Notes under the pieces: model-generated | Told to the model about the DNA's origin: nothing | Seen by the model: the letters and a program-made list of their open reading frames with translations, nothing else | The model's database searches: none | Origin: Candidatus Tayloriibacteriota bacterium | GTDB taxonomy: Bacteria > Patescibacteriota > Minisyncoccia > Phycocordibacterales > PALSA-1337 | Direction: 5' to 3' | DNA length: 64,000 nucleotides | Assembly (NCBI GenBank): GCA_037129895.1 | Contig: JBAXUB010000006.1 | Span: 3,580-67,579, forward strand | In this document: in pieces, positions 1 through 64,000 of the stretch | How positions within the stretch are numbered: position 1 is the first letter of the stretch | Layout: each line of letters begins with the position of its first letter | Program-made: the position numbers and the translations under genes

Positions 1-186
1 GAAAAGAAGATCAAGGATGTCTATGTTACATATACTGGCCATCGTGGAGGTTTGAATTCAGAAACTCTGTCATCACTCATCGCTAGGAGAGGTATGGGAG
101 AAGTTTTCCGAAGAGCAGTTTACCGCATGTTGCCAAATAACAAACTTCGCGACAAGAGGATGCAGAATTTAACAATCAAAGAATAA
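1..186 (+). CDS. rplM: 50S ribosomal protein L13, C-terminal fragment (gene starts upstream of window)
   Basis: Frame-1 translation ...RMLPNNKLRDKRMQNLTIKE* matches the conserved L13 C-terminus (GMLPKNKLGR). It lies directly upstream of rpsI, as in the conserved rplM-rpsI operon. Confidence 0.7.
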   Translation, partial: EKKIKDVYVTYTGHRGGLNSETLSSLIARRGMGEVFRRAVYRMLPNNKLRDKRMQNLTIKE

Positions 187-192
187 CGAATA

Positions 193-603
193 ATGACATC
201 GACAAAATCAACAACCAAATACTTTGAAGCAGTAGGAAGACGCAAAACAGCTGTCGCTCGTGTTCGACTATTCGCTGGTCCAAAAGCAGGCTATGAAGTC
301 AATGGCAAATCTCTCGAAGCATATTTCCCAACAAAGGAGATGCAACAGACAGTTACAGATGCGATCACTCACGGCAAGGCTGCAGAAAAGTTCCATATAA
401 CTGCCAAGGTTTCTGGTGGAGGTATATCAGCTCAGTCAGAAGCACTACGACATGGTATTTCTAGAGCATTACTTGTATATGATGTAGAGATAAGAGGCCG
501 TTTGAAGAAACTTGGATTCCTGAAACGAGATGCTCGTGCAAAGGAGCGCAGGAAGTTCGGTTTGAAGAAAGCACGCAAATCTCCACAGTGGTCAAAGCGT
601 TAA
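193..603 (+). CDS. rpsI: 30S ribosomal protein S9
   Basis: 136 aa. It shows the S9 N-terminus (GRRKTAVARV) and the diagnostic C-terminus ...KARKSPQWSKR. Confidence 0.92.
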   Translation: MTSTKSTTKYFEAVGRRKTAVARVRLFAGPKAGYEVNGKSLEAYFPTKEMQQTVTDAITHGKAAEKFHITAKVSGGGISAQSEALRHGISRALLVYDVEIRGRLKKLGFLKRDARAKERRKFGLKKARKSPQWSKR

Positions 604-625
604 TTACACAAAATTTATTCCAAAC

Positions 626-655
626 AAAAAGAGAGACGCATGGTCTCTCTTTTTG
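626..655 (+). terminator. rho-independent terminator after rpsI
   Basis: aaaaAGAGAGACgcatGGTCTCTCTttttg: a perfect 9-bp stem with a 4-nt loop, followed by a T-run. Confidence 0.75.
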
Positions 656-661
656 TGTATA

Positions 662-2461
662 ATGATGACAATGTCTAATTTCTGGAAAAATCTCTGGTCA
701 CAGAACCCCGAACTCCGAGGTAAGCGTAAGGTGAGGAGAGGTCGTGAGATCAATCCAGATGAGATCATGCTCGATAGTAGCAATATTCCTGACTTTGATA
801 CCTCACAATTTGAAGGAAGGATCGAGAAACCGATATCGAGATTCTCTGTATATAGCTTGGGGGTATTCTTTATCGTAGTGGCTTCGATCTTCATCGTGAA
901 GGCGATCAATATGCAGATCGTCCATGGTGATGAATATGTCTATCGAAGTGAGAAGAATATGCTTCGTCCCATCCCAATATTTGCTGGTAGAGGAGTCATA
1001 TTCGATAGGAATGGTGTTGAACTAGCTTGGAATGCACCTTCTGATGAATCGGCATTAGTAAATAGTATTTCGGGCTCTAGTTCAAAGTCGATCATGAGTG
1101 AGATCCAGAGTCTAGTTTCTACTAGAGAATATGCAACTTCATCAGGATTGTCTCATACTCTCGGTTATGTTCAGTATCCATCAAAGGATAATAATGGATT
1201 CTATTACCGAGAGGATTTCGAAGGAATTGCTGGGGCAGAAAAATATTTTGATAGTGAATTGAAAGGTGTTGCGGGTTCCAGACTCGTAGAAGTTGATGCG
1301 AGAGGAAATACGGTGTCAGAAAATATTGTACATTCTCCATCACAAGGAAAGTCTATGACACTTTCGATCGACAGTAGAGTCCAATCTGCACTATATGGAA
1401 ATATCAAAGACATTGCGGAGAGGGTAGGATTCGCTGGTGGAGCGGGTGTCATCATGGATGTAAATACCGGTGAAGTATTGGCCATGACAAGTTATCCAGA
1501 ATATAGTTCCCAGGTTATGTCTGATAAGACTGATCAGAAAGCCGTTAGAGCCACATTGAACGACCCGCGTCTGCTCTTTCTAGATAGAGCAGTTGATGGT
1601 CTATATACACCAGGATCGATCGTGAAGCCCTATATGGCCTTAGGAGCACAGAATGAGGGTATTATCGACCCAAGTACAGTCATAGTCACTACTGGGTCTA
1701 TATCCATACCTAACCCCTACGATTCGACAAAATCAACGGTATTCCGTGATTGGAAGAACTTGGGTCCGGTCGATATGCGACACGCTATCGCCATGTCTTC
1801 AGATGTGTATTTCTATACCATAGGTGGCGGATATAAAGATCAGAAGGGAATGGGTATAGATGCTATCGATAAGTATTTGCGTTTGTTTGGATTCGGTACT
1901 ACTACTCTGGATGGGTCGTCATCAGTATTATTGGATAAGGCTGGTACAATACCGACACCTGAATGGAAGAAACTGACTTTCAAAGAGGATTGGTATATTG
2001 GAGATACATATCATACCGTGATCGGCCAGTACGGTTTCCAAGTTACACTTATGCAGATCGTTAGGGCTGTTGGAGCTATGGCTAATTATGGAAATGTATT
2101 GACACCTACTATTGTAAAGGGAGAAAAACCGCATATTGAGTCAGTCGTCAATATCCCAAAGAAATATTTTGACGTTGTTCATGAAGGTATGCGTCTAAGT
2201 ACTCAAGTTGGCACTAGTGTTGCTCTGAATGTTCCGTATGTGAAAATCGCAGGTAAGTCAGGTACTGCTGAGCTCGGAGTTTCCAAGGATAAGGTCAACT
2301 CTTGGATCACAGGTTTCTGGCCTTATGACAATCCAAAATATGCTTTCGTTGTAACACTAGAGAAGGGGTCTGTGCATAACTTGATCGGTGCTGCGGCCGC
2401 TATGCGTCAACAGTTGGATTGGATGCAAGGAAATACACCTGAGTATTTCAAAGACTATTGA
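662..2461 (+). CDS. mrdA: peptidoglycan D,D-transpeptidase PBP2 (MrdA-like)
   Basis: N-terminal TM helix. Motifs SIVKP (SxxK), SSDVYFY (an MrdA-type SxN region) and KSGTA (KTG box). The first ATG in frame is at 662, since the ORF-track start at 653 is TTG inside the rpsI terminator. Start is uncertain by a few codons. Confidence 0.8.
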   Translation: MMTMSNFWKNLWSQNPELRGKRKVRRGREINPDEIMLDSSNIPDFDTSQFEGRIEKPISRFSVYSLGVFFIVVASIFIVKAINMQIVHGDEYVYRSEKNMLRPIPIFAGRGVIFDRNGVELAWNAPSDESALVNSISGSSSKSIMSEIQSLVSTREYATSSGLSHTLGYVQYPSKDNNGFYYREDFEGIAGAEKYFDSELKGVAGSRLVEVDARGNTVSENIVHSPSQGKSMTLSIDSRVQSALYGNIKDIAERVGFAGGAGVIMDVNTGEVLAMTSYPEYSSQVMSDKTDQKAVRATLNDPRLLFLDRAVDGLYTPGSIVKPYMALGAQNEGIIDPSTVIVTTGSISIPNPYDSTKSTVFRDWKNLGPVDMRHAIAMSSDVYFYTIGGGYKDQKGMGIDAIDKYLRLFGFGTTTLDGSSSVLLDKAGTIPTPEWKKLTFKEDWYIGDTYHTVIGQYGFQVTLMQIVRAVGAMANYGNVLTPTIVKGEKPHIESVVNIPKKYFDVVHEGMRLSTQVGTSVALNVPYVKIAGKSGTAELGVSKDKVNSWITGFWPYDNPKYAFVVTLEKGSVHNLIGAAAAMRQQLDWMQGNTPEYFKDY

Positions 2462-2528
2462 GTTTGCTCATCTTTTCTGTTATGATCTATAGCGTAATCT
2501 CTTACTAATAAGTGCTTATTTTTATATC

Positions 2529-2996
2529 ATGTCAACAGAAGTACAATATTTAACAAACGAGAAGCGTGCAGAACTGGAAAAGGAGCTAGATCATCTAAAG
2601 ACTGAACGTCGTAAGGAGATCGCCGAACATCTAGAATATTCCAAGAAGTTGGGAGATCTTTCTGAAAACGCAGAATATCATCAAGCTCGTGAAGAACAGG
2701 CAGAAGCCGAGGATCGTATTCGTAGGTTGGAGGTGTTACTCAAGAACGCTGTGATGATAGAGGCTGGTGGGAAAGATGTGATCGCTATCGGATCGACATT
2801 TCGTCTACAGAAGGATTCAGATAACAAGACGTATATCTACACGATAGTCGGTTCAGAAGAAGCTGACATGACTCATGGCAAGATTTCCAATATTTCACCG
2901 ATGGGATCGGCTCTATTGGGTCACAAGAAAGGTGACAAGGTGAAAGTTTCAACCCCAAAGGGTACTGTAGAATACACAGTTGTTATCATAAAATAA
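2529..2996 (+). CDS. greA: transcription elongation factor GreA
   Basis: 155 aa with an N-terminal coiled-coil (LGDLSENAEYHQAREEQ) and a C-terminal FKBP-like domain. This is the typical GreA length and motifs. Confidence 0.9.
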   Translation: MSTEVQYLTNEKRAELEKELDHLKTERRKEIAEHLEYSKKLGDLSENAEYHQAREEQAEAEDRIRRLEVLLKNAVMIEAGGKDVIAIGSTFRLQKDSDNKTYIYTIVGSEEADMTHGKISNISPMGSALLGHKKGDKVKVSTPKGTVEYTVVIIK

Positions 2997-2997
2997 A

Positions 2998-4491
2998 ATG
3001 GCATCACTAGAAGAGCTCCGTAAAATCAGATTAGATAAATTGGTTTTATTACAGAAAGCTGGAATAAATCCTTATCCAGCGAAAGTGCCTAGAACTTTTT
3101 GTTTGGCTAATGCCCGCAAGAATTTTGAAGAATATGAAAAGAGCGCAAAACCAGTATCACTGTGTGGTCGTATAATGGCGATCAGGGGACAAGGTGCGAT
3201 CTTATTCGTAGTACTAGATGATGGTAAGTCTACATTTCAGTCAGTTATAAAGAAAGACGTATTGGATGCGGCTTCATTCGATCTATTCTCACAAACAGTA
3301 GATATTGGAGATATCCTGAGTGTGACTGGAACATTTTTCAAGACGAATAGGGGAGAGCAAAGCATCATGGTCAATTCATGGGTGATGGCTGCCAAGTCTT
3401 TGTTACCTTTACCAGAAAAGTGGCATGGATTAACTGATCCTGACGAGAAATTTCGCAAGAGATATCTCGATTTCATCATGGATCCAGAAACTCGCGATAT
3501 TTTCTACAAAAAAGCACGATTTTGGGAAGTTGTACGAGCGATCATGAAAGAGGAAGGTTTCCTAGAAGTGGAAACACCAACATTGGAAACGACGACAGGT
3601 GGTGCAGAAGCGACCCCATTCAAGACTCATCACAATGACTATGATCTAGATGTATATCTACGTATTTCTGTAGGCGAATTGTGGCAGAAGAGACTTATGG
3701 CTGCCGGTTTTCCGAAAACTTTTGAGATTGGTCGTGTATATAGGAATGAAGGATCGAGCCCAGAACATCTTCAGGAATTTACAAACCTCGAGTTTTACTG
3801 GTCATATGCTGATTACAATGATGGTATGGAACTGGTAATGAAAATGTACAGGAGGATTGCAGAGGAAGTTTTCGGTACGACCAAATTTACTTACAAGGAA
3901 CATACATTCGACCTAGCAGATGAGTGGAAAAAGATTGACTATGCTGGAGAGATTTTGAAACAAACAGAGATCGATATAGCAAAAGCTAGTGATGCTGATA
4001 TAAAGAGCAAGTTGGACAGCTTAAAAGTGAAATATGACGGAACTAATAGAGAGAGACTGGTTGATACGTTATGGAAATATTGCAGGAAGAATATCGCTGG
4101 TCCAGCATTCTTAGTGAACCATCCAGTTCTCGTTGCACCACTTGCAAAGTCTGTTGTCGGTTCTGATTCTGCTTCTGCTCCTGCAGAGGTCAGACCTATG
4201 CAGACTGTGCAGATGTTCCAGCCGATCATAGCCGGCTCCGAGATCGGTCGTGGATATTCCGAGCTCAATGACCCTATAGATCAACGCGAGAGATTCGAGG
4301 CTCAGCAGAAACTATTAGAAGGTGGTGATACTGAGGCGATGATGTCTGATTGGGAATTCGTAGAGATGCTAGAACACGGAATGCCACCAACATGTGGATA
4401 TGGTTTCGGAGAACGACTTTTCGCTGTACTTGCAAATAAACCTATGAGGGAAGTGACAATGTTTCCTTTGATGAAAGAAAAGAAGGGCTAG
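2998..4491 (+). CDS. lysS: lysyl-tRNA synthetase, class II
   Basis: OB-fold anticodon-binding N-terminus; motif 2 FEIGRVYRNEG; motif 3 GYGFGERL. Carries an in-frame REP-derived insertion at 4183-4203. Confidence 0.92.
   Translation: MASLEELRKIRLDKLVLLQKAGINPYPAKVPRTFCLANARKNFEEYEKSAKPVSLCGRIMAIRGQGAILFVVLDDGKSTFQSVIKKDVLDAASFDLFSQTVDIGDILSVTGTFFKTNRGEQSIMVNSWVMAAKSLLPLPEKWHGLTDPDEKFRKRYLDFIMDPETRDIFYKKARFWEVVRAIMKEEGFLEVETPTLETTTGGAEATPFKTHHNDYDLDVYLRISVGELWQKRLMAAGFPKTFEIGRVYRNEGSSPEHLQEFTNLEFYWSYADYNDGMELVMKMYRRIAEEVFGTTKFTYKEHTFDLADEWKKIDYAGEILKQTEIDIAKASDADIKSKLDSLKVKYDGTNRERLVDTLWKYCRKNIAGPAFLVNHPVLVAPLAKSVVGSDSASAPAEVRPMQTVQMFQPIIAGSEIGRGYSELNDPIDQRERFEAQQKLLEGGDTEAMMSDWEFVEMLEHGMPPTCGYGFGERLFAVLANKPMREVTMFPLMKEKKG
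4183..4203 (+). repeat. REP-like palindromic element copy embedded in-frame within lysS
   Basis: gcagaggtcagacctatgcag matches 19 of 21 nt of the intergenic REP copy at 26041-26061 (gtagaggtcagacctatgcac), and its flanks resemble copy 4504-4536. It encodes AEVRPMQ. Confidence 0.7.
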
Positions 4492-5133
4492 CTAACCGCA
4501 GATGGCTGTAGAGGTCTGACCTATGCAGTGTGCAGGTTTATGTAGAGGTCTGACCTCTACACCCTTTACATCTGTTAATATCACTGATTGGGGTCTTATA
4601 ACACCATTGAAATCTCTCAGGCTGGAATACTCATAGTTCATGGCGAAATCGACGCGTGCCTCAAGGGTGTTTTTAAGCGGATCAATTAGATCGCACGGAT
4701 TCAAATGAATGTAATTGATCAGAGATTCTATGTACGTTCCATCGTAAACAGGCTTTTCTTTGTATGCGCCCTGCCATATAGTGCCCGAATGCGAATATTT
4801 TTTATTATAATATGACGAATATCCTGTCATCAATTTGTGTATAAATATAGTCATATTATCTCTAGGACGAGACTTACCTGGGGTGCGTTTTTTGAGCGCA
4901 ATATGAATATGATTGGGCATGAGGCAATAAGCAACGATGTCAACTAATATCTTTTTGCGATCGATGGCGAATACATTTTCTGAAAGTCTGGATAAAATGA
5001 ATGGCTCATCATTATTGGCTATGTATAGCAGTTTAACCATTCGAATATAATCTGAGTTATCAAGAAAAATATTTGCTTTATGAGCCCCACGATTGTATAC
5101 GTGGTGGTATATTTCGTCATTTTGTATTTGCAT
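4492..5133 (-). CDS. REP-associated tyrosine transposase (RAYT, IS200/IS605 TnpA-like Y1 HUH transposase)
   Basis: HUH motif LMPNHIHIAL. The N-terminal signature is YHVYNRG...IFLDNSDY. The C-terminal WQGAYKEK...YIHLNPCDL region matches the RAYT catalytic-Tyr region. Start taken at ATG 5131-5133 (MQIQNDEIYHH), since the track start at 5205 is TTG. The last ~24 codons are read through the REP copies, so the true C-terminus is uncertain. Confidence 0.75.
   Translation of the reverse strand: MQIQNDEIYHHVYNRGAHKANIFLDNSDYIRMVKLLYIANNDEPFILSRLSENVFAIDRKKILVDIVAYCLMPNHIHIALKKRTPGKSRPRDNMTIFIHKLMTGYSSYYNKKYSHSGTIWQGAYKEKPVYDGTYIESLINYIHLNPCDLIDPLKNTLEARVDFAMNYEYSSLRDFNGVIRPQSVILTDVKGVEVRPLHKPAHCIGQTSTAICG
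4504..4564. repeat. two adjacent REP copies at the 3' end of the RAYT gene
   Basis: The two copies are ggctGTAGAGGTCTGACCtatgcag and tGTAGAGGTCTGACCTCTACaccc. Each has 9-bp inverted arms around a central T/A. Confidence 0.8.
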
Positions 5134-5211
5134 ATCGCTATCATACTTGATAAGCGATAAAGAAATGATTAAGAAAAGATAAAATTTTGATAAATATTGT
5201 CTCAAATTTCA

Positions 5212-5253
5212 GCTCTGCAGAGTGTAGAGGTCTGACCTCTACACCTCTACATC
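5212..5253. repeat. REP copy at the 5' side of the RAYT gene
   Basis: gctctgcagagtGTAGAGGTCTGACCTCTACacctctacatc. Together with 4504-4564 it brackets the transposase, giving a REPtron arrangement. Confidence 0.8.
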
Positions 5254-5405
5254 TAATATCCCCGAGTTATCCACTGTTTTTATTTGTATCGACTTAGTGA
5301 AGTGGGGTATAATGACCATCAAGTGGGAAGAAGTGGAAAAAGGTTATTTTCTCATAATTTAAATATTTTGAAGAAAAGCCATAAATTCATTTCTCTCGCG
5401 TGCAT

Positions 5406-5849
5406 ATGATCATCGGCGAATTCCGACATACTATAGACGACAAGAACCGCATATCGCTTCCTGCAAAGTTCCGAAAGGAAATGGGGAAGACGGTGGTTAT
5501 CACTCCTGGACTCGATTCCTGTCTCTTTATCTTTACGATGAAAGAATGGGAAAAGATTTCAGGAAGACTGTCGGCCGGAGACGCTTCGATGCTGCAGGCG
5601 GACAATCGCGGCTTCAATCGTTACCTCCTTGGAGGAGCGGTTGAGGTCGAGGTTGATGCAGTAGGTCGTATGTTGTTGCCAGAGTATATTCGCGAGCGAG
5701 GAAAGCTCGAGAATAACCGAGTTGTCTTCATAGGTGTCGGTGATCGTGCTGAACTATGGGATGAGTCAGCTTGGGATACATATCGCAAAGAGGTCGAAGG
5801 TAACGCTCTACATTTGGCAGAAAAACTAGGTTCTGCGGGCGTTAAATAA
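5406..5849 (+). CDS. mraZ: transcriptional regulator MraZ
   Basis: MIIGEFRHTIDDKNRISLPAKFR matches the MraZ N-terminal repeat. It is the first gene of the dcw cluster. The ATG is at 5406, since the track start at 5400 is GTG. Confidence 0.88.
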   Translation: MIIGEFRHTIDDKNRISLPAKFRKEMGKTVVITPGLDSCLFIFTMKEWEKISGRLSAGDASMLQADNRGFNRYLLGGAVEVEVDAVGRMLLPEYIRERGKLENNRVVFIGVGDRAELWDESAWDTYRKEVEGNALHLAEKLGSAGVK

Positions 5850-5850
5850 G

Positions 5851-6834
5851 ATGTCGAACGATACAGAGAAAGGTGACGTCAGTGTTCATGAGTCGGTTCT
5901 TTTACAAGAAGTTGTCGAGTTGCTCACGAAGAGTCTTTCTAACTCTTCTAGTCCTTTGATTTCTCCTTCTTCCGCCCTCCGAGCTCCTAGTTCCTCTCCT
6001 TACTACCTAGACGGTACGTTGGGTGGTGCAGGGCATGCTGTCGCTATAGCGAAAGCCCTAGCGGGTAAGGTGAATATACTAGGACTCGATCAAGATCCTA
6101 GAGCCATAGAGAGAGCGCAGAGAGTATTGAAAAGTCATTTGAATACGGAAAGTAAGTTGATACTCGAATGCGAAAATTTCAGAAATATGGGCAAAGTTTT
6201 GGAGAAACATGATATCAAGGGGGTAGATATGATCTTGCTCGATCTCGGTTTCTCATCAGATGAATTGGAGACATCCGGTAAAGGTTTCTCTTTTCAGAGA
6301 GATGAGCCACTCCAGATGACGATGTCGAGCTCTGATAAGCATCTCTTTACAGCGAAAAGTATCGTGAATAATTGGACAGAGGAGGACATAGCAAACGTGA
6401 TATACGGTTATGGGGAAGAGAGATTTGCACGCCGCATCGCCCGATCTATCATCAATTACAGAACCAAGAAGCAGATTGAGACCACATTTGAATTAGTCGA
6501 TATCATCAAGATGTCTGTACCGGCGTTCTATAGAAGAGGAAAGACAAATCCAGCAACAAAGACATTCCAGGCGTTACGAATAGCGGTAAATGACGAGTTG
6601 AATGCTTTGAAGATCGGTTTGGATATGGGGTACAAAGCATTGAATGTGGGGGGTAGGATGGCAATCATTTCATTTCATAGTTTAGAAGATAGGATTGTCA
6701 AAGATTTTTATAAAGAGAAGGGAAAAGATGGTGCGAATATTATTACAAAGAAACCGATAGTAGCTAGTGATCAAGAGAGAGCAGAAAATCCGAGATCACG
6801 AAGTGCAAAGTTGAGAGTTATAGAGAAAGTTTAG
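5851..6834 (+). CDS. rsmH: 16S rRNA (cytosine1402-N4)-methyltransferase RsmH/MraW
   Basis: DGTLGGAGHA SAM-binding motif. It sits directly downstream of mraZ. A Ser/Pro-rich ~20-aa low-complexity insertion (SNSSSPLISPSSALRAPSSSP) precedes the SAM motif. Confidence 0.9.
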   Translation: MSNDTEKGDVSVHESVLLQEVVELLTKSLSNSSSPLISPSSALRAPSSSPYYLDGTLGGAGHAVAIAKALAGKVNILGLDQDPRAIERAQRVLKSHLNTESKLILECENFRNMGKVLEKHDIKGVDMILLDLGFSSDELETSGKGFSFQRDEPLQMTMSSSDKHLFTAKSIVNNWTEEDIANVIYGYGEERFARRIARSIINYRTKKQIETTFELVDIIKMSVPAFYRRGKTNPATKTFQALRIAVNDELNALKIGLDMGYKALNVGGRMAIISFHSLEDRIVKDFYKEKGKDGANIITKKPIVASDQERAENPRSRSAKLRVIEKV

Positions 6835-6873
6835 TCAAATTATCATAATTAATATTTAATACATTACAATACA

Positions 6874-7209
6874 ATGACAAAAGCAATAGTAGATACGATC
6901 AAAGTTACGAATAACTACAGGACGCAGATGACGTATGTATTGATCGGCGGCTGTTTCCTCATGATCGCTATCTATGTATTCAATGTATTCAGAGTCATAT
7001 CTAGTACAGTTGCTCTTCAGAAGGTTCAGAACCAGACAGCATCACTCGAAAGCAATGTTGAGAATCTAGACGCGAAATACTTGCAACTCTCTAGTGAGAT
7101 AACTCCAGATACTCTAGCTGATCATGGATTCGTGGCCGGAAAGGTCAGCGACTATATCTCTCGCAATGTTTCACTAGGATCCGTAGCAACTGGCGGACAT
7201 GAATTATAA
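6874..7209 (+). CDS. ftsL: cell division protein FtsL-like (small bitopic membrane protein)
   Basis: 111 aa with a single TM helix followed by a coiled-coil. It sits between rsmH and ftsI, the canonical FtsL slot. Confidence 0.55.
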   Translation: MTKAIVDTIKVTNNYRTQMTYVLIGGCFLMIAIYVFNVFRVISSTVALQKVQNQTASLESNVENLDAKYLQLSSEITPDTLADHGFVAGKVSDYISRNVSLGSVATGGHEL

Positions 7210-8929
7210 TCAGAGAATTCGGGCGAGGATTATATACGGTGGTATATTGGTTGCCGCTTTAGTTATAGCTGTATCCCTATATTCAATACAAGTCGTCAAA
7301 GGACCTAGTTATGCTGCAAAGGCTGATAAACAATATGTTAGACCGAGTTCCACTCTATTTGATAGAGGTTCGATATATTTTCAATCAAAGAATGGTACAA
7401 AAGCCGCTGCCGCATCGATCGGTAGTGGATATTTGATATACGTAAATCCTTCACAGATCAAAGATGCCATGCAGACATACGATGCTTTGTCGCAGTATAT
7501 TGAATTGGACAAAATTGAGTTTATCAATAAATCGAGTAACAAGAGTGATCTGTATTATGAATTGGCGCACAAGGTTGATGAGGGTACTGCAGCAGCGGTT
7601 AGGTCACTATCTCTCTCTGGTGTTGGGGTTGCGAAGGAGACTTGGCGTACGTATCCAGGTAATGATACAGCTGCTCACGAGCTCGGACTCATCGGAGAGA
7701 ATTCATCAGGTCTGGTTCAGGGTAGATATGGTCTAGAGAGTACATATCAGACTACTTTGGCTCGGGTTGGTATCGGCTCTGCTGTGAATGTATTTGCACA
7801 ACTGTTTTCCGGTGTCAAAGATGTGGTCTTCGGCGCTTCGAGTGAATATGGAGATATTGTGACAACTATTGAGCCGACGACACAGAAATATTTGGAACAA
7901 ATATTGAAACAAACAAGTGGCAAATGGAATCCAGATGAGATCGGCGGGATCGTTATTGATCCGAAGACCGGGGAAATCATAGCTATGGCATCTCTGCCGT
8001 CATTCAATCCAAATGATACTTCAACTGTAAAGGATGTGAATGTGTTCTCCAACCCATTGGTTGAACATGTCTATGAAATGGGATCGATCCTAAAGCCGCT
8101 TACCATGGCTATGGCATTGGATAGTGGTGTAGAGACTCCTGATTCTACATATGATGATACTGGGACACTCACACTGAATACAAAGAAGATTTCAAACTAT
8201 GATGGTAAGGCACGTGGAGTCATACCGATGCAACAGATACTCAGTCAATCTCTGAATGTAGGTGCAGCAACTATCGCCATGAATGTCGAGCACAAGCTCG
8301 GAGCAGGAACAATGTTCAAGTATTTCAGCGATTTTGGTTTCGGCCAGAAGACTGGTATCGATCAACCAAATGAAGCGACAGGTATCATCAGTAATCTGAA
8401 GAGTGGTCGAGACATTGAGATCGCGACAGCGGCATATGGACAAGGTATCGCTGTGTCACCGGTCGAGATGGTTCGCGGACTTTCGATATTGGCAAATGGT
8501 GGATATCTAGTGACTCCACACTTGGTGAAAGAAATCGATATGAGTGATGGTACGACAAAGACGATCGAGATCAAGAAGGTTGGTCCAATATTGAAGAAGC
8601 AAAGTGTAGATGATGTAACAGGCATGCTCATCAAAGTCGTTGATGAAACTATCGGTAAAGCACACCCAGACATATATTTTACGAATTATAGTGTTGCAGC
8701 GAAGACTGGTACGGCACAGATAGCGGATCATCAAAATGGTGGATATTATCCAGACAAGTATCTGCACTCATTTTTCGGATATTTTCCAGCGTATAGTCCA
8801 AAATATTTAATATTTTTGTATCAAGTATATCCAAAGGGTGCACAGTACGCTTCGGATACTTTAACTGAGCCATTTAGCCAGATTACGAAGTTTCTGATAG
8901 ACTACTATAACGTTACGCCGGATAGATAA
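7199..8929 (+). CDS. ftsI: peptidoglycan D,D-transpeptidase FtsI (PBP3-like)
   Basis: N-terminal TM helix. Motifs SILKP (SxxK), SQSLNVG (an FtsI-type SxN region) and KTGTAQ. Canonical dcw position. Confidence 0.85.
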   Translation: MNYNQRIRARIIYGGILVAALVIAVSLYSIQVVKGPSYAAKADKQYVRPSSTLFDRGSIYFQSKNGTKAAAASIGSGYLIYVNPSQIKDAMQTYDALSQYIELDKIEFINKSSNKSDLYYELAHKVDEGTAAAVRSLSLSGVGVAKETWRTYPGNDTAAHELGLIGENSSGLVQGRYGLESTYQTTLARVGIGSAVNVFAQLFSGVKDVVFGASSEYGDIVTTIEPTTQKYLEQILKQTSGKWNPDEIGGIVIDPKTGEIIAMASLPSFNPNDTSTVKDVNVFSNPLVEHVYEMGSILKPLTMAMALDSGVETPDSTYDDTGTLTLNTKKISNYDGKARGVIPMQQILSQSLNVGAATIAMNVEHKLGAGTMFKYFSDFGFGQKTGIDQPNEATGIISNLKSGRDIEIATAAYGQGIAVSPVEMVRGLSILANGGYLVTPHLVKEIDMSDGTTKTIEIKKVGPILKKQSVDDVTGMLIKVVDETIGKAHPDIYFTNYSVAAKTGTAQIADHQNGGYYPDKYLHSFFGYFPAYSPKYLIFLYQVYPKGAQYASDTLTEPFSQITKFLIDYYNVTPDR

Positions 8930-8968
8930 GTGGCGTAGGTATGGGTGTAAATAGTATAAATAGAGGAA

Positions 8969-10279
8969 ATGAATCTATTAAAGAAAATTTTGGTAAAAAT
9001 ATTGATCGCCGAGTCCAAGCTTATAGTCAAGAAATATAAGCCTTTTATCGTTGCTGTAACTGGTAGTGTTGGTAAGACATCTACAAAAGATGCGATATAT
9101 TCAGTACTAAAGGATCAGAGTCGATATGTGAGGAAAAGTGAGAAGAGTATGAATAGTGAGATCGGATTGCCACTCACTATCATCGGAGTGCCAAACGCTT
9201 GGAAAAGTATCGGTGGTTGGTTGAACAATGTAAATGAAGGTCTCAGTTTGATATTCAAGAAAAGAGATTATCCTGATTGTTTGATCCTAGAGATAGGCGC
9301 TGATCATCCCGGTGATATAAGTAGTGTAGCTAAATGGTTGAAGCCTGATGTTTCCGTCATCACTAAAGTTAGTAAAACTCCAGTGCATGTGGAATTTTTC
9401 AGTTCACCAGAACAGGTATTTGAAGAAAAGGCATCCTTGGCAGAAGCGGTGAGAGATGGTGGGTCACTCGTATTATTCGCTGATGATGACAATGTGATCG
9501 GGATAAAGGATCGAGTAAGTGCTAGGAATGTGAATGTGATCAGTTATGGTACGAAAGCATCGATGGTGAATGGTAGCAATTTGATGATCGAATATGGTAT
9601 GAATGGAGAAACAAAATATCCCATAGGAATCAAGTTCGATATTGAGATGAAAGGTTCGAAAAGTTCGATCGTTATGAATGGTGTTATAGGTAATACATAT
9701 CAGTATCCCATATTGGCTGCTGCAGCTGTTGGTTTGGCGAAAGGTATGAGTATAGAGAAGATCGTCAAGAATCTCGGTTCATATAGCGCACCTCGTGGGC
9801 GTATGAATCTATTGGCAGGACGGGATGGTTCTACTATCATCGATGATACATACAATTCATCACCTGATGCGACAGTGTCAGCTCTCAGGTCATTGAAAAC
9901 TATTGAATCGAGTGGTGTGAAGATAGCGATACTCGGCGATATGATGGAGCTCGGTAAGTTTTCTGCTGATGAGCACAAGGGTATCGGTAGGGAAGTTGTA
10001 ACTGTCGCGAATATCTTGATAACAGTTGGTCAGAGATCGCGTGCTACAGCTGACGAAGCTATCAGATCCGGTATGGACAGTAGGAAGGTGTTCTCTTATG
10101 ATTCCGCAGCTGATCTCGTCAGTCGAGGTTTACCTGTGGTTGGTAGTGGGGACATCATCTTGGTCAAGGGTTCTCAGTCTGTTCGTATGGAGAGGGTTGT
10201 GAAGGCATTACTCAGAGATGGGAGTAGTGCAGAAAAGACATTGGTGAGGCAGGAGAAGGAGTGGCTTGATAAAGCGTAA
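8969..10279 (+). CDS. murF: UDP-N-acetylmuramoyl-tripeptide--D-alanyl-D-alanine ligase
   Basis: Mur ligase P-loop VAVTGSVGKTSTKD. The IIDDTYNSSPDA motif resembles MurF IDDSYNANP. The short N-terminal domain is typical of MurF rather than MurE. Confidence 0.8.
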   Translation: MNLLKKILVKILIAESKLIVKKYKPFIVAVTGSVGKTSTKDAIYSVLKDQSRYVRKSEKSMNSEIGLPLTIIGVPNAWKSIGGWLNNVNEGLSLIFKKRDYPDCLILEIGADHPGDISSVAKWLKPDVSVITKVSKTPVHVEFFSSPEQVFEEKASLAEAVRDGGSLVLFADDDNVIGIKDRVSARNVNVISYGTKASMVNGSNLMIEYGMNGETKYPIGIKFDIEMKGSKSSIVMNGVIGNTYQYPILAAAAVGLAKGMSIEKIVKNLGSYSAPRGRMNLLAGRDGSTIIDDTYNSSPDATVSALRSLKTIESSGVKIAILGDMMELGKFSADEHKGIGREVVTVANILITVGQRSRATADEAIRSGMDSRKVFSYDSAADLVSRGLPVVGSGDIILVKGSQSVRMERVVKALLRDGSSAEKTLVRQEKEWLDKA

Positions 10280-10304
10280 TATTCGGGTTATAGTGTTCGT
10301 TCAC

Positions 10305-10376
10305 GGCTCTATCGTCTAATGGTTAGGACACGGCCTTCTCAAGGCTGGAATCGGGGTTCGACTCCCCGTAGAGTCA
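10305..10376 (+). tRNA. tRNA-Glu (anticodon CTC)
   Basis: 72-nt cloverleaf, hand-folded. Acceptor stem ggctcta/tagagtc with one G-U; 3-bp D stem (gtc/gac) typical of tRNA-Glu; anticodon arm cggcc-ttCTCaa-ggctg; T arm cgggg-ttcgact-ccccg. Overall resembles E. coli tRNA-Glu. CCA is not encoded. Confidence 0.8.
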
Positions 10377-10420
10377 CAATGAAATGGACCCCATAAAGTG
10401 GACACGTCCGTTGATTTCTC

Positions 10421-11185
10421 TTGTTGAGTGCTATAATGTCTGATATGGAAAATATAGAAAAACCAAATCAACAAGAACTCAAGGAAAAAGCGGATATTTC
10501 TCTATCAACGGCAAAAGAGACTATTCTCAAATCTATCCCAAACGAAGAGATAGTATCTATTTACGTAAAAGGAAGTTACGTTCAAGATGAGCTACAGCCA
10601 GATAGTGATGTTGATGTTGTTGTCGTTTTGAAAAGCGATGAGTATCTACCTGCTGTATATGAGCTAACTGAAAAATTTGGAGATACTACAGAGCCACCAT
10701 TTCAAATCGTCGCTTACACACTAGAAGAATTGCAAACAGGAAAATGGTCCGTAAATAGAACTAAAAATCCAACGACTATCAGTACTTTCGTGAAGCATTT
10801 GGATCAACTTCCACTTTTGTATGGTCAAAAACCAGAAGGACCGTTATTTACTCGTACAGATATTAAAGACTTAACTGCTCTTATGTCAGCTTTTGAAGAG
10901 AGCTTTCTACCAGGCTTTGAGAAAGGGACTTTCAAGTTCAATGAAATTGTAAAGTCAGTTATGTGGCTTACCGAACGTGAACAGCGAGCAAAGGGTATTG
11001 TTCCAGATTATTCTTGGCAGAAACTTGCTAACTCGATTGAAGATGAAAACCATATCATTCACTTAGCTCTTAAGTTGAGGAAACAAAAGGAAGTGTCAAA
11101 AAAAGAACAGGATGTATTTATGGAAAAATTGAAGAATTACCTTGAAGGCCTCAAAGAGGAATACCCAAACCAAGCAAAGGCATAA
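10421..11185 (+). CDS. Pol-beta-superfamily nucleotidyltransferase, ANT(3'')/ANT(9) (AadA-like) architecture
   Basis: NTase signature KGSYVQDELQPDSDVDVVVVL (GS...DxD) followed by a ~130-aa helical C-terminal domain. The ~250-aa length matches aminoglycoside adenylyltransferase-like proteins. The real start may be ATG 10445, which follows a TGcTATAAT box at ~10427-10435. Confidence 0.55.
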   Translation: MLSAIMSDMENIEKPNQQELKEKADISLSTAKETILKSIPNEEIVSIYVKGSYVQDELQPDSDVDVVVVLKSDEYLPAVYELTEKFGDTTEPPFQIVAYTLEELQTGKWSVNRTKNPTTISTFVKHLDQLPLLYGQKPEGPLFTRTDIKDLTALMSAFEESFLPGFEKGTFKFNEIVKSVMWLTEREQRAKGIVPDYSWQKLANSIEDENHIIHLALKLRKQKEVSKKEQDVFMEKLKNYLEGLKEEYPNQAKA

Positions 11186-11325
11186 AACAAGCAAATTTAG
11201 TGTTCAATTTTATTCTCTAGTTTGAACATTATCAGACATTATAGGTATATAGAAACAAATAAAGAGAAGAAAATACTTGAATACAGTACCTTGATAATTT
11301 TATGATACAATATTTATATATTTAG

Positions 11326-12396
11326 ATGAAAAAAATTAAACAATTAATCCCGAATATCAATTTTACAGAGTTTTTGCTCTACACTACTCCGAATGGAAAG
11401 GTGAAGGTTGAAATCTTTTTGCGTGATGAAAATATATGGCTAACACAGGCAATGATAGCGGAACTTTTTGATGTTGAGTCAAATACTATTACTTATCATT
11501 TGAAAGAAATATTCGTCTCAAAGGAATTGGATAAGGATTCAACTACTCGAAAAATTAGAGTAGTTCGAGATGAAGGGGGTCGTAATATTAGTCGTGAATT
11601 GGATTTTTATAACCTAGATGCCATACTTTCTGTGGGTTATCGTGTTAATAGTGCTCATGCCACTCAATTCCGTATTTGGGCCACTGAAAGGCTGAAGGAG
11701 TACATAATCAAAGGATTTACAATGAATGATGAACGGCTCAAAGATCCACGTAGTATTTTTGGTAAAGACTATTTCGAGGAACAGTTGGCCAGGATTCGTA
11801 ATATTCGTTCAAGTGAGAGACGAATGTACCAGAAAATAACTGATATCTATGCACAGTGTAGCGCTGATTATGATAGAGATGAGGAGATTACCAAGATATT
11901 TTTTGCTACTGTACAAAACAAACTTCATTTTGCTATCACAGGTCAGACAGCGGCTGAGATAATATATTCTAGAGTAAAAAGCGACAAACCAAATATGGGC
12001 CTGACCACATGGAAGAATGCTCCAGAAGGTGGTATCAGAGAGACTGATGTGATAATTGCCAAGAACTATTTATTGGAGAGAGAGCTCGATAATCTGAATC
12101 GAATTGTAACTATGTATCTGGACTATGCGGAAATGCAGGCTACGCAAGGTAAAGCTATGTATATGAAAGATTGGGTTAATAAGCTCGATAAATTTCTGAA
12201 ATTTAATGAAAAACAAATTTTATCTGACTCAGGAAAGATCAGCCATGAAGTAGCAGAAGCTTTGGCTTTCAAGGAATATGAGAAATATCGTGTTGAGCAG
12301 GATATGAACTATGTTTCTGATTTTGATAGGGAGGTAAAGAAGATGTTGGAAATTAGCAAAAAGAGAAAAGGAAATATAAAGAAGAAAGACAAATAA
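11326..12396 (+). CDS. RhuM-family protein (virulence protein RhuM-like, putative DNA-binding)
   Basis: The N-terminus LLYTTPNGKVKVEIFLRDENIWLTQAMIAELFDVESNTITYHLKEIF matches the RhuM family signature (...LYQTEDG..K..V......WLTQAQMAELF). Length ~350 aa. Confidence 0.7.
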   Translation: MKKIKQLIPNINFTEFLLYTTPNGKVKVEIFLRDENIWLTQAMIAELFDVESNTITYHLKEIFVSKELDKDSTTRKIRVVRDEGGRNISRELDFYNLDAILSVGYRVNSAHATQFRIWATERLKEYIIKGFTMNDERLKDPRSIFGKDYFEEQLARIRNIRSSERRMYQKITDIYAQCSADYDRDEEITKIFFATVQNKLHFAITGQTAAEIIYSRVKSDKPNMGLTTWKNAPEGGIRETDVIIAKNYLLERELDNLNRIVTMYLDYAEMQATQGKAMYMKDWVNKLDKFLKFNEKQILSDSGKISHEVAEALAFKEYEKYRVEQDMNYVSDFDREVKKMLEISKKRKGNIKKKDK

Positions 12397-12530
12397 CTTT
12401 TTGCAGATTATAAACTTTCTCAATTTTCCAGTACATTCATTGCAAAATAATTCACAGTCACCTATAATTAGGAACCACGCTCAATCTTTAACAGAGGCAA
12501 GCATTTTAATATATTAAATAAATAATTCAT

Positions 12531-13274
12531 ATGCAAGAACAAAAGAAATCTAGTTTGGTGGTTACTTTGCTCATAATTCTGATAGTGGCAGTGCTAGCTG
12601 TCGGCGGATATTTAATTTTCGGATCAAATATCAAGGGATTATCTATGGGGGATAAAACAGCTACTTCTACATTATTTACATCGGGAACGACCGCGAACGT
12701 AGCGACAGTCAATGGTGTAGCTATTACAAAAGCAATATATGATTCAGCTTTTACAAGTACGATCGCATCTTATCAAGCACAAGGTATTCAAGCGACTAGT
12801 TCAGATGATCTAGCAAAGGTTCGTACTCAGGTTTTGGATGGCCTCATAGGTAACGAGCTGTTAACTCAAGCCCTCACTGCTTCCAAGATGGCAGTCACAC
12901 CTGCTGAAGTAGAGACAGAGTATCAAGCACTAGTTACCCAATCTGGCGGAGTTGAAGGTTTCAAGGCGGCACTGACAAAGAATAATCTCACAGATGCACA
13001 ACTCAGAATTAATATTGAAAAACAGATATTAACTAGGAAATTCCTACTCTCTAACATTGATACCAAATCAACAACGGTTACCGATGCTGAGATAGCGAAA
13101 TTCTATGCTGAATATAGTGCTTCACAAAAAGCTAGCGGCAACAAGTCCGTTCCGGCCATGAAGGACTTGAGTGCTCAGATCAAGCAACAGCTCACTGGAG
13201 ATAAGGAGCAGGCCCTCATCAATAAATTTATAGCTACTCTTCGTGCAAGTGCAGATGTTGTCATAACTCAGTAA
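12531..13274 (+). CDS. membrane-anchored SurA-N-terminal-domain-like chaperone (no PPIase domain)
   Basis: N-terminal TM helix followed by a helical domain resembling the SurA/PpiD N-terminal chaperone module. Weak call. Confidence 0.4.
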   Translation: MQEQKKSSLVVTLLIILIVAVLAVGGYLIFGSNIKGLSMGDKTATSTLFTSGTTANVATVNGVAITKAIYDSAFTSTIASYQAQGIQATSSDDLAKVRTQVLDGLIGNELLTQALTASKMAVTPAEVETEYQALVTQSGGVEGFKAALTKNNLTDAQLRINIEKQILTRKFLLSNIDTKSTTVTDAEIAKFYAEYSASQKASGNKSVPAMKDLSAQIKQQLTGDKEQALINKFIATLRASADVVITQ

Positions 13275-13705
13275 TGAATAAATCGATTGCTATCCGCTGC
13301 CGCGCAGTCATCGTCGTAGATGGAAAATTGTTGGTAGTCAAACATGCACCAGACAGCCCATTTTTTGCATTACCTGGTGGACATCTGGAATGGGGAGAAG
13401 ATGTAGATGAATGTGTGAGTCGTGAATTGCAGGAAGAACTCGGTATAAAAGGAGAGGTGGGAAGGTTGCTATATGTAAATACATTCATAATCGAAGGTAC
13501 TCAATCGGTCGAATTTTTCTTTGAGATCGAGAACGCCAGGGATTATATCGGTATAGATAGAAGTAGGGCCTCTCACGCGAGTGAAATAGGTGATCTACGT
13601 TGGGTTAGTAGTGACGATGGTGTAGATATTTTGCCAGCTATATTGAATAGAGATTTGAAAGAGGGGACACTACTGTCGCATGAGGTCAGGTTCATAAAAG
13701 AATAA
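13274..13705 (+). CDS. NUDIX hydrolase
   Basis: Nudix box GGHLEWGEDVDECVSRELQEELGI (Gx5Ex7REUxEExGU). Confidence 0.88.
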   Translation: MNKSIAIRCRAVIVVDGKLLVVKHAPDSPFFALPGGHLEWGEDVDECVSRELQEELGIKGEVGRLLYVNTFIIEGTQSVEFFFEIENARDYIGIDRSRASHASEIGDLRWVSSDDGVDILPAILNRDLKEGTLLSHEVRFIKE

Positions 13706-13797
13706 TTTCGGTGCAATAAGTGTTTAGTTGCGCATTGCTTTCAGGACCATTGTTTCAGGTGTTGCACTTTTGCAGTATTCATTGTACTATACAAGAT

Positions 13798-14298
13798 ATG
13801 AAGAATTTCAATACAATTAAATATACATCGATAGCTATTTCAGCCCTATTTATGGCTGTAGTTATGTTTGTCCCTATCAATAGCGCTCATGCTCAATATT
13901 ACGGCTATGGTTGGTATGATGAGAATACTGGTATAGCTCATATATTCAATAATGCGAATAGTAATAATTATAATAACTACAATAATTATAACAATTACAA
14001 CAACTATAATAACTATAGTTCAGGCTACAATTCTGGGTGTAATAATGGTTGTGGAAATTACGGAGGAGGTTATAACAATTACAATTATGGAAGCTACAAT
14101 AATAATTGCTGCGATTATTCCTACGGTTATAGTAACTCGTACTATCAACCTTACGTGTCTCTACCATATGTAAGTTACCAATATCCTAGTTATCAAAATT
14201 ATTATTCTGGTAACGGTTATGGGAATAATTACTACGGAAATTATAACTATGGAAATTATGGAGGTGGATATGGTGGCGGTTACGGTGGACATCGCTAG
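13798..14298 (+). CDS. secreted Asn/Tyr/Gly-rich low-complexity protein
   Basis: Signal peptide MKNFNTIKYTSIAISALFMAVVMFVPINSAHA, then (NNY)n and GGY repeats (...NNYNNYNNYNNYNNYNNY...GGYGGGYGGHR). ATG at 13798; an upstream TTGCAC-N17-TACTAT promoter-like box lies at ~13762-13790. Confidence 0.6.
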   Translation: MKNFNTIKYTSIAISALFMAVVMFVPINSAHAQYYGYGWYDENTGIAHIFNNANSNNYNNYNNYNNYNNYNNYSSGYNSGCNNGCGNYGGGYNNYNYGSYNNNCCDYSYGYSNSYYQPYVSLPYVSYQYPSYQNYYSGNGYGNNYYGNYNYGNYGGGYGGGYGGHR

Positions 14299-14317
14299 TT
14301 GGTTGAGTAATTTTGGT

Positions 14318-14347
14318 AAAAAAGTGCATCGCTTGGTGCATTTTTTT
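14318..14347 (+). terminator. weak bidirectional terminator
   Basis: aaaaaaGTGCAtcgcttgGTGCAttttttt: a short, partly G-U stem flanked by an A-run and a T-run. Confidence 0.35.
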
Positions 14348-14458
14348 GTATTTCTATATTACGAAACAAATATTTGTCATGCGGAACTTGTGTGAAAATA
14401 ATATTTTGTTAAAATTATTCTAACCTGCAAACTTAATAATCTAATATATTTAATAATT

Positions 14459-14791
14459 ATGAATAATAAAGTAGTATTACCGACAGTTACAATTGATGAA
14501 TTGGCGGTAATGATAAAGATCGGGTTCGACGAAGTGCATAGTGAATTTAGGATTGTACATAAAGAGATCAGTCTTATAAAAGCTGATATCGTCGTTATGA
14601 AGAAAGACATAGTTGATATCCATGGAGAGTTATACGAAGTGAAGAGTGATATCAAATGCATCAAGCGTGATATGGCCACCAAGGATGATGTACATGAATT
14701 AGAGAGTCATTTGATGACTACAGATAGGACGGTCTACAAAGATCATGCCCCAAGGTTGCGAAAACTGGAACACTCACTCGCAGTCGCGTAG
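14459..14791 (+). CDS. hypothetical protein (coiled-coil)
   Basis: 110-aa ORF with good coding periodicity between two clear genes. No recognisable family. Confidence 0.4.
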   Translation: MNNKVVLPTVTIDELAVMIKIGFDEVHSEFRIVHKEISLIKADIVVMKKDIVDIHGELYEVKSDIKCIKRDMATKDDVHELESHLMTTDRTVYKDHAPRLRKLEHSLAVA

Positions 14792-14836
14792 TGCCTCTAG
14801 TAGAAAATATCTTGATTTCTTGCTAGTATTTGATCC

Positions 14837-17122
14837 ATGGAAAACAAAGCAGTGAATGGTGTAGACCGAGGTCCGATGAAACTCCCAGACAATGTTTCAG
14901 ATAAATTCCTGAAACCATATGATCCAGCTACGACCGAAGACCGTATTTATGCTATATGGGAAAAAAGTGGCTATTTCAATCCTGACAATCTCCCAGAGCG
15001 TAACAAGAAAGGCGAACCTTTTTCTATAGTTTTACCGCCTCCGAATGTTACCGGGATGTTACATATGGGTTCAGCACTCATGCTCGCCATAGAAGATATC
15101 ATGGTTCGTTATGCACGTATGAGTGGCAGGAGAACATTGTGGTTGCCTGGAACTGATCATGCAGCGATCGCAACACAGTCGGTAGTTGAAAAAGACATTA
15201 TGAAGAAAGAAGGCAAGTCGAGGCATGATCTAGGTCGTGAGGAATTGTTGCGGAGAATTGATGCATATGCGAAACAGAGTCATGATACGATCGTGCGACA
15301 GATGCGCAAGATGGCTTGTTCCATAGATTGGTCTAGGGAAGCCTTCACATTGGATGAAAAGCGTAATCTAGCCGTGAAAACTGCCTTCAAGAAGATGTAT
15401 GACGATGGTCTCATATATAGAGGATATCGCGTTGTCAATTGGGATCCGAAAGGACAGACTACTATTTCAGACGATGAGATCGAGTATGAAACGAGGAAGA
15501 CCAAGCTTTATACATTCAAGTATTCAAAGGATATTCCTATAAGTATTTCTACTACACGACCAGAGACTAAACTTGGCGATACCGCGATAGCAGTTCATCC
15601 AGAAGATAAGAGGTATTCACAATACGTCGGCAAGGAATTCAAGACAGTATTCGCGGGTCAGGAGATCTCTCTCAAAGTTATAGCAGATATATCTGTCGAA
15701 CCGGAATTCGGTACAGGTGCGCTCGGTGTGACACCTGCACATAGTCAGATCGACTGGGAGATGGCACAGAGGCATGAGTTACCTTTGAAGCAAGTGATCA
15801 ATGAGTATGCCAAGATGACAGTCGGTAAGGAAGGTATAAAAGACAAGAAAGTAGCTGAAGCCAGGGAAGCTGTTGTTGCCTGGTTACGTGAAAATGATCT
15901 CCTAGAAAAAGAAGAGGATATAGAACATAATATCTCACTTGCTCAGAGAACTGGTGGAGTGATAGAACCGTTGCCAAAATTGCAGTGGTTCGTCGCAGTA
16001 AACAAGGAATTTGAACATTTTGGTGAGAAAGTTACATTGAAGACTTTGATGACGGAAGCGGTACGATCAGGTGACATAAAGATATTGCCAGATAGATTCG
16101 AAAAGATATATTTCAATTGGATTGGTAATCTCCGCGATTGGTGTATCTCTAGACAGATATGGTATGGACATAGAGTTCCAGTCTGGTACAAGGATGGAGA
16201 TAGTAAAAATAATTCTTCTAGTAATAACAACGATTCCTCTCGGAATGAAAATATTCATTGCGGTATCAATCCGCCAACAGGTGATGGATGGAAACAAGAC
16301 GAAGATACACTAGACACGTGGTTCTCATCTGGACTCTGGACGTTTTCAACACTCGGTTGGCCAGAAAAGACTGAAGATATGAAGTTGTATCACCCAACGA
16401 ACGTCCTCGAAACTGGCTCAGACATTATATTTTTCTGGGTTGCGAGAATGATACTCATGAGTACATATCTCTTGAACGAGGTTCCATTCAAGACAGTATA
16501 TCTACATGGCCTCGTGAGGGATGCCAAGGGCAGGAAGATCAGTAAATCACTAGGAAACAATGTCGACCCTCTAGATATGATCGCCAAATATGGAGCCGAT
16601 GCAGTGCGTATGTCACTCATAGTCGGTGTTGGTCCAGGGTCTGACAGCAAGATAGGTGAGGACAAGATCAAAGCCTATAAGAATTTTGCCAATAAAGTAT
16701 GGAATATAGCTAGGTTCGTTCTATCTTCTACGGATGGTGCAAAGTTTGATCCTGATGTTGTAAATAGTGGCGGCAAATCGAGTAAGATGTCAGCTGCAGA
16801 TAGTGAGCTAATGAAAATACAAAATGCATTGCTGGCTGATATTACGACGGATATGAGTAACTATCGATATTATCTGGCGGCGGAAAAGTTGTATCACTAT
16901 ATATGGCATGAATTTGCAGATAAGATAATAGAAGATAGCAAGAAAATATTTCTATCAGGGACGGTGGAAGATATCGCATCTAGAAAGCAATTCTTATTTG
17001 ATTCTCTATCACAGCTACTGCGTGCGTTGCATCCATTTATGCCATTCTTGACTGAGGAAATATGGTCAGAAATGCCTGATCAGAAGGGGTCATTACTCAT
17101 GATTCTGAAGTGGCCGGTTTAG
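14837..17122 (+). CDS. valS: valyl-tRNA synthetase
   Basis: HIGH region PPPNVTGMLHMGSAL and KMSKS KISKSLGN, with a ValRS-type editing domain. It lacks the usual C-terminal coiled-coil (761 aa). It carries an Asn/Ser-rich insertion (KDGDSKNNSSSNNNDSSRNEN). The start may be ATG 14876. Confidence 0.85.
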   Translation: MENKAVNGVDRGPMKLPDNVSDKFLKPYDPATTEDRIYAIWEKSGYFNPDNLPERNKKGEPFSIVLPPPNVTGMLHMGSALMLAIEDIMVRYARMSGRRTLWLPGTDHAAIATQSVVEKDIMKKEGKSRHDLGREELLRRIDAYAKQSHDTIVRQMRKMACSIDWSREAFTLDEKRNLAVKTAFKKMYDDGLIYRGYRVVNWDPKGQTTISDDEIEYETRKTKLYTFKYSKDIPISISTTRPETKLGDTAIAVHPEDKRYSQYVGKEFKTVFAGQEISLKVIADISVEPEFGTGALGVTPAHSQIDWEMAQRHELPLKQVINEYAKMTVGKEGIKDKKVAEAREAVVAWLRENDLLEKEEDIEHNISLAQRTGGVIEPLPKLQWFVAVNKEFEHFGEKVTLKTLMTEAVRSGDIKILPDRFEKIYFNWIGNLRDWCISRQIWYGHRVPVWYKDGDSKNNSSSNNNDSSRNENIHCGINPPTGDGWKQDEDTLDTWFSSGLWTFSTLGWPEKTEDMKLYHPTNVLETGSDIIFFWVARMILMSTYLLNEVPFKTVYLHGLVRDAKGRKISKSLGNNVDPLDMIAKYGADAVRMSLIVGVGPGSDSKIGEDKIKAYKNFANKVWNIARFVLSSTDGAKFDPDVVNSGGKSSKMSAADSELMKIQNALLADITTDMSNYRYYLAAEKLYHYIWHEFADKIIEDSKKIFLSGTVEDIASRKQFLFDSLSQLLRALHPFMPFLTEEIWSEMPDQKGSLLMILKWPV

Positions 17123-17205
17123 ATGATCCTTATCCACAGAATTCGTCGCTAAAGACTTGATAATACTGTAAAATTGAGGAGTAATAATCCTTTAACAATT
17201 TTTTC

Positions 17206-18675
17206 ATGAAAAAATATTTGATTCTCTCAGTCGTAACGATATTCACTTTGAGTATTATGGGAATTGCAATTGCTGGGACAACTTCTCTATCTGGTTGGTC
17301 GGCTGGTAATGGGCCGTATTCATCTACGGTAGGCTGGTTCAGTTTTGATTCTAATGATATAGGTACTGATGGTGGGACAGGGCGCAGTAGTGTTGCTTAC
17401 GGAGTGAAAGTAGACGTACCAACTGGATCGACGTATGGGACATTCAATGGGAAAGCGTGGTCTTCAAATGTTGGTTGGGTGTCTTTTGATGCTGCGGACG
17501 TAACTGCTGCTTGTGGTAGTCAAGGAAAGGTTGATCTGTCGAGTGGTATGGTTACTGGATGGGCCAAAGTTCTATCAGGCTCTACAGCATCTGGTGCTGA
17601 TGGTTGTATTTCACTTTCGGGTACTGCCAAGAATGGAGGTTTATATGGGGTGAAGATGTCACCGGCAGGTGCATTCAGTGGTTTCGCTTGGGGAGATGTG
17701 AATGTTGGATGGCTCAGTTTTGCAGGTTTGATATGTCCTGGGTGCATCGTGTCACAGCCTGCAGCGCTCGCTCTCACATGTACCGCATCACCAGATTCAG
17801 TCACTTCTGGTGGGACAGTGATATTTACAGCGAATACTACTGAAGGGACTGGTCCATATCATTGGAGTGCAACGAGTGTAGTTACTGGCTCGACAGGTAG
17901 TTCAGAAACCTCAACCGTTACGAATTATCTGACTGGTGCGACACCACCTACGTTCACTGTTACTGATAGCAGTGGGAAAACTGGTACAAAGACTTGTGAT
18001 CCACCAGTTATTTCGGTGGTCAATACTTATACAGTGCACGTTACTATAGTGGGTTCAGGCTCTGTCTCAAATGGTAATTTTAGCTGTAATACGGAAGGTA
18101 ATTGTACCCCGATGGTTATCCCTGTTGGGTCCTCGATCAATCTTACTGCTACATCAAATATTGGGAGTTCATTTAGCAGTTGGTCAGGTGGATGTTCAGG
18201 AACATCACCTTGTAATGTGGGTGGTACAGCTAGAGCCAGTGATGTTATAAATGTAACTGCGACATTCGGTGGTGCGAGTTTTGTTACTGGTGGGTCTCAT
18301 CTATGGTTTGGTTCTAGGACTAGGCCTAGTGATGCTTCCATGGCTAGTCAGCTCCCTGTGACTATCTCATCAGGTAATAGTGTTAACATCAAGTATGATT
18401 GGGATTCTAGTATAGCTGGATGTAGTGGAGATCAGGCTTCAGGCCCGTCTATGCCGACGAATTGGAGCACGCCATCATTCTCACTGAATTCTGTCTCGAG
18501 CGACCCTATAAGTCATAATCAATATGGCGAAGTCACCCTTGCATTGACTGATGCACATATCGGGACACATATTCTGAGATTGAGTTGTAGTAGTAATGAT
18601 TCTCAACCTGTAGCTAGTTACAGTGCAAATACTATCAAACTCATTGTTACAAAGTCGATCATCAATGAAGAGTAA
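17206..18675 (+). CDS. secreted Gly/Ser/Thr-rich protein with repeated W-x-x-N-V-G-W-x-S-F motifs
   Basis: Signal peptide, then three copies of the motif (GWSAGNG...TVGWFSFD; KAWSSNVGWVSFDA; FAWGDVNVGWLSFAG), then S/T/G-rich beta-rich sequence and a Cys-containing C-terminal domain. Confidence 0.55.
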   Translation: MKKYLILSVVTIFTLSIMGIAIAGTTSLSGWSAGNGPYSSTVGWFSFDSNDIGTDGGTGRSSVAYGVKVDVPTGSTYGTFNGKAWSSNVGWVSFDAADVTAACGSQGKVDLSSGMVTGWAKVLSGSTASGADGCISLSGTAKNGGLYGVKMSPAGAFSGFAWGDVNVGWLSFAGLICPGCIVSQPAALALTCTASPDSVTSGGTVIFTANTTEGTGPYHWSATSVVTGSTGSSETSTVTNYLTGATPPTFTVTDSSGKTGTKTCDPPVISVVNTYTVHVTIVGSGSVSNGNFSCNTEGNCTPMVIPVGSSINLTATSNIGSSFSSWSGGCSGTSPCNVGGTARASDVINVTATFGGASFVTGGSHLWFGSRTRPSDASMASQLPVTISSGNSVNIKYDWDSSIAGCSGDQASGPSMPTNWSTPSFSLNSVSSDPISHNQYGEVTLALTDAHIGTHILRLSCSSNDSQPVASYSANTIKLIVTKSIINEE

Positions 18676-18711
18676 ACTGCCTCATAGCCAGCTCGAGAGG
18701 TACTAATATAG

Positions 18712-18742
18712 AAAAGAGCGGCCTATCGGTCGCTCTTTTTTC
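18712..18742. terminator. rho-independent (bidirectional) terminator
   Basis: aaaAGAGCGgcctatcggtCGCTCTttttt: a 6-7-bp GC-rich stem flanked by an A-run and a T-run. Confidence 0.7.
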
Positions 18743-19050
18743 TGACTGCCCGCTGCTAAGGCTTGTTTTAGTCGCGCTCAGGCGGGAGGCTATATGCAAC
18801 CCTATTCCCAGTATACACTGGATTGAAGTGAGCAACGGTTGGCGTTTGCCCAGTAGAGTGGGTTGTGTTCGAAGGAAGATTTACACTCTCTTTCAGTATG
18901 AGCCCCCGCCACTTCCTAGGTCGTTTGGACTCAATTTCTTCCATGTTCTCGAACAACTCTGCTTGTTTGTACAACATAATGATACAATTCCTTTTGTTAA
19001 AGGTTCTGAGGGAATGATTACATGTAACACCAGTGTTGTCAACTGCAGTG

Positions 19051-19521
19051 TTATTTTGTATCTTTGATCAATTCCTCAACAGCTCTTTTTACATCATTAC
19101 CATCAGCCTTACCAGAGAGCTCTTTCATGATCATACCGGTGATCTTGCCTCCGGCTTTCGGATCGAATGTACCTTGTGATTTCAGAGCATCGATACGTTG
19201 ATGAACAACGATCTTGATCTGTTCGTAGGTCATCATTGCTGGCATGAATGATTCTAGAATAGCGAGTTCCGTTTGCTCCTTGGATACTAGATCTATGCGG
19301 CCACCTTTGGTGAATTGTTCGATCGAGTCTTTTCTTTGTTTAACGCTTCGTTTGATAAGGAGAAGCATTTTTTCATCTGGCAAAAAGTCAACTTGCAAGC
19401 TTCCTGATAGGAGCTCATTTAGAGCCAAGGCATTCAATCCTCGCAAAGTCTCGAGTCTGATAGCATCTTTTGCACGCAGTGCTTCTTTTATTTGGTTTTT
19501 GATAGTTTCATGTATTGTCAT
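19051..19521 (-). CDS. yqeY: GatB/YqeY domain-containing protein
   Basis: 156 aa, collinear with B. subtilis YqeY (KQRKDSIEQF...RIDLV.KE..EL.IL...P..M..E..K..V...I......GKITGMIMKELSGKADGNDV). Confidence 0.82.
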   Translation of the reverse strand: MTIHETIKNQIKEALRAKDAIRLETLRGLNALALNELLSGSLQVDFLPDEKMLLLIKRSVKQRKDSIEQFTKGGRIDLVSKEQTELAILESFMPAMMTYEQIKIVVHQRIDALKSQGTFDPKAGGKITGMIMKELSGKADGNDVKRAVEELIKDTK

Positions 19522-19619
19522 AGATACAGTCTACAATCATTCAATATTTGTTACAAGAGCGTGTAAGGTTATGTGTAGACAGTCTTGTGTCAGTCACCTC
19601 GAACCTGTAAACTGTAGTC

Positions 19620-20714
19620 ATGGAAATATTACTTATCACACTCATAGTCATAGCAATCGTTGCAATCATCGTGATGGGTCTATTACTTGCAAAGAAGGGC
19701 ACAAAGGATGTTGCCAAAGAAGATACTGGACTTCGTCTCATATTGGAGCAAGTCAATGAATTGTCGCGTACAGTTGACCGCAAAGTCGGAGATCTGACGA
19801 AAACGGTAGATTCAAAGATTGACCAATCATCCAAGAATATGCAGGAATCGATGCGTTCACAATTATCCGAATCTTCCAAATTGATACGTGAAGTCACACA
19901 AGGCCTCACTAAACTAGACGAGACGAACAGGCAGGTTGTTTCCTTCGCTGATCAACTACAAAATTTGCAGGACATTTTGAAGAATCCGAAACATAGAGGC
20001 ATCTTGGGCGAATACTATCTCGAATCATTACTCAAGAATGTATTGGCACCAGGTCAATACCAGATGCAATATGCATTCAAGAATGGGGAAATCGTCGATG
20101 CAGCAGTATTTGTAAAGGATAAGGTCATACCGATCGATTCGAAATTCTCATTGGAAAATTACAATAAACTAGCCGAAGAAAAGAATCCAGCCGAAAAGGA
20201 CAAATTGGAGAAAGCCTTTGTCAATGATCTCAAACTGCGCATACAGGAGACATCAAAATACATTCGTCCAAATGAAAAAACTATGGATTTTGCATTCATG
20301 TTCATTCCACATGAGGCTATATATTATGATCTATTGGTAAACAAGATCGGATCATCAGTAGAAGAGACTGATAATCTGATACAACGGGCTGCTAGTAAGT
20401 ACAAGGTCATCATAGTGTCACCGACATCGTTTCTGGCTTATCTTCAGACTGTATTACAGGGTTTGAAAGCTTTACAGATCGAGGAAACTGCAAAAGATAT
20501 CATAAAGAGGGTTGGAGAACTCGGAACTCATCTCCGAAAATATGATGAATATCATAACAAGCTCGGTGCGTCTCTCTCTACTGTCGTCAATCATTACAAT
20601 AGCTCAGCCAAAGAGTTCAAGAAGGTGGATAAGGACGTGTTACGTATAACAGGTGAGGCTCCAGGTCTCAAGATCCAGGAGTTGGAAAGGCCAGATGAAA
20701 TAGAGGTCATATAG
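19620..20714 (+). CDS. rmuC: DNA recombination protein RmuC
   Basis: N-terminal TM helix and long coiled-coil, then the RmuC nuclease-like core (MFIPHEAIYYDLL, a PD-(D/E)xK-like region). Confidence 0.65.
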   Translation: MEILLITLIVIAIVAIIVMGLLLAKKGTKDVAKEDTGLRLILEQVNELSRTVDRKVGDLTKTVDSKIDQSSKNMQESMRSQLSESSKLIREVTQGLTKLDETNRQVVSFADQLQNLQDILKNPKHRGILGEYYLESLLKNVLAPGQYQMQYAFKNGEIVDAAVFVKDKVIPIDSKFSLENYNKLAEEKNPAEKDKLEKAFVNDLKLRIQETSKYIRPNEKTMDFAFMFIPHEAIYYDLLVNKIGSSVEETDNLIQRAASKYKVIIVSPTSFLAYLQTVLQGLKALQIEETAKDIIKRVGELGTHLRKYDEYHNKLGASLSTVVNHYNSSAKEFKKVDKDVLRITGEAPGLKIQELERPDEIEVI

Positions 20715-20765
20715 GCTTCCTTTTAGTTGCGTTTCTGGGCCCTCTGGTGTATACTACTTTCCACT

Positions 20766-21083
20766 ATGGAATTTGCCATTATAGAGACAGGAGGTAAACA
20801 ATATACCGTTTCAAAGGGCGATACTATCGCTATTGAGAAGCTTTTAGACACCCAAAAAGAGGGTGATGTAGTTACTTTTGACAAGGTTTTATTGGTTGAT
20901 AACGGCAAAGACACAACTATCGGCACGCCATACATCGCAAAGGCGAGTGTCACAGCGAAAGTCGTAGAGATTGGCCGTGCTGCGAAGATAACCGTCGTTC
21001 ACTACAAGCAAAAGTCCCGATATTTCAAGAAAAACGGACACAGACAGCCTTTTGTGAAAGTCCTCATAGAATCACTCAAATAA
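20766..21083 (+). CDS. rplU: 50S ribosomal protein L21
   Basis: MEFAIIETGGKQYTVSKGDTIAIEKL matches the L21 N-terminus (MYAVFQSGGKQHRV.EG). ATG at 20766, since the track start at 20727 is TTG. Confidence 0.88.
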   Translation: MEFAIIETGGKQYTVSKGDTIAIEKLLDTQKEGDVVTFDKVLLVDNGKDTTIGTPYIAKASVTAKVVEIGRAAKITVVHYKQKSRYFKKNGHRQPFVKVLIESLK

Positions 21084-21090
21084 TAGTCTA

Positions 21091-21729
21091 TTAAGCGCGA
21101 TTCTTTAAGGCGCTTTTTATCGTATCGCCATCTACGTATTCGAGTTCAGCGCCAGTAGATAGGCCTCTACCAAGTACAGTGAGTTTTGTCGGTATTAGTT
21201 CATCCTTTGTGATTTTCATCAATGCTTCGCGTACGATATTGGTCGTATGTTCGCCGTCAGGAGTAGTATTCATTGATAGAATTATTTCAGTAGGTGTAGA
21301 TTTCATTTCGGTAATATTTTCCAACAATATTTTCAGACGTATACGTTTCTCTGGCTCTTTATCCAATACAGGTACTGTACCTCCGAGGATGAAATATAAT
21401 CCTCTGTAAGCACCGGACCTCTCGATCGACTCAAAGTCTGAATCCCTCGCGACTATCATGAGGGTTGAATGATCACGTGTTGTATCTCCACATATCGAAC
21501 ATATATGTGAATCTGATCGAGTCGTCTGATTACCATATGTATCCATGAATAGTCGCTGACATTGTCCGCATTGAGTAGTAGATTTCTTTACTTCTTCTAT
21601 CAGCCTAGAAAAGTCCTTGATAAATGATTGGGGTTTACTGAGAAGGTAGTATGCGAATCTCCTAGCTTGTCTAGGACCGATGCCAGGGAAGTGCGAGAAT
21701 ATTTCTATGAGTTTATTCAGATTATCCAT
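21091..21729 (-). CDS. recR: recombination protein RecR
   Basis: HhH N-terminus (FPGIGPRQARRFAYYLL), C4 zinc finger (CGQCQ...CSICG) and Toprim domain. Confidence 0.9.
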   Translation of the reverse strand: MDNLNKLIEIFSHFPGIGPRQARRFAYYLLSKPQSFIKDFSRLIEEVKKSTTQCGQCQRLFMDTYGNQTTRSDSHICSICGDTTRDHSTLMIVARDSDFESIERSGAYRGLYFILGGTVPVLDKEPEKRIRLKILLENITEMKSTPTEIILSMNTTPDGEHTTNIVREALMKITKDELIPTKLTVLGRGLSTGAELEYVDGDTIKSALKNRA

Positions 21730-21731
21730 GT

Positions 21732-23111
21732 CTATACTTTATCAAAATCACCGAAGTCTGCTTTGTCTACAGACAAGAAAGTCGTTTTCTTGCTATCAAA
21801 GAATAGTTTGACTGTACCAGTTGGACCATTTCTGTGTTTTTCTATCATGATCTCAGCTTCTTCTTTGCGACCTCCAACATCCTGATCTGCTTCACGGTGT
21901 ATGAACATGACCACGTCAGCATCCTGCTCGATCGAACCAGAGTCACGTAGGTCAGAAAGTCTCGGTTTTCCACCTCTCTGTTCGACAGCACGAGATAGCT
22001 GTGAGAGGGCGAGAACTGGCACTTCGAGTTCGCGAGCCAAGTTCTTCAATGATCTTGAAATCTCAGTAACTTGCTGAACGAGGTTGTCATTGTTTTTTGT
22101 ATTTGTCGGTAACATAAGCTGTAGGTAATCCACAACTATGAGTCCCAGGCCCTTTTCGTTCTTGAGGCGTCTAGCGACAGCACGCATCTTCAGGATATTA
22201 TTTCCAGGTTGATCATCTATATAGATAGGCGCGTCAGATAGTCTAGATATTGCATCTCCGATCGCCTTGAAATCATCAGTAACTGATAGATTGTGACCTG
22301 TACGGATCTTCCATGAGTCGACCTGAGACTCGGCTGCGAGCATACGATCAACGAGTTGTTGAGAGCTCATTTCGAGTGAGAATATAGCGACTGGCACCTT
22401 GAAATTAACGGCGGCTTTGCGAGCAATATCTAGTGCGAGTGAGGTCTTTCCCATAGATGGTCTAGCGGCGAGTATGATAAGGTCGGACTTCTGCATTCCT
22501 GAAAGCTTGTTATCTAGATCCACGAAACCTGTATGCACACCGCGTAGTTGGTCCTTCGTATTGTGTAGATGTTCCAACCTTTCCCATGCCTCATGCAATG
22601 TGTCTTTGAGGGCGATAAACTTGTGTGAGCCTGTCTTATTCGTGACTGCATACAGTGCCTTGTCAGCTTTGTCTAGAATGTCGTGTAAATCAGCTTCTTC
22701 ATCATAGCCTAGGTTACTGATGTTTTCTGCAGCTCGTAATAGCTCTCGCATAATGTGCTTTTTGCCAACCATGTCGGCATAATGATTGACGTTGGTCGAA
22801 GTTGGAACACAATTGATAAGTTCGGTCAGGAATGTCATACCGCCGATCTGTTCGAGTTGCTCTTTTTCTTTGAGTCTTGCTGAAACTGATAGGACGTCGA
22901 TCGGGTTGCCCTTCGTATGTAGTTCGAATAGTGTCGCCCATACCATCCTGTGAATATTTGAATAGAAGGATTGCTCATTCACTATATCTGCGACATCATG
23001 CATAGCCTCACCGCGGATCATGATGGATCCGAGCAGTGCCTTTTCGGCTTCGAGACTGTGTGGTGGGACTTTCAGATCTCTTGTCTTGAAGTATGGTGAT
23101 GTCGTGTTCAT
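21732..23111 (-). CDS. dnaB: replicative DNA helicase DnaB
   Basis: N-terminal PPHSLEAEKALLGSIM, Walker A ARPSMGKTSLAL, and RecA-like core motifs. Confidence 0.92.
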   Translation of the reverse strand: MNTTSPYFKTRDLKVPPHSLEAEKALLGSIMIRGEAMHDVADIVNEQSFYSNIHRMVWATLFELHTKGNPIDVLSVSARLKEKEQLEQIGGMTFLTELINCVPTSTNVNHYADMVGKKHIMRELLRAAENISNLGYDEEADLHDILDKADKALYAVTNKTGSHKFIALKDTLHEAWERLEHLHNTKDQLRGVHTGFVDLDNKLSGMQKSDLIILAARPSMGKTSLALDIARKAAVNFKVPVAIFSLEMSSQQLVDRMLAAESQVDSWKIRTGHNLSVTDDFKAIGDAISRLSDAPIYIDDQPGNNILKMRAVARRLKNEKGLGLIVVDYLQLMLPTNTKNNDNLVQQVTEISRSLKNLARELEVPVLALSQLSRAVEQRGGKPRLSDLRDSGSIEQDADVVMFIHREADQDVGGRKEEAEIMIEKHRNGPTGTVKLFFDSKKTTFLSVDKADFGDFDKV

Positions 23112-23228
23112 AATATTCCAGTTGTAAGTGGTCTCATTGTATCATTTATATATAGTTTGCAAACGCCGATTCAAACACGAGATAGTGGAAAACATGTGTA
23201 TATCTAAATTTGTCTCGGATGAAAAACT

Positions 23229-23299
23229 TTATCAAAACTTTATTTTGATTTTATCAGTTCTTTATCGAGATTTTATCTAAACTTTATCAGAAATTTATC
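23229..23299. promoter_or_regulatory. array of six helically phased TTTATC(N) repeats in the dnaB upstream / divergent intergenic region
   Basis: TTATC pentamers start at 23229, 23251, 23262, 23273, 23284 and 23295. The last five are spaced exactly 11 bp apart. Each matches the 5' half of a DnaA box (TTATCCACA) and is embedded in AT-rich DNA. Confidence 0.5.
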
Positions 23300-23344
23300 T
23301 CATTTTGGTAGAGTGACACCATTATTAGTAATTATTCAAATATT

Positions 23345-23566
23345 ATGGCTTTAGAAAAACGAGATATAGAAATTGTCGAGAGTATTGTTTATAAAAACGC
23401 TGACGACATAGCTGTTTCCATAGCTAGAAGCTTTGAGAGACTCGAAGAAAGGATCGATTCTGCAGAATCGAGATTGTATTCACGAATGGCTGATATAGAA
23501 GATGCTGTTACTGAAGTGAGAGATTTATTGAAAGAAGAAGAGGGGGAAGATTTAGATTTGGAATAG
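23345..23566 (+). CDS. small acidic coiled-coil protein (hypothetical)
   Basis: 73-aa ORF immediately downstream of the phased repeat array. Highly acidic C-terminus (EEEGEDLDLE). Confidence 0.4.
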   Translation: MALEKRDIEIVESIVYKNADDIAVSIARSFERLEERIDSAESRLYSRMADIEDAVTEVRDLLKEEEGEDLDLE

Positions 23567-23585
23567 GTAAAAAATAAAATATTAA

Positions 23586-25010
23586 CTATTTCTTCAACAC
23601 ATTAACTCCTTTTTCAGTATCCTTGACTATATATCCACGAGCTTCGATCTCTGCACGCAGAGCATCTGATTTTTTCCAATCTTTCTCCTTGCGAGCATCT
23701 TCACGAGCATCTACGAGAGCGACGATTTCGACTGGTAATGATGATGAATTTTCTGATTCAGTAGTCTTTGGTACATCTCTCAGTCCTAGTCCGAGAACGC
23801 GATCGAATTCCAGTAATGTCGCCAATTTGTCCGTATCCTTTTGTTCGGAGTCCTTGGTTAGGTCCCACGCTAGCGCAATGGCTTTTGGGGTGTCTAGGTC
23901 ATCATTTACATGTGCTCTAAAACGCTCAATATAGGCGGATATCGGGGTACCAATGCTATTTTGACCGCTATACTGACTAACTGTAGCCATGAGTCTTATA
24001 AGGGCGTTTTGAGCCCCACGAACAGCCTCAAAACTGAAATTCGCAGGGGATCTATAATGCGCTGTAAGGAGCCAGTATCTATAACCAATAGGGGAGATGG
24101 ATTCGTCTTTGAGACCACTCAATGTTATGAATCCGCCGGCAGATTTTGCCATCTTGCTATTATTCAAAGTGATGAATTCATTGTGCATCCAGTAATTGGC
24201 CAGTGGCTTGTCGTATGCGGCTTCTGACTGAGCGATCTCATTGTTATGGTGAACTGGTATATGATCAATACCGCCTGTATGAATGTCGAATGGCTGACCC
24301 AAGTATTTCCTTGACATTGCCGAACATTCTATATGCCAACCCGGAAAACCCTTGCCCCACGGACTATCCCAGCCGAGCTTCGTATCAAATTTCCATAAAC
24401 AAAAATCACGTTGACTTTTCTTTTCAGTATTCAAACCTATGCGAGATACATCTTTTTGTTCTTGGGCTGACGTATCACCTGTCACAGATTGACCGAGTTT
24501 TCCATAGGAAGGGAATCTGGCCGTATCGAAATATAGTCCGTCACTAGTTTTGTACATAAAGCCCTTTTCTTCGAGCTTCTGGATAATTTCAATATCTTCT
24601 TGGATATGTTCACTAGCCTTTGGAAAATTCTCTGGTAATTCGATATTCAGAGCTTTGAAGTCATTCACAAAAGCCTGAAAATATTTTTCGGCAATTACAT
24701 TCATAGACTCCAATGTTAGCGGAAGTTTTTCCCGCTTCAAGGCTTTCGTCATCTTGTCTTCACCATCATCACCTTCACTTACCAAATGACCCACGTCTGT
24801 TATATTGATGACTTGATGGACTTTGTAGTTATTGAATTCCAGAGTTCGTCTCAACGTATCAGCAAAAACATATGATCTCAGATTGCCGATATGTGCAAAA
24901 TCATAGACAGTTGGACCGCAATTGTACATGAAAACCTCGCCAGTTTTGACTGGTTTGAATATCTCCATATTCTTTGATAGCGTGTTGTATACCTTGATTT
25001 CTTTTGCCAT
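23586..25010 (-). CDS. cysS: cysteinyl-tRNA synthetase
   Basis: HIGH region YNCGPTVYDFAHIGNLRSYV, KMSKS KMAKSAG, zinc ligand CSAM. Start taken at ATG 25008-25010 (MAKEIKVYNTL). The track ORF extends to 25115. Confidence 0.88.
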   Translation of the reverse strand: MAKEIKVYNTLSKNMEIFKPVKTGEVFMYNCGPTVYDFAHIGNLRSYVFADTLRRTLEFNNYKVHQVINITDVGHLVSEGDDGEDKMTKALKREKLPLTLESMNVIAEKYFQAFVNDFKALNIELPENFPKASEHIQEDIEIIQKLEEKGFMYKTSDGLYFDTARFPSYGKLGQSVTGDTSAQEQKDVSRIGLNTEKKSQRDFCLWKFDTKLGWDSPWGKGFPGWHIECSAMSRKYLGQPFDIHTGGIDHIPVHHNNEIAQSEAAYDKPLANYWMHNEFITLNNSKMAKSAGGFITLSGLKDESISPIGYRYWLLTAHYRSPANFSFEAVRGAQNALIRLMATVSQYSGQNSIGTPISAYIERFRAHVNDDLDTPKAIALAWDLTKDSEQKDTDKLATLLEFDRVLGLGLRDVPKTTESENSSSLPVEIVALVDAREDARKEKDWKKSDALRAEIEARGYIVKDTEKGVNVLKK

Positions 25011-25036
25011 ATTGTTGAATTCGTAGACCCGCCCTT

Positions 25037-25960
25037 TTACATCCATTTCTTCTTCTTGAATAATAGTATGAATCCTGCAGTAACTAGTATCGTGATAACC
25101 ATGAGTATTGTCCAACCATATGGGCTGCCGATTATAGGAACGCCTAGGGCTGGAATAGTGAATATCGATGCGATTATTGTAGCAGGGTAACAGATGAATG
25201 TAATGATCGTCAACAGCTTCATGATGTCGTTCTGCTTCGTATTCAATAGCGAATCGTTCGTCTCACGCAAGTCGGCCAGTAATTCTCGAGCATTCCCGGT
25301 AAATTCATGAATTATATTGAACTGATCACGAATATCGCGAATATAGGAAGAGAAATCACCCCCAAATATACTCTTATCTGAAAACTCAACCATATCCTCC
25401 CAAATGTCTCGGTGCATTCTAGCGGTTTGTTTGAAATCGATAAGTTCGCGGCTCAGACTAGACAATACCTCTACCATATCCCTCTCATTACCTTTGAATA
25501 TGCTTTTTTCTGCAGAAGTTATGGAGTCTTTGATATTTTCTAGGTCTTCGATCATGCCCGTATAGATCTTCTTGATCATATAATAGAAAAGATATCCAGC
25601 ATGTTCTATCTTCTCATCTTTATTGAGAATTGTGTTTGCTTCGAATATCTTTCCGAAGTACTCCAATTGCTCTATAGTATCTGTTCTAGAAGTGATGAGA
25701 AAGTTCTTTCCAACAACAAAGTCGATTTCCCGCTCTACGATTTCGGTTACATTACCTTTTCGTTCACGGATAGGTAGAGTAAATACCGCGAGGAAATATT
25801 CATCATAGAACTCGACCTTCGCTAGACTAGAGGTCATCTTGAGTTCTTCTCCCACCAATGGGTGTAGTCCGTATCTCTTGACTAGTGATGAAACTTCATC
25901 ATCTGTTGGCTTTTCTAAGTCTATCCAAACGACACCGCGATAAGTATGTGTATAAGTCAT
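25037..25960 (-). CDS. corA: CorA-family divalent cation transporter (non-canonical G-x-N motif)
   Basis: CorA-like cytoplasmic N-domain (WIDLEKPTDDEV...HPLVGEEL) and two C-terminal TM helices. The conserved GMN loop is replaced by GSPYGW. Confidence 0.6.
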   Translation of the reverse strand: MTYTHTYRGVVWIDLEKPTDDEVSSLVKRYGLHPLVGEELKMTSSLAKVEFYDEYFLAVFTLPIRERKGNVTEIVEREIDFVVGKNFLITSRTDTIEQLEYFGKIFEANTILNKDEKIEHAGYLFYYMIKKIYTGMIEDLENIKDSITSAEKSIFKGNERDMVEVLSSLSRELIDFKQTARMHRDIWEDMVEFSDKSIFGGDFSSYIRDIRDQFNIIHEFTGNARELLADLRETNDSLLNTKQNDIMKLLTIITFICYPATIIASIFTIPALGVPIIGSPYGWTILMVITILVTAGFILLFKKKKWM

Positions 25961-26004
25961 GGTTCAATTATATATCGGATCCGTCTCGTGTTCAATGTTT
26001 GTTT

Positions 26005-26065
26005 TGTAGAGGTCAGACCTCTGCATGGCAACATCGGCTGTAGAGGTCAGACCTATGCACGGCTG
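26005..26065. repeat. two REP copies in the corA / ctpA divergent intergenic region
   Basis: tGTAGAGGTCAGACCTCTGCAtgg and ggctGTAGAGGTCAGACCtatgcacggctg. Same palindrome family as at the RAYT gene. Confidence 0.8.
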
Positions 26066-26114
26066 TAAGCACTAAAGTTGAACACATGGTCACATTGTGC
26101 GATAATAGCCGCAC

Positions 26115-27326
26115 ATGAATACAGAAAATAAAAAACTAACTTACGCCCTAGTCGGCGTACCAGTTATAGTACTAGTTCTATTTATCGGCATATTTATAGG
26201 TGGTCGCAATGCTTCTTCGATCGATCGTTCAGATCTGGTCGACCAGTCAATAGTTACGAGTGAAAAATTTCAAAAGTTTTGGAAAGCTTGGCAAATATTG
26301 GATAACAAGTTCGTGACGTCAGCCAGTTCAACTGTTGATAGCAAGATTTATGGAGCTATACAAGGTCTCGCATCGTCATATGGTGATCCATATACGGTAT
26401 TTTTCCCACCTGAACAATCGAAAGCCTTTCAGGAGGACATTTCAGGTAATTTCCAAGGAGTTGGCATGGAGATCGGGATCAGGGAAAAGCAATTACAGGT
26501 TGTCTCACCTATCAAAGACAGTCCAGCATATAAGGCTGGTGTGAAGTCGGGGGACCTCATATTGAAAATTGGCGACAAATCAACAGCAGAGATGAGTGTA
26601 GATGCAGCGGTTAAACTCATTCGTGGCCCGAAGGATACTGAGGTCAAGATCACATTTTTCCCAGTAGGAGGTGCAAAGACTATAGAAAAGACGATTATTC
26701 GTGACATCATCAATATTCCCACATTGGACACAGAAACAAAACCGGGTGGTATATTCGTGATCAAGCTATATAGCTTCACGGCTGATTCACCAAATCTGTT
26801 CCGCAATGCGCTTCGCCAGTTTGTTGCCTCAGGTGATCACAAACTCATCTTAGATCTTCGGGGTAATCCGGGTGGATATCTAGATGCCGCTTGGGATATG
26901 GCTTCATGGTTCCTTCCAGCAGGAGAGACTGTTGTCACAGAAGACTTTGGCGGTAAGGACACACCGAAAGTATATAGGAGTAAGGGCTACAATATATTCA
27001 ACAAGAATCTCAATATGATGATACTCGTTGATAACGGCTCAGCATCAGCGTCAGAGATATTGGCGGGAGCTTTGAAAGAAAATGGTATCGCCAAATTGGT
27101 CGGTACCAAGACCTTTGGAAAGGGTAGTGTACAGGAACTCGTATCACTGACATCTGATACCTCTCTCAAGGTCACGATAGCTCGCTGGCTCACTCCAAAG
27201 GGGCATAACCTGTCACATGACGGTCTAGACCCTGATTATGAAGTTGTTATCACTGACAAGGATGTGGCCTCAAAGACTGACAGTCAGATGAACAAAGCAG
27301 TTGAATTGTTGCAGGCAATACAGTAG
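26115..27326 (+). CDS. ctpA: C-terminal processing peptidase (S41, CtpA/Prc-like) with PDZ domain
   Basis: N-terminal TM helix, PDZ domain (GDLILKIGDKST), S41 catalytic region DLRGNPGGYLDAAWDMASWF and a lysine in ...TFGKGSVQEL. Confidence 0.85.
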   Translation: MNTENKKLTYALVGVPVIVLVLFIGIFIGGRNASSIDRSDLVDQSIVTSEKFQKFWKAWQILDNKFVTSASSTVDSKIYGAIQGLASSYGDPYTVFFPPEQSKAFQEDISGNFQGVGMEIGIREKQLQVVSPIKDSPAYKAGVKSGDLILKIGDKSTAEMSVDAAVKLIRGPKDTEVKITFFPVGGAKTIEKTIIRDIINIPTLDTETKPGGIFVIKLYSFTADSPNLFRNALRQFVASGDHKLILDLRGNPGGYLDAAWDMASWFLPAGETVVTEDFGGKDTPKVYRSKGYNIFNKNLNMMILVDNGSASASEILAGALKENGIAKLVGTKTFGKGSVQELVSLTSDTSLKVTIARWLTPKGHNLSHDGLDPDYEVVITDKDVASKTDSQMNKAVELLQAIQ

Positions 27327-27416
27327 AGTGGGGGTAGTGATCTATTCGTATCATTAATATGCATTCGTATATTAGCATCGCATAAGTTTAATACCGCATT
27401 ATTCAAATATAAAAAC

Positions 27417-27860
27417 ATGAAAGTAATCCTACTCAAAGATGTTCCAAAGCTAGGCAAGAGGTTCGATATCAAGGATGTCTCTAGTGGTCATGCACTAAAC
27501 TTGCTCATACCACAGGGCTTGGTTATCACTGCAACTCCAGATGCGATAAAGCGTATCGACGTCATGAAGAAACAGGTAGAGGGTGAGAAGGCCATTCATG
27601 AGGAATTATTGGTAAAGAATATCAAAGGTCTAGATGGTGTTACTATCACGATAGTAGGGAAGGCCAATGACAAGGGACACCTGTTTGCTGGTATTCATAG
27701 AGAAGAAGTCGCAAAGGAGATCGAGAAGCAGACGCAGCTACAAGTAGATCCATTATTCATACAACTTGAACATCCATTGAAGGAAGTCGGTGAACATGAT
27801 GTCGTAGTGAAGGGTGGAGGTAAAGAAGCCAAATTCAAGGTTTTAGTAGAGAACAAATAG
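27417..27860 (+). CDS. rplI: 50S ribosomal protein L9
   Basis: MKVILLKDVPKLGKRFDIKDVSSGHALNLLIPQGL is a canonical L9 N-domain. 147 aa. Confidence 0.88.
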   Translation: MKVILLKDVPKLGKRFDIKDVSSGHALNLLIPQGLVITATPDAIKRIDVMKKQVEGEKAIHEELLVKNIKGLDGVTITIVGKANDKGHLFAGIHREEVAKEIEKQTQLQVDPLFIQLEHPLKEVGEHDVVVKGGGKEAKFKVLVENK

Positions 27861-27882
27861 CACAGATCGAATAGAAGCACAA

Positions 27883-27911
27883 AAAAAGGAGCCCAGATGG
27901 GTTCCTTTTTG
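27883..27911. terminator. bidirectional rho-independent terminator between rplI and rpmA
   Basis: aaaaaaaGGAGCCCagatGGGTTCCttttt: a 7-bp stem (one G-U) with an A-run on one side and a T-run on the other. It serves the convergent genes. Confidence 0.75.
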
Positions 27912-27939
27912 TAACTATCTGATAGTTTAGAAAATATAC

Positions 27940-28212
27940 TTATATAACACTTGCTGTCTTTTTCCTGTCGATGTGGCTATTGAAGCTAGTCTTTCTCATA
28001 GTACCGAATATGACTTTGCCGTCCTTTAGAGCAAATAGAGTATGATCTTTACCCATACCTACGTTCTTGCCAGGTAATACTGTCGTACCACGCTGACGTA
28101 CGATGATCTGGCCAACAGTGATGCTCTGGTTATGATTGATCTTAACACCCAGATATTGTGGGTTTGAATCGCGACCGTTTTTGGTTGTACCTGCTGCTTT
28201 CTTATGTGCCAT
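27940..28212 (-). CDS. rpmA: 50S ribosomal protein L27
   Basis: [24 protein letters not shown] is a canonical L27 N-terminus. 90 aa. Confidence 0.92.
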
Positions 28213-28392
28213 ATTGGTAAATTATAATATTAAATATAAGATCTCAAATCCGTTAGGAGATGAGGACCTAATTGGTGAAATACAGCTTAACACAGGCTCT
28301 GAATATATGCAATACTCAATATACGGCTTAAAATATAGGTATTTTTGGTGCATAGCATGGCTCTGTTGAGCCATATAATAGGGTAGGGGGTA

Positions 28393-28421
28393 TTGACTTA
28401 TTGGCCTAGGGGTGCTATACT
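28393..28421 (+). promoter_or_regulatory. sigma70-like promoter (TTGACT-N17-TATACT)
   Basis: A near-consensus -35/-10 pair with 17-nt spacing, ~60 nt upstream of the ATG at 28483. Confidence 0.55.
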
Positions 28422-28482
28422 ATCCTCACAAAGAGGAACCAAAGTTAGCGCATGCTTACCTAGGTTCTTTTTTATTAAAAAC

Positions 28483-28941
28483 ATGATTGAACTTACAACA
28501 GGAGTAGTGTTCTTGATGTCATCGCTATATGGTAATGGTCAGGGAGACAATTCAAAAGTGATTGTCATGCCAGATCAGAATATTGCAGTGATAACAACTG
28601 CTGACAGCTCTTCAACAACTAGTGTAAAGACTATGGAAGCCTATCTTCGAAAGGAGTTTGCCGACACACCCATATTGGTGGATATTGCTCGTTGCGAGTC
28701 AAATTTTCATCAATTTGATAAAGACGGTAATCTCATTCGAGGACGAGTCAATAATGCAGACGTTGGTGTGATGCAGATCAATGAGTTGTATCACGACAAG
28801 ACTGCAGCCAAACTAGGGCTCGACCTACATACTCTAGAAGGTAACGTAGCTTATGCCAAACATCTTTACAATGAACAAGGTTCTCAACCTTGGGTATCAT
28901 CTTCGAAGTGTTGGTTAGCTAGTCAAGTTGCAAAGAAGTAA
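28483..28941 (+). CDS. lytic transglycosylase-like (SLT/GH23 lysozyme-like) protein
   Basis: ARCESNFHQFD (catalytic Glu-Ser) and the downstream VGVMQIN motif fit the SLT-domain pattern E-S...G(L/V)MQ(I/V). Hydrophobic N-terminus. Start taken at ATG 28483; the track start at 28393 lies inside the promoter. Confidence 0.5.
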   Translation: MIELTTGVVFLMSSLYGNGQGDNSKVIVMPDQNIAVITTADSSSTTSVKTMEAYLRKEFADTPILVDIARCESNFHQFDKDGNLIRGRVNNADVGVMQINELYHDKTAAKLGLDLHTLEGNVAYAKHLYNEQGSQPWVSSSKCWLASQVAKK

Positions 28942-28961
28942 TTAATAACCTATATAAACAA

Positions 28962-28996
28962 AAAGGAGTCTTACAGAAATGTGGGACTCTTTTTTG
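28962..28996 (+). terminator. rho-independent terminator
   Basis: aaaaGGAGTCttacagaaatgtgGGACTCtttttt: a stem followed by a T6 run, right after the 28941 stop. Confidence 0.55.
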
Positions 28997-29003
28997 TTGG
29001 GGG

Positions 29004-29027
29004 TATGCAGAGGTCAGACCTCTACAC
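29004..29027. repeat. REP copy
   Basis: tatGCAGAGGTCAGACCTCTACac. Confidence 0.8.
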
Positions 29028-29030
29028 TAC

Positions 29031-29058
29031 TTGACAAGGTAGCCTAAAGTATTATACT
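29031..29058 (+). promoter_or_regulatory. sigma70-like promoter (TTGACA-N16-TATACT)
   Basis: Consensus -35 TTGACA and -10 TATACT ~80 nt upstream of the 29138 ATG, whose RBS is aaaggag. Confidence 0.5.
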
Positions 29059-29137
29059 AATTATGTTGTTGAAATACTAGTAATCAACCGGTTTGCCTGA
29101 CGATTAGGCATGTTAGTTCATTAAAGAAAGGAGTGCT

Positions 29138-29383
29138 ATGGCACTTACCAAAGAGAAACTCGGCGAGATCGCATTGAAGATTCTCCAGGCTCAATTAGAA
29201 AGAAACGGTCTTCCGATCAACCATCCGGACATCAAGCGGGAAGTTGACAAGGAAGCCAGAGACCTCGGGATTACCTCCGCAGAATTCGCCGAGTTGGCAA
29301 AATTGACCTACAAGAGCGCCTACGAGAAGCTTGTAATTGAGCTCGACAAGATCATTGCTGATAGTATTGCAAACGATTACTGA
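29138..29383 (+). CDS. small hypothetical protein (81 aa, helical)
   Basis: Strong RBS (aaaGGAGtgctATG) and promoter. It is followed by a hairpin plus T-run at ~29411-29440. Confidence 0.45.
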   Translation: MALTKEKLGEIALKILQAQLERNGLPINHPDIKREVDKEARDLGITSAEFAELAKLTYKSAYEKLVIELDKIIADSIANDY

Positions 29384-29630
29384 ATGTCATTGTTTCGCCG
29401 GTAGTTCACAACCCCTAAGCTTCAAGCGTGGGGGTATTTTATTAGATAATGTCCTATGTAACGGGGAAGGAATTATTAGTTGCGCTAAATTGGCACTGCA
29501 TTCTATTTGATACCATGTCGGCCCCTTGAAAACAGGGTACTCCTTGATTCCTAACTCGCGCGTGCCAGCGCTCCTAAGGAAGCAATGTCGCACAATATAT
29601 CTTTCCGACAATTACTATATAATGAAACAA

Positions 29631-29660
29631 GGCAGGTATTCCCTGCCTGGTTAAAATTTT
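29631..29660 (-). terminator. rho-independent terminator of the minus-strand gene 29697-30026
   Basis: Minus-strand reading: CCAGGCAGGGaataCCTGCCTTGtttcatt, i.e. a stem followed by a U-rich tract, ~40 nt downstream of the stop. Confidence 0.5.
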
Positions 29661-29696
29661 CATTGAGTGGATAGTCAGTCGGTCAGTTACCTTCTA

Positions 29697-30026
29697 TCAA
29701 TTCGACGGCACTGGCATCTGCGGAGTTTGTGATTGTAATATAACTGGACTGCCATCATTCTTCATCCTTAACAGTCCACTTATCGCTGGGTCCCAAATCA
29801 ACGGTATGAATATCTTGTTTAGCAAATAATCGAATGGTTTATTCAAGTATGTGTTCCAAGTATCAACTACCACTCCCCTGACGAACATCCAATTGTCTTG
29901 GAAAGTTGGTGAGTTAACAATGCTACGAAGATTGAATCCAAAATATCCGAGTACGAGTAAGATAATAATTATAAATAATGCTGTGCGAATAATAGAACCG
30001 CTGTTTGTATTTATGAAAGGAATCAT
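29697..30026 (-). CDS. hypothetical membrane protein
   Basis: 109 aa with one N-terminal TM helix (ALFIIIILLVLGYFGF). Sits downstream of the M23 peptidase gene on the same strand. Confidence 0.4.
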   Translation of the reverse strand: MIPFINTNSGSIIRTALFIIIILLVLGYFGFNLRSIVNSPTFQDNWMFVRGVVVDTWNTYLNKPFDYLLNKIFIPLIWDPAISGLLRMKNDGSPVILQSQTPQMPVPSN

Positions 30027-30114
30027 GCATGTATTTTATCCTTTTTGGACGATTTGCGCCTCGAAGTTATACACAGCCTACGAGAGCGGGCCCGTTTGTT
30101 GATTTACCAGTTTC

Positions 30115-31437
30115 TTATCTAGGAGGAAGATATATCATAGGGTCAAGATAGGCTTTCGGGTCTGCTGCAACGGTTTTGATATTCTTGCAGTTCGTAGAAG
30201 CGTTGAGGGCTTGCGATAAGACCACTTTGATACCGGTCGTCGCGTATACTCCAAAATGCAGGTGTGGACCCTCAGAGAAGCCCGTATTACCAGAGTAACC
30301 GATAATCTCTCCTGTAGAGATAGTTTGGCCGACATTTACATTGACCAATGATAGGTGGCCATAAAGTGTTGATAGTCCATTTGGATGACGTAGGAGTACC
30401 CAATACCCATATTGGCAACCTTTCCTCGCGTTGGTCTTCTCGAGATCAACAACAGTCCCTCCTAGTGATGACATTACTGGAGTACCGATACTAGCTCGTA
30501 GATCGACGCCGCCGTGACTTCCAGAAGCGTATAGTCTCTGTGAGTCAGAAGTTATTCCGAACAATTGTGTTATATAGATATTATCGAGCGGCCAGGATAG
30601 AACGCCACTACCTTTGGCTGGCAATTTACTAAAGTCGATCGATATGCGCAGGGCTGACTCGTAAGCAAACAGCTCTTTCTCGAAAGCGGCCTTCTGTGCA
30701 CTTCTCTGTTTCACTAATTTCTGATATTCAGCCTCCGATTGGTTGGTCTGTTTCAATAGAGCATTTTGTTCGCTGACGGTCGACAATACCACTTTACGTT
30801 GGTCTGCAAGCTCCTTGTTCAATGATAATAGGTCAGCCTTTGCCTTTTCACTTGCAGACCTGTTGACCTCTAGTTGGTCCTTATCTTTGGTCAGTGAAGA
30901 TATCCTGTCAAAGACATTCTTCTGGATGAGACTGAGTTCCTCTAGTGTATTCAGTGCATCAGAGATCGAATTGCTACCAAACACGATCTCAGTCACGTCA
31001 GTATCACCCATCTGATCAAGTTGTTTGAATGACTGGGCTACGATCCTCTGATCGTCACTGATATTATTTTGTTTCGTTGATATTTTGGATCCTAGTTGTT
31101 GTATCTCGAATGTCTTTGCCGCTATCTTATCTTGAGTGAGGGCAATATTTGCCTCTAGCTTCTTTTGTGTTAGTTGTAGCGATTTGATAGTCGAAGACAG
31201 AGATGAAGCTTGAGAACTGAGATCATTGATCTGTGTCTGGTAGCCCTTGATCTCGTTCTCGAGATTCTTGATGTCTTGATTTCTCTGCTCTATCTTGGCT
31301 TGAAGTTCTGCTGCAGTTTGTCCGTAAGCTATATTAGAAAAAGGTGTACTACATATTGTATATGCAGAAAATATTATTAAAATAATAATTACAGATTTAA
31401 TAGATCGATCGAAAACATTATCAGATGATATCTTCAT
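30115..31437 (-). CDS. M23 family metallopeptidase with N-terminal coiled-coil (EnvC-like architecture)
   Basis: Signal/TM, ~250-aa coiled-coil, and a C-terminal LytM domain with intact metal-binding motifs (HGGVD...GHLS...GPHLHFGVY). Confidence 0.82.
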   Translation of the reverse strand: MKISSDNVFDRSIKSVIIILIIFSAYTICSTPFSNIAYGQTAAELQAKIEQRNQDIKNLENEIKGYQTQINDLSSQASSLSSTIKSLQLTQKKLEANIALTQDKIAAKTFEIQQLGSKISTKQNNISDDQRIVAQSFKQLDQMGDTDVTEIVFGSNSISDALNTLEELSLIQKNVFDRISSLTKDKDQLEVNRSASEKAKADLLSLNKELADQRKVVLSTVSEQNALLKQTNQSEAEYQKLVKQRSAQKAAFEKELFAYESALRISIDFSKLPAKGSGVLSWPLDNIYITQLFGITSDSQRLYASGSHGGVDLRASIGTPVMSSLGGTVVDLEKTNARKGCQYGYWVLLRHPNGLSTLYGHLSLVNVNVGQTISTGEIIGYSGNTGFSEGPHLHFGVYATTGIKVVLSQALNASTNCKNIKTVAADPKAYLDPMIYLPPR

Positions 31438-31452
31438 AATGTTGTGTATCTA

Positions 31453-32835
31453 TCAACTTAGTGATTGTATAGCAGAATCAATCCTCTTTAAGCTTTCAGT
31501 AATTCCTAGAATATATATACAATTGAATGGATCTGGAGATCGGTCCTGACCTGAGAGTGACATGCGTAATGGCCATAATACATCTCCTTTACCATTGGCT
31601 TCAGCATACGGCCAGATAGAGGTCTTTATTGACTCAGCCGATAACTGGTCATTGTCTTCAATCTTACTTATCATATCGCGACATTCCTGCAGATGCTTTC
31701 GTGCCACTTCCCTATCAGGATTCTTTTTCCAAAGAAGTTTATCGGCGGGCACACTCTCATAGTCATGTACGAAATGAAGTTCGCCACCTTGACCCAGAAG
31801 GTCAGTGATTTCAGAAAATGCACTGATCTTTTCCTTCAATAGCGGAAGCATCTTTTTGAATGTTGTACTACTAGTTGAGAGCCATTCTGGTACAAAGACT
31901 TTTGCATGTTCTACGAAATCCGTATCAGATGATTTTGAAATGTATTGCTTATTGAACCATTTCAGTTTTTCATCATTGAAGATCGCTCCACTCTTTTGGA
32001 CTCTCTCCAAAGAGAATTGCTCGATGATCTCTGGTAGTGATAAGACTTCCCTATCGTCGACTGGATGCCAGCCTAGAAGTGCCATGAAATTGATGATGGC
32101 ACCTGGTAGATAACCTTTTTCTCTGTAAGAGCTTATAGGCACTGCACCATGTCTCTTTGACAGCTTGGCGCGTTCAGAAGAGAGTAATAGAGGAATATGT
32201 GCGAACATCGGAACTGGTGCGCCGATCGCCTCATATATGAGGATTTGCCTCGGTGTATTGGAGATATGATCTTCGCCACGGATAATATGTGTCATTCCCA
32301 TTTCATAGTCGTCTACAACATTCACTAGATGGAATATTGGCTCCTCCATACTCTTTGCTATGACAAAGTCACCGAGTTCGGTTGTGTCAAATTCAACTCT
32401 TCCACGAATCAGGTCATCGAATGCCACCTTTTTGTTCGGATTCTTGAATCGTATAACTTCTGATCGTCTGGATACTTGTTCGTCTCGAATTTCTCCATCT
32501 TTGCCCACCACCGCTGCGATCCCGGGTGTTTCCTTGGACAAATATGCATGGCCGGTGTCTACCAACTGTTTCAGATATTTTCTATAAATCTCTGTTCGTT
32601 CAGATTGTCTGTAAAATTCATCATACTCGAGTCCGAGCCACTTCAAACTATCGATAATATTGTCTTCGTATTCCTTGCGTGATCTCTCCTTGTCGGTGTC
32701 TTCTATACGCAATATAAACTTGCCTTTGTTCTGTCTGGCAAATATATATGCGAATAGCGCAGCACGATAACTACCAGCATGGAATAGTCCAGTTGGTGAA
32801 GGCGCGAAGCGTGTTACAACAGGTTTGTCATTCAT
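31453..32835 (-). CDS. gltX: glutamyl-tRNA synthetase
   Basis: VVTRFAPSPTGLFHAGSYRAALFAY (HIGH region as HAGS) and KLSKR (KMSKS). 460 aa. Confidence 0.9.
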   Translation of the reverse strand: MNDKPVVTRFAPSPTGLFHAGSYRAALFAYIFARQNKGKFILRIEDTDKERSRKEYEDNIIDSLKWLGLEYDEFYRQSERTEIYRKYLKQLVDTGHAYLSKETPGIAAVVGKDGEIRDEQVSRRSEVIRFKNPNKKVAFDDLIRGRVEFDTTELGDFVIAKSMEEPIFHLVNVVDDYEMGMTHIIRGEDHISNTPRQILIYEAIGAPVPMFAHIPLLLSSERAKLSKRHGAVPISSYREKGYLPGAIINFMALLGWHPVDDREVLSLPEIIEQFSLERVQKSGAIFNDEKLKWFNKQYISKSSDTDFVEHAKVFVPEWLSTSSTTFKKMLPLLKEKISAFSEITDLLGQGGELHFVHDYESVPADKLLWKKNPDREVARKHLQECRDMISKIEDNDQLSAESIKTSIWPYAEANGKGDVLWPLRMSLSGQDRSPDPFNCIYILGITESLKRIDSAIQSLS

Positions 32836-32843
32836 GCGTTAGA

Positions 32844-33347
32844 TTATCCCTTGAGTCCTGCGCTCGCTGCTGTAGTAGCGTGGAAGATGTGCATAATGAT
32901 GTTGCCAACAGAATCCTTGAGAGGAACATCCTTGACTGCATTGAACTTGCCACTGCCGTCATCTGTGTAGATAACTGCGTAGTAAGTACCTCCATCTAGT
33001 GTTGGTGTAGACAATGTGATCTTGCCACCAGGATTTATACCAGCATCGTAATGAGCTGAACCCATGATAGCACCTGGTTGTCCACCATTATCAGATTGGA
33101 TAACAACCCATGAAGAATTCTGTACTTGTACAGAAGATAGATAAACGACGTTTCCTGGGAATTGATCTGACATAACTATCCTGTTGAGAGCAGTTGTCGG
33201 GATCTGACTCGTAGTGTCATCTGTAATAACTGGAGCGTTACTCTTCTTGCCTCCGAATACCAAGATACCCAAGACTATGAGAGCGATGATAACGATGATA
33301 GTAACAACCCACTGCCATGTTTTGACTCCTGATGTTTGTGGTTCCAT
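32844..33347 (-). CDS. hypothetical membrane-anchored extracytoplasmic protein
   Basis: Start taken at MEPQTSGVKTWQWVVTIIVIIALIVLGILVFGG (TM anchor), followed by a ~130-aa beta-rich domain. The track start at 33401 is likely too far upstream. Confidence 0.4.
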   Translation of the reverse strand: MEPQTSGVKTWQWVVTIIVIIALIVLGILVFGGKKSNAPVITDDTTSQIPTTALNRIVMSDQFPGNVVYLSSVQVQNSSWVVIQSDNGGQPGAIMGSAHYDAGINPGGKITLSTPTLDGGTYYAVIYTDDGSGKFNAVKDVPLKDSVGNIIMHIFHATTAASAGLKG

Positions 33348-33467
33348 GTGAATATTTATTAATATTAACGTTGCTAAGGTCGACTTGTTTTTATAAGTCA
33401 ATTATATCACACATTTCACCCACAAATGCAAGTGCAGGTGTGTTCTAATTTTAGTCAATAAGTGATG

Positions 33468-34601
33468 CTATTTCTCGTGAGTGAGTGCCAAGTCCATGAT
33501 CGCATCAGCAATGACAGTTGCGCTATCAACCCTAGAAAATGTTTTTGCACGTTCTTTCATTGTCTCGATGATCTTTGGTGATTTACAGATTCTGTCGACT
33601 TCCTCTACTAGTATGTGTGGAGTGAGATTGTTTTCCTCAATGACCGAAGCAGCACCACTTTCTGCGTAAGCAAAGGCATTGGCTGTCTGATCATGACTCA
33701 CACTGTTTGGTAATGGGATGATGATAGAAGGTATTCCCCAAGCAGCGATCTCAAATATTGTAGATCCAGCTCTAGATATGATCATCGTCGCTACACCAGC
33801 CGACATACGCATGGCGAGCTCGTTCATATAATCGAATGTATGATATCGATACGAGAATGGATGATCCTTTAGGATCACCTTTGATGTGGCGTTGATCTCA
33901 TCTAGATTGTTCTTGCCAGTTTGGTGAATGATCTGATATCTGTTCAATAATTCTGGCAATGTCTGTATGATTGCATCATTGATATTCTGTGATCCTTGAG
34001 AGCCACCGAGAACTAGTATGGTCGGTGTGTCCTGCTCGAGTCCTAGGAATTCATGAGCTCCATTCGTGAGAGGGACTAAGACTTCTCTTCGGATCGGATT
34101 GCCAGTCAATGCGACTCGATCCTTGTGCTTGGTGAAGTATTCAGCCGCACCAGGATATGAGATAGCGATTTTCTTCGCGAATTTGCTGGCCCAAATATTG
34201 ACCTTTCCAGGTTTGCTATCGGACTCATGTATAATAACTGGAATATTGAGTAGTTTTGCCGCGAACAATGCTGGGAAACTCGCGTACCCACCTTTACCGA
34301 ATATGACATCAGGATACAGTGAATACATCTTGAATATCGCCATGACACAACCTGTTAGAGTCTTGAATGCGTCGGTTATGTTAAGTAGTGAGAAATATCG
34401 TCGTACTTTACCGGCGGGTACTGGTATAAACTCCATTTCATTGTCGAATAAAGATCGAGCATTGTATTTGCTTGGTGCCATATAATACAGAGATGGCATA
34501 ATGATCTTGCGTTCTTTGCATTGCTCACGCACCGCCTCAGCAACAGCGATAATTGGATAAAAGTGTCCGCCCGTTCCTCCGCCTGTAAATAGGATTTTCA
34601 T
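33468..34601 (-). CDS. murG: undecaprenyldiphospho-muramoylpentapeptide beta-N-acetylglucosaminyltransferase MurG
   Basis: MKILFTGGGTGGHFYPIIAVAEAV is a canonical MurG N-terminus. GT28 C-terminal domain. ATG at 34599-34601. Confidence 0.88.
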   Translation of the reverse strand: MKILFTGGGTGGHFYPIIAVAEAVREQCKERKIIMPSLYYMAPSKYNARSLFDNEMEFIPVPAGKVRRYFSLLNITDAFKTLTGCVMAIFKMYSLYPDVIFGKGGYASFPALFAAKLLNIPVIIHESDSKPGKVNIWASKFAKKIAISYPGAAEYFTKHKDRVALTGNPIRREVLVPLTNGAHEFLGLEQDTPTILVLGGSQGSQNINDAIIQTLPELLNRYQIIHQTGKNNLDEINATSKVILKDHPFSYRYHTFDYMNELAMRMSAGVATMIISRAGSTIFEIAAWGIPSIIIPLPNSVSHDQTANAFAYAESGAASVIEENNLTPHILVEEVDRICKSPKIIETMKERAKTFSRVDSATVIADAIMDLALTHEK

Positions 34602-34620
34602 TGATGTAATTATAACTGAT

Positions 34621-37536
34621 TTACTGACCAACTACTATACTGACCAATCTGTTCGGTACTACTACTATCTTTTGGATCGCCTTACCTGTTAGCCACTTCA
34701 TGACCTCTGGGACCTTCTTGGCTGTTTCCTCTAGTAATTCCTTGCTAGTGTCTTTTGCCGCCATGAATGAACCACGCATCTTTCCGTTTATCTGAACTAT
34801 GATATTCACTTCATTATCCTCTATCAATTTCGGATCAAATTCTGGCCAGCTAGATATATGGATCGATTTCTTGTTGCCTAGGCTCGACCACAATTCATCC
34901 GCAACGTGAGGCATGAATGGAGCGAGGATCTGTAACAATAACTGAAATTGTTCCTTCGATATTGATTCCGCCCTGTCTAATTCGTTGACTGCTATCATGA
35001 GTGAGCTTATCGCGGTATTGAATTTTAAACCATTGATATCGTCTGTCACTTTCTTGATAGTCTTGTGAATGATTTTGATAATATTTATGTCATCAACCGC
35101 GGACGAAAGCACTTTCTCACTCAATCTCCAAACCTTTTCAACAAACCTTCTCGCACCGACCATACTGTCAGTGCTCCAGGCGATCTGTTGGTCAAACGGA
35201 CCCATGAACATCTCATAAACACGGAGAGTATCAGCGCCGAATCTAGCAACAACTTCGTCAGGGTTAACGACATTACCAAAACGTTTTGACATCTTGCGAC
35301 CATCTTCACCCATGATTAGCCCAACGCTTTGCAGTCTAGAAAATGGTTCTATTGTAGAGGTTACACCTATGTCATAGAGGAATTTATGCCAGAATCGTGC
35401 GTAGATAAGGTGACGAGTTGCATGTTCAGCTCCGCCAATATATAGATCAACTGGTGCCCAGTACTTTTCCTTTTTCGAATCAACTAGAGCTTTCTTGTTC
35501 TTTGGGTCCATATAGCGCAGGTAGTACCAAGATGATCCCGCCCATTGAGGCATAGTGTTCGTCTCGCGGCGAGATTTACCTTTGCATTTCGGGCACTTTA
35601 CATTGACCCATTTTCCTATAGCTGCTAGTGGTGACTCACCAGTACCTGTTGGTTCATACGATACTACCTTTGGCAATTTTACCGGCAGGTCTTTCTCTGG
35701 TACAGGAACTACTCCACAGTTCGCGCAGTGAATAAGTGGCATCGGTTCGCCCCAATATCTCTGTCTAGAAAATACCCAGTCGCGAAGCTTGTATTTGATC
35801 GTCTTTGATCCAAACTTTCTGATCATCTCATCTTTGTCTTCAAGCTTGATCTCACGAATAGGCAGATCATATTTTTTAGCAAAATCAGCATCCCTCTCAT
35901 CGTGTGCAGGGACCGCCATGACCGCACCTGTTCCATAGTCAGCCAATACATAGTCAGCTATCCAGACTGGTACAGATTCATTGTTGGCCGGGTTCACAAC
36001 TCGTATGCCTTTCAATTCAACTCCCGTCTTTTCCCTCTTTGCATCAGTTCGTTCCATCTCCGTTTCAAGTTTTGCTTTCTCGATGTATTCGACGACTTCG
36101 TTCCTATTCGAAATTTTCGGCAATAAACTTTTAACATATGGATGTTCAGGAGCAAGTACCATATATGTCACGCCAAATATCGTATCAGGACGCGTTGTGA
36201 ATACCTTGACTGATGGATGTAGTGCGGCCAATATTTCGGGTTCTTCTAATGCACAGAAATGTTCTTCCTTTGCTCGGACTTCGATCAGTCGTGCATCAAG
36301 CTGTGTTGATAGGTGATTCAAATATTTTGCTCTGAACTCTTCTTGTGTGTCAGATAGGACTGCAATATTCCCATTTGCTTGTTTCTTTATCAAATCAAGG
36401 TCAAAGTCCCACTTAAAAGTTTCATGGAACGGTCGAGGCTTAGCTGATTCACCAAAGAAACTGGGATCGCTCGCTGCAGCAACTATCACTAGTCCAGATA
36501 TCGGTTCATTAAGTTTCATCAGTACTTTCATAGCTACTACTGCTCCCAAGCTGTGGCCAATCAAAACAGTATTTTCATCGAAATGACAGTTTTTCAAGAC
36601 GAAGTCTACCTGTTCATCCTCTGTTGGGTTAAAGGCATTTGGCAACTCTGGTGCAGTGACTTTGTGGCCCTTCTTTTCTAGCTCTGATTTGAGCCATGGG
36701 ATGAAGTTACTCTCTGCACTGCCTTCGAAGCCGTGGAGAATGATGTAATTGGCGCTAATATTCTCCGTGGTTGTTGATGCAAATGGAAAATCGATGATAG
36801 CTCCTTCACTCTTCCCTATCCAATTTCTTTGCGATTCCTTTATAGATTCTGGCCAGTCGAGTAAGTTTGTCCCATCAGATTTCTTGGCGTCCAAGTCATT
36901 CAATAGTCTATCTGCATAGTCCGTGATCTTGAGTACCCATTGGCGCAAGGGTCTCTTCTCGACTGGTGTTCCACATCTCTCACACCTACCATCCTCGACA
37001 TCTTCGTTTGCGAGAACTGTCTTGTCTGTTGGACACCAATTGACTGGTTCATTGGACTCGAATGCCAAGCCTTTCTTAAATAATTGCAAGAAAATCCATT
37101 GTGTCCACCTATAGTATGCAGGATCGGTAGTATTGATCTCACGTGTCCAATCATAGTCGAGTCCTATGATCTCTAGCTGTTCCTTGAAACGTTTTACATT
37201 TCTCTGTACTGCTATCAGAGGATTGGTTCGGGTCTTGATGGCATAATTCTCGGCCGGCAATCCGAATGCATCAAAGCCCATCGGGTGTAACACCGAGTGA
37301 CCCTGCATGCGTTTCATTCTGGAAACGACATCAGTTGCGATGTACCCTTTTGGGTGGCCAACATGTAGTCCTTCACCCGATGGATATGGGAACATGTCTA
37401 GAACGTAATATTTGCTTTTCTCGGCGTCTTCTTTCGATCTATAAATCTTGGACTTTGCCCACTTTTTTTGCCATTTCTTTTCTATAATTAAATGGTCATA
37501 TGCTTTTGGGACCTGCTTGTTGGCTTTGGATTTCAT
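34621..37536 (-). CDS. leuS: leucyl-tRNA synthetase carrying an inserted alpha/beta serine-hydrolase-like domain
   Basis: HIGH region MFPYPSGEGLHVGHPKGY, editing-domain TTRPDT, KMSKS region. Between WIGKSEGAIIDF and TTRPDT, where E. coli has ~15 aa, a ~190-aa segment with IILHGFEGS...GHSLGA...EEHF is inserted. Start taken at ATG 37534-37536. Confidence 0.85.
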   Translation of the reverse strand: MKSKANKQVPKAYDHLIIEKKWQKKWAKSKIYRSKEDAEKSKYYVLDMFPYPSGEGLHVGHPKGYIATDVVSRMKRMQGHSVLHPMGFDAFGLPAENYAIKTRTNPLIAVQRNVKRFKEQLEIIGLDYDWTREINTTDPAYYRWTQWIFLQLFKKGLAFESNEPVNWCPTDKTVLANEDVEDGRCERCGTPVEKRPLRQWVLKITDYADRLLNDLDAKKSDGTNLLDWPESIKESQRNWIGKSEGAIIDFPFASTTTENISANYIILHGFEGSAESNFIPWLKSELEKKGHKVTAPELPNAFNPTEDEQVDFVLKNCHFDENTVLIGHSLGAVVAMKVLMKLNEPISGLVIVAAASDPSFFGESAKPRPFHETFKWDFDLDLIKKQANGNIAVLSDTQEEFRAKYLNHLSTQLDARLIEVRAKEEHFCALEEPEILAALHPSVKVFTTRPDTIFGVTYMVLAPEHPYVKSLLPKISNRNEVVEYIEKAKLETEMERTDAKREKTGVELKGIRVVNPANNESVPVWIADYVLADYGTGAVMAVPAHDERDADFAKKYDLPIREIKLEDKDEMIRKFGSKTIKYKLRDWVFSRQRYWGEPMPLIHCANCGVVPVPEKDLPVKLPKVVSYEPTGTGESPLAAIGKWVNVKCPKCKGKSRRETNTMPQWAGSSWYYLRYMDPKNKKALVDSKKEKYWAPVDLYIGGAEHATRHLIYARFWHKFLYDIGVTSTIEPFSRLQSVGLIMGEDGRKMSKRFGNVVNPDEVVARFGADTLRVYEMFMGPFDQQIAWSTDSMVGARRFVEKVWRLSEKVLSSAVDDINIIKIIHKTIKKVTDDINGLKFNTAISSLMIAVNELDRAESISKEQFQLLLQILAPFMPHVADELWSSLGNKKSIHISSWPEFDPKLIEDNEVNIIVQINGKMRGSFMAAKDTSKELLEETAKKVPEVMKWLTGKAIQKIVVVPNRLVSIVVGQ

Positions 37537-37565
37537 AGCTAGAATGATAGCGCAAAATCGGAAAG

Positions 37566-37601
37566 TATACAAAAAGCACCCGACCTATGAAGATCGGGTG
37601 C
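37566..37601 (-). terminator. rho-independent terminator (minus strand)
   Basis: Minus-strand reading: GCACCCGAtcttcataggTCGGGTGCttttt, an 8-bp GC-rich stem followed by T5. Confidence 0.75.
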
Positions 37602-37630
37602 TGGTGTGTCGAAGGTCGTTTTGTGCTCTA

Positions 37631-37852
37631 CTAGTGCGTCATGCACTGGTAGACTGCCCCCAAAATAAGAACAACGAATATCACAGCTGATATCAGCATG
37701 TAATACGTCCCATCTGGGTGGGTACTCCTAGGGCTTGGAGTCTGGTCACTGTCTAGAGCGCAGCGGTCTTGACGATGCTGACATAGTGTCAGCCAGTCAA
37801 AGTGCGGCGATCTGCGAGTGGCTCTACTGCCCGTCAATCTGTATCTATGCAT
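37631..37852 (-). CDS. small Arg-rich tail-anchored membrane protein (73 aa)
   Basis: It has its own minus-strand promoter (TTGCTA-N17-TATAAT at ~37897-37925), an RBS AAGGAAAGG 8 nt before the ATG, and a terminator directly downstream. C-terminal TM helix MLISAVIFVVLILGAVY. Locally elevated GC. Confidence 0.5.
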   Translation of the reverse strand: MHRYRLTGSRATRRSPHFDWLTLCQHRQDRCALDSDQTPSPRSTHPDGTYYMLISAVIFVVLILGAVYQCMTH

Positions 37853-38010
37853 AGTTTTAACCTTTCCTTGTAAATTTTCAACTGGCTTACGCGTGTATTA
37901 TACCACGAGTCCGTGCCAATAGCAAGTGTGCTGCTAGGAGTAATAGTACTACTTTCCGGCGTAAAGTACAGGGGGTAAATTGAACGATTTGATCTGCTAA
38001 CTTTTACAGA

Positions 38011-39234
38011 TTACTTGTACCTCAAGGCCTCTAAAGGATTCATTTTTTCAGCTCTTCGTGCCGGCCATACTCCACCGATAAGTCCGACGACGGTAGAGAT
38101 CATGATAATAAAGAAAATAAACCAGATTGGATAAGAAAACAACCTATTGTAGGATCCGCCAAATGACTGAGATAATAGATTGAAACCCCAGTTCAATGAT
38201 TCACTGGCCACAAAACCGAGCAATATTCCAGACAGGCCACCCATGAAACCTATCATGGTAGATTCCGTCAAAAAGATCCATCGGATATCCTTTGGGGATG
38301 CACCGATAGCTCTCATAATACCAATCTCATTTGTTCTCTCCAATAGCGAAATAGTCATGGTATTGATAAGTCCGATCGCGGCAACGATAAGGGCAAAGAC
38401 TCCAAATATACCCAAAGTGATCTGTATAGCGCCGAAAATCTTATTTGCTTGATCAACTGTATCTGACAATGATGAGACTAGATATCCGGCATTGATGAGT
38501 GCTTCACGAACAATCGGAATATCACTCGAGCTCAGAACCTTAACTTTCGCTAGATTGTACCTATCGATGATTATCGAGGGAAAATCCTTTGTATTCAAAT
38601 ACACTTCAGCCGTATTACCTGAGCCTTCGACTACACCTATAATCTCAAAATCATCCCCAATCGATATTTCCTCCATTATACTTGAGCCTTTCTCTTTCGG
38701 TACTAGGAATGAGAAGTTCAATTTCTTGCCGACCATTTCATCATTCTTTATATTGAACAATTGCGATACTAGTGAACTGACAACGATCTTCTTCGTGGTA
38801 TTGTCTTCAAAGAATTTACCACTCATAGGAGATTTACCATCAAGTGCAAAGAAGTCTGAATTGATCACATTGATAGAAGCTTCAGCGAATACGTTATTGT
38901 GGCTAGCTTTACCAGTGAAATTTGCTTGAGGGCTAACCTTGTCTACCCCATTTATTGTAAGAATCTTCTTTATCGCATAACTATCAAAAACAATAATGTT
39001 CGGATCCGACGGCAATATATCTAGTGACAGTAGAGCATCCTCAGTCGTTATACTTTTTAGCAAACTCGCTTGCAGTCCATAACCAAATGATACCAATGAT
39101 AGTACGACCGCTATAGCTATAGCTACACCCAAAATAGTAAAGAAAAAACGAGATTTCCGATTCTTCAGATTTTGAAGTGTTAAGTATATTAAATCAGTGA
39201 GCTTCATAATATTATTTGGAAATAACCAATTCAA
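38011..39234 (-). CDS. ABC transporter permease, MacB/FtsX family
   Basis: N-terminal TM helix, ~230-aa extracytoplasmic domain, and three C-terminal TM helices in the FtsX-like fold (IGIMRAIGASPKDIRWIFLTE). Confidence 0.8.
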   Translation of the reverse strand: MNWLFPNNIMKLTDLIYLTLQNLKNRKSRFFFTILGVAIAIAVVLSLVSFGYGLQASLLKSITTEDALLSLDILPSDPNIIVFDSYAIKKILTINGVDKVSPQANFTGKASHNNVFAEASINVINSDFFALDGKSPMSGKFFEDNTTKKIVVSSLVSQLFNIKNDEMVGKKLNFSFLVPKEKGSSIMEEISIGDDFEIIGVVEGSGNTAEVYLNTKDFPSIIIDRYNLAKVKVLSSSDIPIVREALINAGYLVSSLSDTVDQANKIFGAIQITLGIFGVFALIVAAIGLINTMTISLLERTNEIGIMRAIGASPKDIRWIFLTESTMIGFMGGLSGILLGFVASESLNWGFNLLSQSFGGSYNRLFSYPIWFIFFIIMISTVVGLIGGVWPARRAEKMNPLEALRYK

Positions 39235-40501
39235 TCTCTCTGCTAAATCGTCTCGCTGTTAATCTGTTGAGGCCCACTCCACCTAGCTTTTCTGATTCGT
39301 CCAACAATTTCAACAGTTCTTTATCAGATATATCTGCCCTAATTCTCTTACCTATGAACTTATCCAGTTTTCTAACCTGAGACAATGAGACCTTGCCACG
39401 ATACTGATCCAATAGATGTTTTCGTATTATGGAAACTTCATCGTTTACTTGTTTCGTCTCATGAGCACGCTCAGTAGTAACTATCTTCTCTACCTTTTCT
39501 ATCTCATCGGATGCTTCAAATATCGTGTTAGCAATTCTCTTTGCCTTTTGTGAATATAGTCCTGCGCCAATTTTTTCATCATCCAATATCTTTACTAATT
39601 CCTGTTTTGTAATCTTCTTGGAAATATAATCCTCAATAGATATTTCTATCTTCTGTTCAGTATCTATGTCATAAGGCATGAGCAATGTTCGCATAAGCAA
39701 TTTAGCATGAATTCTCAACCTAGAAAGATCTGGATTATTGGCCGCTAATTTATCAAATTCAGACTGCTCACCATCTTTACCAGTAAGAGTGCGTCCTTTG
39801 TTGGTGTTAACTACAACCCTTTCCAAAACACCATCCTTCAGATAAAAGACTCGATCAGCATAATGTGTATCGTTGGCATTATGTGTAACCTGGATAACAG
39901 TCTTCTTGTCTTCTCTGTTTATCTGTGCCAATAATTCCAACACGATAAATGAATTCTTCGAATCAAGGTTTCCGACGGGCTCGTCTGCAAGTATGATTTC
40001 TGGATCATTCATGAGTGCTCTGGCTATAGCAGTTCTCTGTTGCTGACCCCCAGACATCATTGATGGCTTATTGTCTGCATAAGGGGTAATTCCAAATTTA
40101 TCCATCAATAATTTGGCTCTCTTTTCCCTTTCATCGACTGGGACTCCGGAAAACATTTTTGATAGCATCATATTATCCTTGGCTGATAGATGCGGCACGA
40201 GATAGAAAGCCTGGAAAACCATACCTATAGTGTCTCGATAGAAATTTATGAGATCATTTGGTTTTATGACTTTGAGATTGTTACCACCCACTACCACTTC
40301 CCCTAGTGTGGGACTTTCCAAACCAGCAATAGTGTACAATAATGTTGATTTTCCGCATCCCGATGGTCCGAAAAAAACTATATACTCACCTTCGTATATC
40401 TCAAGGTTGATATCCTTTATAGCCGTGAACTCATTGGTCTTGCCGACATCATATCGAACGGTGACATTTTTCAATTGAATTATCGGCTTCATTTGTGGCA
40501 T
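39212..40501 (-). CDS. ABC transporter ATP-binding protein (MacB/LolD-like) with ~200-aa C-terminal repeat extension
   Basis: Walker A GPSGCGKST, signature MSGGQQQRTAIARAL, Walker B ILADEP, H-loop QVTHN. The extension carries three ~35-aa repeats (ITKQELVKILDDEKIG / ISDKELLKLLDESEKLGG / VSLSQVRKLDKFIGKRI). Confidence 0.85.
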   Translation of the reverse strand: MPQMKPIIQLKNVTVRYDVGKTNEFTAIKDINLEIYEGEYIVFFGPSGCGKSTLLYTIAGLESPTLGEVVVGGNNLKVIKPNDLINFYRDTIGMVFQAFYLVPHLSAKDNMMLSKMFSGVPVDEREKRAKLLMDKFGITPYADNKPSMMSGGQQQRTAIARALMNDPEIILADEPVGNLDSKNSFIVLELLAQINREDKKTVIQVTHNANDTHYADRVFYLKDGVLERVVVNTNKGRTLTGKDGEQSEFDKLAANNPDLSRLRIHAKLLMRTLLMPYDIDTEQKIEISIEDYISKKITKQELVKILDDEKIGAGLYSQKAKRIANTIFEASDEIEKVEKIVTTERAHETKQVNDEVSIIRKHLLDQYRGKVSLSQVRKLDKFIGKRIRADISDKELLKLLDESEKLGGVGLNRLTARRFSREIELVISK

Positions 40502-40567
40502 TATAACATTATTAAAGTATTAATATTTATGTAATTCTCTCAATATCTAATTATGCCAACGCCAATC

Positions 40568-43500
40568 CTATTCTCCTTTCATGAAACCGAAAGTCGTATC
40601 AAGGTTTTTGAAGATAAGGTCAACAACGGATCCTTTTGGTTTTTGAGTCAATACAGTATATGGTTCTGATTTGGTAGCATTGCCTGCAGCATCACCTGAT
40701 TCAACGACGATCTTGTATATAGTGCCTGGTTTTAAAAGTGTTGTAACGATGATATGATCTCGAACCAAGTTTGTCTCAGTAGGAGTTGATTGGTCTAGAT
40801 TATCCGATGTACCCTGAGCGAACAGCACCCTAGATGTAGCTGGTTTGTCTGACTTCCATGAGATTATAGACTGTGTTGTCTCTATTCGATCTGGGATGAT
40901 AGATGATGTAATTCGCACGTTTGATATCTTGGGTGCCTCTGTTGACACTGTCGTACTGAAAGGAATTATAGATGGATTCGATGTATTACCATCATTATCT
41001 ATGGCATTCACTGTAAAGGTGTATCCCGTTGAGTAGTTTAGATTATTTGCTGTATATGTGTGCTCTTTGACAAAGCTTGGATCATCTACTTTGGTGATTT
41101 TTCCGGTTGAATTATCTTTGATTTCGATCTGACTCTTTGTTGGCAGGTCTGTCTTCCATGTTAGTGTCGCTTCACTTTCTAGTATCTTTTCAAATTTGAT
41201 ATTTGAAATATCTGGTACCAATGAAGTCGTAGTAAATGTTCGATCACTAGATAGTGAGGCTGTTCCGACCAAGCTCTGTGATCTTACTTGGTAATGATAC
41301 GTTGTGGATGGTGCTAGGTTTTGTAGTATGACCTCGTGATCAGAAGTCTTTTCATCCGGGAATCCTGCACTGATCGAGTATGAACTATCATTCTTGTAAT
41401 CAGAGGCTTTGGAATATCCCACTAAACTATTTGAAGCCTTGTCTGTGACCCAGCGTATCGTAGCTGTGTTGGCTGAGGACTCTACTTGTATGTCGGTACC
41501 GGAAATAACAGGAGAAGCAACTGCTTTTGAAGCAAGTGCTGACAATGAGGACGCTAGTTGGGATTCAGAAATATTTGATAGATTTGAGTTCTTGATCAGT
41601 CCAAATAGCATTGCCTTGATGATCGAGGCAGATGCACTCAAAGCCTTATTGTATGCACTAGTCTCCTCTGCCGTCATACTCGAGGTATCAACATCTATAG
41701 GTATGTCCTGAGACACAACACCATTGGCCAACGTTGTGAATGTAGTATCCACCCCTTCGCCTACGTTGTCATAAATATCAGTCACATAAGCCTTGAAATG
41801 ATATGTTGTAAGAGGGGTGAGGTTGTTTAGAGAGATCTGATGGGTGAGGCCGTAGACACCAGTGCGTTTTGTTTCTGATCCATATGATGTTGTCTTGCCG
41901 TACTTTACTTTTCCTGTAGCTATCTTGGAAGATTTGAATGAAATCGTTGCGGAATTACCTCCAATAGAGTCGACAACAACATTAGAAATGACAGGTACAG
42001 TCAAATCTCTATTATCCAATGCCCCCCCTCCTCCTCCACCTACATATTCAGTTTTTGTAACATATACAACGGTTGGAGCAAGTGTAGTGAATGAATATTT
42101 CTCGCCCGCCCTATCATCGATTGCTATGTTTTCTGAACGATCTCTCGAACGGACTACGAAGTAGTATGTCGTACTAGAAACAAGTCCAGTGATAGACATT
42201 GAGTGTTGAGTCTTGAACATATCCGGCTCGTTTTCTCGTATTCCTAGATCCTTCGCTATTCCCCATTCAACCTGAGAATTGGATTGTTCATCTGTAGTCC
42301 AGGTGATCGTAGCACTGCTTTCACCGATGATTGGTGTTTTTACATCACTGATGACTGGAGGGACGATGTCTCGAGTAGTGTTTACTACATAGTAATTGAT
42401 CACTCCGTCTACTACATTCTTGTCTGTAGCAACATTGCCTTCTTCATCTATTGATTTTACGTAGTAATAGTAGTTAGTTCCTTTGACTAGACCAGTTAGA
42501 GTAATACTGTGACTGGTAGTTGTGGCTACTGAAGTGACGACCTCTGGACTAGTTAAGTTACTATTTGTTGAATAGTATACTGATGAATCTGATGCTAAGT
42601 TAGTGTGCCATGTTACGGTAGCTTCAGTGTCTTGAGTGTCGGATGTTAATATTTGGGATATACTCGGTCCTGGGTTTGTGATGAATGTATATGTTTCAGC
42701 TGCCTGTTGATTGATTTGCGCTTGGGAGTCTTCTGATGTGACTAGGAAGTAGTACTGTGTACCTGGTGTGAGGTTGGAGAGGACGACAGAGTGGGAGGTT
42801 GTCATGTTGGAGACGCCAACAGATTTCGTATAGTTCGTCTTATTTGTACCAGGATATGATGTAACTGCTTCGTAGAAGACTGTTGAATCAGAAACAGTAT
42901 TGGTATTCCATGTGATCGTAGCACCCGTTGTTGTTATTGAACTAGTTGCCACGTTATCAAAAAGTATTCCATTCGTTGTAAATGTATACATCTCTCCTGT
43001 ATTATCACCAATCCCAACATTGCCTGACTTGTCTTCTGACAGTACTCTGTAGAAATATTGGGTATTCTTTTGCAGATTTGAAAGTGTAACGTAGTGGTCG
43101 GTGCTTAATCCGGTAGTCTTTGAGGTCGAGGCAGTAGGATCTTTCATTATTCCCCATTCAACCTGAGAATTGGATTGTTTATCTGTAGTCCAGGTGATCG
43201 TCGCATCGCTATCACTTATAAGTGCCGTCTCTACACCACTGATTATCGGTTTTGAAGTATCTTCAGAAGTATTGAGTGTATAATAGTTAATCGTACCGTT
43301 CACTACGTTCATGTCGGTTGCCACATTACCGTCTGCGTCAACGGATTTTACATAGTAATAGTATCTTGTACCTTTCACTAAGTTTGTCAATTTGATTCGA
43401 TGATTGGTCGATCTGGAACCAGAACCGATAATCTCCACAGAATTAGACATGTCTGTTGAAGACGAATACCATACAGATGAGTCGGCATTTGTCGATGTGT

Positions 43501-46500
43501 TCCAAGTGATAGCTGCTTCAGTGTCAAAGATTTCTGCTGTTGTTACATTAGATATTCTCGGACCTATTTCGGTTCTAAATGTATATGAGGCAGAAGATGA
43601 TTGGCCGGAATTGTTCGATGCGTCTTGTGACTCGACTAGGAAATAGTACTGGGTATCTGGTATCAATCGATCTAGAATCACTGTATGAGAGGTGAGCATC
43701 GATGGAACTCCAACTGATGCCGAATATGCACTTTTATCAGTCCCAGGATATGTAGTCGAAGCAACATAATAAATGATCGAGTTTGCATACTTGTTTGTGA
43801 TCCAGGATATATAGGCACCAGATGTTGTTGTCGTACCTATAGTTACTGTGCTCAATGATGGTAATGCTATATCACTACCACCTGTACCATCTGGACGATC
43901 GGCTGTCGATGCTGGCGAAAATAGTGATATGTTCCCATCGTTATCTTCTATTGACACTTTATATGAATATGTAGAGCTCTCAGATAGTCCGCTATCTACA
44001 ATGTAGTTCAGCATTCTATTGGTTATCGTTGTAAGTAAGCTAAAACCTCCACCGTTTACAGAACGATATACGTTATATCTCCTGAAACCTTGAGGTGGTA
44101 CAGGAGAAACAGCCCAGGCATAGAATTCACGCCATTCTAGTGTGTTAGGGTTAGATATGTCTTGGAAGAAATTACTCGCAGTTGGTATTGGCGGAGTGAC
44201 AGAGACGATTGATGATGAATTGTTTTTAGCATCTTTGAATACTGCGTATATAGTGTCACCAGAAATGACCGAGGATGTCGTTGTGGAATTGGCGTATGCG
44301 TAGTAGTTAGGTACGTCAGAAAGATCTGCTGTCTTCCCTACCTTCATCACTAATGCGGTATCGTCTGTGGCTGATAGAGTTATGAGTGCTGGTGATTGAG
44401 AAGCATCGATACTAATAGGCAAAGCACCTAGACTTGGAGTTTTTGTGTCCAAGACAAAAGCAGCAGATGTAGATGATGCTGTATTATTTGCCGCCTCTCT
44501 ATCATCCACAATTACCTTTATCTTTGCATTGGCTGCATATTGACCCGTCAATTGGTTAATGATCGTTGAAGTGGCTGTAAATGTTCTATATGTAGTAGTT
44601 GATACAGCCTTGTCACTGTAACTACTTGCTTGCATAGTCGAAGTCGTCGAAATCAAGGTATATGATGAACCTCCATCGAGAGAATAGTAGAAAGATGGTC
44701 TCAAATAGCCAGGCATCGTTGTCCCAGTATCAGTATCTGGATCACGTATGGAATAGTTGATGGTGATCGTTCCATCACTATTCTGCACAGCACCAACGCC
44801 GCCAGCTCCAGTAGTCGGGTAGTTAGGATCAAAGCCTGGAGATGCGTTTACCACATATGTTAATGTGGCACTATTCAATGTTGGAGTGGATGCTCCATCT
44901 GATATTAGGTATGCTTTGTATTGAACCCATTGGTCGTTCACGCCATCTGTCTGAGCTGCTGGTGCAGCTTCAGTTCCGTTAAGGTTTGTGTAATATGTCG
45001 TGGTTGCACCGGTTGGACCAATAAAGTTTGACCACGTGCCTGGTACACCAGCATTGTCTGGTGCAGTCCTGATCTGAAATTTAATACTCGAGCTTGATGT
45101 TGTAGCTTGTGACCATGATATGCCAGACAAGAGATTTGCTGAGCTTGATGTGTTATATGAAGATGATGTGAGTGTTGTCGACGTAGCGTATGTGGAATAT
45201 GTGATCGTGACATCATTAAGTGTTGGTGTTACTGCTGTATCTGAGGTCGAAAGTGTAGCTTGGTATTGTACATATCTATGACCATTAGTGACGCAGCTGC
45301 CAGTGCTTAGTGCCGCACCACTTGTGATGTTGGAACAACTTGCGTATGCCGTTGCACCTGCCATTGATGAGCTATTGGAAGATCTAGCTTTTATGCTTAC
45401 TGTCTGAGCACCAGTCTTCGTCCAGGATAATGTGCCCCAGTTGGCTACACTCTTACCTGCGTCTATGACGCCTGAAGTGTATGTGCCGGAAGAGGCGTAG
45501 ACTCTGGATGTGGCATTAAATCTATAGAACGCTTTTCCACCAAATCCGGGAGATGTATCACCCTGAAGGATATACAATCTAGTTCCGTTACTGTCACTGA
45601 CAACTTCTATCTGACTACCAGCGCCCAAGCCAGTAGGTAGACTTGTCAGTGTTGTCCACGAATTGCCCGTTATCGAATACCTATAGAAACCTGTACTGGA
45701 ATTACCAGGTGATGCATAAATTTCATCAGCTGAACCATCACGAAACATGATTGACCCATACATATCATTGCCTCCTGGTGCCGGAAATATCTCAGGAACA
45801 TTAGTGAGTGGTGTCCATGTATTGGACGCAATAGAATATTTCTTCAAAGATTGAGTATCGCCACCAAGTAGCATATATATCGTGTCATCAGTCCCATTCC
45901 TTATCATCCTCCCACTTTTACCCAAACTGACTGGAGACATATTACTCCAGGAATTTCCAGATATCGAATACCTAGCCAGATTACCTATTGTTGGTCTGTA
46001 AATATAATTTTCACCAGGACCTCTAATTCCATTTCCGTAAGCCTTAATCCAGCCGTCTGTCGGCGGTGTTAGCAGGGTCCAAACATTAGTTGATATTTGA
46101 TATTTGTACATCTGGTCATTTGACTCATAAATATAATCTTCTCCGTCTACATGCAGTAATACATCCGTAGGATTAGACTGAAGAGAATTTACTGCATCTG
46201 CCAACCAAGTCCATGTATTCGATGATATTGTGTAAACGAGCAAAGAAGCACCGGCTCTCAGATAAATTTTACCAGTAGTTATGTCTATAAAGGATCTTGA
46301 GCCCAAAAAATTAGTCGTTGGTATTGTTGCCAAAGCCGTCCATGTATTATCTGCGATGGTAAATTTATAGAATGTAGTTCCGTTTCCGCCCGAAAGCACG
46401 TATAACTCGTTATTATATTTATGCAGAGATGAACCCATCGAAATATTTACCGGTGAACTTGTAAGAGTTGTCCATGTGCCAACATTAGAGATACTACTCG

Positions 46501-46975
46501 TAAGTTGAATACTCGTAGCTGCAGCTGTTCCAGTAGTCTCTGTAGATGAGAAAACTTTACCGGTAAGATTAAAACCAGTTGAAGTCGTCCCATCGTCGGT
46601 CATAATATTTGTCGTTGTTGATGAAGCTATCTGTAAATCTGCTCCAGCATTAACGGCTAGTGTTGCTGCATCTTTTGCAGAATATTTAGTCCAGTTTGAT
46701 TGATTGGATGTATGATTGGGGTATGTTCCACCATCTAGTCCGCCGGACCATGTTGCTTGTGACCATGTATATGTGGCAGCTAGAGAAGTTTGATAGTCAA
46801 AATATATACTAGATCCTACAATAGATAATAGAAGTAAGAGTGCAATACCCCTTCTACCTACGATAAAATACGCCAAGTACACACATTTTCCGAGGAAATT
46901 TAACTCGTCAGTCTTCAGGACTTTTCTTATACTGTAAAAACGTTTGCGTCGCCGACGTTGTGTAAGCATTTGCAT
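40568..46975 (-). CDS. giant cell-surface protein (2135 aa): N-terminal anchor, beta-propeller-like region, multiple FN3-like repeats
   Basis: N-terminal Arg-rich segment plus a TM/signal anchor. Kelch/propeller-like repeats (...NTWT.L...P). At least 8 FN3/purple-acid-phosphatase-N-like modules of the form (SATITWTTD.QSNSQVEWG...T..H.V.L..L...T.Y.Y.V). It is co-oriented with the ABC transporter genes and has a shared terminator. Confidence 0.7.
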   Translation of the reverse strand: MQMLTQRRRRKRFYSIRKVLKTDELNFLGKCVYLAYFIVGRRGIALLLLLSIVGSSIYFDYQTSLAATYTWSQATWSGGLDGGTYPNHTSNQSNWTKYSAKDAATLAVNAGADLQIASSTTTNIMTDDGTTSTGFNLTGKVFSSTETTGTAAATSIQLTSSISNVGTWTTLTSSPVNISMGSSLHKYNNELYVLSGGNGTTFYKFTIADNTWTALATIPTTNFLGSRSFIDITTGKIYLRAGASLLVYTISSNTWTWLADAVNSLQSNPTDVLLHVDGEDYIYESNDQMYKYQISTNVWTLLTPPTDGWIKAYGNGIRGPGENYIYRPTIGNLARYSISGNSWSNMSPVSLGKSGRMIRNGTDDTIYMLLGGDTQSLKKYSIASNTWTPLTNVPEIFPAPGGNDMYGSIMFRDGSADEIYASPGNSSTGFYRYSITGNSWTTLTSLPTGLGAGSQIEVVSDSNGTRLYILQGDTSPGFGGKAFYRFNATSRVYASSGTYTSGVIDAGKSVANWGTLSWTKTGAQTVSIKARSSNSSSMAGATAYASCSNITSGAALSTGSCVTNGHRYVQYQATLSTSDTAVTPTLNDVTITYSTYATSTTLTSSSYNTSSSANLLSGISWSQATTSSSSIKFQIRTAPDNAGVPGTWSNFIGPTGATTTYYTNLNGTEAAPAAQTDGVNDQWVQYKAYLISDGASTPTLNSATLTYVVNASPGFDPNYPTTGAGGVGAVQNSDGTITINYSIRDPDTDTGTTMPGYLRPSFYYSLDGGSSYTLISTTSTMQASSYSDKAVSTTTYRTFTATSTIINQLTGQYAANAKIKVIVDDREAANNTASSTSAAFVLDTKTPSLGALPISIDASQSPALITLSATDDTALVMKVGKTADLSDVPNYYAYANSTTTSSVISGDTIYAVFKDAKNNSSSIVSVTPPIPTASNFFQDISNPNTLEWREFYAWAVSPVPPQGFRRYNVYRSVNGGGFSLLTTITNRMLNYIVDSGLSESSTYSYKVSIEDNDGNISLFSPASTADRPDGTGGSDIALPSLSTVTIGTTTTSGAYISWITNKYANSIIYYVASTTYPGTDKSAYSASVGVPSMLTSHTVILDRLIPDTQYYFLVESQDASNNSGQSSSASYTFRTEIGPRISNVTTAEIFDTEAAITWNTSTNADSSVWYSSSTDMSNSVEIIGSGSRSTNHRIKLTNLVKGTRYYYYVKSVDADGNVATDMNVVNGTINYYTLNTSEDTSKPIISGVETALISDSDATITWTTDKQSNSQVEWGIMKDPTASTSKTTGLSTDHYVTLSNLQKNTQYFYRVLSEDKSGNVGIGDNTGEMYTFTTNGILFDNVATSSITTTGATITWNTNTVSDSTVFYEAVTSYPGTNKTNYTKSVGVSNMTTSHSVVLSNLTPGTQYYFLVTSEDSQAQINQQAAETYTFITNPGPSISQILTSDTQDTEATVTWHTNLASDSSVYYSTNSNLTSPEVVTSVATTTSHSITLTGLVKGTNYYYYVKSIDEEGNVATDKNVVDGVINYYVVNTTRDIVPPVISDVKTPIIGESSATITWTTDEQSNSQVEWGIAKDLGIRENEPDMFKTQHSMSITGLVSSTTYYFVVRSRDRSENIAIDDRAGEKYSFTTLAPTVVYVTKTEYVGGGGGGALDNRDLTVPVISNVVVDSIGGNSATISFKSSKIATGKVKYGKTTSYGSETKRTGVYGLTHQISLNNLTPLTTYHFKAYVTDIYDNVGEGVDTTFTTLANGVVSQDIPIDVDTSSMTAEETSAYNKALSASASIIKAMLFGLIKNSNLSNISESQLASSLSALASKAVASPVISGTDIQVESSANTATIRWVTDKASNSLVGYSKASDYKNDSSYSISAGFPDEKTSDHEVILQNLAPSTTYHYQVRSQSLVGTASLSSDRTFTTTSLVPDISNIKFEKILESEATLTWKTDLPTKSQIEIKDNSTGKITKVDDPSFVKEHTYTANNLNYSTGYTFTVNAIDNDGNTSNPSIIPFSTTVSTEAPKISNVRITSSIIPDRIETTQSIISWKSDKPATSRVLFAQGTSDNLDQSTPTETNLVRDHIIVTTLLKPGTIYKIVVESGDAAGNATKSEPYTVLTQKPKGSVVDLIFKNLDTTFGFMKGE
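42261..43235 (-). repeat. near-identical ~80-bp in-frame direct repeats (at ~42258-42340 and ~43149-43230; 891 bp = 297 codons) inside the FN3 giant gene
   Basis: ttattccccattcaacctgagaattggattgtt(c/t)atctgtagtccaggtgatcgt... occurs twice and corresponds to duplicated FN3-pair modules (EWGI.KD...). Confidence 0.7.
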
Positions 46976-47040
46976 TGAAGTATATCAAAAAAATATTGAG
47001 AATAATAGTTGAATAGGTCGGATAATTATCTTGTTTAGAT

Positions 47041-48168
47041 CTATATCTTAAACTCTATAACATCTCCATCCTTGACCACATATTCCCTACCCTCTGTACG
47101 GAGAAGTCCCTTTTCGCGAGATGCGGCGTATGAACCTGCGCCTAGCAGTTTGTCCCATTCGATGATCTCGGCACGTACGAATTTATCTTTGAAATCAGTG
47201 TGGATAGCAGTGCCCGCCTCTGGTGCGGTCCAGCCTTTCCTTATCGTCCATGCACGAGTCTCGTCAGTACCAGTTGTGAAGTAAGTTATGAGTCCAAGTA
47301 TGTTGTACCCCTTGATTATAAGTCCATTAACCCCGTCATCATGTGCTGGTAACTTTTCTCTAGTTACTGAACTCTCTATCATCATCTCGCGCATTTCCAT
47401 CTTTTCTAGGTCACTCAAGTCCTTGAGTTCCTGTTCTATACCTGCGTCAACGATGATGTGCTCAGCTTTTGTTTGTTTGAAAAATTCTATCAATTTCGTC
47501 CACCTCTCATCGCGTACCTCGTCCATATTCTTGGCGCCAGTTTTTTTGTTCAAAACATATAGAAAGGGCTTGGCAGTTATGAGGCAAAGTAGTTTCAAAT
47601 ATGGCATCTCGTACTCATCTGCTTCGACGGTTGACGCCATCTTCCCAGCTTCCAATGTCTGAACTAGCTTCTCGATCAACCCATGTTCAATGATCGCTTC
47701 CTTCTTGCCTGATTTGAAATCCTTACCTAGTGAAGTCTTGCGCTTCGATACTGTCTGAAGATCAGCTAGTACCAATTCTAGGTTGATAACCTCGATGTCC
47801 TTCAATGGGTCGATTTTTCCGTCTACGTGGATGACATTGTCATCTTCGAATATTCGTACTACTTCGGCTATAGCATCAGTTTCGCGGATATGTGAAAGGA
47901 ATTGATTGCCGAGACCCTCACCTTCTGAGGCGCCCTTCACAAGTCCAGCAATATCAGTGAATTGGACTGCGGCAGGCACAGTTTTTGCAGACAACGAGAA
48001 CTCTGAAAGCTTGGCGAGCCTATCATCTGGAACAGCAACAACTCCGACTGACGGATCGATGGTGCAGAAAGGATAGTTTTCGGCTGGCACTGATTTCTTT
48101 GTTAGCGCATTGAATAGCGTTGATTTGCCAACGTTTGGGAGTCCGACGATACCGATGGATAGGGACAT
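47041..48168 (-). CDS. ychF: ribosome-binding ATPase YchF (Obg-family)
   Basis: MSLSIGIVGLPNVGKSTLFNALTK (G1). 375 aa with a TGS-like C-terminus ...VVKDGDVIEFKI. Confidence 0.92.
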   Translation of the reverse strand: MSLSIGIVGLPNVGKSTLFNALTKKSVPAENYPFCTIDPSVGVVAVPDDRLAKLSEFSLSAKTVPAAVQFTDIAGLVKGASEGEGLGNQFLSHIRETDAIAEVVRIFEDDNVIHVDGKIDPLKDIEVINLELVLADLQTVSKRKTSLGKDFKSGKKEAIIEHGLIEKLVQTLEAGKMASTVEADEYEMPYLKLLCLITAKPFLYVLNKKTGAKNMDEVRDERWTKLIEFFKQTKAEHIIVDAGIEQELKDLSDLEKMEMREMMIESSVTREKLPAHDDGVNGLIIKGYNILGLITYFTTGTDETRAWTIRKGWTAPEAGTAIHTDFKDKFVRAEIIEWDKLLGAGSYAASREKGLLRTEGREYVVKDGDVIEFKI

Positions 48169-48264
48169 GAGTTAATTGTGGCTTAATTGTTACTAAAAAT
48201 CAAATATCCATTGACGAGTAGAATAAAATTTGCAAAATTCTGGACATGTGTTATAATTAAATGC

Positions 48265-49479
48265 ATGAAAATATTGTCTAACGGCTTTCCAACTAACCTG
48301 CCCAATTCTGAAGTAGTATCTCAGGGTGGTCCGGCAAATTTTGCAAAGCTTTTTTATAATAGCACATCCTTTTGTCCACAAAACAGTTGGATTGGTGTGA
48401 TGTTCAAAAAAAGTGAAATGTCTTCACCTAGGATGAAGATGGTCCATGCATTTTTTAAACGAACTTATTATCAGGTGTACCTTCCCAAGGATCAACTCAA
48501 AAGCATAACACAAGCTAATGCTAAAACTAATCCAGATAAGGTTCTCAAGAGTACCATTGATCGACTTGCTGATTTTATGAAGGAAGAAAAACCGGATATA
48601 GTGTTTTTAAATGGGTTCGGTGTTTATAACTGGATATTGCTTAAGGCTGCACAACAGGCTATTATTCCCGTAGTTGTTCAACATGCTGGCATATTAACCA
48701 AAGAACTGGATATTCACAAACATTTCTTTAGTCTTGCTGGTAAAAAGATCATAGAGGAAATGGAGAAAGATTCAACTAGACTAACAAATGCTGAGATTTT
48801 TCTTAATGATTGGAGTAAAAAATATTACTGTAAAAATGTGGAAAAACGCAAGAATGAACATTCGTACATCATTCCTCTTCCATTCGATTTTCTTTCTTTT
48901 GGACAACAACAAAACCCAGATTTTCAATCAATTTCTTCCAAACTCGATTCGAAAAAATACCACATTGGTGTGATTGCTAGATGGGATGAAATAAAAAACC
49001 ACTCCGCTATCCTTGCTCTGGCTAAAGAAATTAAAAGGTTGGAATTACCTTGGCAGATCTATGTAGTTTCAAATATTCCAAATAGCGACCCAAGAAAAAT
49101 GGAATACGAAAAATATATTTCTATCATACCACAGCTCAATCGAGTAGAGATATCAGATTTCTGTCGCGGAATGGATCTGTTGATTCAGCCGTCCGTTTTT
49201 GATGTCTCCCCCACTGTTGTTTTAGAAGCTACTTCTTCAAACACACCAATTGCCATTTCTGACAATGTGGGATATGTTGGTGATTTCTTATCAAATGGAG
49301 CTAAAGACTGGGTGATTGATTGGAGTAATGCTAGCGAGGTGGTCAAAAAGATATCAAAAATCAAAGATAAGAAAATGCCACAAGCTCTTAAAAGATATCT
49401 GACCTACCGTCATGATCATACACGGGTTATTGATGCTTATATTGATCTGTTCGCAAAACTTTCCCAGAACAAGATTTAA
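48265..49479 (+). CDS. glycosyltransferase family 4 (GT-B fold)
   Basis: N-terminus MKIL...GG, C-terminal region IQPSVFDVSPTVVLEATSSNTPIAISD (the E-x7-E / PS..E...lEA..G.P pattern). Start taken at ATG 48265; the track start at 48187 is too close to divergent ychF. Confidence 0.55.
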   Translation: MKILSNGFPTNLPNSEVVSQGGPANFAKLFYNSTSFCPQNSWIGVMFKKSEMSSPRMKMVHAFFKRTYYQVYLPKDQLKSITQANAKTNPDKVLKSTIDRLADFMKEEKPDIVFLNGFGVYNWILLKAAQQAIIPVVVQHAGILTKELDIHKHFFSLAGKKIIEEMEKDSTRLTNAEIFLNDWSKKYYCKNVEKRKNEHSYIIPLPFDFLSFGQQQNPDFQSISSKLDSKKYHIGVIARWDEIKNHSAILALAKEIKRLELPWQIYVVSNIPNSDPRKMEYEKYISIIPQLNRVEISDFCRGMDLLIQPSVFDVSPTVVLEATSSNTPIAISDNVGYVGDFLSNGAKDWVIDWSNASEVVKKISKIKDKKMPQALKRYLTYRHDHTRVIDAYIDLFAKLSQNKI

Positions 49480-49492
49480 ACACTTGTGTATA

Positions 49493-50512
49493 TTAAGCTA
49501 TAAATTCTGCTATTGTTTTTTCAATTCTTTCTTCCAATAGAGGTAAATAGTTGGAAATTTCGGTTTGAATTTTATCATAGTTATCAAAGACGAATTTTAC
49601 TTTATCTCTAATCGCAATGGGGCTGTCGATCTTACTAATAATAAGATTATTTTTTAAATATTCGCTCCAAGTATAAACTAGTGAAGTATCACTCGTTAAA
49701 CACGGAATACCGTAACACAAGCTTTCGACCACAGTCACTGGGAAACAATCTGTGAAGCTTACATACAAATTTATGTCCATGGATTGCATAATCTTTGCAT
49801 ATTCCTCATGGGGTAAAATATTATATCTTTTTATTCTGGATTCATCTAGAAAGAAATATTTGGGTAATTCATTGACATGAACAGTTGCCCTATTTAGCAT
49901 TAAACCGGCGATTGTTTGGTTTAGTAAATTACGATGCCACATATTTGATCCCCAGACACCTAAATTAGGCATATTGAGGTTTAAGTTGTGCTTGAATGAC
50001 TCAAACTTTGGTATACGGTTCATAACATGGAAGGTGCTAATTCCTTTTTCCTTAAAATACACTGCAACATCAGGTTTTATGAAACCCATCTTTTCTATGA
50101 AACCTCGTTCGTATGCTTTGAACATTTTTTCTAACCAAGAGACTTCATCTGGACGGCCGTTATACCAAGTAAACGAAGTGTGCGATAAAAAGAACACTCT
50201 AGTCTCCGGAAATTTAGTTTTGAGAGCTTCGGCCAGAATATCATAACCATTTGGGTAGCCATTTAAAATAACTTTTTGTGGTTTATCTTTCATTATTTCA
50301 TCTGCTATTCTTTCTGCTTCGAAAAATGAAGAAATTTCAGCTACTTCAAAAACTACAGGTGTTAGTGCGTATGTCGCCGATTTTATGCCGCGCCAAGACG
50401 GATGACAAACTCCTACAATGTCTGTTGTTTTGTGCTGCACATTGTTTGTTGCGTCAATATAGGCGATATTAACTTGCTTCTTCACACTAGATTTTTCGTT
50501 TGGAAACTCCAT
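49493..50512 (-). CDS. glycosyltransferase-like protein (GT-B fold, putative)
   Basis: C-terminal YVSFTDCFPVTVVESLCYGIPCLTSD resembles the GT1/GT4 donor-binding motif. Convergent with the previous GT. Confidence 0.45.
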   Translation of the reverse strand: MEFPNEKSSVKKQVNIAYIDATNNVQHKTTDIVGVCHPSWRGIKSATYALTPVVFEVAEISSFFEAERIADEIMKDKPQKVILNGYPNGYDILAEALKTKFPETRVFFLSHTSFTWYNGRPDEVSWLEKMFKAYERGFIEKMGFIKPDVAVYFKEKGISTFHVMNRIPKFESFKHNLNLNMPNLGVWGSNMWHRNLLNQTIAGLMLNRATVHVNELPKYFFLDESRIKRYNILPHEEYAKIMQSMDINLYVSFTDCFPVTVVESLCYGIPCLTSDTSLVYTWSEYLKNNLIISKIDSPIAIRDKVKFVFDNYDKIQTEISNYLPLLEERIEKTIAEFIA

Positions 50513-50542
50513 AACAGTACATTAGCATATTTGTACAAATAA

Positions 50543-50578
50543 TAAAAAAGCGCCTCCAAGTCTTAGTTGGAAGCGTTT
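50543..50578 (-). terminator. rho-independent terminator downstream of the PAS gene (minus strand)
   Basis: Minus-strand reading: CGCTTCCAActaagacTTGGAGGCGcttttttatt, a ~10-bp stem with one mismatch followed by T6. Confidence 0.55.
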
Positions 50579-50589
50579 GGAAAAATCTA

Positions 50590-51183
50590 CTATTCCGCAT
50601 CTTCTTCTGGGTACCATTTTTTGATGCACTCAGGGCACATGCCGTGACTAAACTCGAAATTCGAGTGATTTTTGATGTACACTTCGATTTGGTGCCAGCG
50701 GTCTTGCTCATCTCGAATCTTCTTGCAACCTGCGCAGATCGGAAGAAGCTCACGCAATATCCTGACCTGCTTATGTGATTGATGTAGTTCCTTCACTACT
50801 TCTAGATTTTCAGTGATATCGCGTATGAAACAGATATATCGTCTGAAATTGTTGATATGTCTAAACTGAATGCTTATCTCTACATCAATAATCCTTCCAT
50901 CTTTACGACGGTGTTTTGATTTGAATCGTTCCATGCCCAGTTCCGTAATCTTCTTGATTTGAGCGAAGATTTCGTCAGCAGTTAGTGCAGCCTCAACATC
51001 GCAAATCATCATAGATAACAACTCCTGCTCACTGAAACCAGACATCTTGCAGTAGGCCTCATTAACTAGAAGTATATGCCCATGCATATCTAGTAGCCAG
51101 AAACCATCCATGGATGATTCGATAATAGTTTGGTAGATCACCAACTGCTCTTCAATCGAAGTGCTTTTCATTGCTTCATTCAT
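50590..51183 (-). CDS. PAS domain protein with C-terminal Cys4 zinc-ribbon
   Basis: PAS core (IIESSMDGFWLLDMHGHILLVNEAYCKMSGF...), C-terminal CAGCKK...CPEC. Confidence 0.6.
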   Translation of the reverse strand: MNEAMKSTSIEEQLVIYQTIIESSMDGFWLLDMHGHILLVNEAYCKMSGFSEQELLSMMICDVEAALTADEIFAQIKKITELGMERFKSKHRRKDGRIIDVEISIQFRHINNFRRYICFIRDITENLEVVKELHQSHKQVRILRELLPICAGCKKIRDEQDRWHQIEVYIKNHSNFEFSHGMCPECIKKWYPEEDAE

Positions 51184-51371
51184 TATTCAGTCTTTCTATT
51201 TGTTTTGCTTTGCGTATTGTCAAAGTTGTACACTGATCCAAGTTCAGGACATAGTTTAGCACAGAATTCGGTAGTTGTCCATATCCACAACTGCTCTAGT
51301 AATAGCAGTCAATAAAAAAAGCGCAATGCACGGGCATCACGCTTTTGTGTTTTGTTCAGATACTGATAGTA

Positions 51372-52517
51372 CTAATCGAATGTGATTCTCGTATTGGGTG
51401 CAGACTCACGTTGGAGAGAACGTTCATGTCTCTTGAATAGCCAACTCTTTCCACTTGTTGAGTAGAACGGCATGACTGAATTGGTACGGATGACATTGCT
51501 ATTATCCGTCCAAACGACTTGGTCACAATCACTGTTGCCGTCTGCAACGTACATACTACGAAGTGTGCACGTGGATTTGGCTGTTGAATAGCCAACGGTG
51601 ATCTTGGCCGTGGCACTAGTACGAGAAATCGTGTTCGGGTCTAGTATAGCCGTACCACCATCTCGGTAAGTGATATTCAGTGTTTTGGTAGCCGTTCGAA
51701 AGTCTGCTATGGATATGTCGGCGTGAGGACGATTCTCGATTTCAGCAGGACCGATGAGAACCGAATTACCAAAACATATACTCTCAAAGTTAACTGGCGG
51801 AAATGGAATCCATCGCAAGTAGCCGTCAGTATATATGACACCGTAGATCGGGAATTTCGTCGTGCCTGGTATGTTACCCCCAAATTCGATGAATGTGATA
51901 TTCGTCTGAATCGTGATGCCGTCTTTCTTGAAGGTCATGCCTAGCGGTCTCCAAAACTCTTCTAGTCTAGTTATGATGACGTAGATCGTACCAACATCAT
52001 AAACATTTTGTTTCAAGAATGGGCCTTGATAGACATCCAAGATCGGTGCGAAATTCGGACAACCAGTCCAGTTTTCATTGCAAACATTGTTGTTCACAAC
52101 GTAATCAGTTGGATGTGTCGAGGTGATGTATATATGTGCCGCATTTGTCCTGAAGACAATATTTAGATTGTCATGTTCAGGACAGTTGTCTGGGATAGAG
52201 TTGTTCATGGTGACCCAATTGGTCGGGTACATGGCAGCTCGAATGTATTCCATGTTGCCGTCTGTTCCTTCATTCCAGTATTGATGGGCATTGGCATTGT
52301 TCGTGTGGTAGAAATACGATCGTACAGGAGACCAGTTCAGGAAGTCCTGCGATGATTCGAATCTGTAATACACGTTAGTCTGGCCGTTGATCTGGATCTG
52401 GTGATCGTACCGGTCATTGTTAATTTTCAGTGTCGGCCGCGATGTGGCGGCAGTCACAGAAACATTGAATACGAGGCTAATCAAAGCCATGAATACGATA
52501 TTTTTGCTATTTTTCAT
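51372..52517 (-). CDS. secreted hypothetical protein
   Basis: Signal peptide (MKNSKNIVFMALISLVFNVSVTAAT). 381 aa, Cys-containing, beta-rich. No recognised family. Confidence 0.45.
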   Translation of the reverse strand: MKNSKNIVFMALISLVFNVSVTAATSRPTLKINNDRYDHQIQINGQTNVYYRFESSQDFLNWSPVRSYFYHTNNANAHQYWNEGTDGNMEYIRAAMYPTNWVTMNNSIPDNCPEHDNLNIVFRTNAAHIYITSTHPTDYVVNNNVCNENWTGCPNFAPILDVYQGPFLKQNVYDVGTIYVIITRLEEFWRPLGMTFKKDGITIQTNITFIEFGGNIPGTTKFPIYGVIYTDGYLRWIPFPPVNFESICFGNSVLIGPAEIENRPHADISIADFRTATKTLNITYRDGGTAILDPNTISRTSATAKITVGYSTAKSTCTLRSMYVADGNSDCDQVVWTDNSNVIRTNSVMPFYSTSGKSWLFKRHERSLQRESAPNTRITFD

Positions 52518-52685
52518 TTAGTATCCTTTTTGTTAAAGGTCAGTTTAAGCAAATACTACTCCTGAATAGCAATTTAGCAAGTATGAAAATGATGACTTAT
52601 CGATATATAGCTTCCGAAAATATTCAATGACAATCGATGTATATAGTGATACAGTGTAATAAATTGGTCATTTAGTTATTGAATT

Positions 52686-52985
52686 ATGAATATACTGTTT
52701 ATTCTGTTTCTGGTCGTAGGTGTATCCATCCTTGTCGTAGCTCTAGTCCATGAATTGTCGACACTAGGTGAATCGAGAATGGAGACATGGAGGTTGGTTG
52801 GTCTCGGTCTTTCCATCACATTGTTTGCGTTCACGATGTTCTATGATGTGGTTAGGGAGATCACATCGTGTGTCCTTCTGACAGCATTTGGCTACTACGT
52901 CGTTGTAAAAGTCGTCGATTTGGCGGAGCCAGGACTAAAGACATTTGTTTGTGATCTCATGAGAAAAGCAGCGAGAGACGAATGA
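52686..52985 (+). CDS. small membrane protein (2 TM)
   Basis: 99 aa with two hydrophobic helices. It is followed by a hairpin (tAGCCAGtctctcgtaggCTGGCTatttt) at ~53040-53066. Confidence 0.4.
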   Translation: MNILFILFLVVGVSILVVALVHELSTLGESRMETWRLVGLGLSITLFAFTMFYDVVREITSCVLLTAFGYYVVVKVVDLAEPGLKTFVCDLMRKAARDE

Positions 52986-53068
52986 GGTCGCTCACCGACA
53001 TCAGTCTATTCCGTATCACTTCATCATCCCCTGTCGCCCTTAGCCAGTCTCTCGTAGGCTGGCTATTT

Positions 53069-53099
53069 TGTAGATGTAGAGGTCTGACCTCTACAGATC
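53069..53099. repeat. REP copy overlapping the stop codon of the cohesin-like gene
   Basis: tgtagatGTAGAGGTCTGACCTCTACagatc. The TGA stop of the 53098-54297 gene lies at its 3' edge. Confidence 0.8.
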
Positions 53100-54297
53100 A
53101 GATCTTCTTTATATCATTGATTCCCTTCTCGATCTTCTTCTCGATAGACGTGAGCTCTGCATCGAGATCTTTCTTTGTACCCTCTTCTCGCTTCTTTGCA
53201 CCAGATATTGATCCTGACTTTATCAGATATTTCACGTAGCTATTCAAACCGGTCTTCAAAGTATCAAAGCCCTTATGTAATGTCTCTTTGGCCTCTTTCA
53301 CTTCTTTGAACTTCTTGTGTCGTAAACGTAGGTACATAGACAAGATGATGAATAGAGCGATGATTAGTAGGATCGATAAAATCGTCAGTAGTAGAACTAT
53401 TACCTTCAATGATATAGACGTTCCGCCAATATTCAGAGTCGATCCATTGACTACTTCTACATATGATATCTGTGATGACGGACCCATAGTACCGTTAGGC
53501 AAGATATTGATTGCCCATATCTTGTAATAACCGGAGCGTACAGAATATTTGAATGTGTAAGCGAAACTTCCATCAGGATTAACAGTTATCTGTGTAATGT
53601 CTGGATTGTATTTACCTTTTTGAATATAAACTTGCATCGATACATTCGGCATACTATTACCAGTAAATGATAACGTGTCACCTTCATTCAATGTATCCGG
53701 AATATTCGACAATATAGGTGCTGTAGGAATCAGGTTTGCCGATGAGGCTAGTTTCGTAGTTGTAGCCAGGGCGTCCGTCGCGGGTACGATTTCCTCTACT
53801 GGCACTGATGCCGCTTCTCCGATATTTACTGATAAAGCCTTTGATACAGATAACACATCAGTACCTAGTCCATCATTTGCAAGAACTGAACCATTTTGCA
53901 GGGTGACCATCGTCTGACCTGGTTTCTTGGCTCTGAATGTGACACTCACGATAGCTCCGTTAGCACCGTTCCAACCTGGTGAAGGTCGTCCTCCAGAAAG
54001 GTGCAGGTTACCTGATGAGTTCGAATACTTCGGCTCCTCAGCCCAGATGGAAAATATTGATTGAGAATATCCAACACTTTGAATAGATAATAGACTCGTG
54101 TCGTACTTCATATCTAGAGAAGCGGCATTGACCGCCATGCTCTCTGAGTCTAGGTCGATCGTAACTGTGAATGTTTGGCCAGCTCGTACTGACTCACTCT
54201 CTGGCACCATATATAGTATCGCGGCATTCGTAAAACATGGGAATGCGAAAATAGATATTGCAGTAACTATCGGGAATAGAAAATAGTTCTTTTTCAT
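53098..54297 (-). CDS. membrane-anchored cohesin-like surface protein 1
   Basis: Signal peptide; a ~130-aa domain (GQTFTVTIDLDSESMAVNAASLDMKYDTSLLSIQSV...FSIW...LHLSGGRP.G...GAIVSVTF) fitting the cohesin beta-sandwich pattern; an Ig-like segment; a TM helix; and an ~80-aa basic coiled-coil cytoplasmic tail. Confidence 0.55.
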   Translation of the reverse strand: MKKNYFLFPIVTAISIFAFPCFTNAAILYMVPESESVRAGQTFTVTIDLDSESMAVNAASLDMKYDTSLLSIQSVGYSQSIFSIWAEEPKYSNSSGNLHLSGGRPSPGWNGANGAIVSVTFRAKKPGQTMVTLQNGSVLANDGLGTDVLSVSKALSVNIGEAASVPVEEIVPATDALATTTKLASSANLIPTAPILSNIPDTLNEGDTLSFTGNSMPNVSMQVYIQKGKYNPDITQITVNPDGSFAYTFKYSVRSGYYKIWAINILPNGTMGPSSQISYVEVVNGSTLNIGGTSISLKVIVLLLTILSILLIIALFIILSMYLRLRHKKFKEVKEAKETLHKGFDTLKTGLNSYVKYLIKSGSISGAKKREEGTKKDLDAELTSIEKKIEKGINDIKKI

Positions 54298-55277
54298 TGG
54301 ATGCTTTTTATGCTGGTCTGATTATACCACCTTATGACTCGTGGAAAAATGATGATGAATAGAATAACGACTATGATCAGAAGCAAATATGCTGACACTC
54401 CAATATTAAATGGCTTAATTATTGATTCTTCCCTCACATTACCTGATGCATCGAAGGCTCTAACCTCGATCGTACTTATCCATTTCTGATAATAGAGAAT
54501 TTGCGGGCTTTGGGCTTGTGTCCAGAGTTTACTGACACCAAGAATGGAAATAATCCACGGACGTTCCTCGATCTCATATCTCGTGACACCAGATCCTTTG
54601 TCTACTGCAAAGAACGATACGAAGTAGTCGTTGTCAGTCACAGTCGGATCACTACCAAGTGATATGTCGAATGGTTCTGGCGAAGTAGTATCGTCACTCG
54701 GTTTATAGACGATTTTGGTGGCTCTATCATCATTACCGACTGACAATCTGAGTTTGGTAATTGTGACATTGGATAATGCTGTTCCTCTTCCATCATTAAT
54801 ATATGCATTGAAATTGTCCACACTGAGTGATTGATCGCCATGCTTGAGGGCGGTCAAGACAAATGAAAGAATATTCCCACTAGAACCAGAATATCCCCCA
54901 GGAAGTCCGCCAGAGAATCTGATCTCAGACGATGTAGATGATCTGTGAATGTTCTCTAGACTAGGCCGATCGATCCAAAGCGATATGAACGAACCCCCTA
55001 TTTCAATATTCGATACCTCAAATGCTTGCGTTGGTATGAGGATAGATCCGCCCATCGAATTGATCTGTTTACCTTTTGCGTCTAGGTTTAGAGAAACTAT
55101 GAAACTGTCACCAACGTTGTACTTTGATTGCGCCGTTTTCATCGTTACAGTCTGTGCTGACGTTGTCGATGGTAGATTGAATAGAATATAAGATACAGAA
55201 AATACGGCGACCAAAACAAATCTCTGCAAATGATTCTCTCTGTGCCATATGTCCACTATTTCGTTAATATTTATCAT
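54294..55277 (-). CDS. membrane-anchored cohesin-like surface protein 2 (paralogue of 53098-54297)
   Basis: Same architecture as the neighbouring gene and alignable to it (GDSFIVSLNLDAKGKQINSMGGSILIPTQAFEVSNIEIG..FISLW...IRFSGGLPGG..GSSGNILSF). TM helix and short tail. Its start overlaps the stop of the neighbouring gene. Confidence 0.55.
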   Translation of the reverse strand: MININEIVDIWHRENHLQRFVLVAVFSVSYILFNLPSTTSAQTVTMKTAQSKYNVGDSFIVSLNLDAKGKQINSMGGSILIPTQAFEVSNIEIGGSFISLWIDRPSLENIHRSSTSSEIRFSGGLPGGYSGSSGNILSFVLTALKHGDQSLSVDNFNAYINDGRGTALSNVTITKLRLSVGNDDRATKIVYKPSDDTTSPEPFDISLGSDPTVTDNDYFVSFFAVDKGSGVTRYEIEERPWIISILGVSKLWTQAQSPQILYYQKWISTIEVRAFDASGNVREESIIKPFNIGVSAYLLLIIVVILFIIIFPRVIRWYNQTSIKSIQ

Positions 55278-55300
55278 AAGTATTGTCGATGAATGAACTA

Positions 55301-56674
55301 TTACCTAGTTCCAGTCCACCAGTACATCATTATAGAAAAATCTTGGAGGTTGACTCGACCGTCACCATTCAGGTCTGCACAGGGATTTGTTGGTTTAGTG
55401 TTACCCCAGAAGTACATCAGGATTGAAAAGTCAGTAATATTCACTTTGCCATCATTATTGATGTCGGCATGTGCACTACAAGCCGTAGCTTTCGGTGCAG
55501 TATTCAGGACATCTTTGTCGCCGACTTGAAAACCAAGTAATGATGAAAATGCCGAAGCAATATTCTTGTTGGCTATAGTCTGTGACTTCGTCGTATGTTC
55601 ACCTTTTTCTAGTAATGAAGAATTCAATGTATATATCCAACGGCCATATTTATCTGCTATTGTTTGATCGAGGATTTCCTTTTCTGAATTGATCATGATA
55701 TTTACTGAAGATATCGGGTATGAATATCCAAAGAACTTGATCGTGTTACCAATCTTGACGACGGATTTGTCAGAGGTGATAGTCGGTGCAACGATGATGT
55801 CCGATGTTGTGACAGATTGACCAGCGATTGCGTTAACTGTAAAACCAAAAGTCGGTGATTTGTAGTTGTCCTTGTCCAGGGCATATATTCCGAATGAGTA
55901 AATTCCAGAGGATACTGGGAATTCAGCCGCAAAATCACCGTTACTATCAGCTATGACCTGCTTTCCTATCGAGGCATCTTTCAGTATCACGATCTTGGCT
56001 CCAGGGTAAGCCAGACCTTTCAAAGAAATCTTTGTACTTGCTGCAGGACTAGGACTTCCGGCTCCACCTCCTCCTCCGCTACTGCCACCGCCTGTTGGAG
56101 GTGTCGGTGGTACTACCGGTGGTGTTACTGGTGTAGTAGCTACTGGTGTTGCAGATACTTCAGTCGAAGAAGCCACCACCATACCGAATGCATCTTGAGC
56201 TTGAATTATAAAAAAATATGGCTGACTGTTTGTAAGTGAGCTTCTCGTAGCACTGGTAACATTACCTACAGAAGTGAATGTATATGGTCCGCCAGAAGTA
56301 TTGGATTGACCGACGAGGTATCCACCAATATTGAATCCGAGGAATCCTTCTGAAGCTGTCCAACTAAGATCGACTTTCGCGTCTCCTGCTGATGCGGTGA
56401 CGACCGGTGTTGTGACTTTAGGAAAATATAGGAATCCAGAGTTCAACATGAATGTTGTCGCAGTCGAAGAACCGATAGCTATCTGTGACATACTGCCAGT
56501 CAAGCCAAAACTAGCTGATGTCATCTCCCTCACGCTGTTAAATGAAGAGTCGATAACTTTGTAGCTCGCTGAGCCAGGGTCAGTAGCGTTTACTATCAAA
56601 ATCGGCAAAACCAGTGCTACTGTCAGCAAAGAAAATCGTAATAATGTCGTTTTTGCATATTTACTCATAGTCAT
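55301..56674 (-). CDS. secreted multidomain protein with C-terminal type-I dockerin
   Basis: Signal peptide, FN3-like domain, PT/G-rich linker (PPTPPTGGGSSGGGGGAGSP), Ig-like domain. The C-terminal duplicated 22-residue calcium-binding segments DINNDGKVNITDFSILMYFWGN and DLNGDGRVNLQDFSIMMYWWTG are joined by an 8-residue linker, which is the canonical dockerin architecture. Confidence 0.72.
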   Translation of the reverse strand: MTMSKYAKTTLLRFSLLTVALVLPILIVNATDPGSASYKVIDSSFNSVREMTSASFGLTGSMSQIAIGSSTATTFMLNSGFLYFPKVTTPVVTASAGDAKVDLSWTASEGFLGFNIGGYLVGQSNTSGGPYTFTSVGNVTSATRSSLTNSQPYFFIIQAQDAFGMVVASSTEVSATPVATTPVTPPVVPPTPPTGGGSSGGGGGAGSPSPAASTKISLKGLAYPGAKIVILKDASIGKQVIADSNGDFAAEFPVSSGIYSFGIYALDKDNYKSPTFGFTVNAIAGQSVTTSDIIVAPTITSDKSVVKIGNTIKFFGYSYPISSVNIMINSEKEILDQTIADKYGRWIYTLNSSLLEKGEHTTKSQTIANKNIASAFSSLLGFQVGDKDVLNTAPKATACSAHADINNDGKVNITDFSILMYFWGNTKPTNPCADLNGDGRVNLQDFSIMMYWWTGTR

Positions 56675-59600
56675 ATTACAGGCGCTGGTTCTTCAGTTGC
56701 GGGTGGTGGAACTGGTGTAGCTGGTGGCTCTACAGCTGGCGGTGCAGTAACAGGCGTTGATTCTGATGGTGTTTCTGCCGGCGATATTACTGGTGGTTCA
56801 GTTGATGCAGTCGATGTGGCTGGTGGTTCAGCCTGAAGTGGCGGTTCTATTATAGGAGTAGTTGTAGCGGATTCGATTGAAATAGGTGTCGAGGTGGCGT
56901 GAGGTACTATTTCTGGTAGTGTAACTTGGACAGTGGAAGAAGCTATAATCTCTGGTGTTGATGTCGCCGTCGTAGACCCTGTAGTTGTCGGTGTTGTAGA
57001 TGAGGTCGGTTCAATAACAGTTTGTGGAATGACCGGACTAACTGAATTTGCTACCATCATCTTCTTCAAGGCTTCCTCGTCTATACATGTTGATCCGAGA
57101 CAAATGGTTTTTGAATTTACCAATTCAACGTCAGCTTGTTTGGCAGTAATCTTGTTCAATATCCAATTACCCGTTGACTCGATAGCCTTCTCAATAGCTG
57201 ATACGAGTTGACTGATGAATGTCGGAGACGTTACGATGGCCGTCACAGTGGAGCTGGCAGTTTTTGAAGCGGATGCAGCGGTGATTTCCTCCATAGTAGA
57301 AGTACTAAATATATCCTTAACAACGTTCATTGCAGACAACTCCTTTACAGAGTTAACCAATGCCGCCAAGATCGGCCGGTCTGACAATGTCAGCATGCCA
57401 GATGAGTCCACACCGACGGCCTCTGGGATACTCGCTTGAACATTTTGTGCGGAGAAGCCAGCATAAGTCGTCAACGTGTCGTATCCCGTCACATCTTTCC
57501 ATTTATATAAGATAGGATTCAATGTCAAAACATCTGAAAGACCTCGATTGAAATTACCCTGAATATTCTTCAACCTCTCATCTGATGAGACTGTGATGTT
57601 ACCTGATGCATCCGAGACGAGGGTACCAGTAGTGAACGTATCATTTCGCATGGTGCCACTGACGTGAAGTTTGGCGGTTGGAGATATCGTGCCTATGCCG
57701 ACGTTGCCAGATACGGATAGATTAGAAGCAAAGTTATATTCATTGATTGTATATTGTGTGCCGGCGTCCGTAATGGTTGCACTGCTAGGCTGAAGAGTTG
57801 TAGCTGGACCCGAAGTCCAAGTACCTGTATGGCGAATTTCAGATGATATACCGCAGATCCAGCTCGTTGCGAACCGAACCCAGACAGAAAATGTTTGATT
57901 CGTTACACCTGATCCGCTTGTATTGACGACTACAACATTGTCCACGAACCTTATTCCACTACTACCATTGTATGTATCTAGACCAACAATCATCGATTCG
58001 ATACCACTTGCAGTGTTACGCCCCTGCACGTTGATATGTTGTCTGGTTGGAATACCCAAACTACTAGCGGCATATAGGTCCACATCCAGTGTGGACCCAA
58101 TCCAAGCCCCGTTGTTGACAAATGTACCGATCTTCATCCAGTGACCACCATCTGTTCCACACTCATTGCTCGTACCAAATACTCCACCGTATATATAGCG
58201 CATGCCAATAGAGTTAAGTGCAGACATTGTCCCTCTGACATCGAGATTGTATCCAGGAAGAGTTGTTCCTATACCAATGGAGCCATTTTCTTTGATGTAT
58301 AAAGCACTATTTTGAGTAGCAGAACCGTTAGTTACGGAGAATGAAAGAGCACCTTTAGGAGCACCATTGGTATGATCAACGAATACACCAGTAATTGCTG
58401 ATGAAATATTACCCCCAGCAGATCTAAATTCATATGCGCCAAAGTTACCGTTTGTTGGATTATCCTGTTGAATATCGAGAGTAACTGCTTTCCATGCCGA
58501 TGATAAAGTCGTGTTGGTTGTCGATCCGGAAAATATAGACGACACTGCACTATCAGCGGCTCCACCAGTCAGTGGAGTATATGCATGGATTCTTACTCCA
58601 GCATACATTGAGTTGTAGATATCCAAGATAGAGATAGGATTCTCCGTCCCAATCCCCACATTTCCGTTATCTAACACTGTGACTTTAGGTGCATTTGTAG
58701 AGTCTGCAATCTGAAATGCTCGACCTGTAGCGATACCTGTACCCGTTACTGAAAGTTTAGCTGACGGAGACGTTGACCCTATCCCGACGTTGCCAGCGTT
58801 TATTACTAAACTAGCTCCCGCCAATGTTGATGCGCTTGAAATGGTACCGCCCAATCCGACGTTTCCACCGCTCTGCAGAACCATCCTCAATGGCTCGCCT
58901 CCGGCAGCTTGACCACCGTAAATCTCAAATTGCCCACCTGTTCCATCGTAGACACTTCGAATTGTACCGAGTGGTAAATAACTTCCCGATGGATAACCAA
59001 AGAAAGAAAAAGAACCCAAAACATCATTAGTTGAAATATTGGTAGGTGAAGCGACTGTTCCTCGAGCACGATAAAAGCCTACTGTCGGTCTGTCACTGGC
59101 AGTTCCATCTGCAAAATTGATTTTTAACCCATCACCGTATCCCAAAGCCGCACCGCTGTTAGATGCAATATTTAGAATAGTTCCGGGATTCTCCGTCCCA
59201 ATCCCCACATTCCCATTTGCAGCTATTGTGAACATTCTAGCGTTCGAGGAGGAGGAAACAGTAAAAGCATTTGCTGATCCTGCCGTTCCATATATATCAA
59301 GTTTGGCGCTCGGAGTTGTGGTGCCGATACCAACGTTACCAGAACTCGTAATTCTCATTTTTTCTGTTAGAGTAGTAGAAGCACTAGCGCCTGTATTAGT
59401 TAAAAAAGTCAATATTCCACTATAACCAGCACCAGAATACAATTGCTCTATTCTAGATGGCTCCCAGTTATCTGACTCCCTCTTAAAACTAAAATAGGAT
59501 CCGAGTCCTGCTGTTGTACCAATCGTAGGTTCTAATCTTAAATTTCCTTTAACATAAAGTTTTTCAGTAGGATTCATTGTACCAATCCCGACGTTGCCAT

Positions 59601-62600
59601 TCGCCAATACCGTAAACACCGAAGAAGTCGCAAATCCCGCCGAAGTTGTTGAAGCGATACTGAATAGTGGCAGAGTTGATCCGGGGGCTTGTTGTATTGA
59701 GAGTCTAGCAAAAGCTGTAGAAGTACCGAGTGAAGCATTACCAGATGCAGAAATATTGAATACATCTCCAGCGACGCCACCGTTGGATGTTACGTTCAAA
59801 TAATTGGCTGTCTGGGACAATATACCATTTAGACTTAGGATTGATCTTGCAGCAAAGCGTGTACCCAACATTAGTTGAGCGTTGAGAGCAAGATCTGTAC
59901 CTATACTAGCTGCGTCATTGACGAACATATCAGTATAATATGTGTCAGAGATTTGGAATTCTGTTTCAAACCAATATCTATAACCAGCATCCAATGTTCC
60001 TGACATACCCATTACTTTATAGTACCTATATGCTGTAGTGTTCTGACTAAGGGTTGTTATTATATACGTACCACCATTCGTACAACTTCCATCGTTTAAT
60101 TGTGTTGTAGTTCCTATGTTCGTCCAATTTGAGTTATCATTACTTCCTTGCCATTGCCATAATCCTTCGGGACATGTAAAACTCCAGTATGTTTTTGCTG
60201 AATCTATTATTTTCTTTGAGCCAAAATCAAAAGTGATAGATTGTGAACCGTCCAATACCACACCTCCAGTTAGAGTGATACCCGTTGAATTTGTACTACC
60301 ATCTACAAGAGTGGGTATTGTGTACTGATGCCATGAACTACCAGTTTCAGACATAGATATGATACTAGTTCTATTTCCAGTACTATATATATTCGTATAT
60401 GTCGTTGTGGCTGTACTGCTTCCGATATGGAGACGAGCTATAGGGGCGTTCTGTTGTATTCCCGTTAACTTAGCAGCCGTCACGACCATTGCGTCACCAA
60501 GACTTGTACTTGCTGTATTGATACTTAGTAGATTAGCCGATTGCCCAATAGCACCCGTTATACTCATCGTCGTCTGTAGTGGAACTAGGGAGTTTAGTGT
60601 AATGGAACCAAACCCAGCATTACCCGTAGCTGATAGACTACCGACGATAGATGTGTTCCCCGTTACTGATAGTGCGTCATTTCCGTTTGATATCTTGAAC
60701 TCGATTTCTTCCCATCTTCGTCCGTTTGCATCAAGTGTTCCAGAGACACTCACAAGTTTATAATAGCGATACCCAATAGAGTTCGTACTGAGAGTTATCA
60801 TAATATACTCACCTGTTCCACCTACCCCTGAAGATAGTTGAGATGTCCCACCAATATTAGTCCATGTTGAATTATCATTTGAACCTTGCCATTGCCAGAT
60901 ACCCTCTGATTCTCCAAAGTTAAATGTATTCTTTGCAGCAGTTACAATTTTTGGTGACCCAAAATCAAATGTTACAAATTGAGAACCGTTTAAAGTCGTT
61001 CCACCTGCAAGTTGAATTGCGTTTGTATTGTTGTTTGCAAGAACTCCATCTATAATACTATTCAATGTGTAGAAGTGCCATGTTCCACCACCCTCTGATG
61101 TACCAACATAGGTTCTTCTATCACCTGTTCCACCGCTATTACTATAGGACGGCGTTTGATTATCTACAGCAATCAATGCAGCTGATGTAGTAGTACCAAC
61201 ACCAGTAAGTCCGCTATCTAGAATAGTAAACTTTGCTGCATAAGTGCTATCTGTAACTTGAAAGGCCTTTCCTGTTGTGATGCCAGAACCTGAGACTGTA
61301 AGCCTAGCTAGGGGACTTGTCGTCCCAATACCGACGTTGCCGCTATCTAGAATAGTAAACTTTGCTACACCATCACTGTCTGTTGTCTGAAAAGTAGCCC
61401 CTGTTGTTGTACCAGAACCATTAACTGACAATTTAGCTGCTGGTGTAGCGTATGGGCCAATTCCGACATTTCCATTAGATTTGAGAATAGAAAAGCGTAA
61501 AGTCCCACTAAGAGAAGTGAAGTCATTTGGAGAAGTGTAATAACGTAAATTACCACCACTTTGAACTCCAAGGGCGGCATGCGCAGCCACTTGATTTTCA
61601 ATAAAAGTAATAAATCCAGAGGTGTTTATCGCTGGCCTAAGTGTCAATGATCCAGTTGCGCCTCCACCAGCACCAAGCCCTGCACCAAGAGCTGCTGTAG
61701 AAAGAGCTCCTCCGACAGTTAGATTGTTCCCTACCACAAAACTGTCAGGCGTTTTTAATCCGATTGCATCAGCATATAAAGCTGCATTTACTACTCCTGA
61801 GTTATAAAAATTTATTCTCGGTACACCACCACTACTAGGTAGAAACTCTATGTAGTCACCAGTTGCATCGTTTATTTGCATTGGTCCAAGAATGCTCAGT
61901 GTTTTTCCAGATATAAAACTATTAGTCCCTATTGCAGTACTTCCAGCCAAATATGTCTGTCCAGAAACTGATAGGTTTGTTGTAGAAGCATTACCTAGTG
62001 AAGATTGACCGGTAACTGATAGCGTTCCTGTGGCTGTAATGTTTGCAGCTGTTAGGTTGCCTGAGAAGTAGCCGTCTCCTACTACGGTGAGCTTGGATGA
62101 TGGGGTTGTGGAGCCGATACCGACGTTGCCGCTCGTATCAACTGTCAGTCGCCTCGTAATAGTTGAAGCCCCATCCCAAGTATAAATACCAAAATTATCT
62201 GTACCATTAGGCATCCCAAAACCCCATTGCGGAGTAGAGGCAGTTACAGCCGTAGCACTTTGTATTAGAAAGGCGGCATCGTGCGTATTATTATTCCTCA
62301 TAACCCTTGCCCAAGAGTTTCCAATAGAGTTCCAACCAATATCCAAAGGTACACCCGGACTCGTCGTCCCAATTCCCACATTCCCTCCATTGTAGTAAAC
62401 ACTGGAACTATTCGTCGTCCACTGACTAGATACTTTGTTGTTCCAGTCTGTGGTAGATGCAGATAGAGGGATGATATAGCTAGGATTGAGTGAGAGTACT
62501 CCAGTAGATGTAGCATACTGTAGACCTGTAGCTGTAGTAGACAGGGCGTTTCTGGAACGTACGTCTGTATAGTAGAGGTTAGTACCTTCTGCTAGAGCTG

Positions 62601-64000
62601 AGGTGGTGGTGCCAGCTAAGTCTGTAGCGAATAGTGAAGTTGAGTAGAATCTATTGATAACTCCTTGTATGAGATTGTCTGTGTTGATGGCGAGGGATGA
62701 GGTGGAAAGTGCGGAGACTGCACCGTTGGTGCCGAAGAGGAGACCTGAGAGTGAACCTACAGAGAGACCGCCAGTGGTTGTGGTGCCTGTGACTGATAGC
62801 GTTCCTGTGGCTGTAATGTTTGCAGCTGTTAGGTTGCCTGAGAAGTAGCCGTCTCCTACTACGGTGAGCTTGGAACTAGGAGATGAGGAACCGATGCCAA
62901 CTGATCCTTGAACAATTAAACCATTTGATGGTGCAGTATATGTACCAGCATAACTTGATCCGATAGCAGCTGAACCACCTACATCAAGACTATTTAAGAT
63001 TGACGCTACATTTACCCCTAGTCCATTCGGTACTGTAGTAGAAGCTCCACCTGTATCATACGGATAGCCTAATGGCGAAAAGGGCGCTGTCCACCTTGCA
63101 ATACCCTTAGAAACACGAAGCTCATCAACATATCCTTGATAGTAAAATGGTGTTGAATAATTAAGTTTTCCAATCGTCACATCATTCGTATTATTCATTA
63201 GTGACTCAACGCTAGTCCAGTGGTATATTTCGACTCCGTTCTTATATGTATAAAAGTCATTACCACTTCTTGTAACTGCCATATGTTGCCAAGTATTGAG
63301 AGTTACATCTCCCATTCTAATCCTATTACCGATATCCCATGAAACTCCATTTGAACTTGCTAAGAACTCCCACTTACCACTCTTTATTGTAATTCTGAAT
63401 GGTCCAAGAGAAGAAGCAGCAGATTTACTGATCACGTCTCCATCTTCATTGGTTGCTGTTGGGTATGCCCAGAAATCAATTGTGAAGTCTCCTGATCCAA
63501 ATTGAAAATCTAAACTGTTGGCGGCGCTCAGATAATCTCCCGTTCCATCAAAGTATGCTGCCTTACTTCCAAAATAATACTGAGTTGTGCTCTGTGTCAC
63601 GTCTCCACTAGGAGTTAAAGTACGTCCACTCGATGACGTATCAATAAACGTGTTTCCAGATCCTTCTGCAGGCATTAAGAGTTTAGTATAAGAGTCGTTT
63701 CCACCATATCCAGGCATGGCAGACGTACCAGCCCCTGAAACTATCAATGAACCAATAAACTGAGAGGTGCTTGTAGCACTACCTGTAAAAGTAGCACCGA
63801 CTATATTAGTAGCGTATAGGTCTCCAATGACAGTTAATTTATACGGAGGAGTAGAAGTCCCAATCCCCACATTCCCTCCATTGTAGTAAACACTAGTACC
63901 ATTCGTCGTCCACTGACTAGATACCTTGTTGTTCCAGTCTGTGGTAGATGCAGATAGAGGGATGATATAGCTAGGATTGAGTGAGAGTACTCCAGTAGAT
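56671..64000 (-). CDS. giant tail-fibre-like repeat protein (>2440 aa; 5' end beyond window) with C-terminal intramolecular-chaperone autoproteolysis domain and Pro/Thr-rich tail
   Basis: More than 10 copies of G-N-V-G-I-G-T-x-x-P-x-x-K-L-x-V. The track start at 63870 is GTG inside a repeat (the upstream in-frame sequence reads ...GGNVGIGTST). Region 63871-64000 duplicates 62366-62509 in frame, so the ORF very likely continues past the window. The C-terminal SDERLKNIQGNF...LNPILYKWKD...GFSAQNVQASIPEAV...LTLSDRPILAALVNSVKEL matches the Peptidase_S74 / CIMCD consensus. The final ~170 aa are a P/T/S-rich tail. Confidence 0.75.
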   Translation of the reverse strand, partial: STGVLSLNPSYIIPLSASTTDWNNKVSSQWTTNGTSVYYNGGNVGIGTSTPPYKLTVIGDLYATNIVGATFTGSATSTSQFIGSLIVSGAGTSAMPGYGGNDSYTKLLMPAEGSGNTFIDTSSSGRTLTPSGDVTQSTTQYYFGSKAAYFDGTGDYLSAANSLDFQFGSGDFTIDFWAYPTATNEDGDVISKSAASSLGPFRITIKSGKWEFLASSNGVSWDIGNRIRMGDVTLNTWQHMAVTRSGNDFYTYKNGVEIYHWTSVESLMNNTNDVTIGKLNYSTPFYYQGYVDELRVSKGIARWTAPFSPLGYPYDTGGASTTVPNGLGVNVASILNSLDVGGSAAIGSSYAGTYTAPSNGLIVQGSVGIGSSSPSSKLTVVGDGYFSGNLTAANITATGTLSVTGTTTTGGLSVGSLSGLLFGTNGAVSALSTSSLAINTDNLIQGVINRFYSTSLFATDLAGTTTSALAEGTNLYYTDVRSRNALSTTATGLQYATSTGVLSLNPSYIIPLSASTTDWNNKVSSQWTTNSSSVYYNGGNVGIGTTSPGVPLDIGWNSIGNSWARVMRNNNTHDAAFLIQSATAVTASTPQWGFGMPNGTDNFGIYTWDGASTITRRLTVDTSGNVGIGSTTPSSKLTVVGDGYFSGNLTAANITATGTLSVTGQSSLGNASTTNLSVSGQTYLAGSTAIGTNSFISGKTLSILGPMQINDATGDYIEFLPSSGGVPRINFYNSGVVNAALYADAIGLKTPDSFVVGNNLTVGGALSTAALGAGLGAGGGATGSLTLRPAINTSGFITFIENQVAAHAALGVQSGGNLRYYTSPNDFTSLSGTLRFSILKSNGNVGIGPYATPAAKLSVNGSGTTTGATFQTTDSDGVAKFTILDSGNVGIGTTSPLARLTVSGSGITTGKAFQVTDSTYAAKFTILDSGLTGVGTTTSAALIAVDNQTPSYSNSGGTGDRRTYVGTSEGGGTWHFYTLNSIIDGVLANNNTNAIQLAGGTTLNGSQFVTFDFGSPKIVTAAKNTFNFGESEGIWQWQGSNDNSTWTNIGGTSQLSSGVGGTGEYIMITLSTNSIGYRYYKLVSVSGTLDANGRRWEEIEFKISNGNDALSVTGNTSIVGSLSATGNAGFGSITLNSLVPLQTTMSITGAIGQSANLLSINTASTSLGDAMVVTAAKLTGIQQNAPIARLHIGSSTATTTYTNIYSTGNRTSIISMSETGSSWHQYTIPTLVDGSTNSTGITLTGGVVLDGSQSITFDFGSKKIIDSAKTYWSFTCPEGLWQWQGSNDNSNWTNIGTTTQLNDGSCTNGGTYIITTLSQNTTAYRYYKVMGMSGTLDAGYRYWFETEFQISDTYYTDMFVNDAASIGTDLALNAQLMLGTRFAARSILSLNGILSQTANYLNVTSNGGVAGDVFNISASGNASLGTSTAFARLSIQQAPGSTLPLFSIASTTSAGFATSSVFTVLANGNVGIGTMNPTEKLYVKGNLRLEPTIGTTAGLGSYFSFKRESDNWEPSRIEQLYSGAGYSGILTFLTNTGASASTTLTEKMRITSSGNVGIGTTTPSAKLDIYGTAGSANAFTVSSSSNARMFTIAANGNVGIGTENPGTILNIASNSGAALGYGDGLKINFADGTASDRPTVGFYRARGTVASPTNISTNDVLGSFSFFGYPSGSYLPLGTIRSVYDGTGGQFEIYGGQAAGGEPLRMVLQSGGNVGLGGTISSASTLAGASLVINAGNVGIGSTSPSAKLSVTGTGIATGRAFQIADSTNAPKVTVLDNGNVGIGTENPISILDIYNSMYAGVRIHAYTPLTGGAADSAVSSIFSGSTTNTTLSSAWKAVTLDIQQDNPTNGNFGAYEFRSAGGNISSAITGVFVDHTNGAPKGALSFSVTNGSATQNSALYIKENGSIGIGTTLPGYNLDVRGTMSALNSIGMRYIYGGVFGTSNECGTDGGHWMKIGTFVNNGAWIGSTLDVDLYAASSLGIPTRQHINVQGRNTASGIESMIVGLDTYNGSSGIRFVDNVVVVNTSGSGVTNQTFSVWVRFATSWICGISSEIRHTGTWTSGPATTLQPSSATITDAGTQYTINEYNFASNLSVSGNVGIGTISPTAKLHVSGTMRNDTFTTGTLVSDASGNITVSSDERLKNIQGNFNRGLSDVLTLNPILYKWKDVTGYDTLTTYAGFSAQNVQASIPEAVGVDSSGMLTLSDRPILAALVNSVKELSAMNVVKDIFSTSTMEEITAASASKTASSTVTAIVTSPTFISQLVSAIEKAIESTGNWILNKITAKQADVELVNSKTICLGSTCIDEEALKKMMVANSVSPVIPQTVIEPTSSTTPTTTGSTTATSTPEIIASSTVQVTLPEIVPHATSTPISIESATTTPIIEPPLQAEPPATSTASTEPPVISPAETPSESTPVTAPPAVEPPATPVPPPATEEPAPVI
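62015..62877 (-). repeat. perfect 86-bp in-frame direct repeat pair (62015-62100 and 62792-62877; 777-bp = 259-codon period) inside the giant gene
   Basis: actgatagcgttcctgtggctgtaatgtttgcagctgttaggttgcctgagaagtagccgtctcctactacggtgagcttgga occurs twice identically. Confidence 0.8.

Follow-up and report, generated by a model that had tools for sequence, protein, structure and literature searches.

A secreted dockerin protein and two membrane-anchored cohesin proteins encoded beside a giant fibre-like gene in Candidatus Taylorbacteria

Gene order and domain content of the locus

The window analysed here, a 64-kb stretch (64,000 nucleotides) of a Candidatus Taylorbacteria MAG, contains four ORFs on the minus strand, designated giant, doc, cohB and cohA, all present as described in the first-pass annotation, whose guess of a small-genome, possibly episymbiotic bacterium is compatible with the MAG assignment. 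ATGA overlaps were found at the giant/doc and cohB/cohA junctions, while doc and cohB are separated by 23 nt, so that the overlapping stop/start codons originally proposed for the operon occur at two of the three junctions and not at every one. The rest of the window codes for housekeeping functions (aminoacyl-tRNA synthetases, PBPs, MurG, DnaB, RecR, YchF). No phage structural or replication gene was found among the scanned window ORFs, no S-layer-type domain was detected among the scanned proteins, and no WxLIP-like gene occurs within the 64 kb. The features of the locus are the following:

56671..64000, minus strand: giant fibre-like gene, 3' part (>2,442 aa; reading frame 56671-63999 still open where the window stops)
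63106..63549, minus strand: Laminin_G_3 (concanavalin-like lectin) domain, giant residues 151-298 (Pfam E 2.9e-17)
60052..60309, minus strand: F5_F8_type_C_2, NedA-like galactose-binding domain, giant residues 1231-1316 (Pfam E 3e-6)
57415..57585, minus strand: Peptidase_S74 intramolecular-chaperone domain of giant (Pfam E 1.2e-7)
56674..57012, minus strand: Pro/Thr/Glu-rich C-terminal tail of giant, its end overlapping doc at ATGA
55301..56674, minus strand: doc, secreted stalk protein (457 aa)
56411..56590, minus strand: conserved N-terminal motif, doc residues about 29-88 (alignment with 42 homologues)
56150..56401, minus strand: FN3 domain, doc residues about 92-175 (AF2 strands; Foldseek)
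55520..56032, minus strand: two Ig-like domains, doc residues about 215-385 (AF2 pLDDT above 85)
55310..55471, minus strand: tandem dockerin, doc residues 402-455 (two EF-hand-like loop-helix segments)
54294..55277, minus strand: cohB, type-I membrane protein (327 aa)
53098..54297, minus strand: cohA, type-I membrane protein (399 aa)
53101..53325, minus strand: Lys/Glu-rich cytoplasmic tail, cohA residues 325-399 (75 aa; 25-locus tail comparison)

The giant protein contains 13 GNVGIGT...KLxV repeats, and a diverged second copy of its F5_F8_type_C_2 domain lies about 740 nt away (direct repeat D5). The S-D-E-R-L-K motif of the Peptidase_S74 domain begins at residue 2139; this stretch showed 39-41% identity with phage distal tail-fibre proteins (T4-like), the likeness being restricted to about 95 residues, and had a weak match in the PDB (8jov). 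Scores for Peptidase_S74, as well as for Dockerin_1 and Cohesin in the smaller proteins, were all above the Pfam cut-offs. About 250 residues follow the S74 domain, including the Pro/Thr-rich tail, and similar tails also end the upstream giant proteins of three related loci (L021, L061 and L070); the complete giant protein of L021 has no obvious signal peptide. The 5' end of the gene, which the first-pass annotation hoped to reach by extending the contig, is missing from the window and from the two other assemblies carrying giant, which also break inside it. These breaks are explained by a repeat, the last letters of the window (63848-64000) matching 62357-62509 at 94%.

The doc protein starts with a hydrophobic stretch and is organised as signal peptide, conserved N-terminal motif, FN3, Gly linker, two Ig-like domains and dockerin. 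The N-terminal motif, made of three S-x-x-F/Y strands with GFLYFP at the end, is kept in 42 homologues and limited to dockerin carriers; it had a pLDDT below 50 in the AlphaFold (AF2) model and matched nothing in Pfam or the PDB. Foldseek matches of the doc model included FN3 tandems, and PF00041, Big_6 and Big_13 are precomputed on doc homologues. No catalytic or CBM domain was found in doc by Pfam, the AF2 model or Foldseek. Dockerin_1 was assigned at residues 403-449 (Pfam E 8.7e-12, above the curated cut-off), and the sequence, DINNDGKVNITDFSILMYFWGN - TKPTNPCA - DLNGDGRVNLQDFSIMMYWWTG, reads as 22 + 8 + 22, exactly the two 22-residue segments and 8-residue linker noticed initially, with two helices in the AF2 model. 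Part of the family departs from the canonical dockerin loops, either carrying Cys at loop position 6 or lacking the first Asp of loop 2. No second dockerin is present in the window.

In cohA, a hydrophobic N-terminal stretch taken as signal peptide is followed by the cohesin (residues 33-143; Pfam E 1.5e-8, above cut-off), an Ig-like segment (about 204-261; a weak Pfam match to Big_13 was obtained in this protein), a TM helix (300-324) and the cytoplasmic tail, which carries the family-wide motifs EAExxLHxxFDxLK and KEIxDIEK (25 loci). On the contrary, cohB had no match in Pfam. It aligns with the cohA cohesin domain at 26% identity (E 6e-14), which indicates at the sequence level that the two are paralogues. 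In the AF2 model (pLDDT 90.9) cohB is organised as signal peptide, cohesin (42-181), FN3-like domain (205-288, including a DKGSG motif), TM helix and a tail of about 13 aa; its N-terminal segment is under the hydropathy threshold, yet forms a helix in the model. The best PDB matches retrieved by Foldseek were almost all solved cohesins, the first being 2w1n (E 1.4e-9), with a TM-score of about 0.7 for 6kgf and 2xdh (0.72 for the latter); judging from the model, the N-terminal domain of cohB is a cohesin fold. The two folds on which the first-pass reading depended were assigned by profiles and structure model together: Pfam recognised doc and cohA as anticipated, and cohB was assigned through its model. 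A C-terminal TM helix, predicted in both cohA and cohB, was found in 71/75 cohA homologues (median tail 84 aa in these 71), in 72/82 for cohB and in 1/83 for doc.

Conservation of the triad and variability of its neighbours

What is conserved is a triad, the dockerin carrier followed by CohB and then CohA, and not the four genes initially proposed; the order of the triad is kept in relatives and the giant gene varies. A dockerin-ending gene lies directly upstream of cohB in all 18 cohB-anchored genome loci where upstream DNA exists and, reciprocally, doc is followed by cohB and then cohA in all 53 doc-anchored metagenome loci whose downstream sequence extends for 2.5 kb or more. Across related loci totalling about 1.1 Mb, where ORFs were called mechanically and cohA or cohB labels assigned by best phmmer matches, 96 of 102 dockerin ORFs have a cohesin gene immediately 3', the remaining six being at contig ends, and no orphan dockerin was found.

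The triad is widespread in Patescibacteria. The cohB profile retrieved 2,817 clusters (50% identity) at E ≤ 1e-30, and the source names include Taylor-, Giovannoni-, Zambryski-, Wildermuth-, Yanofsky-, Magasanik-, Yonath-, Jorgensen- and Pacebacteria and from CPR3, with doc at 35-67% identity across candidate phyla. Dockerin carriers span 280 to 970 aa while the cohesin pair stays, and MG2-domain proteins serve as carriers in two loci (L014, L018).

The upstream gene is far less constant. A giant-family or ≥800-aa ORF was found within 6 kb on the same strand in 25/50 loci; S74-fibre relatives are upstream in seven (L022, confirmed with Pfam, L023, L026, L028, L033, L056 and L067), and a tailspike-like (pectate-lyase-like) lyase in L072. 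The giant S74 fibre is thus a recurrent yet variable neighbour. Loci without a giant gene carry instead WxLIP/DUF916-like, small TM protein, beta-lactamase-like or two-component genes. The WxLIP/DUF916-like (WxLIP_PGBD-like) gene, coding for a TM-anchored protein, precedes the triad in 29 related loci; no Pfam or NCBIfam match to a WxL family was obtained among the scanned proteins.

Relation to known cohesin, dockerin and fibre systems

In Clostridium thermocellum, the anchoring scaffoldins SdbA and OlpB bind the type II dockerin of CipA (PDB 2b59, 4fl4). The triad resembles this Firmicutes arrangement in the cohesin fold, in the duplicated calcium-loop/helix design of the dockerin and in the putative non-covalent binding of a dockerin-ending protein by a cell-bound cohesin. 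It differs in being anchored via a C-terminal TM helix instead of SLH domains or sortase, in having one cohesin per protein and one dedicated carrier, without enzymes or CBM, and in always pairing two paralogous cohesins, with a conserved cytoplasmic tail in cohA.

Cohesin and dockerin modules of Clostridium perfringens are on secreted enzymes and join them to one another. The triad shares with these glycoside hydrolase and toxin pairs (2w1n, 2vo8, 2jh2) the non-cellulosomal use and, in cohB, the cohesin-FN3 succession of GH84C, its best structural match (2w1n), but its modules are on membrane proteins without catalytic domains. With the archaeal cohesins and dockerins (Archaeoglobus fulgidus, 2xdh; ANME) the triad shares the occurrence in non-cellulolytic organisms and the lack of a large scaffoldin. 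In syntrophic ANME these modules have been proposed to take part in contact between cells, and the proteins are reported to vary in number and domain content (PMC9012536), whereas the triad has a fixed three-gene order, a fixed topology and one carrier.

The TM-anchored WxLIP_PGBD-like gene of the 29 loci recalls the WxL/Csc clusters (DUF916/WxLIP) of lactobacilli and enterococci, which form non-covalently assembled surface complexes in wall-bearing bacteria; in the triad, however, the interaction modules are cohesin and dockerin. Finally, giant shares the S74 domain and its S-D-x-R-x-K motif with phage tail fibres and endosialidases having a C-terminal S74 chaperone, but it lies in a chromosomal, non-phage context, exceeds 2,400 aa with lectin-like domains, and continues well beyond S74. 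The NCBI annotation of the MAG already bears the domain names, and no paper describing a cohesin-dockerin surface-anchor system of Patescibacteria was found in the literature; the novelty is confined to the system-level picture, which appears to be undescribed.

A putative non-covalent surface anchor

The triad, with its established domain identities, topology and near-absolute gene linkage, probably forms a non-covalent surface anchor. CohA and CohB would be held in the cytoplasmic membrane through their C-terminal helix, and doc, predicted to be Sec-secreted and to end in a calcium-binding tandem dockerin, may bind one or both co-encoded cohesins. Such binding would tether the stalk to the membrane non-covalently and, with the stalk tethered there, its conserved N-terminal part would project through the wall. 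In Firmicutes, scaffoldins are anchored by SLH domains or sortase, a task that would here fall to the triad, as a system dedicated to one carrier and not as a docking centre for numerous enzymes. The analogy with phage tail fibres suggests that giant trimerises and cuts off its C-terminal S74 chaperone, and in the source genome its translation is coupled to that of the triad through the ATGA overlap. Since relatives have other giant, fibre-like or tailspike-like genes at the same place, the most likely overall picture is a conserved anchor next to a fast-evolving adhesin. On balance we favour a membrane anchor dedicated to a single stalk protein, next to which lies an adhesin gene that varies. 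A physical link between fibre and triad is the weakest step of this explanation: the first-pass annotation saw in doc a secreted adaptor co-expressed with the fibre and in the system a candidate surface-appendage or host-attachment apparatus, and we regard a role as adaptor for the fibre and host attachment as candidate functions, the strong conservation of the triad sequences fitting a general envelope role equally well.

The same anchoring could serve housekeeping, the triad being an envelope element (for example a strut across the wall, or a foundation for an S-layer or fibril coat) without any specific relation to host recognition or giant. This explanation, possible although rather unlikely in our judgement, agrees with conservation across candidate phyla and thousands of clusters, with neighbours that vary and are not giant in half of the loci, and with the WxLIP/DUF916-like gene of the 29 loci, whose Pfam family name points to peptidoglycan binding; the recurrence of giant, fibre-like or tailspike-like genes on the same strand, the giant/doc overlap in the source genome and the failure to detect an S-layer-type domain argue against it.

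We regard as distinctly improbable that the three are independent surface proteins, linked by co-regulation only, with the dockerin not binding the co-encoded cohesins and acting instead as a calcium-, carbohydrate-, wall- or host-binding module. The non-canonical loops in part of the family would agree with this. In a mirror-tree comparison of dockerin and cohesin, no co-evolution signal beyond shared phylogeny was observed (partial r 0.09-0.16). Against it, adjacency is 100% wherever checkable from two independent anchors, the dockerin stays as its carrier changes, cohesin and dockerin are a classic partner pair, and binding has been reported for archaeal non-cellulosomal pairs (PMC9012536).

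A prophage or phage-derived tail-fibre cassette, suggested by the S74 domain and its likeness to distal tail fibres, is very hard to reconcile with the shortness of that likeness, with the housekeeping content of the window and with a search of 2.9 million viral contigs, in which only five weak matches turned up, all to the dockerin alone and none beside a cohesin gene. Equally remote is a cellulosome-like polysaccharide-degrading complex, given the single cohesin per protein without scaffoldin, a dockerin carrier without catalytic or CBM domain, the sole dockerin of the window and the loci free of orphan ones, and anchoring by TM helix instead of SLH domains or sortase, while the joint presence of cohesin and dockerin and the pectate-lyase-like gene upstream in one relative (L072) speak in its favour.

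The dockerin carrier and the two membrane cohesins

The first-pass annotation had proposed a single operon of four minus-strand genes, read as a cohesin receptor docking a dockerin adaptor beside a fibre, a candidate surface appendage or host-attachment apparatus. All four genes were located:

56671-63999, minus strand, open at the window end: giant, a fibre-like gene of more than 2,442 aa
55301-56674, minus strand: doc, the 457-aa stalk protein ending in a dockerin (the carrier)
54294-55277, minus strand: cohB, a 327-aa membrane cohesin
53098-54297, minus strand: cohA, a paralogous membrane cohesin of 399 aa

Giant and doc overlap by ATGA, as do cohB and cohA, and a 23-nt spacer separates doc from cohB. 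Two hairpins, both without a T tract, are found 3' of the cohA stop. Neither orf381 (51372-52517) nor orf99 could be retained as an operon member, both being conserved in none of the related loci; since orf381 also lies 580 nt from cohA, the operon ends at cohA.

A genome scan anchored on cohB (16-sequence alignment) retrieved 18 loci in genomes representing diverse Patescibacteria; each has a tandem-dockerin gene followed by cohB and cohA wherever the contig reaches, and some carry an extra short cohesin besides these two. With the dockerin carrier as a second, independent anchor, 80 metagenome loci were obtained, in which cohB and then cohA (labels assigned by best phmmer match) followed every carrier whose contig runs on for 2.5 kb or more downstream (53/53). 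Across all loci, with flanks of ±10 kb to which the dockerin census is confined (about 1.1 Mb), 102 ORFs, called mechanically as the longest ORF from the first start codon, bear the window's dockerin subtype; a cohesin gene comes directly after 96 of them and the other six are at contig ends, leaving no orphan dockerin in the loci and one dockerin in the 64-kb window. The search for the four-gene neighbourhood in relatives thus upheld the order doc, cohB, cohA, while the giant gene proved to be a variable neighbour. The conserved unit is the triad, in which the carrier varies and the cohesin pair is constant. Three TPA bins with the triad bear the database label Gammaproteobacteria.

The tandem dockerin was found exactly as first described, DINNDGKVNITDFSILMYFWGN and DLNGDGRVNLQDFSIMMYWWTG forming 22-residue loop-helix segments joined by an 8-residue linker, and doc scored above the curated Pfam threshold for Dockerin type I (Dockerin_1, PF00404; 45.5 bits, cut-off 22.9; E 8.7e-12; residues 403-449). 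Its loops, DINNDGKVNITD and DLNGDGRVNLQD, follow the pattern D-x-N/D-x-D-G-x-V-N/D-x-x-D, each being succeeded by DFSI(L/M)MY(F/W)W, and the helices were modelled at residues 411-419 and 441-449. Calcium-dependent folding and cohesin binding would be expected of this family. By the strict pattern both loops are canonical in 52 of 101 family members; the rest deviate, for instance with Cys at loop position 6 or without the first Asp of loop 2. In a large subgroup (L028, L029, L033, L036, L038, L046-L048, L053, L056 and others), the Cys at loop position 6 of segment 1 pairs with a Cys just upstream of it, the linker is longer and the first Asp of loop 2 is gone; the window dockerin, by contrast, has one Cys before segment 1 and another in the linker (NPC). 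This suggests clade-specific disulfide clasps in these dockerins.

The AlphaFold model of doc (pLDDT 80) starts with a signal helix and a low-confidence stretch; an FN3 domain follows, then a glycine linker, a pair of Ig-like domains and the two dockerin helices. Its PDB matches by Foldseek are FN3 tandems. Neither Pfam nor the model comparison revealed a catalytic or CBM domain in the carrier, whose hydrophobic segment is N-terminal only. Carriers are mostly 430-460 aa long, similar to the window protein; in a subgroup of 280-350 aa the N-terminal half is missing, and those of L010, L014 and L018 are larger, from 732 to more than 1,650 aa, L014 and L018 having MG2 domains. The low-confidence part of the window protein contains a distinct motif:

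56411-56590, minus strand: doc N-terminal motif (residues 29-88), three S-x-x-F/Y strands and a terminal GFLYFP

This segment is kept in 42/42 aligned homologues, yet AlphaFold gives disorder, thus suggesting that it folds on a partner or upon oligomerisation. It is confined to dockerin carriers, and no match to it was found in Pfam, NCBIfam or PDB.

The expectation that both membrane proteins would match the Pfam Cohesin family (PF00963) held for cohA (35.4 bits, cut-off 24.1; E 1.5e-8; residues 33-143) and not for cohB, which alone has no Pfam match, though its first domain is homologous to the cohA cohesin domain (26% identity, E 6e-14) and its model has a cohesin fold. Indeed, the cohB AlphaFold model (29 homologues, pLDDT 90.9), the one cohesin modelled, displays a signal helix, a beta-sandwich (42-181) with the flattened jelly-roll form of cohesins, a further beta domain (205-288) and a helix at the C-terminus. 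The top 35 PDB matches of this model by Foldseek are almost all cohesins, with probability 1.00 and target-normalised TM-scores of 0.65-0.73, headed by cohesin-FN3 of C. perfringens GH84C (2w1n, E 1.4e-9); matches to single cohesins, among them the non-cellulosomal one of A. fulgidus, have TM-scores of about 0.7. Sequence searches of the PDB, run with cohA and with the cohB profile, gave sub-threshold matches only. The cohB profile matched 8,454 representatives of 50%-identity clusters at E ≤ 1e-3 (2,817 at E ≤ 1e-30), most of them 280-340 aa long and aligned end to end.

A C-terminal TM helix was predicted in 71/75 cohA and 72/82 cohB proteins, with cytoplasmic tails of median 84 and 10 aa, respectively. 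The cohA tail has motifs common to the family:

53101-53325, minus strand: cohA cytoplasmic tail, with EAExxLHxxFDxLK and KEIxDIEK shared by homologues in L003-L100

No known Pfam domain was matched by this tail, and we know of no counterpart of it in cellulosomal cohesins. Elsewhere, a trypsin-like protease is fused to a cohA-type cohesin (P0387; 38% identity across the cohesin), and in a 4,269-aa protein (P0155) 31 stretches match the cohB profile, the best covering its second (FN3-like, DKGSG) domain.

The giant gene and its counterparts

Between 56671 and the end of the window the giant frame has 2,442 codons and no stop. The window's final 153 bases duplicate 62357-62509 (a 94% copy), and two other public assemblies carrying the operon also stop inside the gene, the 5' end being missing because internal repeats cause assembly breaks. 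Pfam identified Laminin_G_3, NedA-like galactose-binding and Peptidase_S74 domains (the latter at 32.3 bits against a cut-off of 22); the protein also has 13 GNVGIGT...KLxV repeats. The S74 domain, which starts with SSDERLK (residues 2138-2144), shares 39-41% identity with T4-like phage distal tail-fibre proteins, across about 95 residues only. The giant has the domain and the Ser...Lys motif near the C-terminus typical of the S74 tail-fibre/endosialidase class, outside the phage or prophage context of that class. By analogy with the family, it may self-cleave at the S74 motif.

A phmmer comparison of the window giant with the genes upstream of the triad in relatives showed no resemblance. With jackhmmer, which may drift on low-complexity tails, relatives of its repeat and S74 regions were detected upstream of the triad in L022, L023, L026, L028, L033, L056 and L067, all cut by contig ends and with the S74 domain of L022 confirmed by Pfam. 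A second giant family, whose members have in common a C-terminal domain and a tail that is acidic and Pro-rich, occurs in 19 loci, with complete genes in L021 (2,027 aa) and L078 (2,125+ aa), among others; a complete 2,425-aa giant upstream in L061 has a C-terminus of the same kind. Other upstream genes of ≥590 aa code for FG-GAP (L008), surface Ig-like (L004) and tailspike-like pectate-lyase/K1-lyase (L072) proteins. A giant-family or ≥800-aa ORF lies ≤6 kb upstream on the same strand in 25/50 loci with at least 3 kb of upstream sequence. The contig ends <1 kb upstream of the carrier in 33/97 cases, as expected if repeats often lie there.

Possible function and relation to known systems

Domains, topology and gene linkage are the observed part of the picture. 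From what is established for cohesin-dockerin pairs, one or both membrane cohesins would hold the stalk protein through its dockerin, with its FN3 domain and conserved N-terminal motif facing outward. Binding of the dockerin by these cohesins is putative and is supported by their genomic linkage (53/53 and 96/102); a mirror-tree comparison singled out neither cohesin as the dockerin's partner. The proposed anchor is conserved and the genes next to it (giant, lectin-bearing, fibre-like or tailspike-like) vary, a pattern that fits an attachment apparatus whose recognition element evolves fast; the contact between fibre and triad is putative. A general envelope role of the triad is a serious alternative to this host-attachment reading.

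Two paralogous cohesins are always found beside one internally symmetric dockerin. The usual cohesin:dockerin stoichiometry is 1:1. A further and improbable arrangement is a 1:1:1 CohA:Doc:CohB transmembrane clamp, in which CohA and CohB would each grip one of the two near-identical dockerin helices and the helical CohA tail would connect a partner in the cytoplasm with the stalk and, by way of the stalk's N-terminal motif, with a trimeric giant fibre. If true, it would constitute a Patescibacteria-specific mechanical or signalling link from host contact to the cell interior.

The triad would resemble the anchoring arm of a cellulosome in its working, whereas cellulosomes attach via SLH domains or sortase and the triad via C-terminal TM helices; indeed, neither SLH nor LPXTG was matched among the proteins scanned. 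A cellulosome proper was rejected, given one cohesin per protein, no scaffoldin, a carrier without enzyme or CBM, a single dockerin in the window and no orphan dockerins in the loci. As for a WxL/Csc cluster, in which a DUF916/WxLIP protein and WxL-domain proteins are encoded side by side, the window has no WxLIP-like ORF, and no WxL-family match (Pfam and NCBIfam) was obtained among the proteins scanned. A prophage was also rejected, in view of the housekeeping neighbours and the lack of phage genes among the window ORFs scanned, and the triad was not found in viral contigs. The C. perfringens Coh-FN3 module is the closest structural relative, and non-cellulosomal archaeal systems are the closest in spirit; a cell-contact role has been proposed for the cohesin/dockerin proteins of ANME (PMC9012536). 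The one Patescibacteria paper found to mention a dockerin (PMC10633639) deals with the essential protein SEML1_0315 of Southlakia epibionticum, which was rejected as the same system, standing alone without cohesin neighbours in the published gene table.

In the literature searched, which covers few subscription journals, cohesin/dockerin in Parcubacteria or CPR was found only in passing mentions, and the triad system is therefore only provisionally considered undescribed. The domain names are already in the NCBI annotation.

Patescibacteria contribute much of bacterial diversity, and those in culture live attached to other cells. To our knowledge, almost nothing is known of how they anchor surface proteins or deploy giant ones. 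A triad of fixed order and topology in thousands of sequence clusters offers a concrete, testable handle, with small soluble modules for expression and binding assays; it is a candidate anchor for variable giant adhesins and a marker for locating their genes in fragmented assemblies. It would exemplify cohesin-dockerin as a dedicated, membrane-anchored, single-client tether and not an enzyme scaffold.

Other genes in the window and around the triad

NCBI protein names identify the window source as a Candidatus Taylorbacteria MAG, and the ORFs scanned are mostly chromosomal (aminoacyl-tRNA synthetases, PBPs, MurG, MraW, DnaB, RecR, YchF, L9). Around the triad of related loci the following genes are found:

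L094 8664-9635, L003 7374-8312, L015 7422-8480: WxLIP/DUF916-like protein with a C-terminal TM anchor, upstream of the triad in 29 loci
L021 9611-9994, L004 7814-8215, L008 5949-6308: conserved ~130-aa protein with one N-terminal TM helix, directly upstream of the carrier in 25 loci
L009 3706-5919 (minus), L011 1-2412 (minus), L016 2147-4807 (minus), L018 3402-6062 (plus): large ORFs of 737-886 aa upstream of the triad
L015 14267-17785, L017 13572-17072, L019, L020: in one clade, after the triad, a lipoprotein, a ~520-aa membrane protein and a TrwB/VirD4-like coupling ATPase

The WxLIP_PGBD match in L094 has a Pfam E of 8.4e-7, and the WxLIP/DUF916-like gene is mainly found beside the short carrier form (280-350 aa). 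A beta-lactamase-like gene is upstream in 10 loci; none of the WxLIP-like, ~130-aa TM and beta-lactamase-like genes occurs in the window. The coupling ATPase (Pfam TrwB_AAD_bind, E 1.3e-9) hints that the triad of the L015/L017/L019/L020 clade is linked with a type IV secretion-like system.

Three further features were recorded in the window:

38011-46975, minus strand: second giant gene set, with a 2,135-aa protein bearing seven Pur_ac_phosph_N-type domains, several FN3 domains and Kelch motifs
34621-37572, minus strand: leucyl-tRNA synthetase, 983 aa, with an apparent alpha/beta-hydrolase-like insert at residues about 276-399
10305-12396, plus strand: tRNA-Glu(CUC), then a RhuM-family 'virulence protein' ~950 nt downstream (Pfam E 1e-111)

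After the 2,135-aa giant come a MacB-type ABC ATPase and an FtsX-like permease. The same set recurs in L015, L017 and L019, upstream of the triad at a distance of a few kb, with a giant2-like ORF in L088, which points to a looser, larger conserved neighbourhood around the triad. The insert of the leucyl-tRNA synthetase (Abhydrolase_1 and Ser_hydrolase, E about 3e-8) is located within the catalytic domain, before the editing domain, and the tRNA-Glu(CUC)/RhuM region may be a small mobile insertion.

Follow-up and report, generated by a model that had tools for sequence, protein, structure and literature searches.

A giant, probable fibre protein of Taylorbacteria with a Peptidase_S74 chaperone domain and an extended C-terminus

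A giant protein of a Candidatus Taylorbacteria MAG (Patescibacteria/CPR; uncultured and ultra-small), encoded at the edge of the window (the whole 64,000-nt stretch of DNA analysed), is confirmed to carry a genuine Peptidase_S74 domain as its C-terminal domain. Since a phage-type self-cleaving folding domain lies at its C-terminal end, the protein can most probably be read as a trimeric fibre used in adhesion. The best explanation, with a probability of about 0.7, is a giant secreted fibre, built like phage tail fibres and the mosaic adhesive trimer (MAT) fibres of Bdellovibrio, that is trimerised by its S74 domain, cleaves itself and serves in attachment. A first-pass annotation of the same DNA had read the protein as a trimeric, autoproteolytically matured surface fibre. 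The present analysis supports that reading, with trimerisation and cleavage predicted by homology; the Bdellovibrio MAT Bd3182 is a direct experimental precedent (PMC10769870).

Identity of the S74 domain

The (-) strand of positions 56671-57585 translates as SDERLKNIQGNFNRGLSDVL...APVI*, that is, 304 aa plus the stop codon, and forms the C-terminus of the giant protein. An S74-type domain (SDERLKNI...) had been placed ~304 residues from this C-terminus; the translation is exact, and the proposed profile search bears the claim out. Pfam PF13884 (Peptidase_S74) matches with E 9.8e-9 and 35.8 bits, above the curated gathering cut-off of 22, over profile positions 1-57 of 58, and the match begins exactly at the Ser of SDERLK. 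Seven PHROGs tail-fibre families are matched as well (best E 6.4e-11). Solved S74 structures were not reached by single-sequence phmmer; a family profile matches its S74 region to the phage tail fibre 8jov and to MyRF 7dc3 (E 3.4e-4), with S2139 and K2144 lining up with the SDERLK of 8jov.

The Ser-Lys dyad is present on proper alignment. S2139, D2140 and K2144 (S-D-x-x-x-K) are invariant in 81/81 aligned homologues, and of the residues just ahead, G2133 is kept in 81/81 and D2130 in 80/81. In T5 pb1, cleavage occurs N-terminal to the Ser (Thr1263-Ser1264), with Lys at +5 (PMC4690869). Counterparts of the T5 "folding sensor" residues Arg1250 and Asp1239 can be placed in the Taylorbacteria fibre only tentatively.

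The predicted fold agrees with the profile matches. An AlphaFold (AF2) single-chain model shows the CIMCD fold, an alpha/beta core (pLDDT 89-97) followed by long helices of low confidence (pLDDT 50-77); the trimeric coiled coil itself lies outside such a model. The best Foldseek match in the PDB is the MyRF ICA domain 7dc3 (E 7e-4, probability 1.0, TM 0.56-0.58), followed by the endoNF CIMCD 3gw6 (E ~0.1, weak) and the GA-1 CIMCD 3gud (also with a weak E-value), and 215 viral S74 models are matched by predicted fold at E <= 1e-3. Of the resemblance first drawn to K1F endosialidase and the T5 fibre, the K1F half stands as this weak fold match, and T5 pb1 was not recovered by sequence or fold searches. 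Overall, the best solved-structure matches are MyRF, the phage tail fibre 8jov and the Bdellovibrio MAT proteins.

Table 1. Features of the fibre gene and its same-strand neighbours (positions in the window; residue numbers count from the first visible residue, C-fragment residues from Ser2139).
Feature	Position	Strand	Basis or remark
153-nt direct repeat copy, running into the window edge	63848..64000	.	94% identical to 62357-62509
Giant fibre gene, visible part (2,442 aa + stop)	56671..63999	-	5'-truncated at window and contig edge
Laminin_G_3 (concanavalin-A-like lectin/jellyroll), residues 151-298	63106..63549	-	E 1.2e-18 to 1.1e-17
Duplicated ~170-aa module, copy 1 (WQWQGSNDNS...), residues 931-1100	60700..61209	-	47% identical to copy 2
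Duplicated module, copy 2, residues 1178-1347	59959..60468	-	Weak, sub-threshold F5/8 type C (discoidin, galactose-binding-like)
Nearly orphan ~190-aa module, residues 1906-2097, just ahead of last capping loop	57709..58284	-	Covered by only two remote homologues
Last GNVGIGTISPTAKLHV capping-loop motif and final strands, residues 2098-2138	57586..57708	-	Conserved R2118, D2130, G2133, N2134
Ser2139 codon, predicted nucleophile; scissile bond Ser2138-Ser2139	57583..57585	-	Invariant 81/81; mechanism by analogy with T5 pb1 and Bd3182
Lys2144 codon, predicted general base (Ser + 5)	57568..57570	-	Invariant 81/81
S74/CIMCD core, conserved, C-fragment residues 1-84 (SDERLK...VNSVKEL)	57334..57585	-	Pfam, PHROGs, pLDDT 89-97, local HMM
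Variable long predicted helices, C-fragment residues 85-160, presumed coiled-coil part of chaperone	57106..57333	-	pLDDT 50-77
Conserved two-Cys beta-hairpin and helix (ICLGSTCIDEEALKKMMVAN), C-fragment residues 161-180	57046..57105	-	pLDDT 84-89
Pro/Thr/Ser-rich low-complexity tail, C-fragment residues 181-304 (124 aa)	56674..57045	-	Without TM helix or sortase signal
Dockerin gene: secreted protein, C-terminal type I dockerin	55301..56674	-	Dockerin_1, E 8.7e-12
Third gene of same-strand cluster, N-terminal hydrophobic segment and C-terminal TM helix	54294..55277	-	No Pfam match
Fourth gene, cohesin-domain protein, signal peptide and C-terminal TM anchor	53098..54297	-	Cohesin, E 1.5e-8

The extension after the core

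The 304 aa after the Ser divide into ~180 aa of chaperone-like sequence and a 124-aa low-complexity tail. An extra Pro/Thr/Ser tail of ~170 aa had been described; the tail exists, but it covers only ~124 aa, and about half of what had been taken for tail is the helical and Cys-hairpin part of the chaperone. Behind the core, predicted helices, which differ in length among homologues, lead to a beta-hairpin plus helix (ICLGSTCIDEEALKKMM). The 96 aa preceding the tail (predicted helices and two-Cys hairpin) belong to the chaperone domain, and in this subfamily the hairpin caps that domain. The two-Cys motif occurs in 24/45 extended homologues and 57/118 representatives.

The extension had been called unusual. 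That holds against phages, where S74 forms the extreme C-terminus with 115-155 aa after the Ser, as also in Bd3182; among the closest relatives it is the rule, 105 of 118 cluster representatives having >160 aa after the Ser. An extreme C-terminal position is thus typical of the phage members and is not defining for the Pfam family; MYRF violates it too. Loci with the full extension all belong to Patescibacteria, and cultured phages have the core in common with the fibre, not the extension. The tails of relatives are consistently 100-130 aa long and S/T/P-rich or acidic, of low complexity, with composition conserved and sequence not; many relatives add folded Ig-like domains past the linker (PF16403, PF07523; DUF5011/Big_3). 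A long post-chaperone tail is left unaccounted for by the phage model, which counts against the preferred explanation.

These observations bear on whether the C-fragment is thrown away. It might instead keep a role of its own, with or without cleavage: S74 would trimerise the fibre, and stalk, disulfide hairpin and tail would act as a spacer or tether associated with the wall or S-layer, as a second secreted trimer, or as a MyRF-like switch in which the C-terminal piece stays bound to the cell and cleavage sets the fibre free; in relatives the same role would extend to the added Ig-like domain. The conserved architecture of the extension, the steady length and composition of the tails, the added Ig-like domains and the lack of an extension in cultured phages all speak for such a role. 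However, when the C-fragment was scanned for hydropathy and LPXTG, neither a TM helix nor an LPXTG-type match turned up, and the 81 homologues have no credible anchor after S74; all that the scan picked up in them were isolated LP.TG-like strings and a single hydrophobic Pro/Val repeat. Signal or anchor sequences sit at the N-termini of the full-length homologues instead, the tails are alike in composition and not in sequence, and the invariant catalytic residues argue for cleavage. A retained C-fragment role is accordingly rated as unlikely, although it is the most serious of the alternatives.

The predicted fibre upstream of the domain

Upstream repeats of the type G-N-V-G-I-G-T-x-x-P-x-x-K-L had been noticed, and 15 copies are indeed present, at irregular spacings of 24 to ~540 aa. 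They recur as punctuation marks separating the other modules and do not form a tandem array, and Tandem Repeats Finder found nothing on the DNA. In the MAT fibres of Bdellovibrio, GNVGIGTxxPxxKL is the motif of the capping loops, with the consensus V-G-G/N-pi-x-x-P-x-x-x-L (PMC10769870). The family profile matches the MAT crystal structures of Bd2133 (7e-11), Bd3182 (8e-7), Bd1334 (9e-7) and Bd2439 (4e-5), and these matches run through its capping-loop/beta-helix region. The 15 motifs and the profile matches together give the recurrent capping loops on a beta-helical fibre that characterise MATs.

Between the capping loops lie a LamG module and two copies of a duplicated module, which match each other at E 3e-45. 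Copy 1 has no Pfam match, and copy 2 reaches PF22633 with E 1.7e-5 and 25.7 bits, below the cut-off of 27.8. The nearly orphan module ahead of the last capping loop has no Pfam match either; its AF2 model is unusable (pLDDT 38), without a recognisable fold. It is a candidate tip or receptor-binding module.

The position of this module raises the question of an enzymatic, phage-style spike, a depolymerase or glycanase whose orphan or lectin-like modules degrade the surface polysaccharide of a partner. The first S74 domains to be described belonged to endosialidases and capsule depolymerases (PMC4690869), the nearest monomer match of Bd3182 is the P22 tailspike (PMC10769870), and the uncharacterised ~190 aa lie exactly where phage spikes bear their receptor-binding or catalytic part. 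Yet profile searches over all 2,442 aa, run down to E <= 0.5, gave no match to a glycoside hydrolase, a lyase or a pectate-lyase-type family. Those modules that can be recognised have folds of the binding type (LamG, discoidin-like), and a long fibre with 15 capping loops is not a compact spike. An enzymatic function is therefore improbable.

Gene extent and genomic context

Because the ORF is open up to the window edge, 2,442 aa are visible. The NCBI product, MEI6304859.1 (2,479 aa), is likewise truncated and takes its name from the LamG domain instead of the S74 domain. Neither the window nor any of the assemblies found contains the N-terminus; the assemblies all break at this point, probably because of the 153-nt direct repeat.

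The gene had been placed in a cellular, non-prophage context with no phage genes visible, and Pfam scans of the window's genes agree. A tail-fibre gene of some prophage or phage remnant, or of a tailocin or contractile injection system, would account for the PHROGs tail-fibre matches of the S74 core and fibre segments, and among annotated phage genes those that match best encode tail fibres, with ~37% identity over the 85-aa core only. Against it, genes for capsid, terminase, portal, tail tube/sheath, baseplate or integrase were detected neither in the 64 kb nor in 3.6 kb further upstream, and the fibre gene is not part of the gene set of a phage, prophage or tailocin. Its neighbours are aminoacyl-tRNA synthetases, MurG, DnaB, YchF, ribosomal proteins and PBPs, and its GC is near the local background. 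The dockerin gene follows directly downstream, overlapping the fibre stop codon by 4 nt, and the cohesin gene overlaps the third gene by 4 nt; this translational coupling of the fibre gene to dockerin and cohesin genes also speaks against a phage element. Homologues in other Patescibacteria (P0029, P0037) likewise lie among housekeeping genes, and one MAG has seven paralogous loci. That the locus is a tail-fibre gene of such a phage element is very improbable, the least probable of the readings weighed.

There are 281 database homologues (best E 3.5e-52), and 4,964 cluster representatives at E <= 1e-3, 1,719 of them at E <= 1e-10. Giant members include a Kaiserbacteria protein of 2,623 aa and a Taylorbacteria-related protein of 3,036 aa. 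At least three N-terminal types occur among the homologues; in the closest relative (P0136), a signal-anchor lies ~100 aa ahead of the module that is repeated in the Taylorbacteria fibre.

Comparison with known systems

The closest characterised counterparts are the MATs, fibres with an S74 subgroup that includes Bd3182 (Caulton et al. 2024, Nat Microbiol; PDB 8OJN/8ONB/8ONC). A trimeric beta-helix and self-cleavage of the Bd3182 S74 domain at S782 are shown in the MAT paper (PMC10769870). As in MATs, which belong to a bacterium that lives on other cells, the gene is chromosomal and not part of a phage, a long fibre with recurring capping loops ends in a C-terminal S74 domain with SDxxxK (self-cleavage being experimental for Bd3182), and relatives have several paralogues per genome; strain HD100 has 13 S74 MATs. 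The differences are also clear. MATs are ~1,000 aa long, whereas the Taylorbacteria fibre exceeds 2,479 aa and, unlike them, has internal LamG and discoidin-like modules. Bd3182 ends with S74, 140 aa after S782, against 304 aa here, including the Cys-hairpin cap and the 124-aa tail. In MATs a signal peptide precedes a conserved, beta-rich N-terminal domain of ~130 aa, whereas the corresponding part of the Taylorbacteria fibre lies beyond the assembled sequence. Bdellovibrio is a diderm predator, whereas the present host is a monoderm-like CPR bacterium. Patescibacteria are not mentioned in the main text of the MAT paper or in the supplementary text consulted.

With the phage CIMCDs compared (K1F endosialidase 3GW6, T5 L-shaped fibre pb1 4UW8, GA-1/phi29 neck appendage 3GUD and T4-like gp37-type distal fibres), the domain has in common the Pfam family, the S...K dyad with Lys at +5, the place right after a trimeric beta-structure, and a predicted alpha/beta core followed by long helices. 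Phage S74 domains are, however, ~115-155 aa long and protein-terminal, and the Taylorbacteria gene is cellular and ~2-4 times longer than typical fibres.

The ICA domain of MYRF (eukaryotic myelin regulatory factor) is another S74 domain outside phages that does not sit at the extreme C-terminus and has a capping-loop motif upstream. In MYRF a TM helix follows the ICA, and cleavage lets the N-terminal part, a transcription factor, leave the ER membrane. The Taylorbacteria protein differs in having no TM segment or other recognisable anchor after the domain, and its N-terminal product is predicted to be an extracellular fibre.

Direct homologues with the CIMCD-plus-extension architecture are the NCBI PGAP entries "Tail fiber domain-containing protein" from Patescibacteria and other bacteria. 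These are annotation labels only; a search of the literature available found no paper on them.

Proposed assembly and role

By homology with these systems, a sequence of events can be proposed for the preferred reading, a secreted, self-cleaving attachment fibre. After export, the S74 chaperone (residues 2139 to ~2318) would put three chains in register and template an intertwined beta-helical fibre punctuated by the 15 capping loops. The LamG jellyroll, the two duplicated-module copies (one weakly discoidin-like) and the orphan tip module would form lateral lectin-like modules on it. On the correct trimer, Ser2139, activated by Lys2144, would cut the Ser2138-Ser2139 bond in each chain and free the 304-aa C-fragment, made up of S74 core, helical stalk, two-Cys hairpin cap and tail; the mature fibre would then end in ...SGNITVS. 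It would most likely mediate attachment to the surface or glycans of a partner or host cell. Co-transcription with the dockerin protein and membrane-anchored cohesin proteins would place the fibre in an operon whose products may form a cell-surface scaffold.

Cellular S74 fibres are already a known kind, established with the Bdellovibrio MATs in 2024; the present protein is a giant, lectin-decorated patescibacterial variant of it, from a group that puts its own extension on the fibre C-terminus.

Extent of the fibre gene

The minus-strand translation of 56671-57585 is identical to the peptide quoted in the first-pass annotation (SDERLKNIQGNFNRGLSDVL...EEPAPVI*) and forms the final 304 residues (the C-fragment) of a longer open reading frame (ORF). 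This ORF, listed as 56671..63870, is actually open up to the window edge, with 2,442 residues visible and the N-terminus lying beyond the window. The corresponding NCBI product (MEI6304859.1, P0135; from a Candidatus Taylorbacteria MAG whose 67,754-bp contig contains the exact window sequence), labelled 'LamG-like jellyroll fold domain-containing protein', is likewise truncated: its 2,479 aa reach 37 aa beyond the window's ORF and still end inside a repeat. Contigs that carry the neighbouring gene begin at the same point, and exact 40-mer scans for a 5' continuation gave 0 matches in metagenome_contigs and genome_contigs. The source samples are ERZ27300156 and SRR7053653. The break in every assembly is probably caused by a 153-nt direct repeat, whose second copy reaches the very edge of the window; since the assemblies from ENA, Logan and NCBI all stop within or beside this repeat, the gene may hold more repeat units and be considerably longer. 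Tandem Repeats Finder detected no DNA tandem repeats in the fibre gene, nor in its PT-rich tail.

Features of the fibre gene, its C-fragment (residue 1 = Ser2139) and the window
Feature	Position	Strand	Details
Ser of SDERLK	residue 2139; codon 57583-57585	minus	
Lys of SDERLK	residue 2144	minus	
Tip module, ~190 aa	residues 1906-2097; 57709-58284	minus	directly before last capping loop
Predicted long helices	C-fragment residues 85-160		pLDDT 50-77
Beta-hairpin, then helix	C-fragment residues 161-180		ICLGSTCIDEEALKKMMVAN; pLDDT 84-89
Low-complexity P/T/S-rich sequence	C-fragment residues 181-304		124 aa
Direct repeat, 153 nt	62357-62509 and 63848-64000		inside fibre gene; 94% identical, spacing 1,491 nt
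Three-gene cluster	53098-56674	minus	dockerin, unannotated and cohesin proteins, the last two each with C-terminal TM helix
Dockerin gene (first of the cluster)	directly after fibre gene	same as fibre gene	secreted product; 4-nt overlap with fibre gene
Two membrane-anchored protein genes (rest of the cluster)	after dockerin gene	same as fibre gene	one unannotated, one with cohesin domain
Leucyl-tRNA synthetase	34621-37572	minus	983 aa
Second giant protein	40568-46975	minus	2,135 aa; at least 7 Pur_ac_phosph_N/FN3-type repeats
IS200-like Y1 transposase, weak match	4492-5205	minus	annotation of locus L003
RhuM-family 'virulence' protein	11326-12396	plus	annotation of locus L003

The S74 domain and its predicted cleavage

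The assignment of the S74 domain is secure because of profile, residue-conservation and fold matches. The Peptidase_S74 profile (PF13884) matches at E 9.8e-9; its 35.8 bits exceed the gathering score of 22, and the alignment begins at the Ser and covers positions 1-57 of the 58 in the profile, which bears out the domain first proposed from the sequence. Seven PHROGs tail-fibre families match C-fragment residues 1-85 (best E 6.4e-11). A word-indexed search returned 281 homologues (best E 3.5e-52), nearly all with PF13884, and an exhaustive HMMER search returned 4,964 cluster representatives at E <= 1e-3, of which 1,719 reach E <= 1e-10. NCBIfam gave zero matches for any part of the fibre, and the window holds no other S74 domain. 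Across an alignment of 81 sequences, S2139, D2140 and K2144 are invariant, in keeping with the proposed Ser-Lys dyad, and E2141, R2142, L2143, D2130, G2133 and N2134 are nearly so.

Among solved structures, single-sequence phmmer got no further than the capping-loop motif of Bd3182, a Bdellovibrio fibre (E 0.73), so a family profile built from the 81-sequence alignment was needed for the PDB. Through its S74 part, this profile matches a phage tail fibre (8jov, 8e-6, aligned via SDERLK), the intramolecular chaperone auto-processing (ICA) domain of MyRF (7dc3, 3.4e-4) and the distal subunit of a long tail fibre (6f45, 0.17). Residues 2092-2323 were modelled with AlphaFold2, and pLDDT is 89-97 across the S74 core. 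Foldseek ranks the MyRF ICA domain first in the PDB for this model (E 7e-4, probability 1.0, TM 0.56-0.58), followed with weak E-values by the K1F endosialidase chaperone (3gw6) and the GA-1 chaperone (3gud); in BFVD, it returns 215 viral matches at E <= 1e-3, with names such as 'intramolecular chaperone auto-processing domain', gp37 and neck-appendage protein.

In the T5 protein pb1, the bond N-terminal to the Ser is cut with the Lys at +5 as base, and only once the trimer has correctly formed (PMC4690869). By homology, this mechanism can be transferred to the fibre, which places the predicted scissile bond between Ser2138 and Ser2139. The C-terminal S74 module would nucleate folding of the trimer and then cleave itself off at S2138|S2139; the lectin-decorated fibre would remain and mediate attachment. 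The released C-fragment would have a mass of about 31 kDa, and the mature fibre would end in ...SGNITVS; scaled from Bd3182, whose fibre of about 780 aa measures 55 nm, its length would be of the order of 100 nm. A giant, exported, trimeric fibre with a self-cleaving S74 module, serving attachment and resembling the mosaic adhesive trimer (MAT) fibres of Bdellovibrio bacteriovorus, is the best-supported reading; its trimerisation, cleavage, export and adhesion we infer.

The basic domain call is ordinary: recent literature and annotation pipelines would both lead one to it. Cellular fibres that end in S74 are already known; those of Bdellovibrio were characterised in 2024, and annotation pipelines recognise such domains, with many homologues carrying the PGAP label 'tail fiber domain-containing protein'. 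B. bacteriovorus HD100 has thirteen such fibres, and cleavage has been demonstrated for Bd3182 (PMC10769870). The supplement of that study names further predators and an Omnitrophica bacterium as carriers of S74 or S74-like relatives; its main text and the supplementary text available do not mention Patescibacteria. A literature search for S74, intramolecular chaperones or tail fibres in Patescibacteria/CPR found no relevant paper. What sets this fibre apart is its giant size, the lectin modules within it and an enlarged chaperone module that bears a Cys-hairpin cap and a low-complexity tail.

The shaft and its modules

The shaft carries 15 irregularly spaced copies of a GNVGIGTxxPxxKL-type motif, the counterpart of the capping-loop consensus V-G-G/N-pi-x-x-P-x-x-x-L derived from the crystal structure of Bd3182 (PMC10769870). 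Through these motifs, the family profile matches four MAT structures: Bd2133 (7e-11), Bd3182 (7.8e-7), Bd1334 (9e-7) and Bd2439 (4e-5). Three kinds of module lie between the capping loops: a Laminin_G_3 jellyroll (Pfam, E about 1e-18), a duplicated module of ~170 aa and the ~190-aa tip module near the last loop. The copies of the duplicated module are 47% identical, one of them with a sub-threshold F5/8-type-C (discoidin) match; the duplication was detected by fragment-versus-whole comparison, self-BLAST of the whole protein giving the identity match alone. That the fibre is an enzymatic spike is very unlikely, as no catalytic profile was found in it.

The tip module has no Pfam match even at E 0.5, and its AlphaFold2 model is unusable (pLDDT 38.4). 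It has just two remote full-length homologues, the better of which (P0259; 27% identity, 89% coverage, E 5e-8) comes from a Candidatus Aenigmatarchaeota archaeon (DPANN). Locus L054 in genome_contigs, which carries an S74 core, is labelled 'uncultured archaeon'. Because of these two archaeal cases, modules of the fibre may be shared by episymbiotic bacteria and archaea.

The extension after the chaperone core

The first-pass annotation described an unusual Pro/Thr/Ser-rich tail of about 170 aa after the chaperone. Low complexity of this kind is confined to the last 124 aa; the rest consists of predicted helices and a hairpin, and the C-fragment's only two cysteines sit on either side of this hairpin. 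Of 45 extended homologues, 24 have the hairpin motif, C-x(3-11)-C-[VI]-[TD]-x-[ED]-[QE]-[LF]-x-x-[LM]-[LV], in the same place. Since two short proteins (P0065, P0077) essentially end at this motif, the Cys hairpin is read as capping a chaperone domain enlarged to about 180 aa. Past the hairpin, relatives have S/T/P-rich or acidic linkers of 100-130 aa, often with an Ig-like DUF5011 or Big_3 domain.

Cultured phages have only the 85-aa core in common with the fibre, at about 37% identity, whereas more than 160 aa follow the Ser in 105 of the 118 closest cluster representatives (hairpin in 57). The extension is therefore unusual by comparison with phages and Bd3182, but typical of its own clade. 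These representatives are themselves large: 62 have at least 1,000 aa, 17 at least 2,000 aa, and the longest 5,111 aa. The closest relative, P0136, is 45% identical across the whole C-terminal 345 aa and has a signal-anchor about 100 aa ahead of the module repeated in the fibre; full-length homologues in general have hydrophobic signal or anchor segments at the N-terminus. After the S74 domain, neither the fibre nor any of 81 homologues shows a TM helix or a credible sortase-type signal, and a MYRF-like C-terminal anchor was rejected on this ground.

The phage model offers no explanation for the conserved extension that follows the chaperone. For this reason, the C-fragment may have a role of its own or serve as a tether, though this is considered unlikely. 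A broader proposal, itself doubtful, is that Patescibacteria, perhaps with DPANN archaea, have a separate class of giant trimeric fibres, phage-like and matured by S74, acting as host-recognition organs of episymbionts, in which the chaperone has been enlarged to a module (helical stalk, disulfide hairpin cap, long low-complexity tail and, in many cases, an Ig-like domain) with a second function after cleavage. Such a function could be, for example, that of a separate trimeric surface or secreted factor, or of a temporary tether timing fibre release.

Five giant S74-terminated homologues of 2,490-3,930 aa (P0209, P0218, P0203, P0193, P0219) start with an excisionase-type HTH_17 domain, scoring 35.9 bits in P0219 against a cut-off of 27 and 20-26 bits in three others scanned; P0203 was judged by sequence similarity only. 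Where the N-terminal sequences are visible, a hydrophobic TM-like segment comes next. This order implies that the HTH domain would lie in the cytoplasm, followed by a TM helix and then by a giant extracellular fibre with the S74 domain at its end, curiously the reverse of the arrangement in MYRF. As part of the broader proposal above, some paralogues may even use a TM helix to couple the fibre to a cytoplasmic HTH domain.

Genomic context and distribution

The cellular, non-prophage setting suggested at first pass holds on inspection of the neighbourhood. The window and the 3.6 kb upstream of it contain tRNA-Glu, the Leu-, Glu-, Cys- and Asp-tRNA synthetases, another class I aminoacyl-tRNA synthetase, MurG, a Mur ligase, PBPs, DnaB, RecR, YchF, CorA, GreA and ribosomal proteins, with no phage structural genes, and a prophage fibre was rejected on this context. 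The homologues P0029 and P0037 also lie in housekeeping neighbourhoods.

The 4-nt overlap and the same-strand gene order suggest that the fibre gene and the three genes after it are a co-expressed surface module; junctions within 53098-56674 are 4-nt overlaps or a 23-nt gap. As a cohesin-dockerin surface module of a CPR genome, this cluster is non-cellulosomal, and a literature search for cohesin and dockerin in Patescibacteria gave nothing specific.

Several further observations concern the window and its relatives. About 10 kb from the fibre gene, the second giant protein has weak matches to Kelch and to phage 'tip attachment protein J Ig-like' and is probably another surface protein. Residues 276-399 of the leucyl-tRNA synthetase, inside the catalytic domain, match Pfam alpha/beta-hydrolase and Ser_hydrolase profiles (E about 3e-8); this hydrolase-like region is an unusual inserted domain. 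The Y1 transposase match and the RhuM-family protein lie among cell-division and cell-wall genes at the opposite end of the window from the fibre gene. Around P0029 in another genome (L005, NODE_7_length_292126), an S74 gene overlaps by 38 nt the end of a 1,061-aa GDSL-lipase-domain gene, and the two may be one gene that a frameshift has divided; on either side lie type IV pilin-like (N_methyl) genes, of which one also has a LamG domain.

A scan of species-representative genomes gave 56 related loci, 40 of them from Patescibacteria (in about 40 patescibacterial genome records); the six loci with a match to the whole extended domain are all patescibacterial. One MAG of a Patescibacteria group bacterium, JAZKFG01, has at least 7 loci (L009, L010, L012, L014, L018, L021, L028), whose S74 relatives are 61-73% identical to the fibre's domain over the core. 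Bdellovibrio HD100, with its 13 S74 MAT genes, offers a parallel to this family of paralogues.

Significance

Patescibacteria/CPR are a large, mostly uncultured bacterial branch thought to live attached to other cells; to our knowledge, how they recognise their partners is largely unknown. The fibre locus provides a concrete candidate for a fibre behind such recognition, and one open to testing: the predicted maturation site S2138|S2139 offers a cleanly testable cleavage prediction, and the lectin-type modules can be screened for ligands. With up to 7 related loci per genome and proteins of up to 5,111 aa, the relatives of the fibre carry the principle of Bdellovibrio MATs and phage fibres into a third lifestyle.
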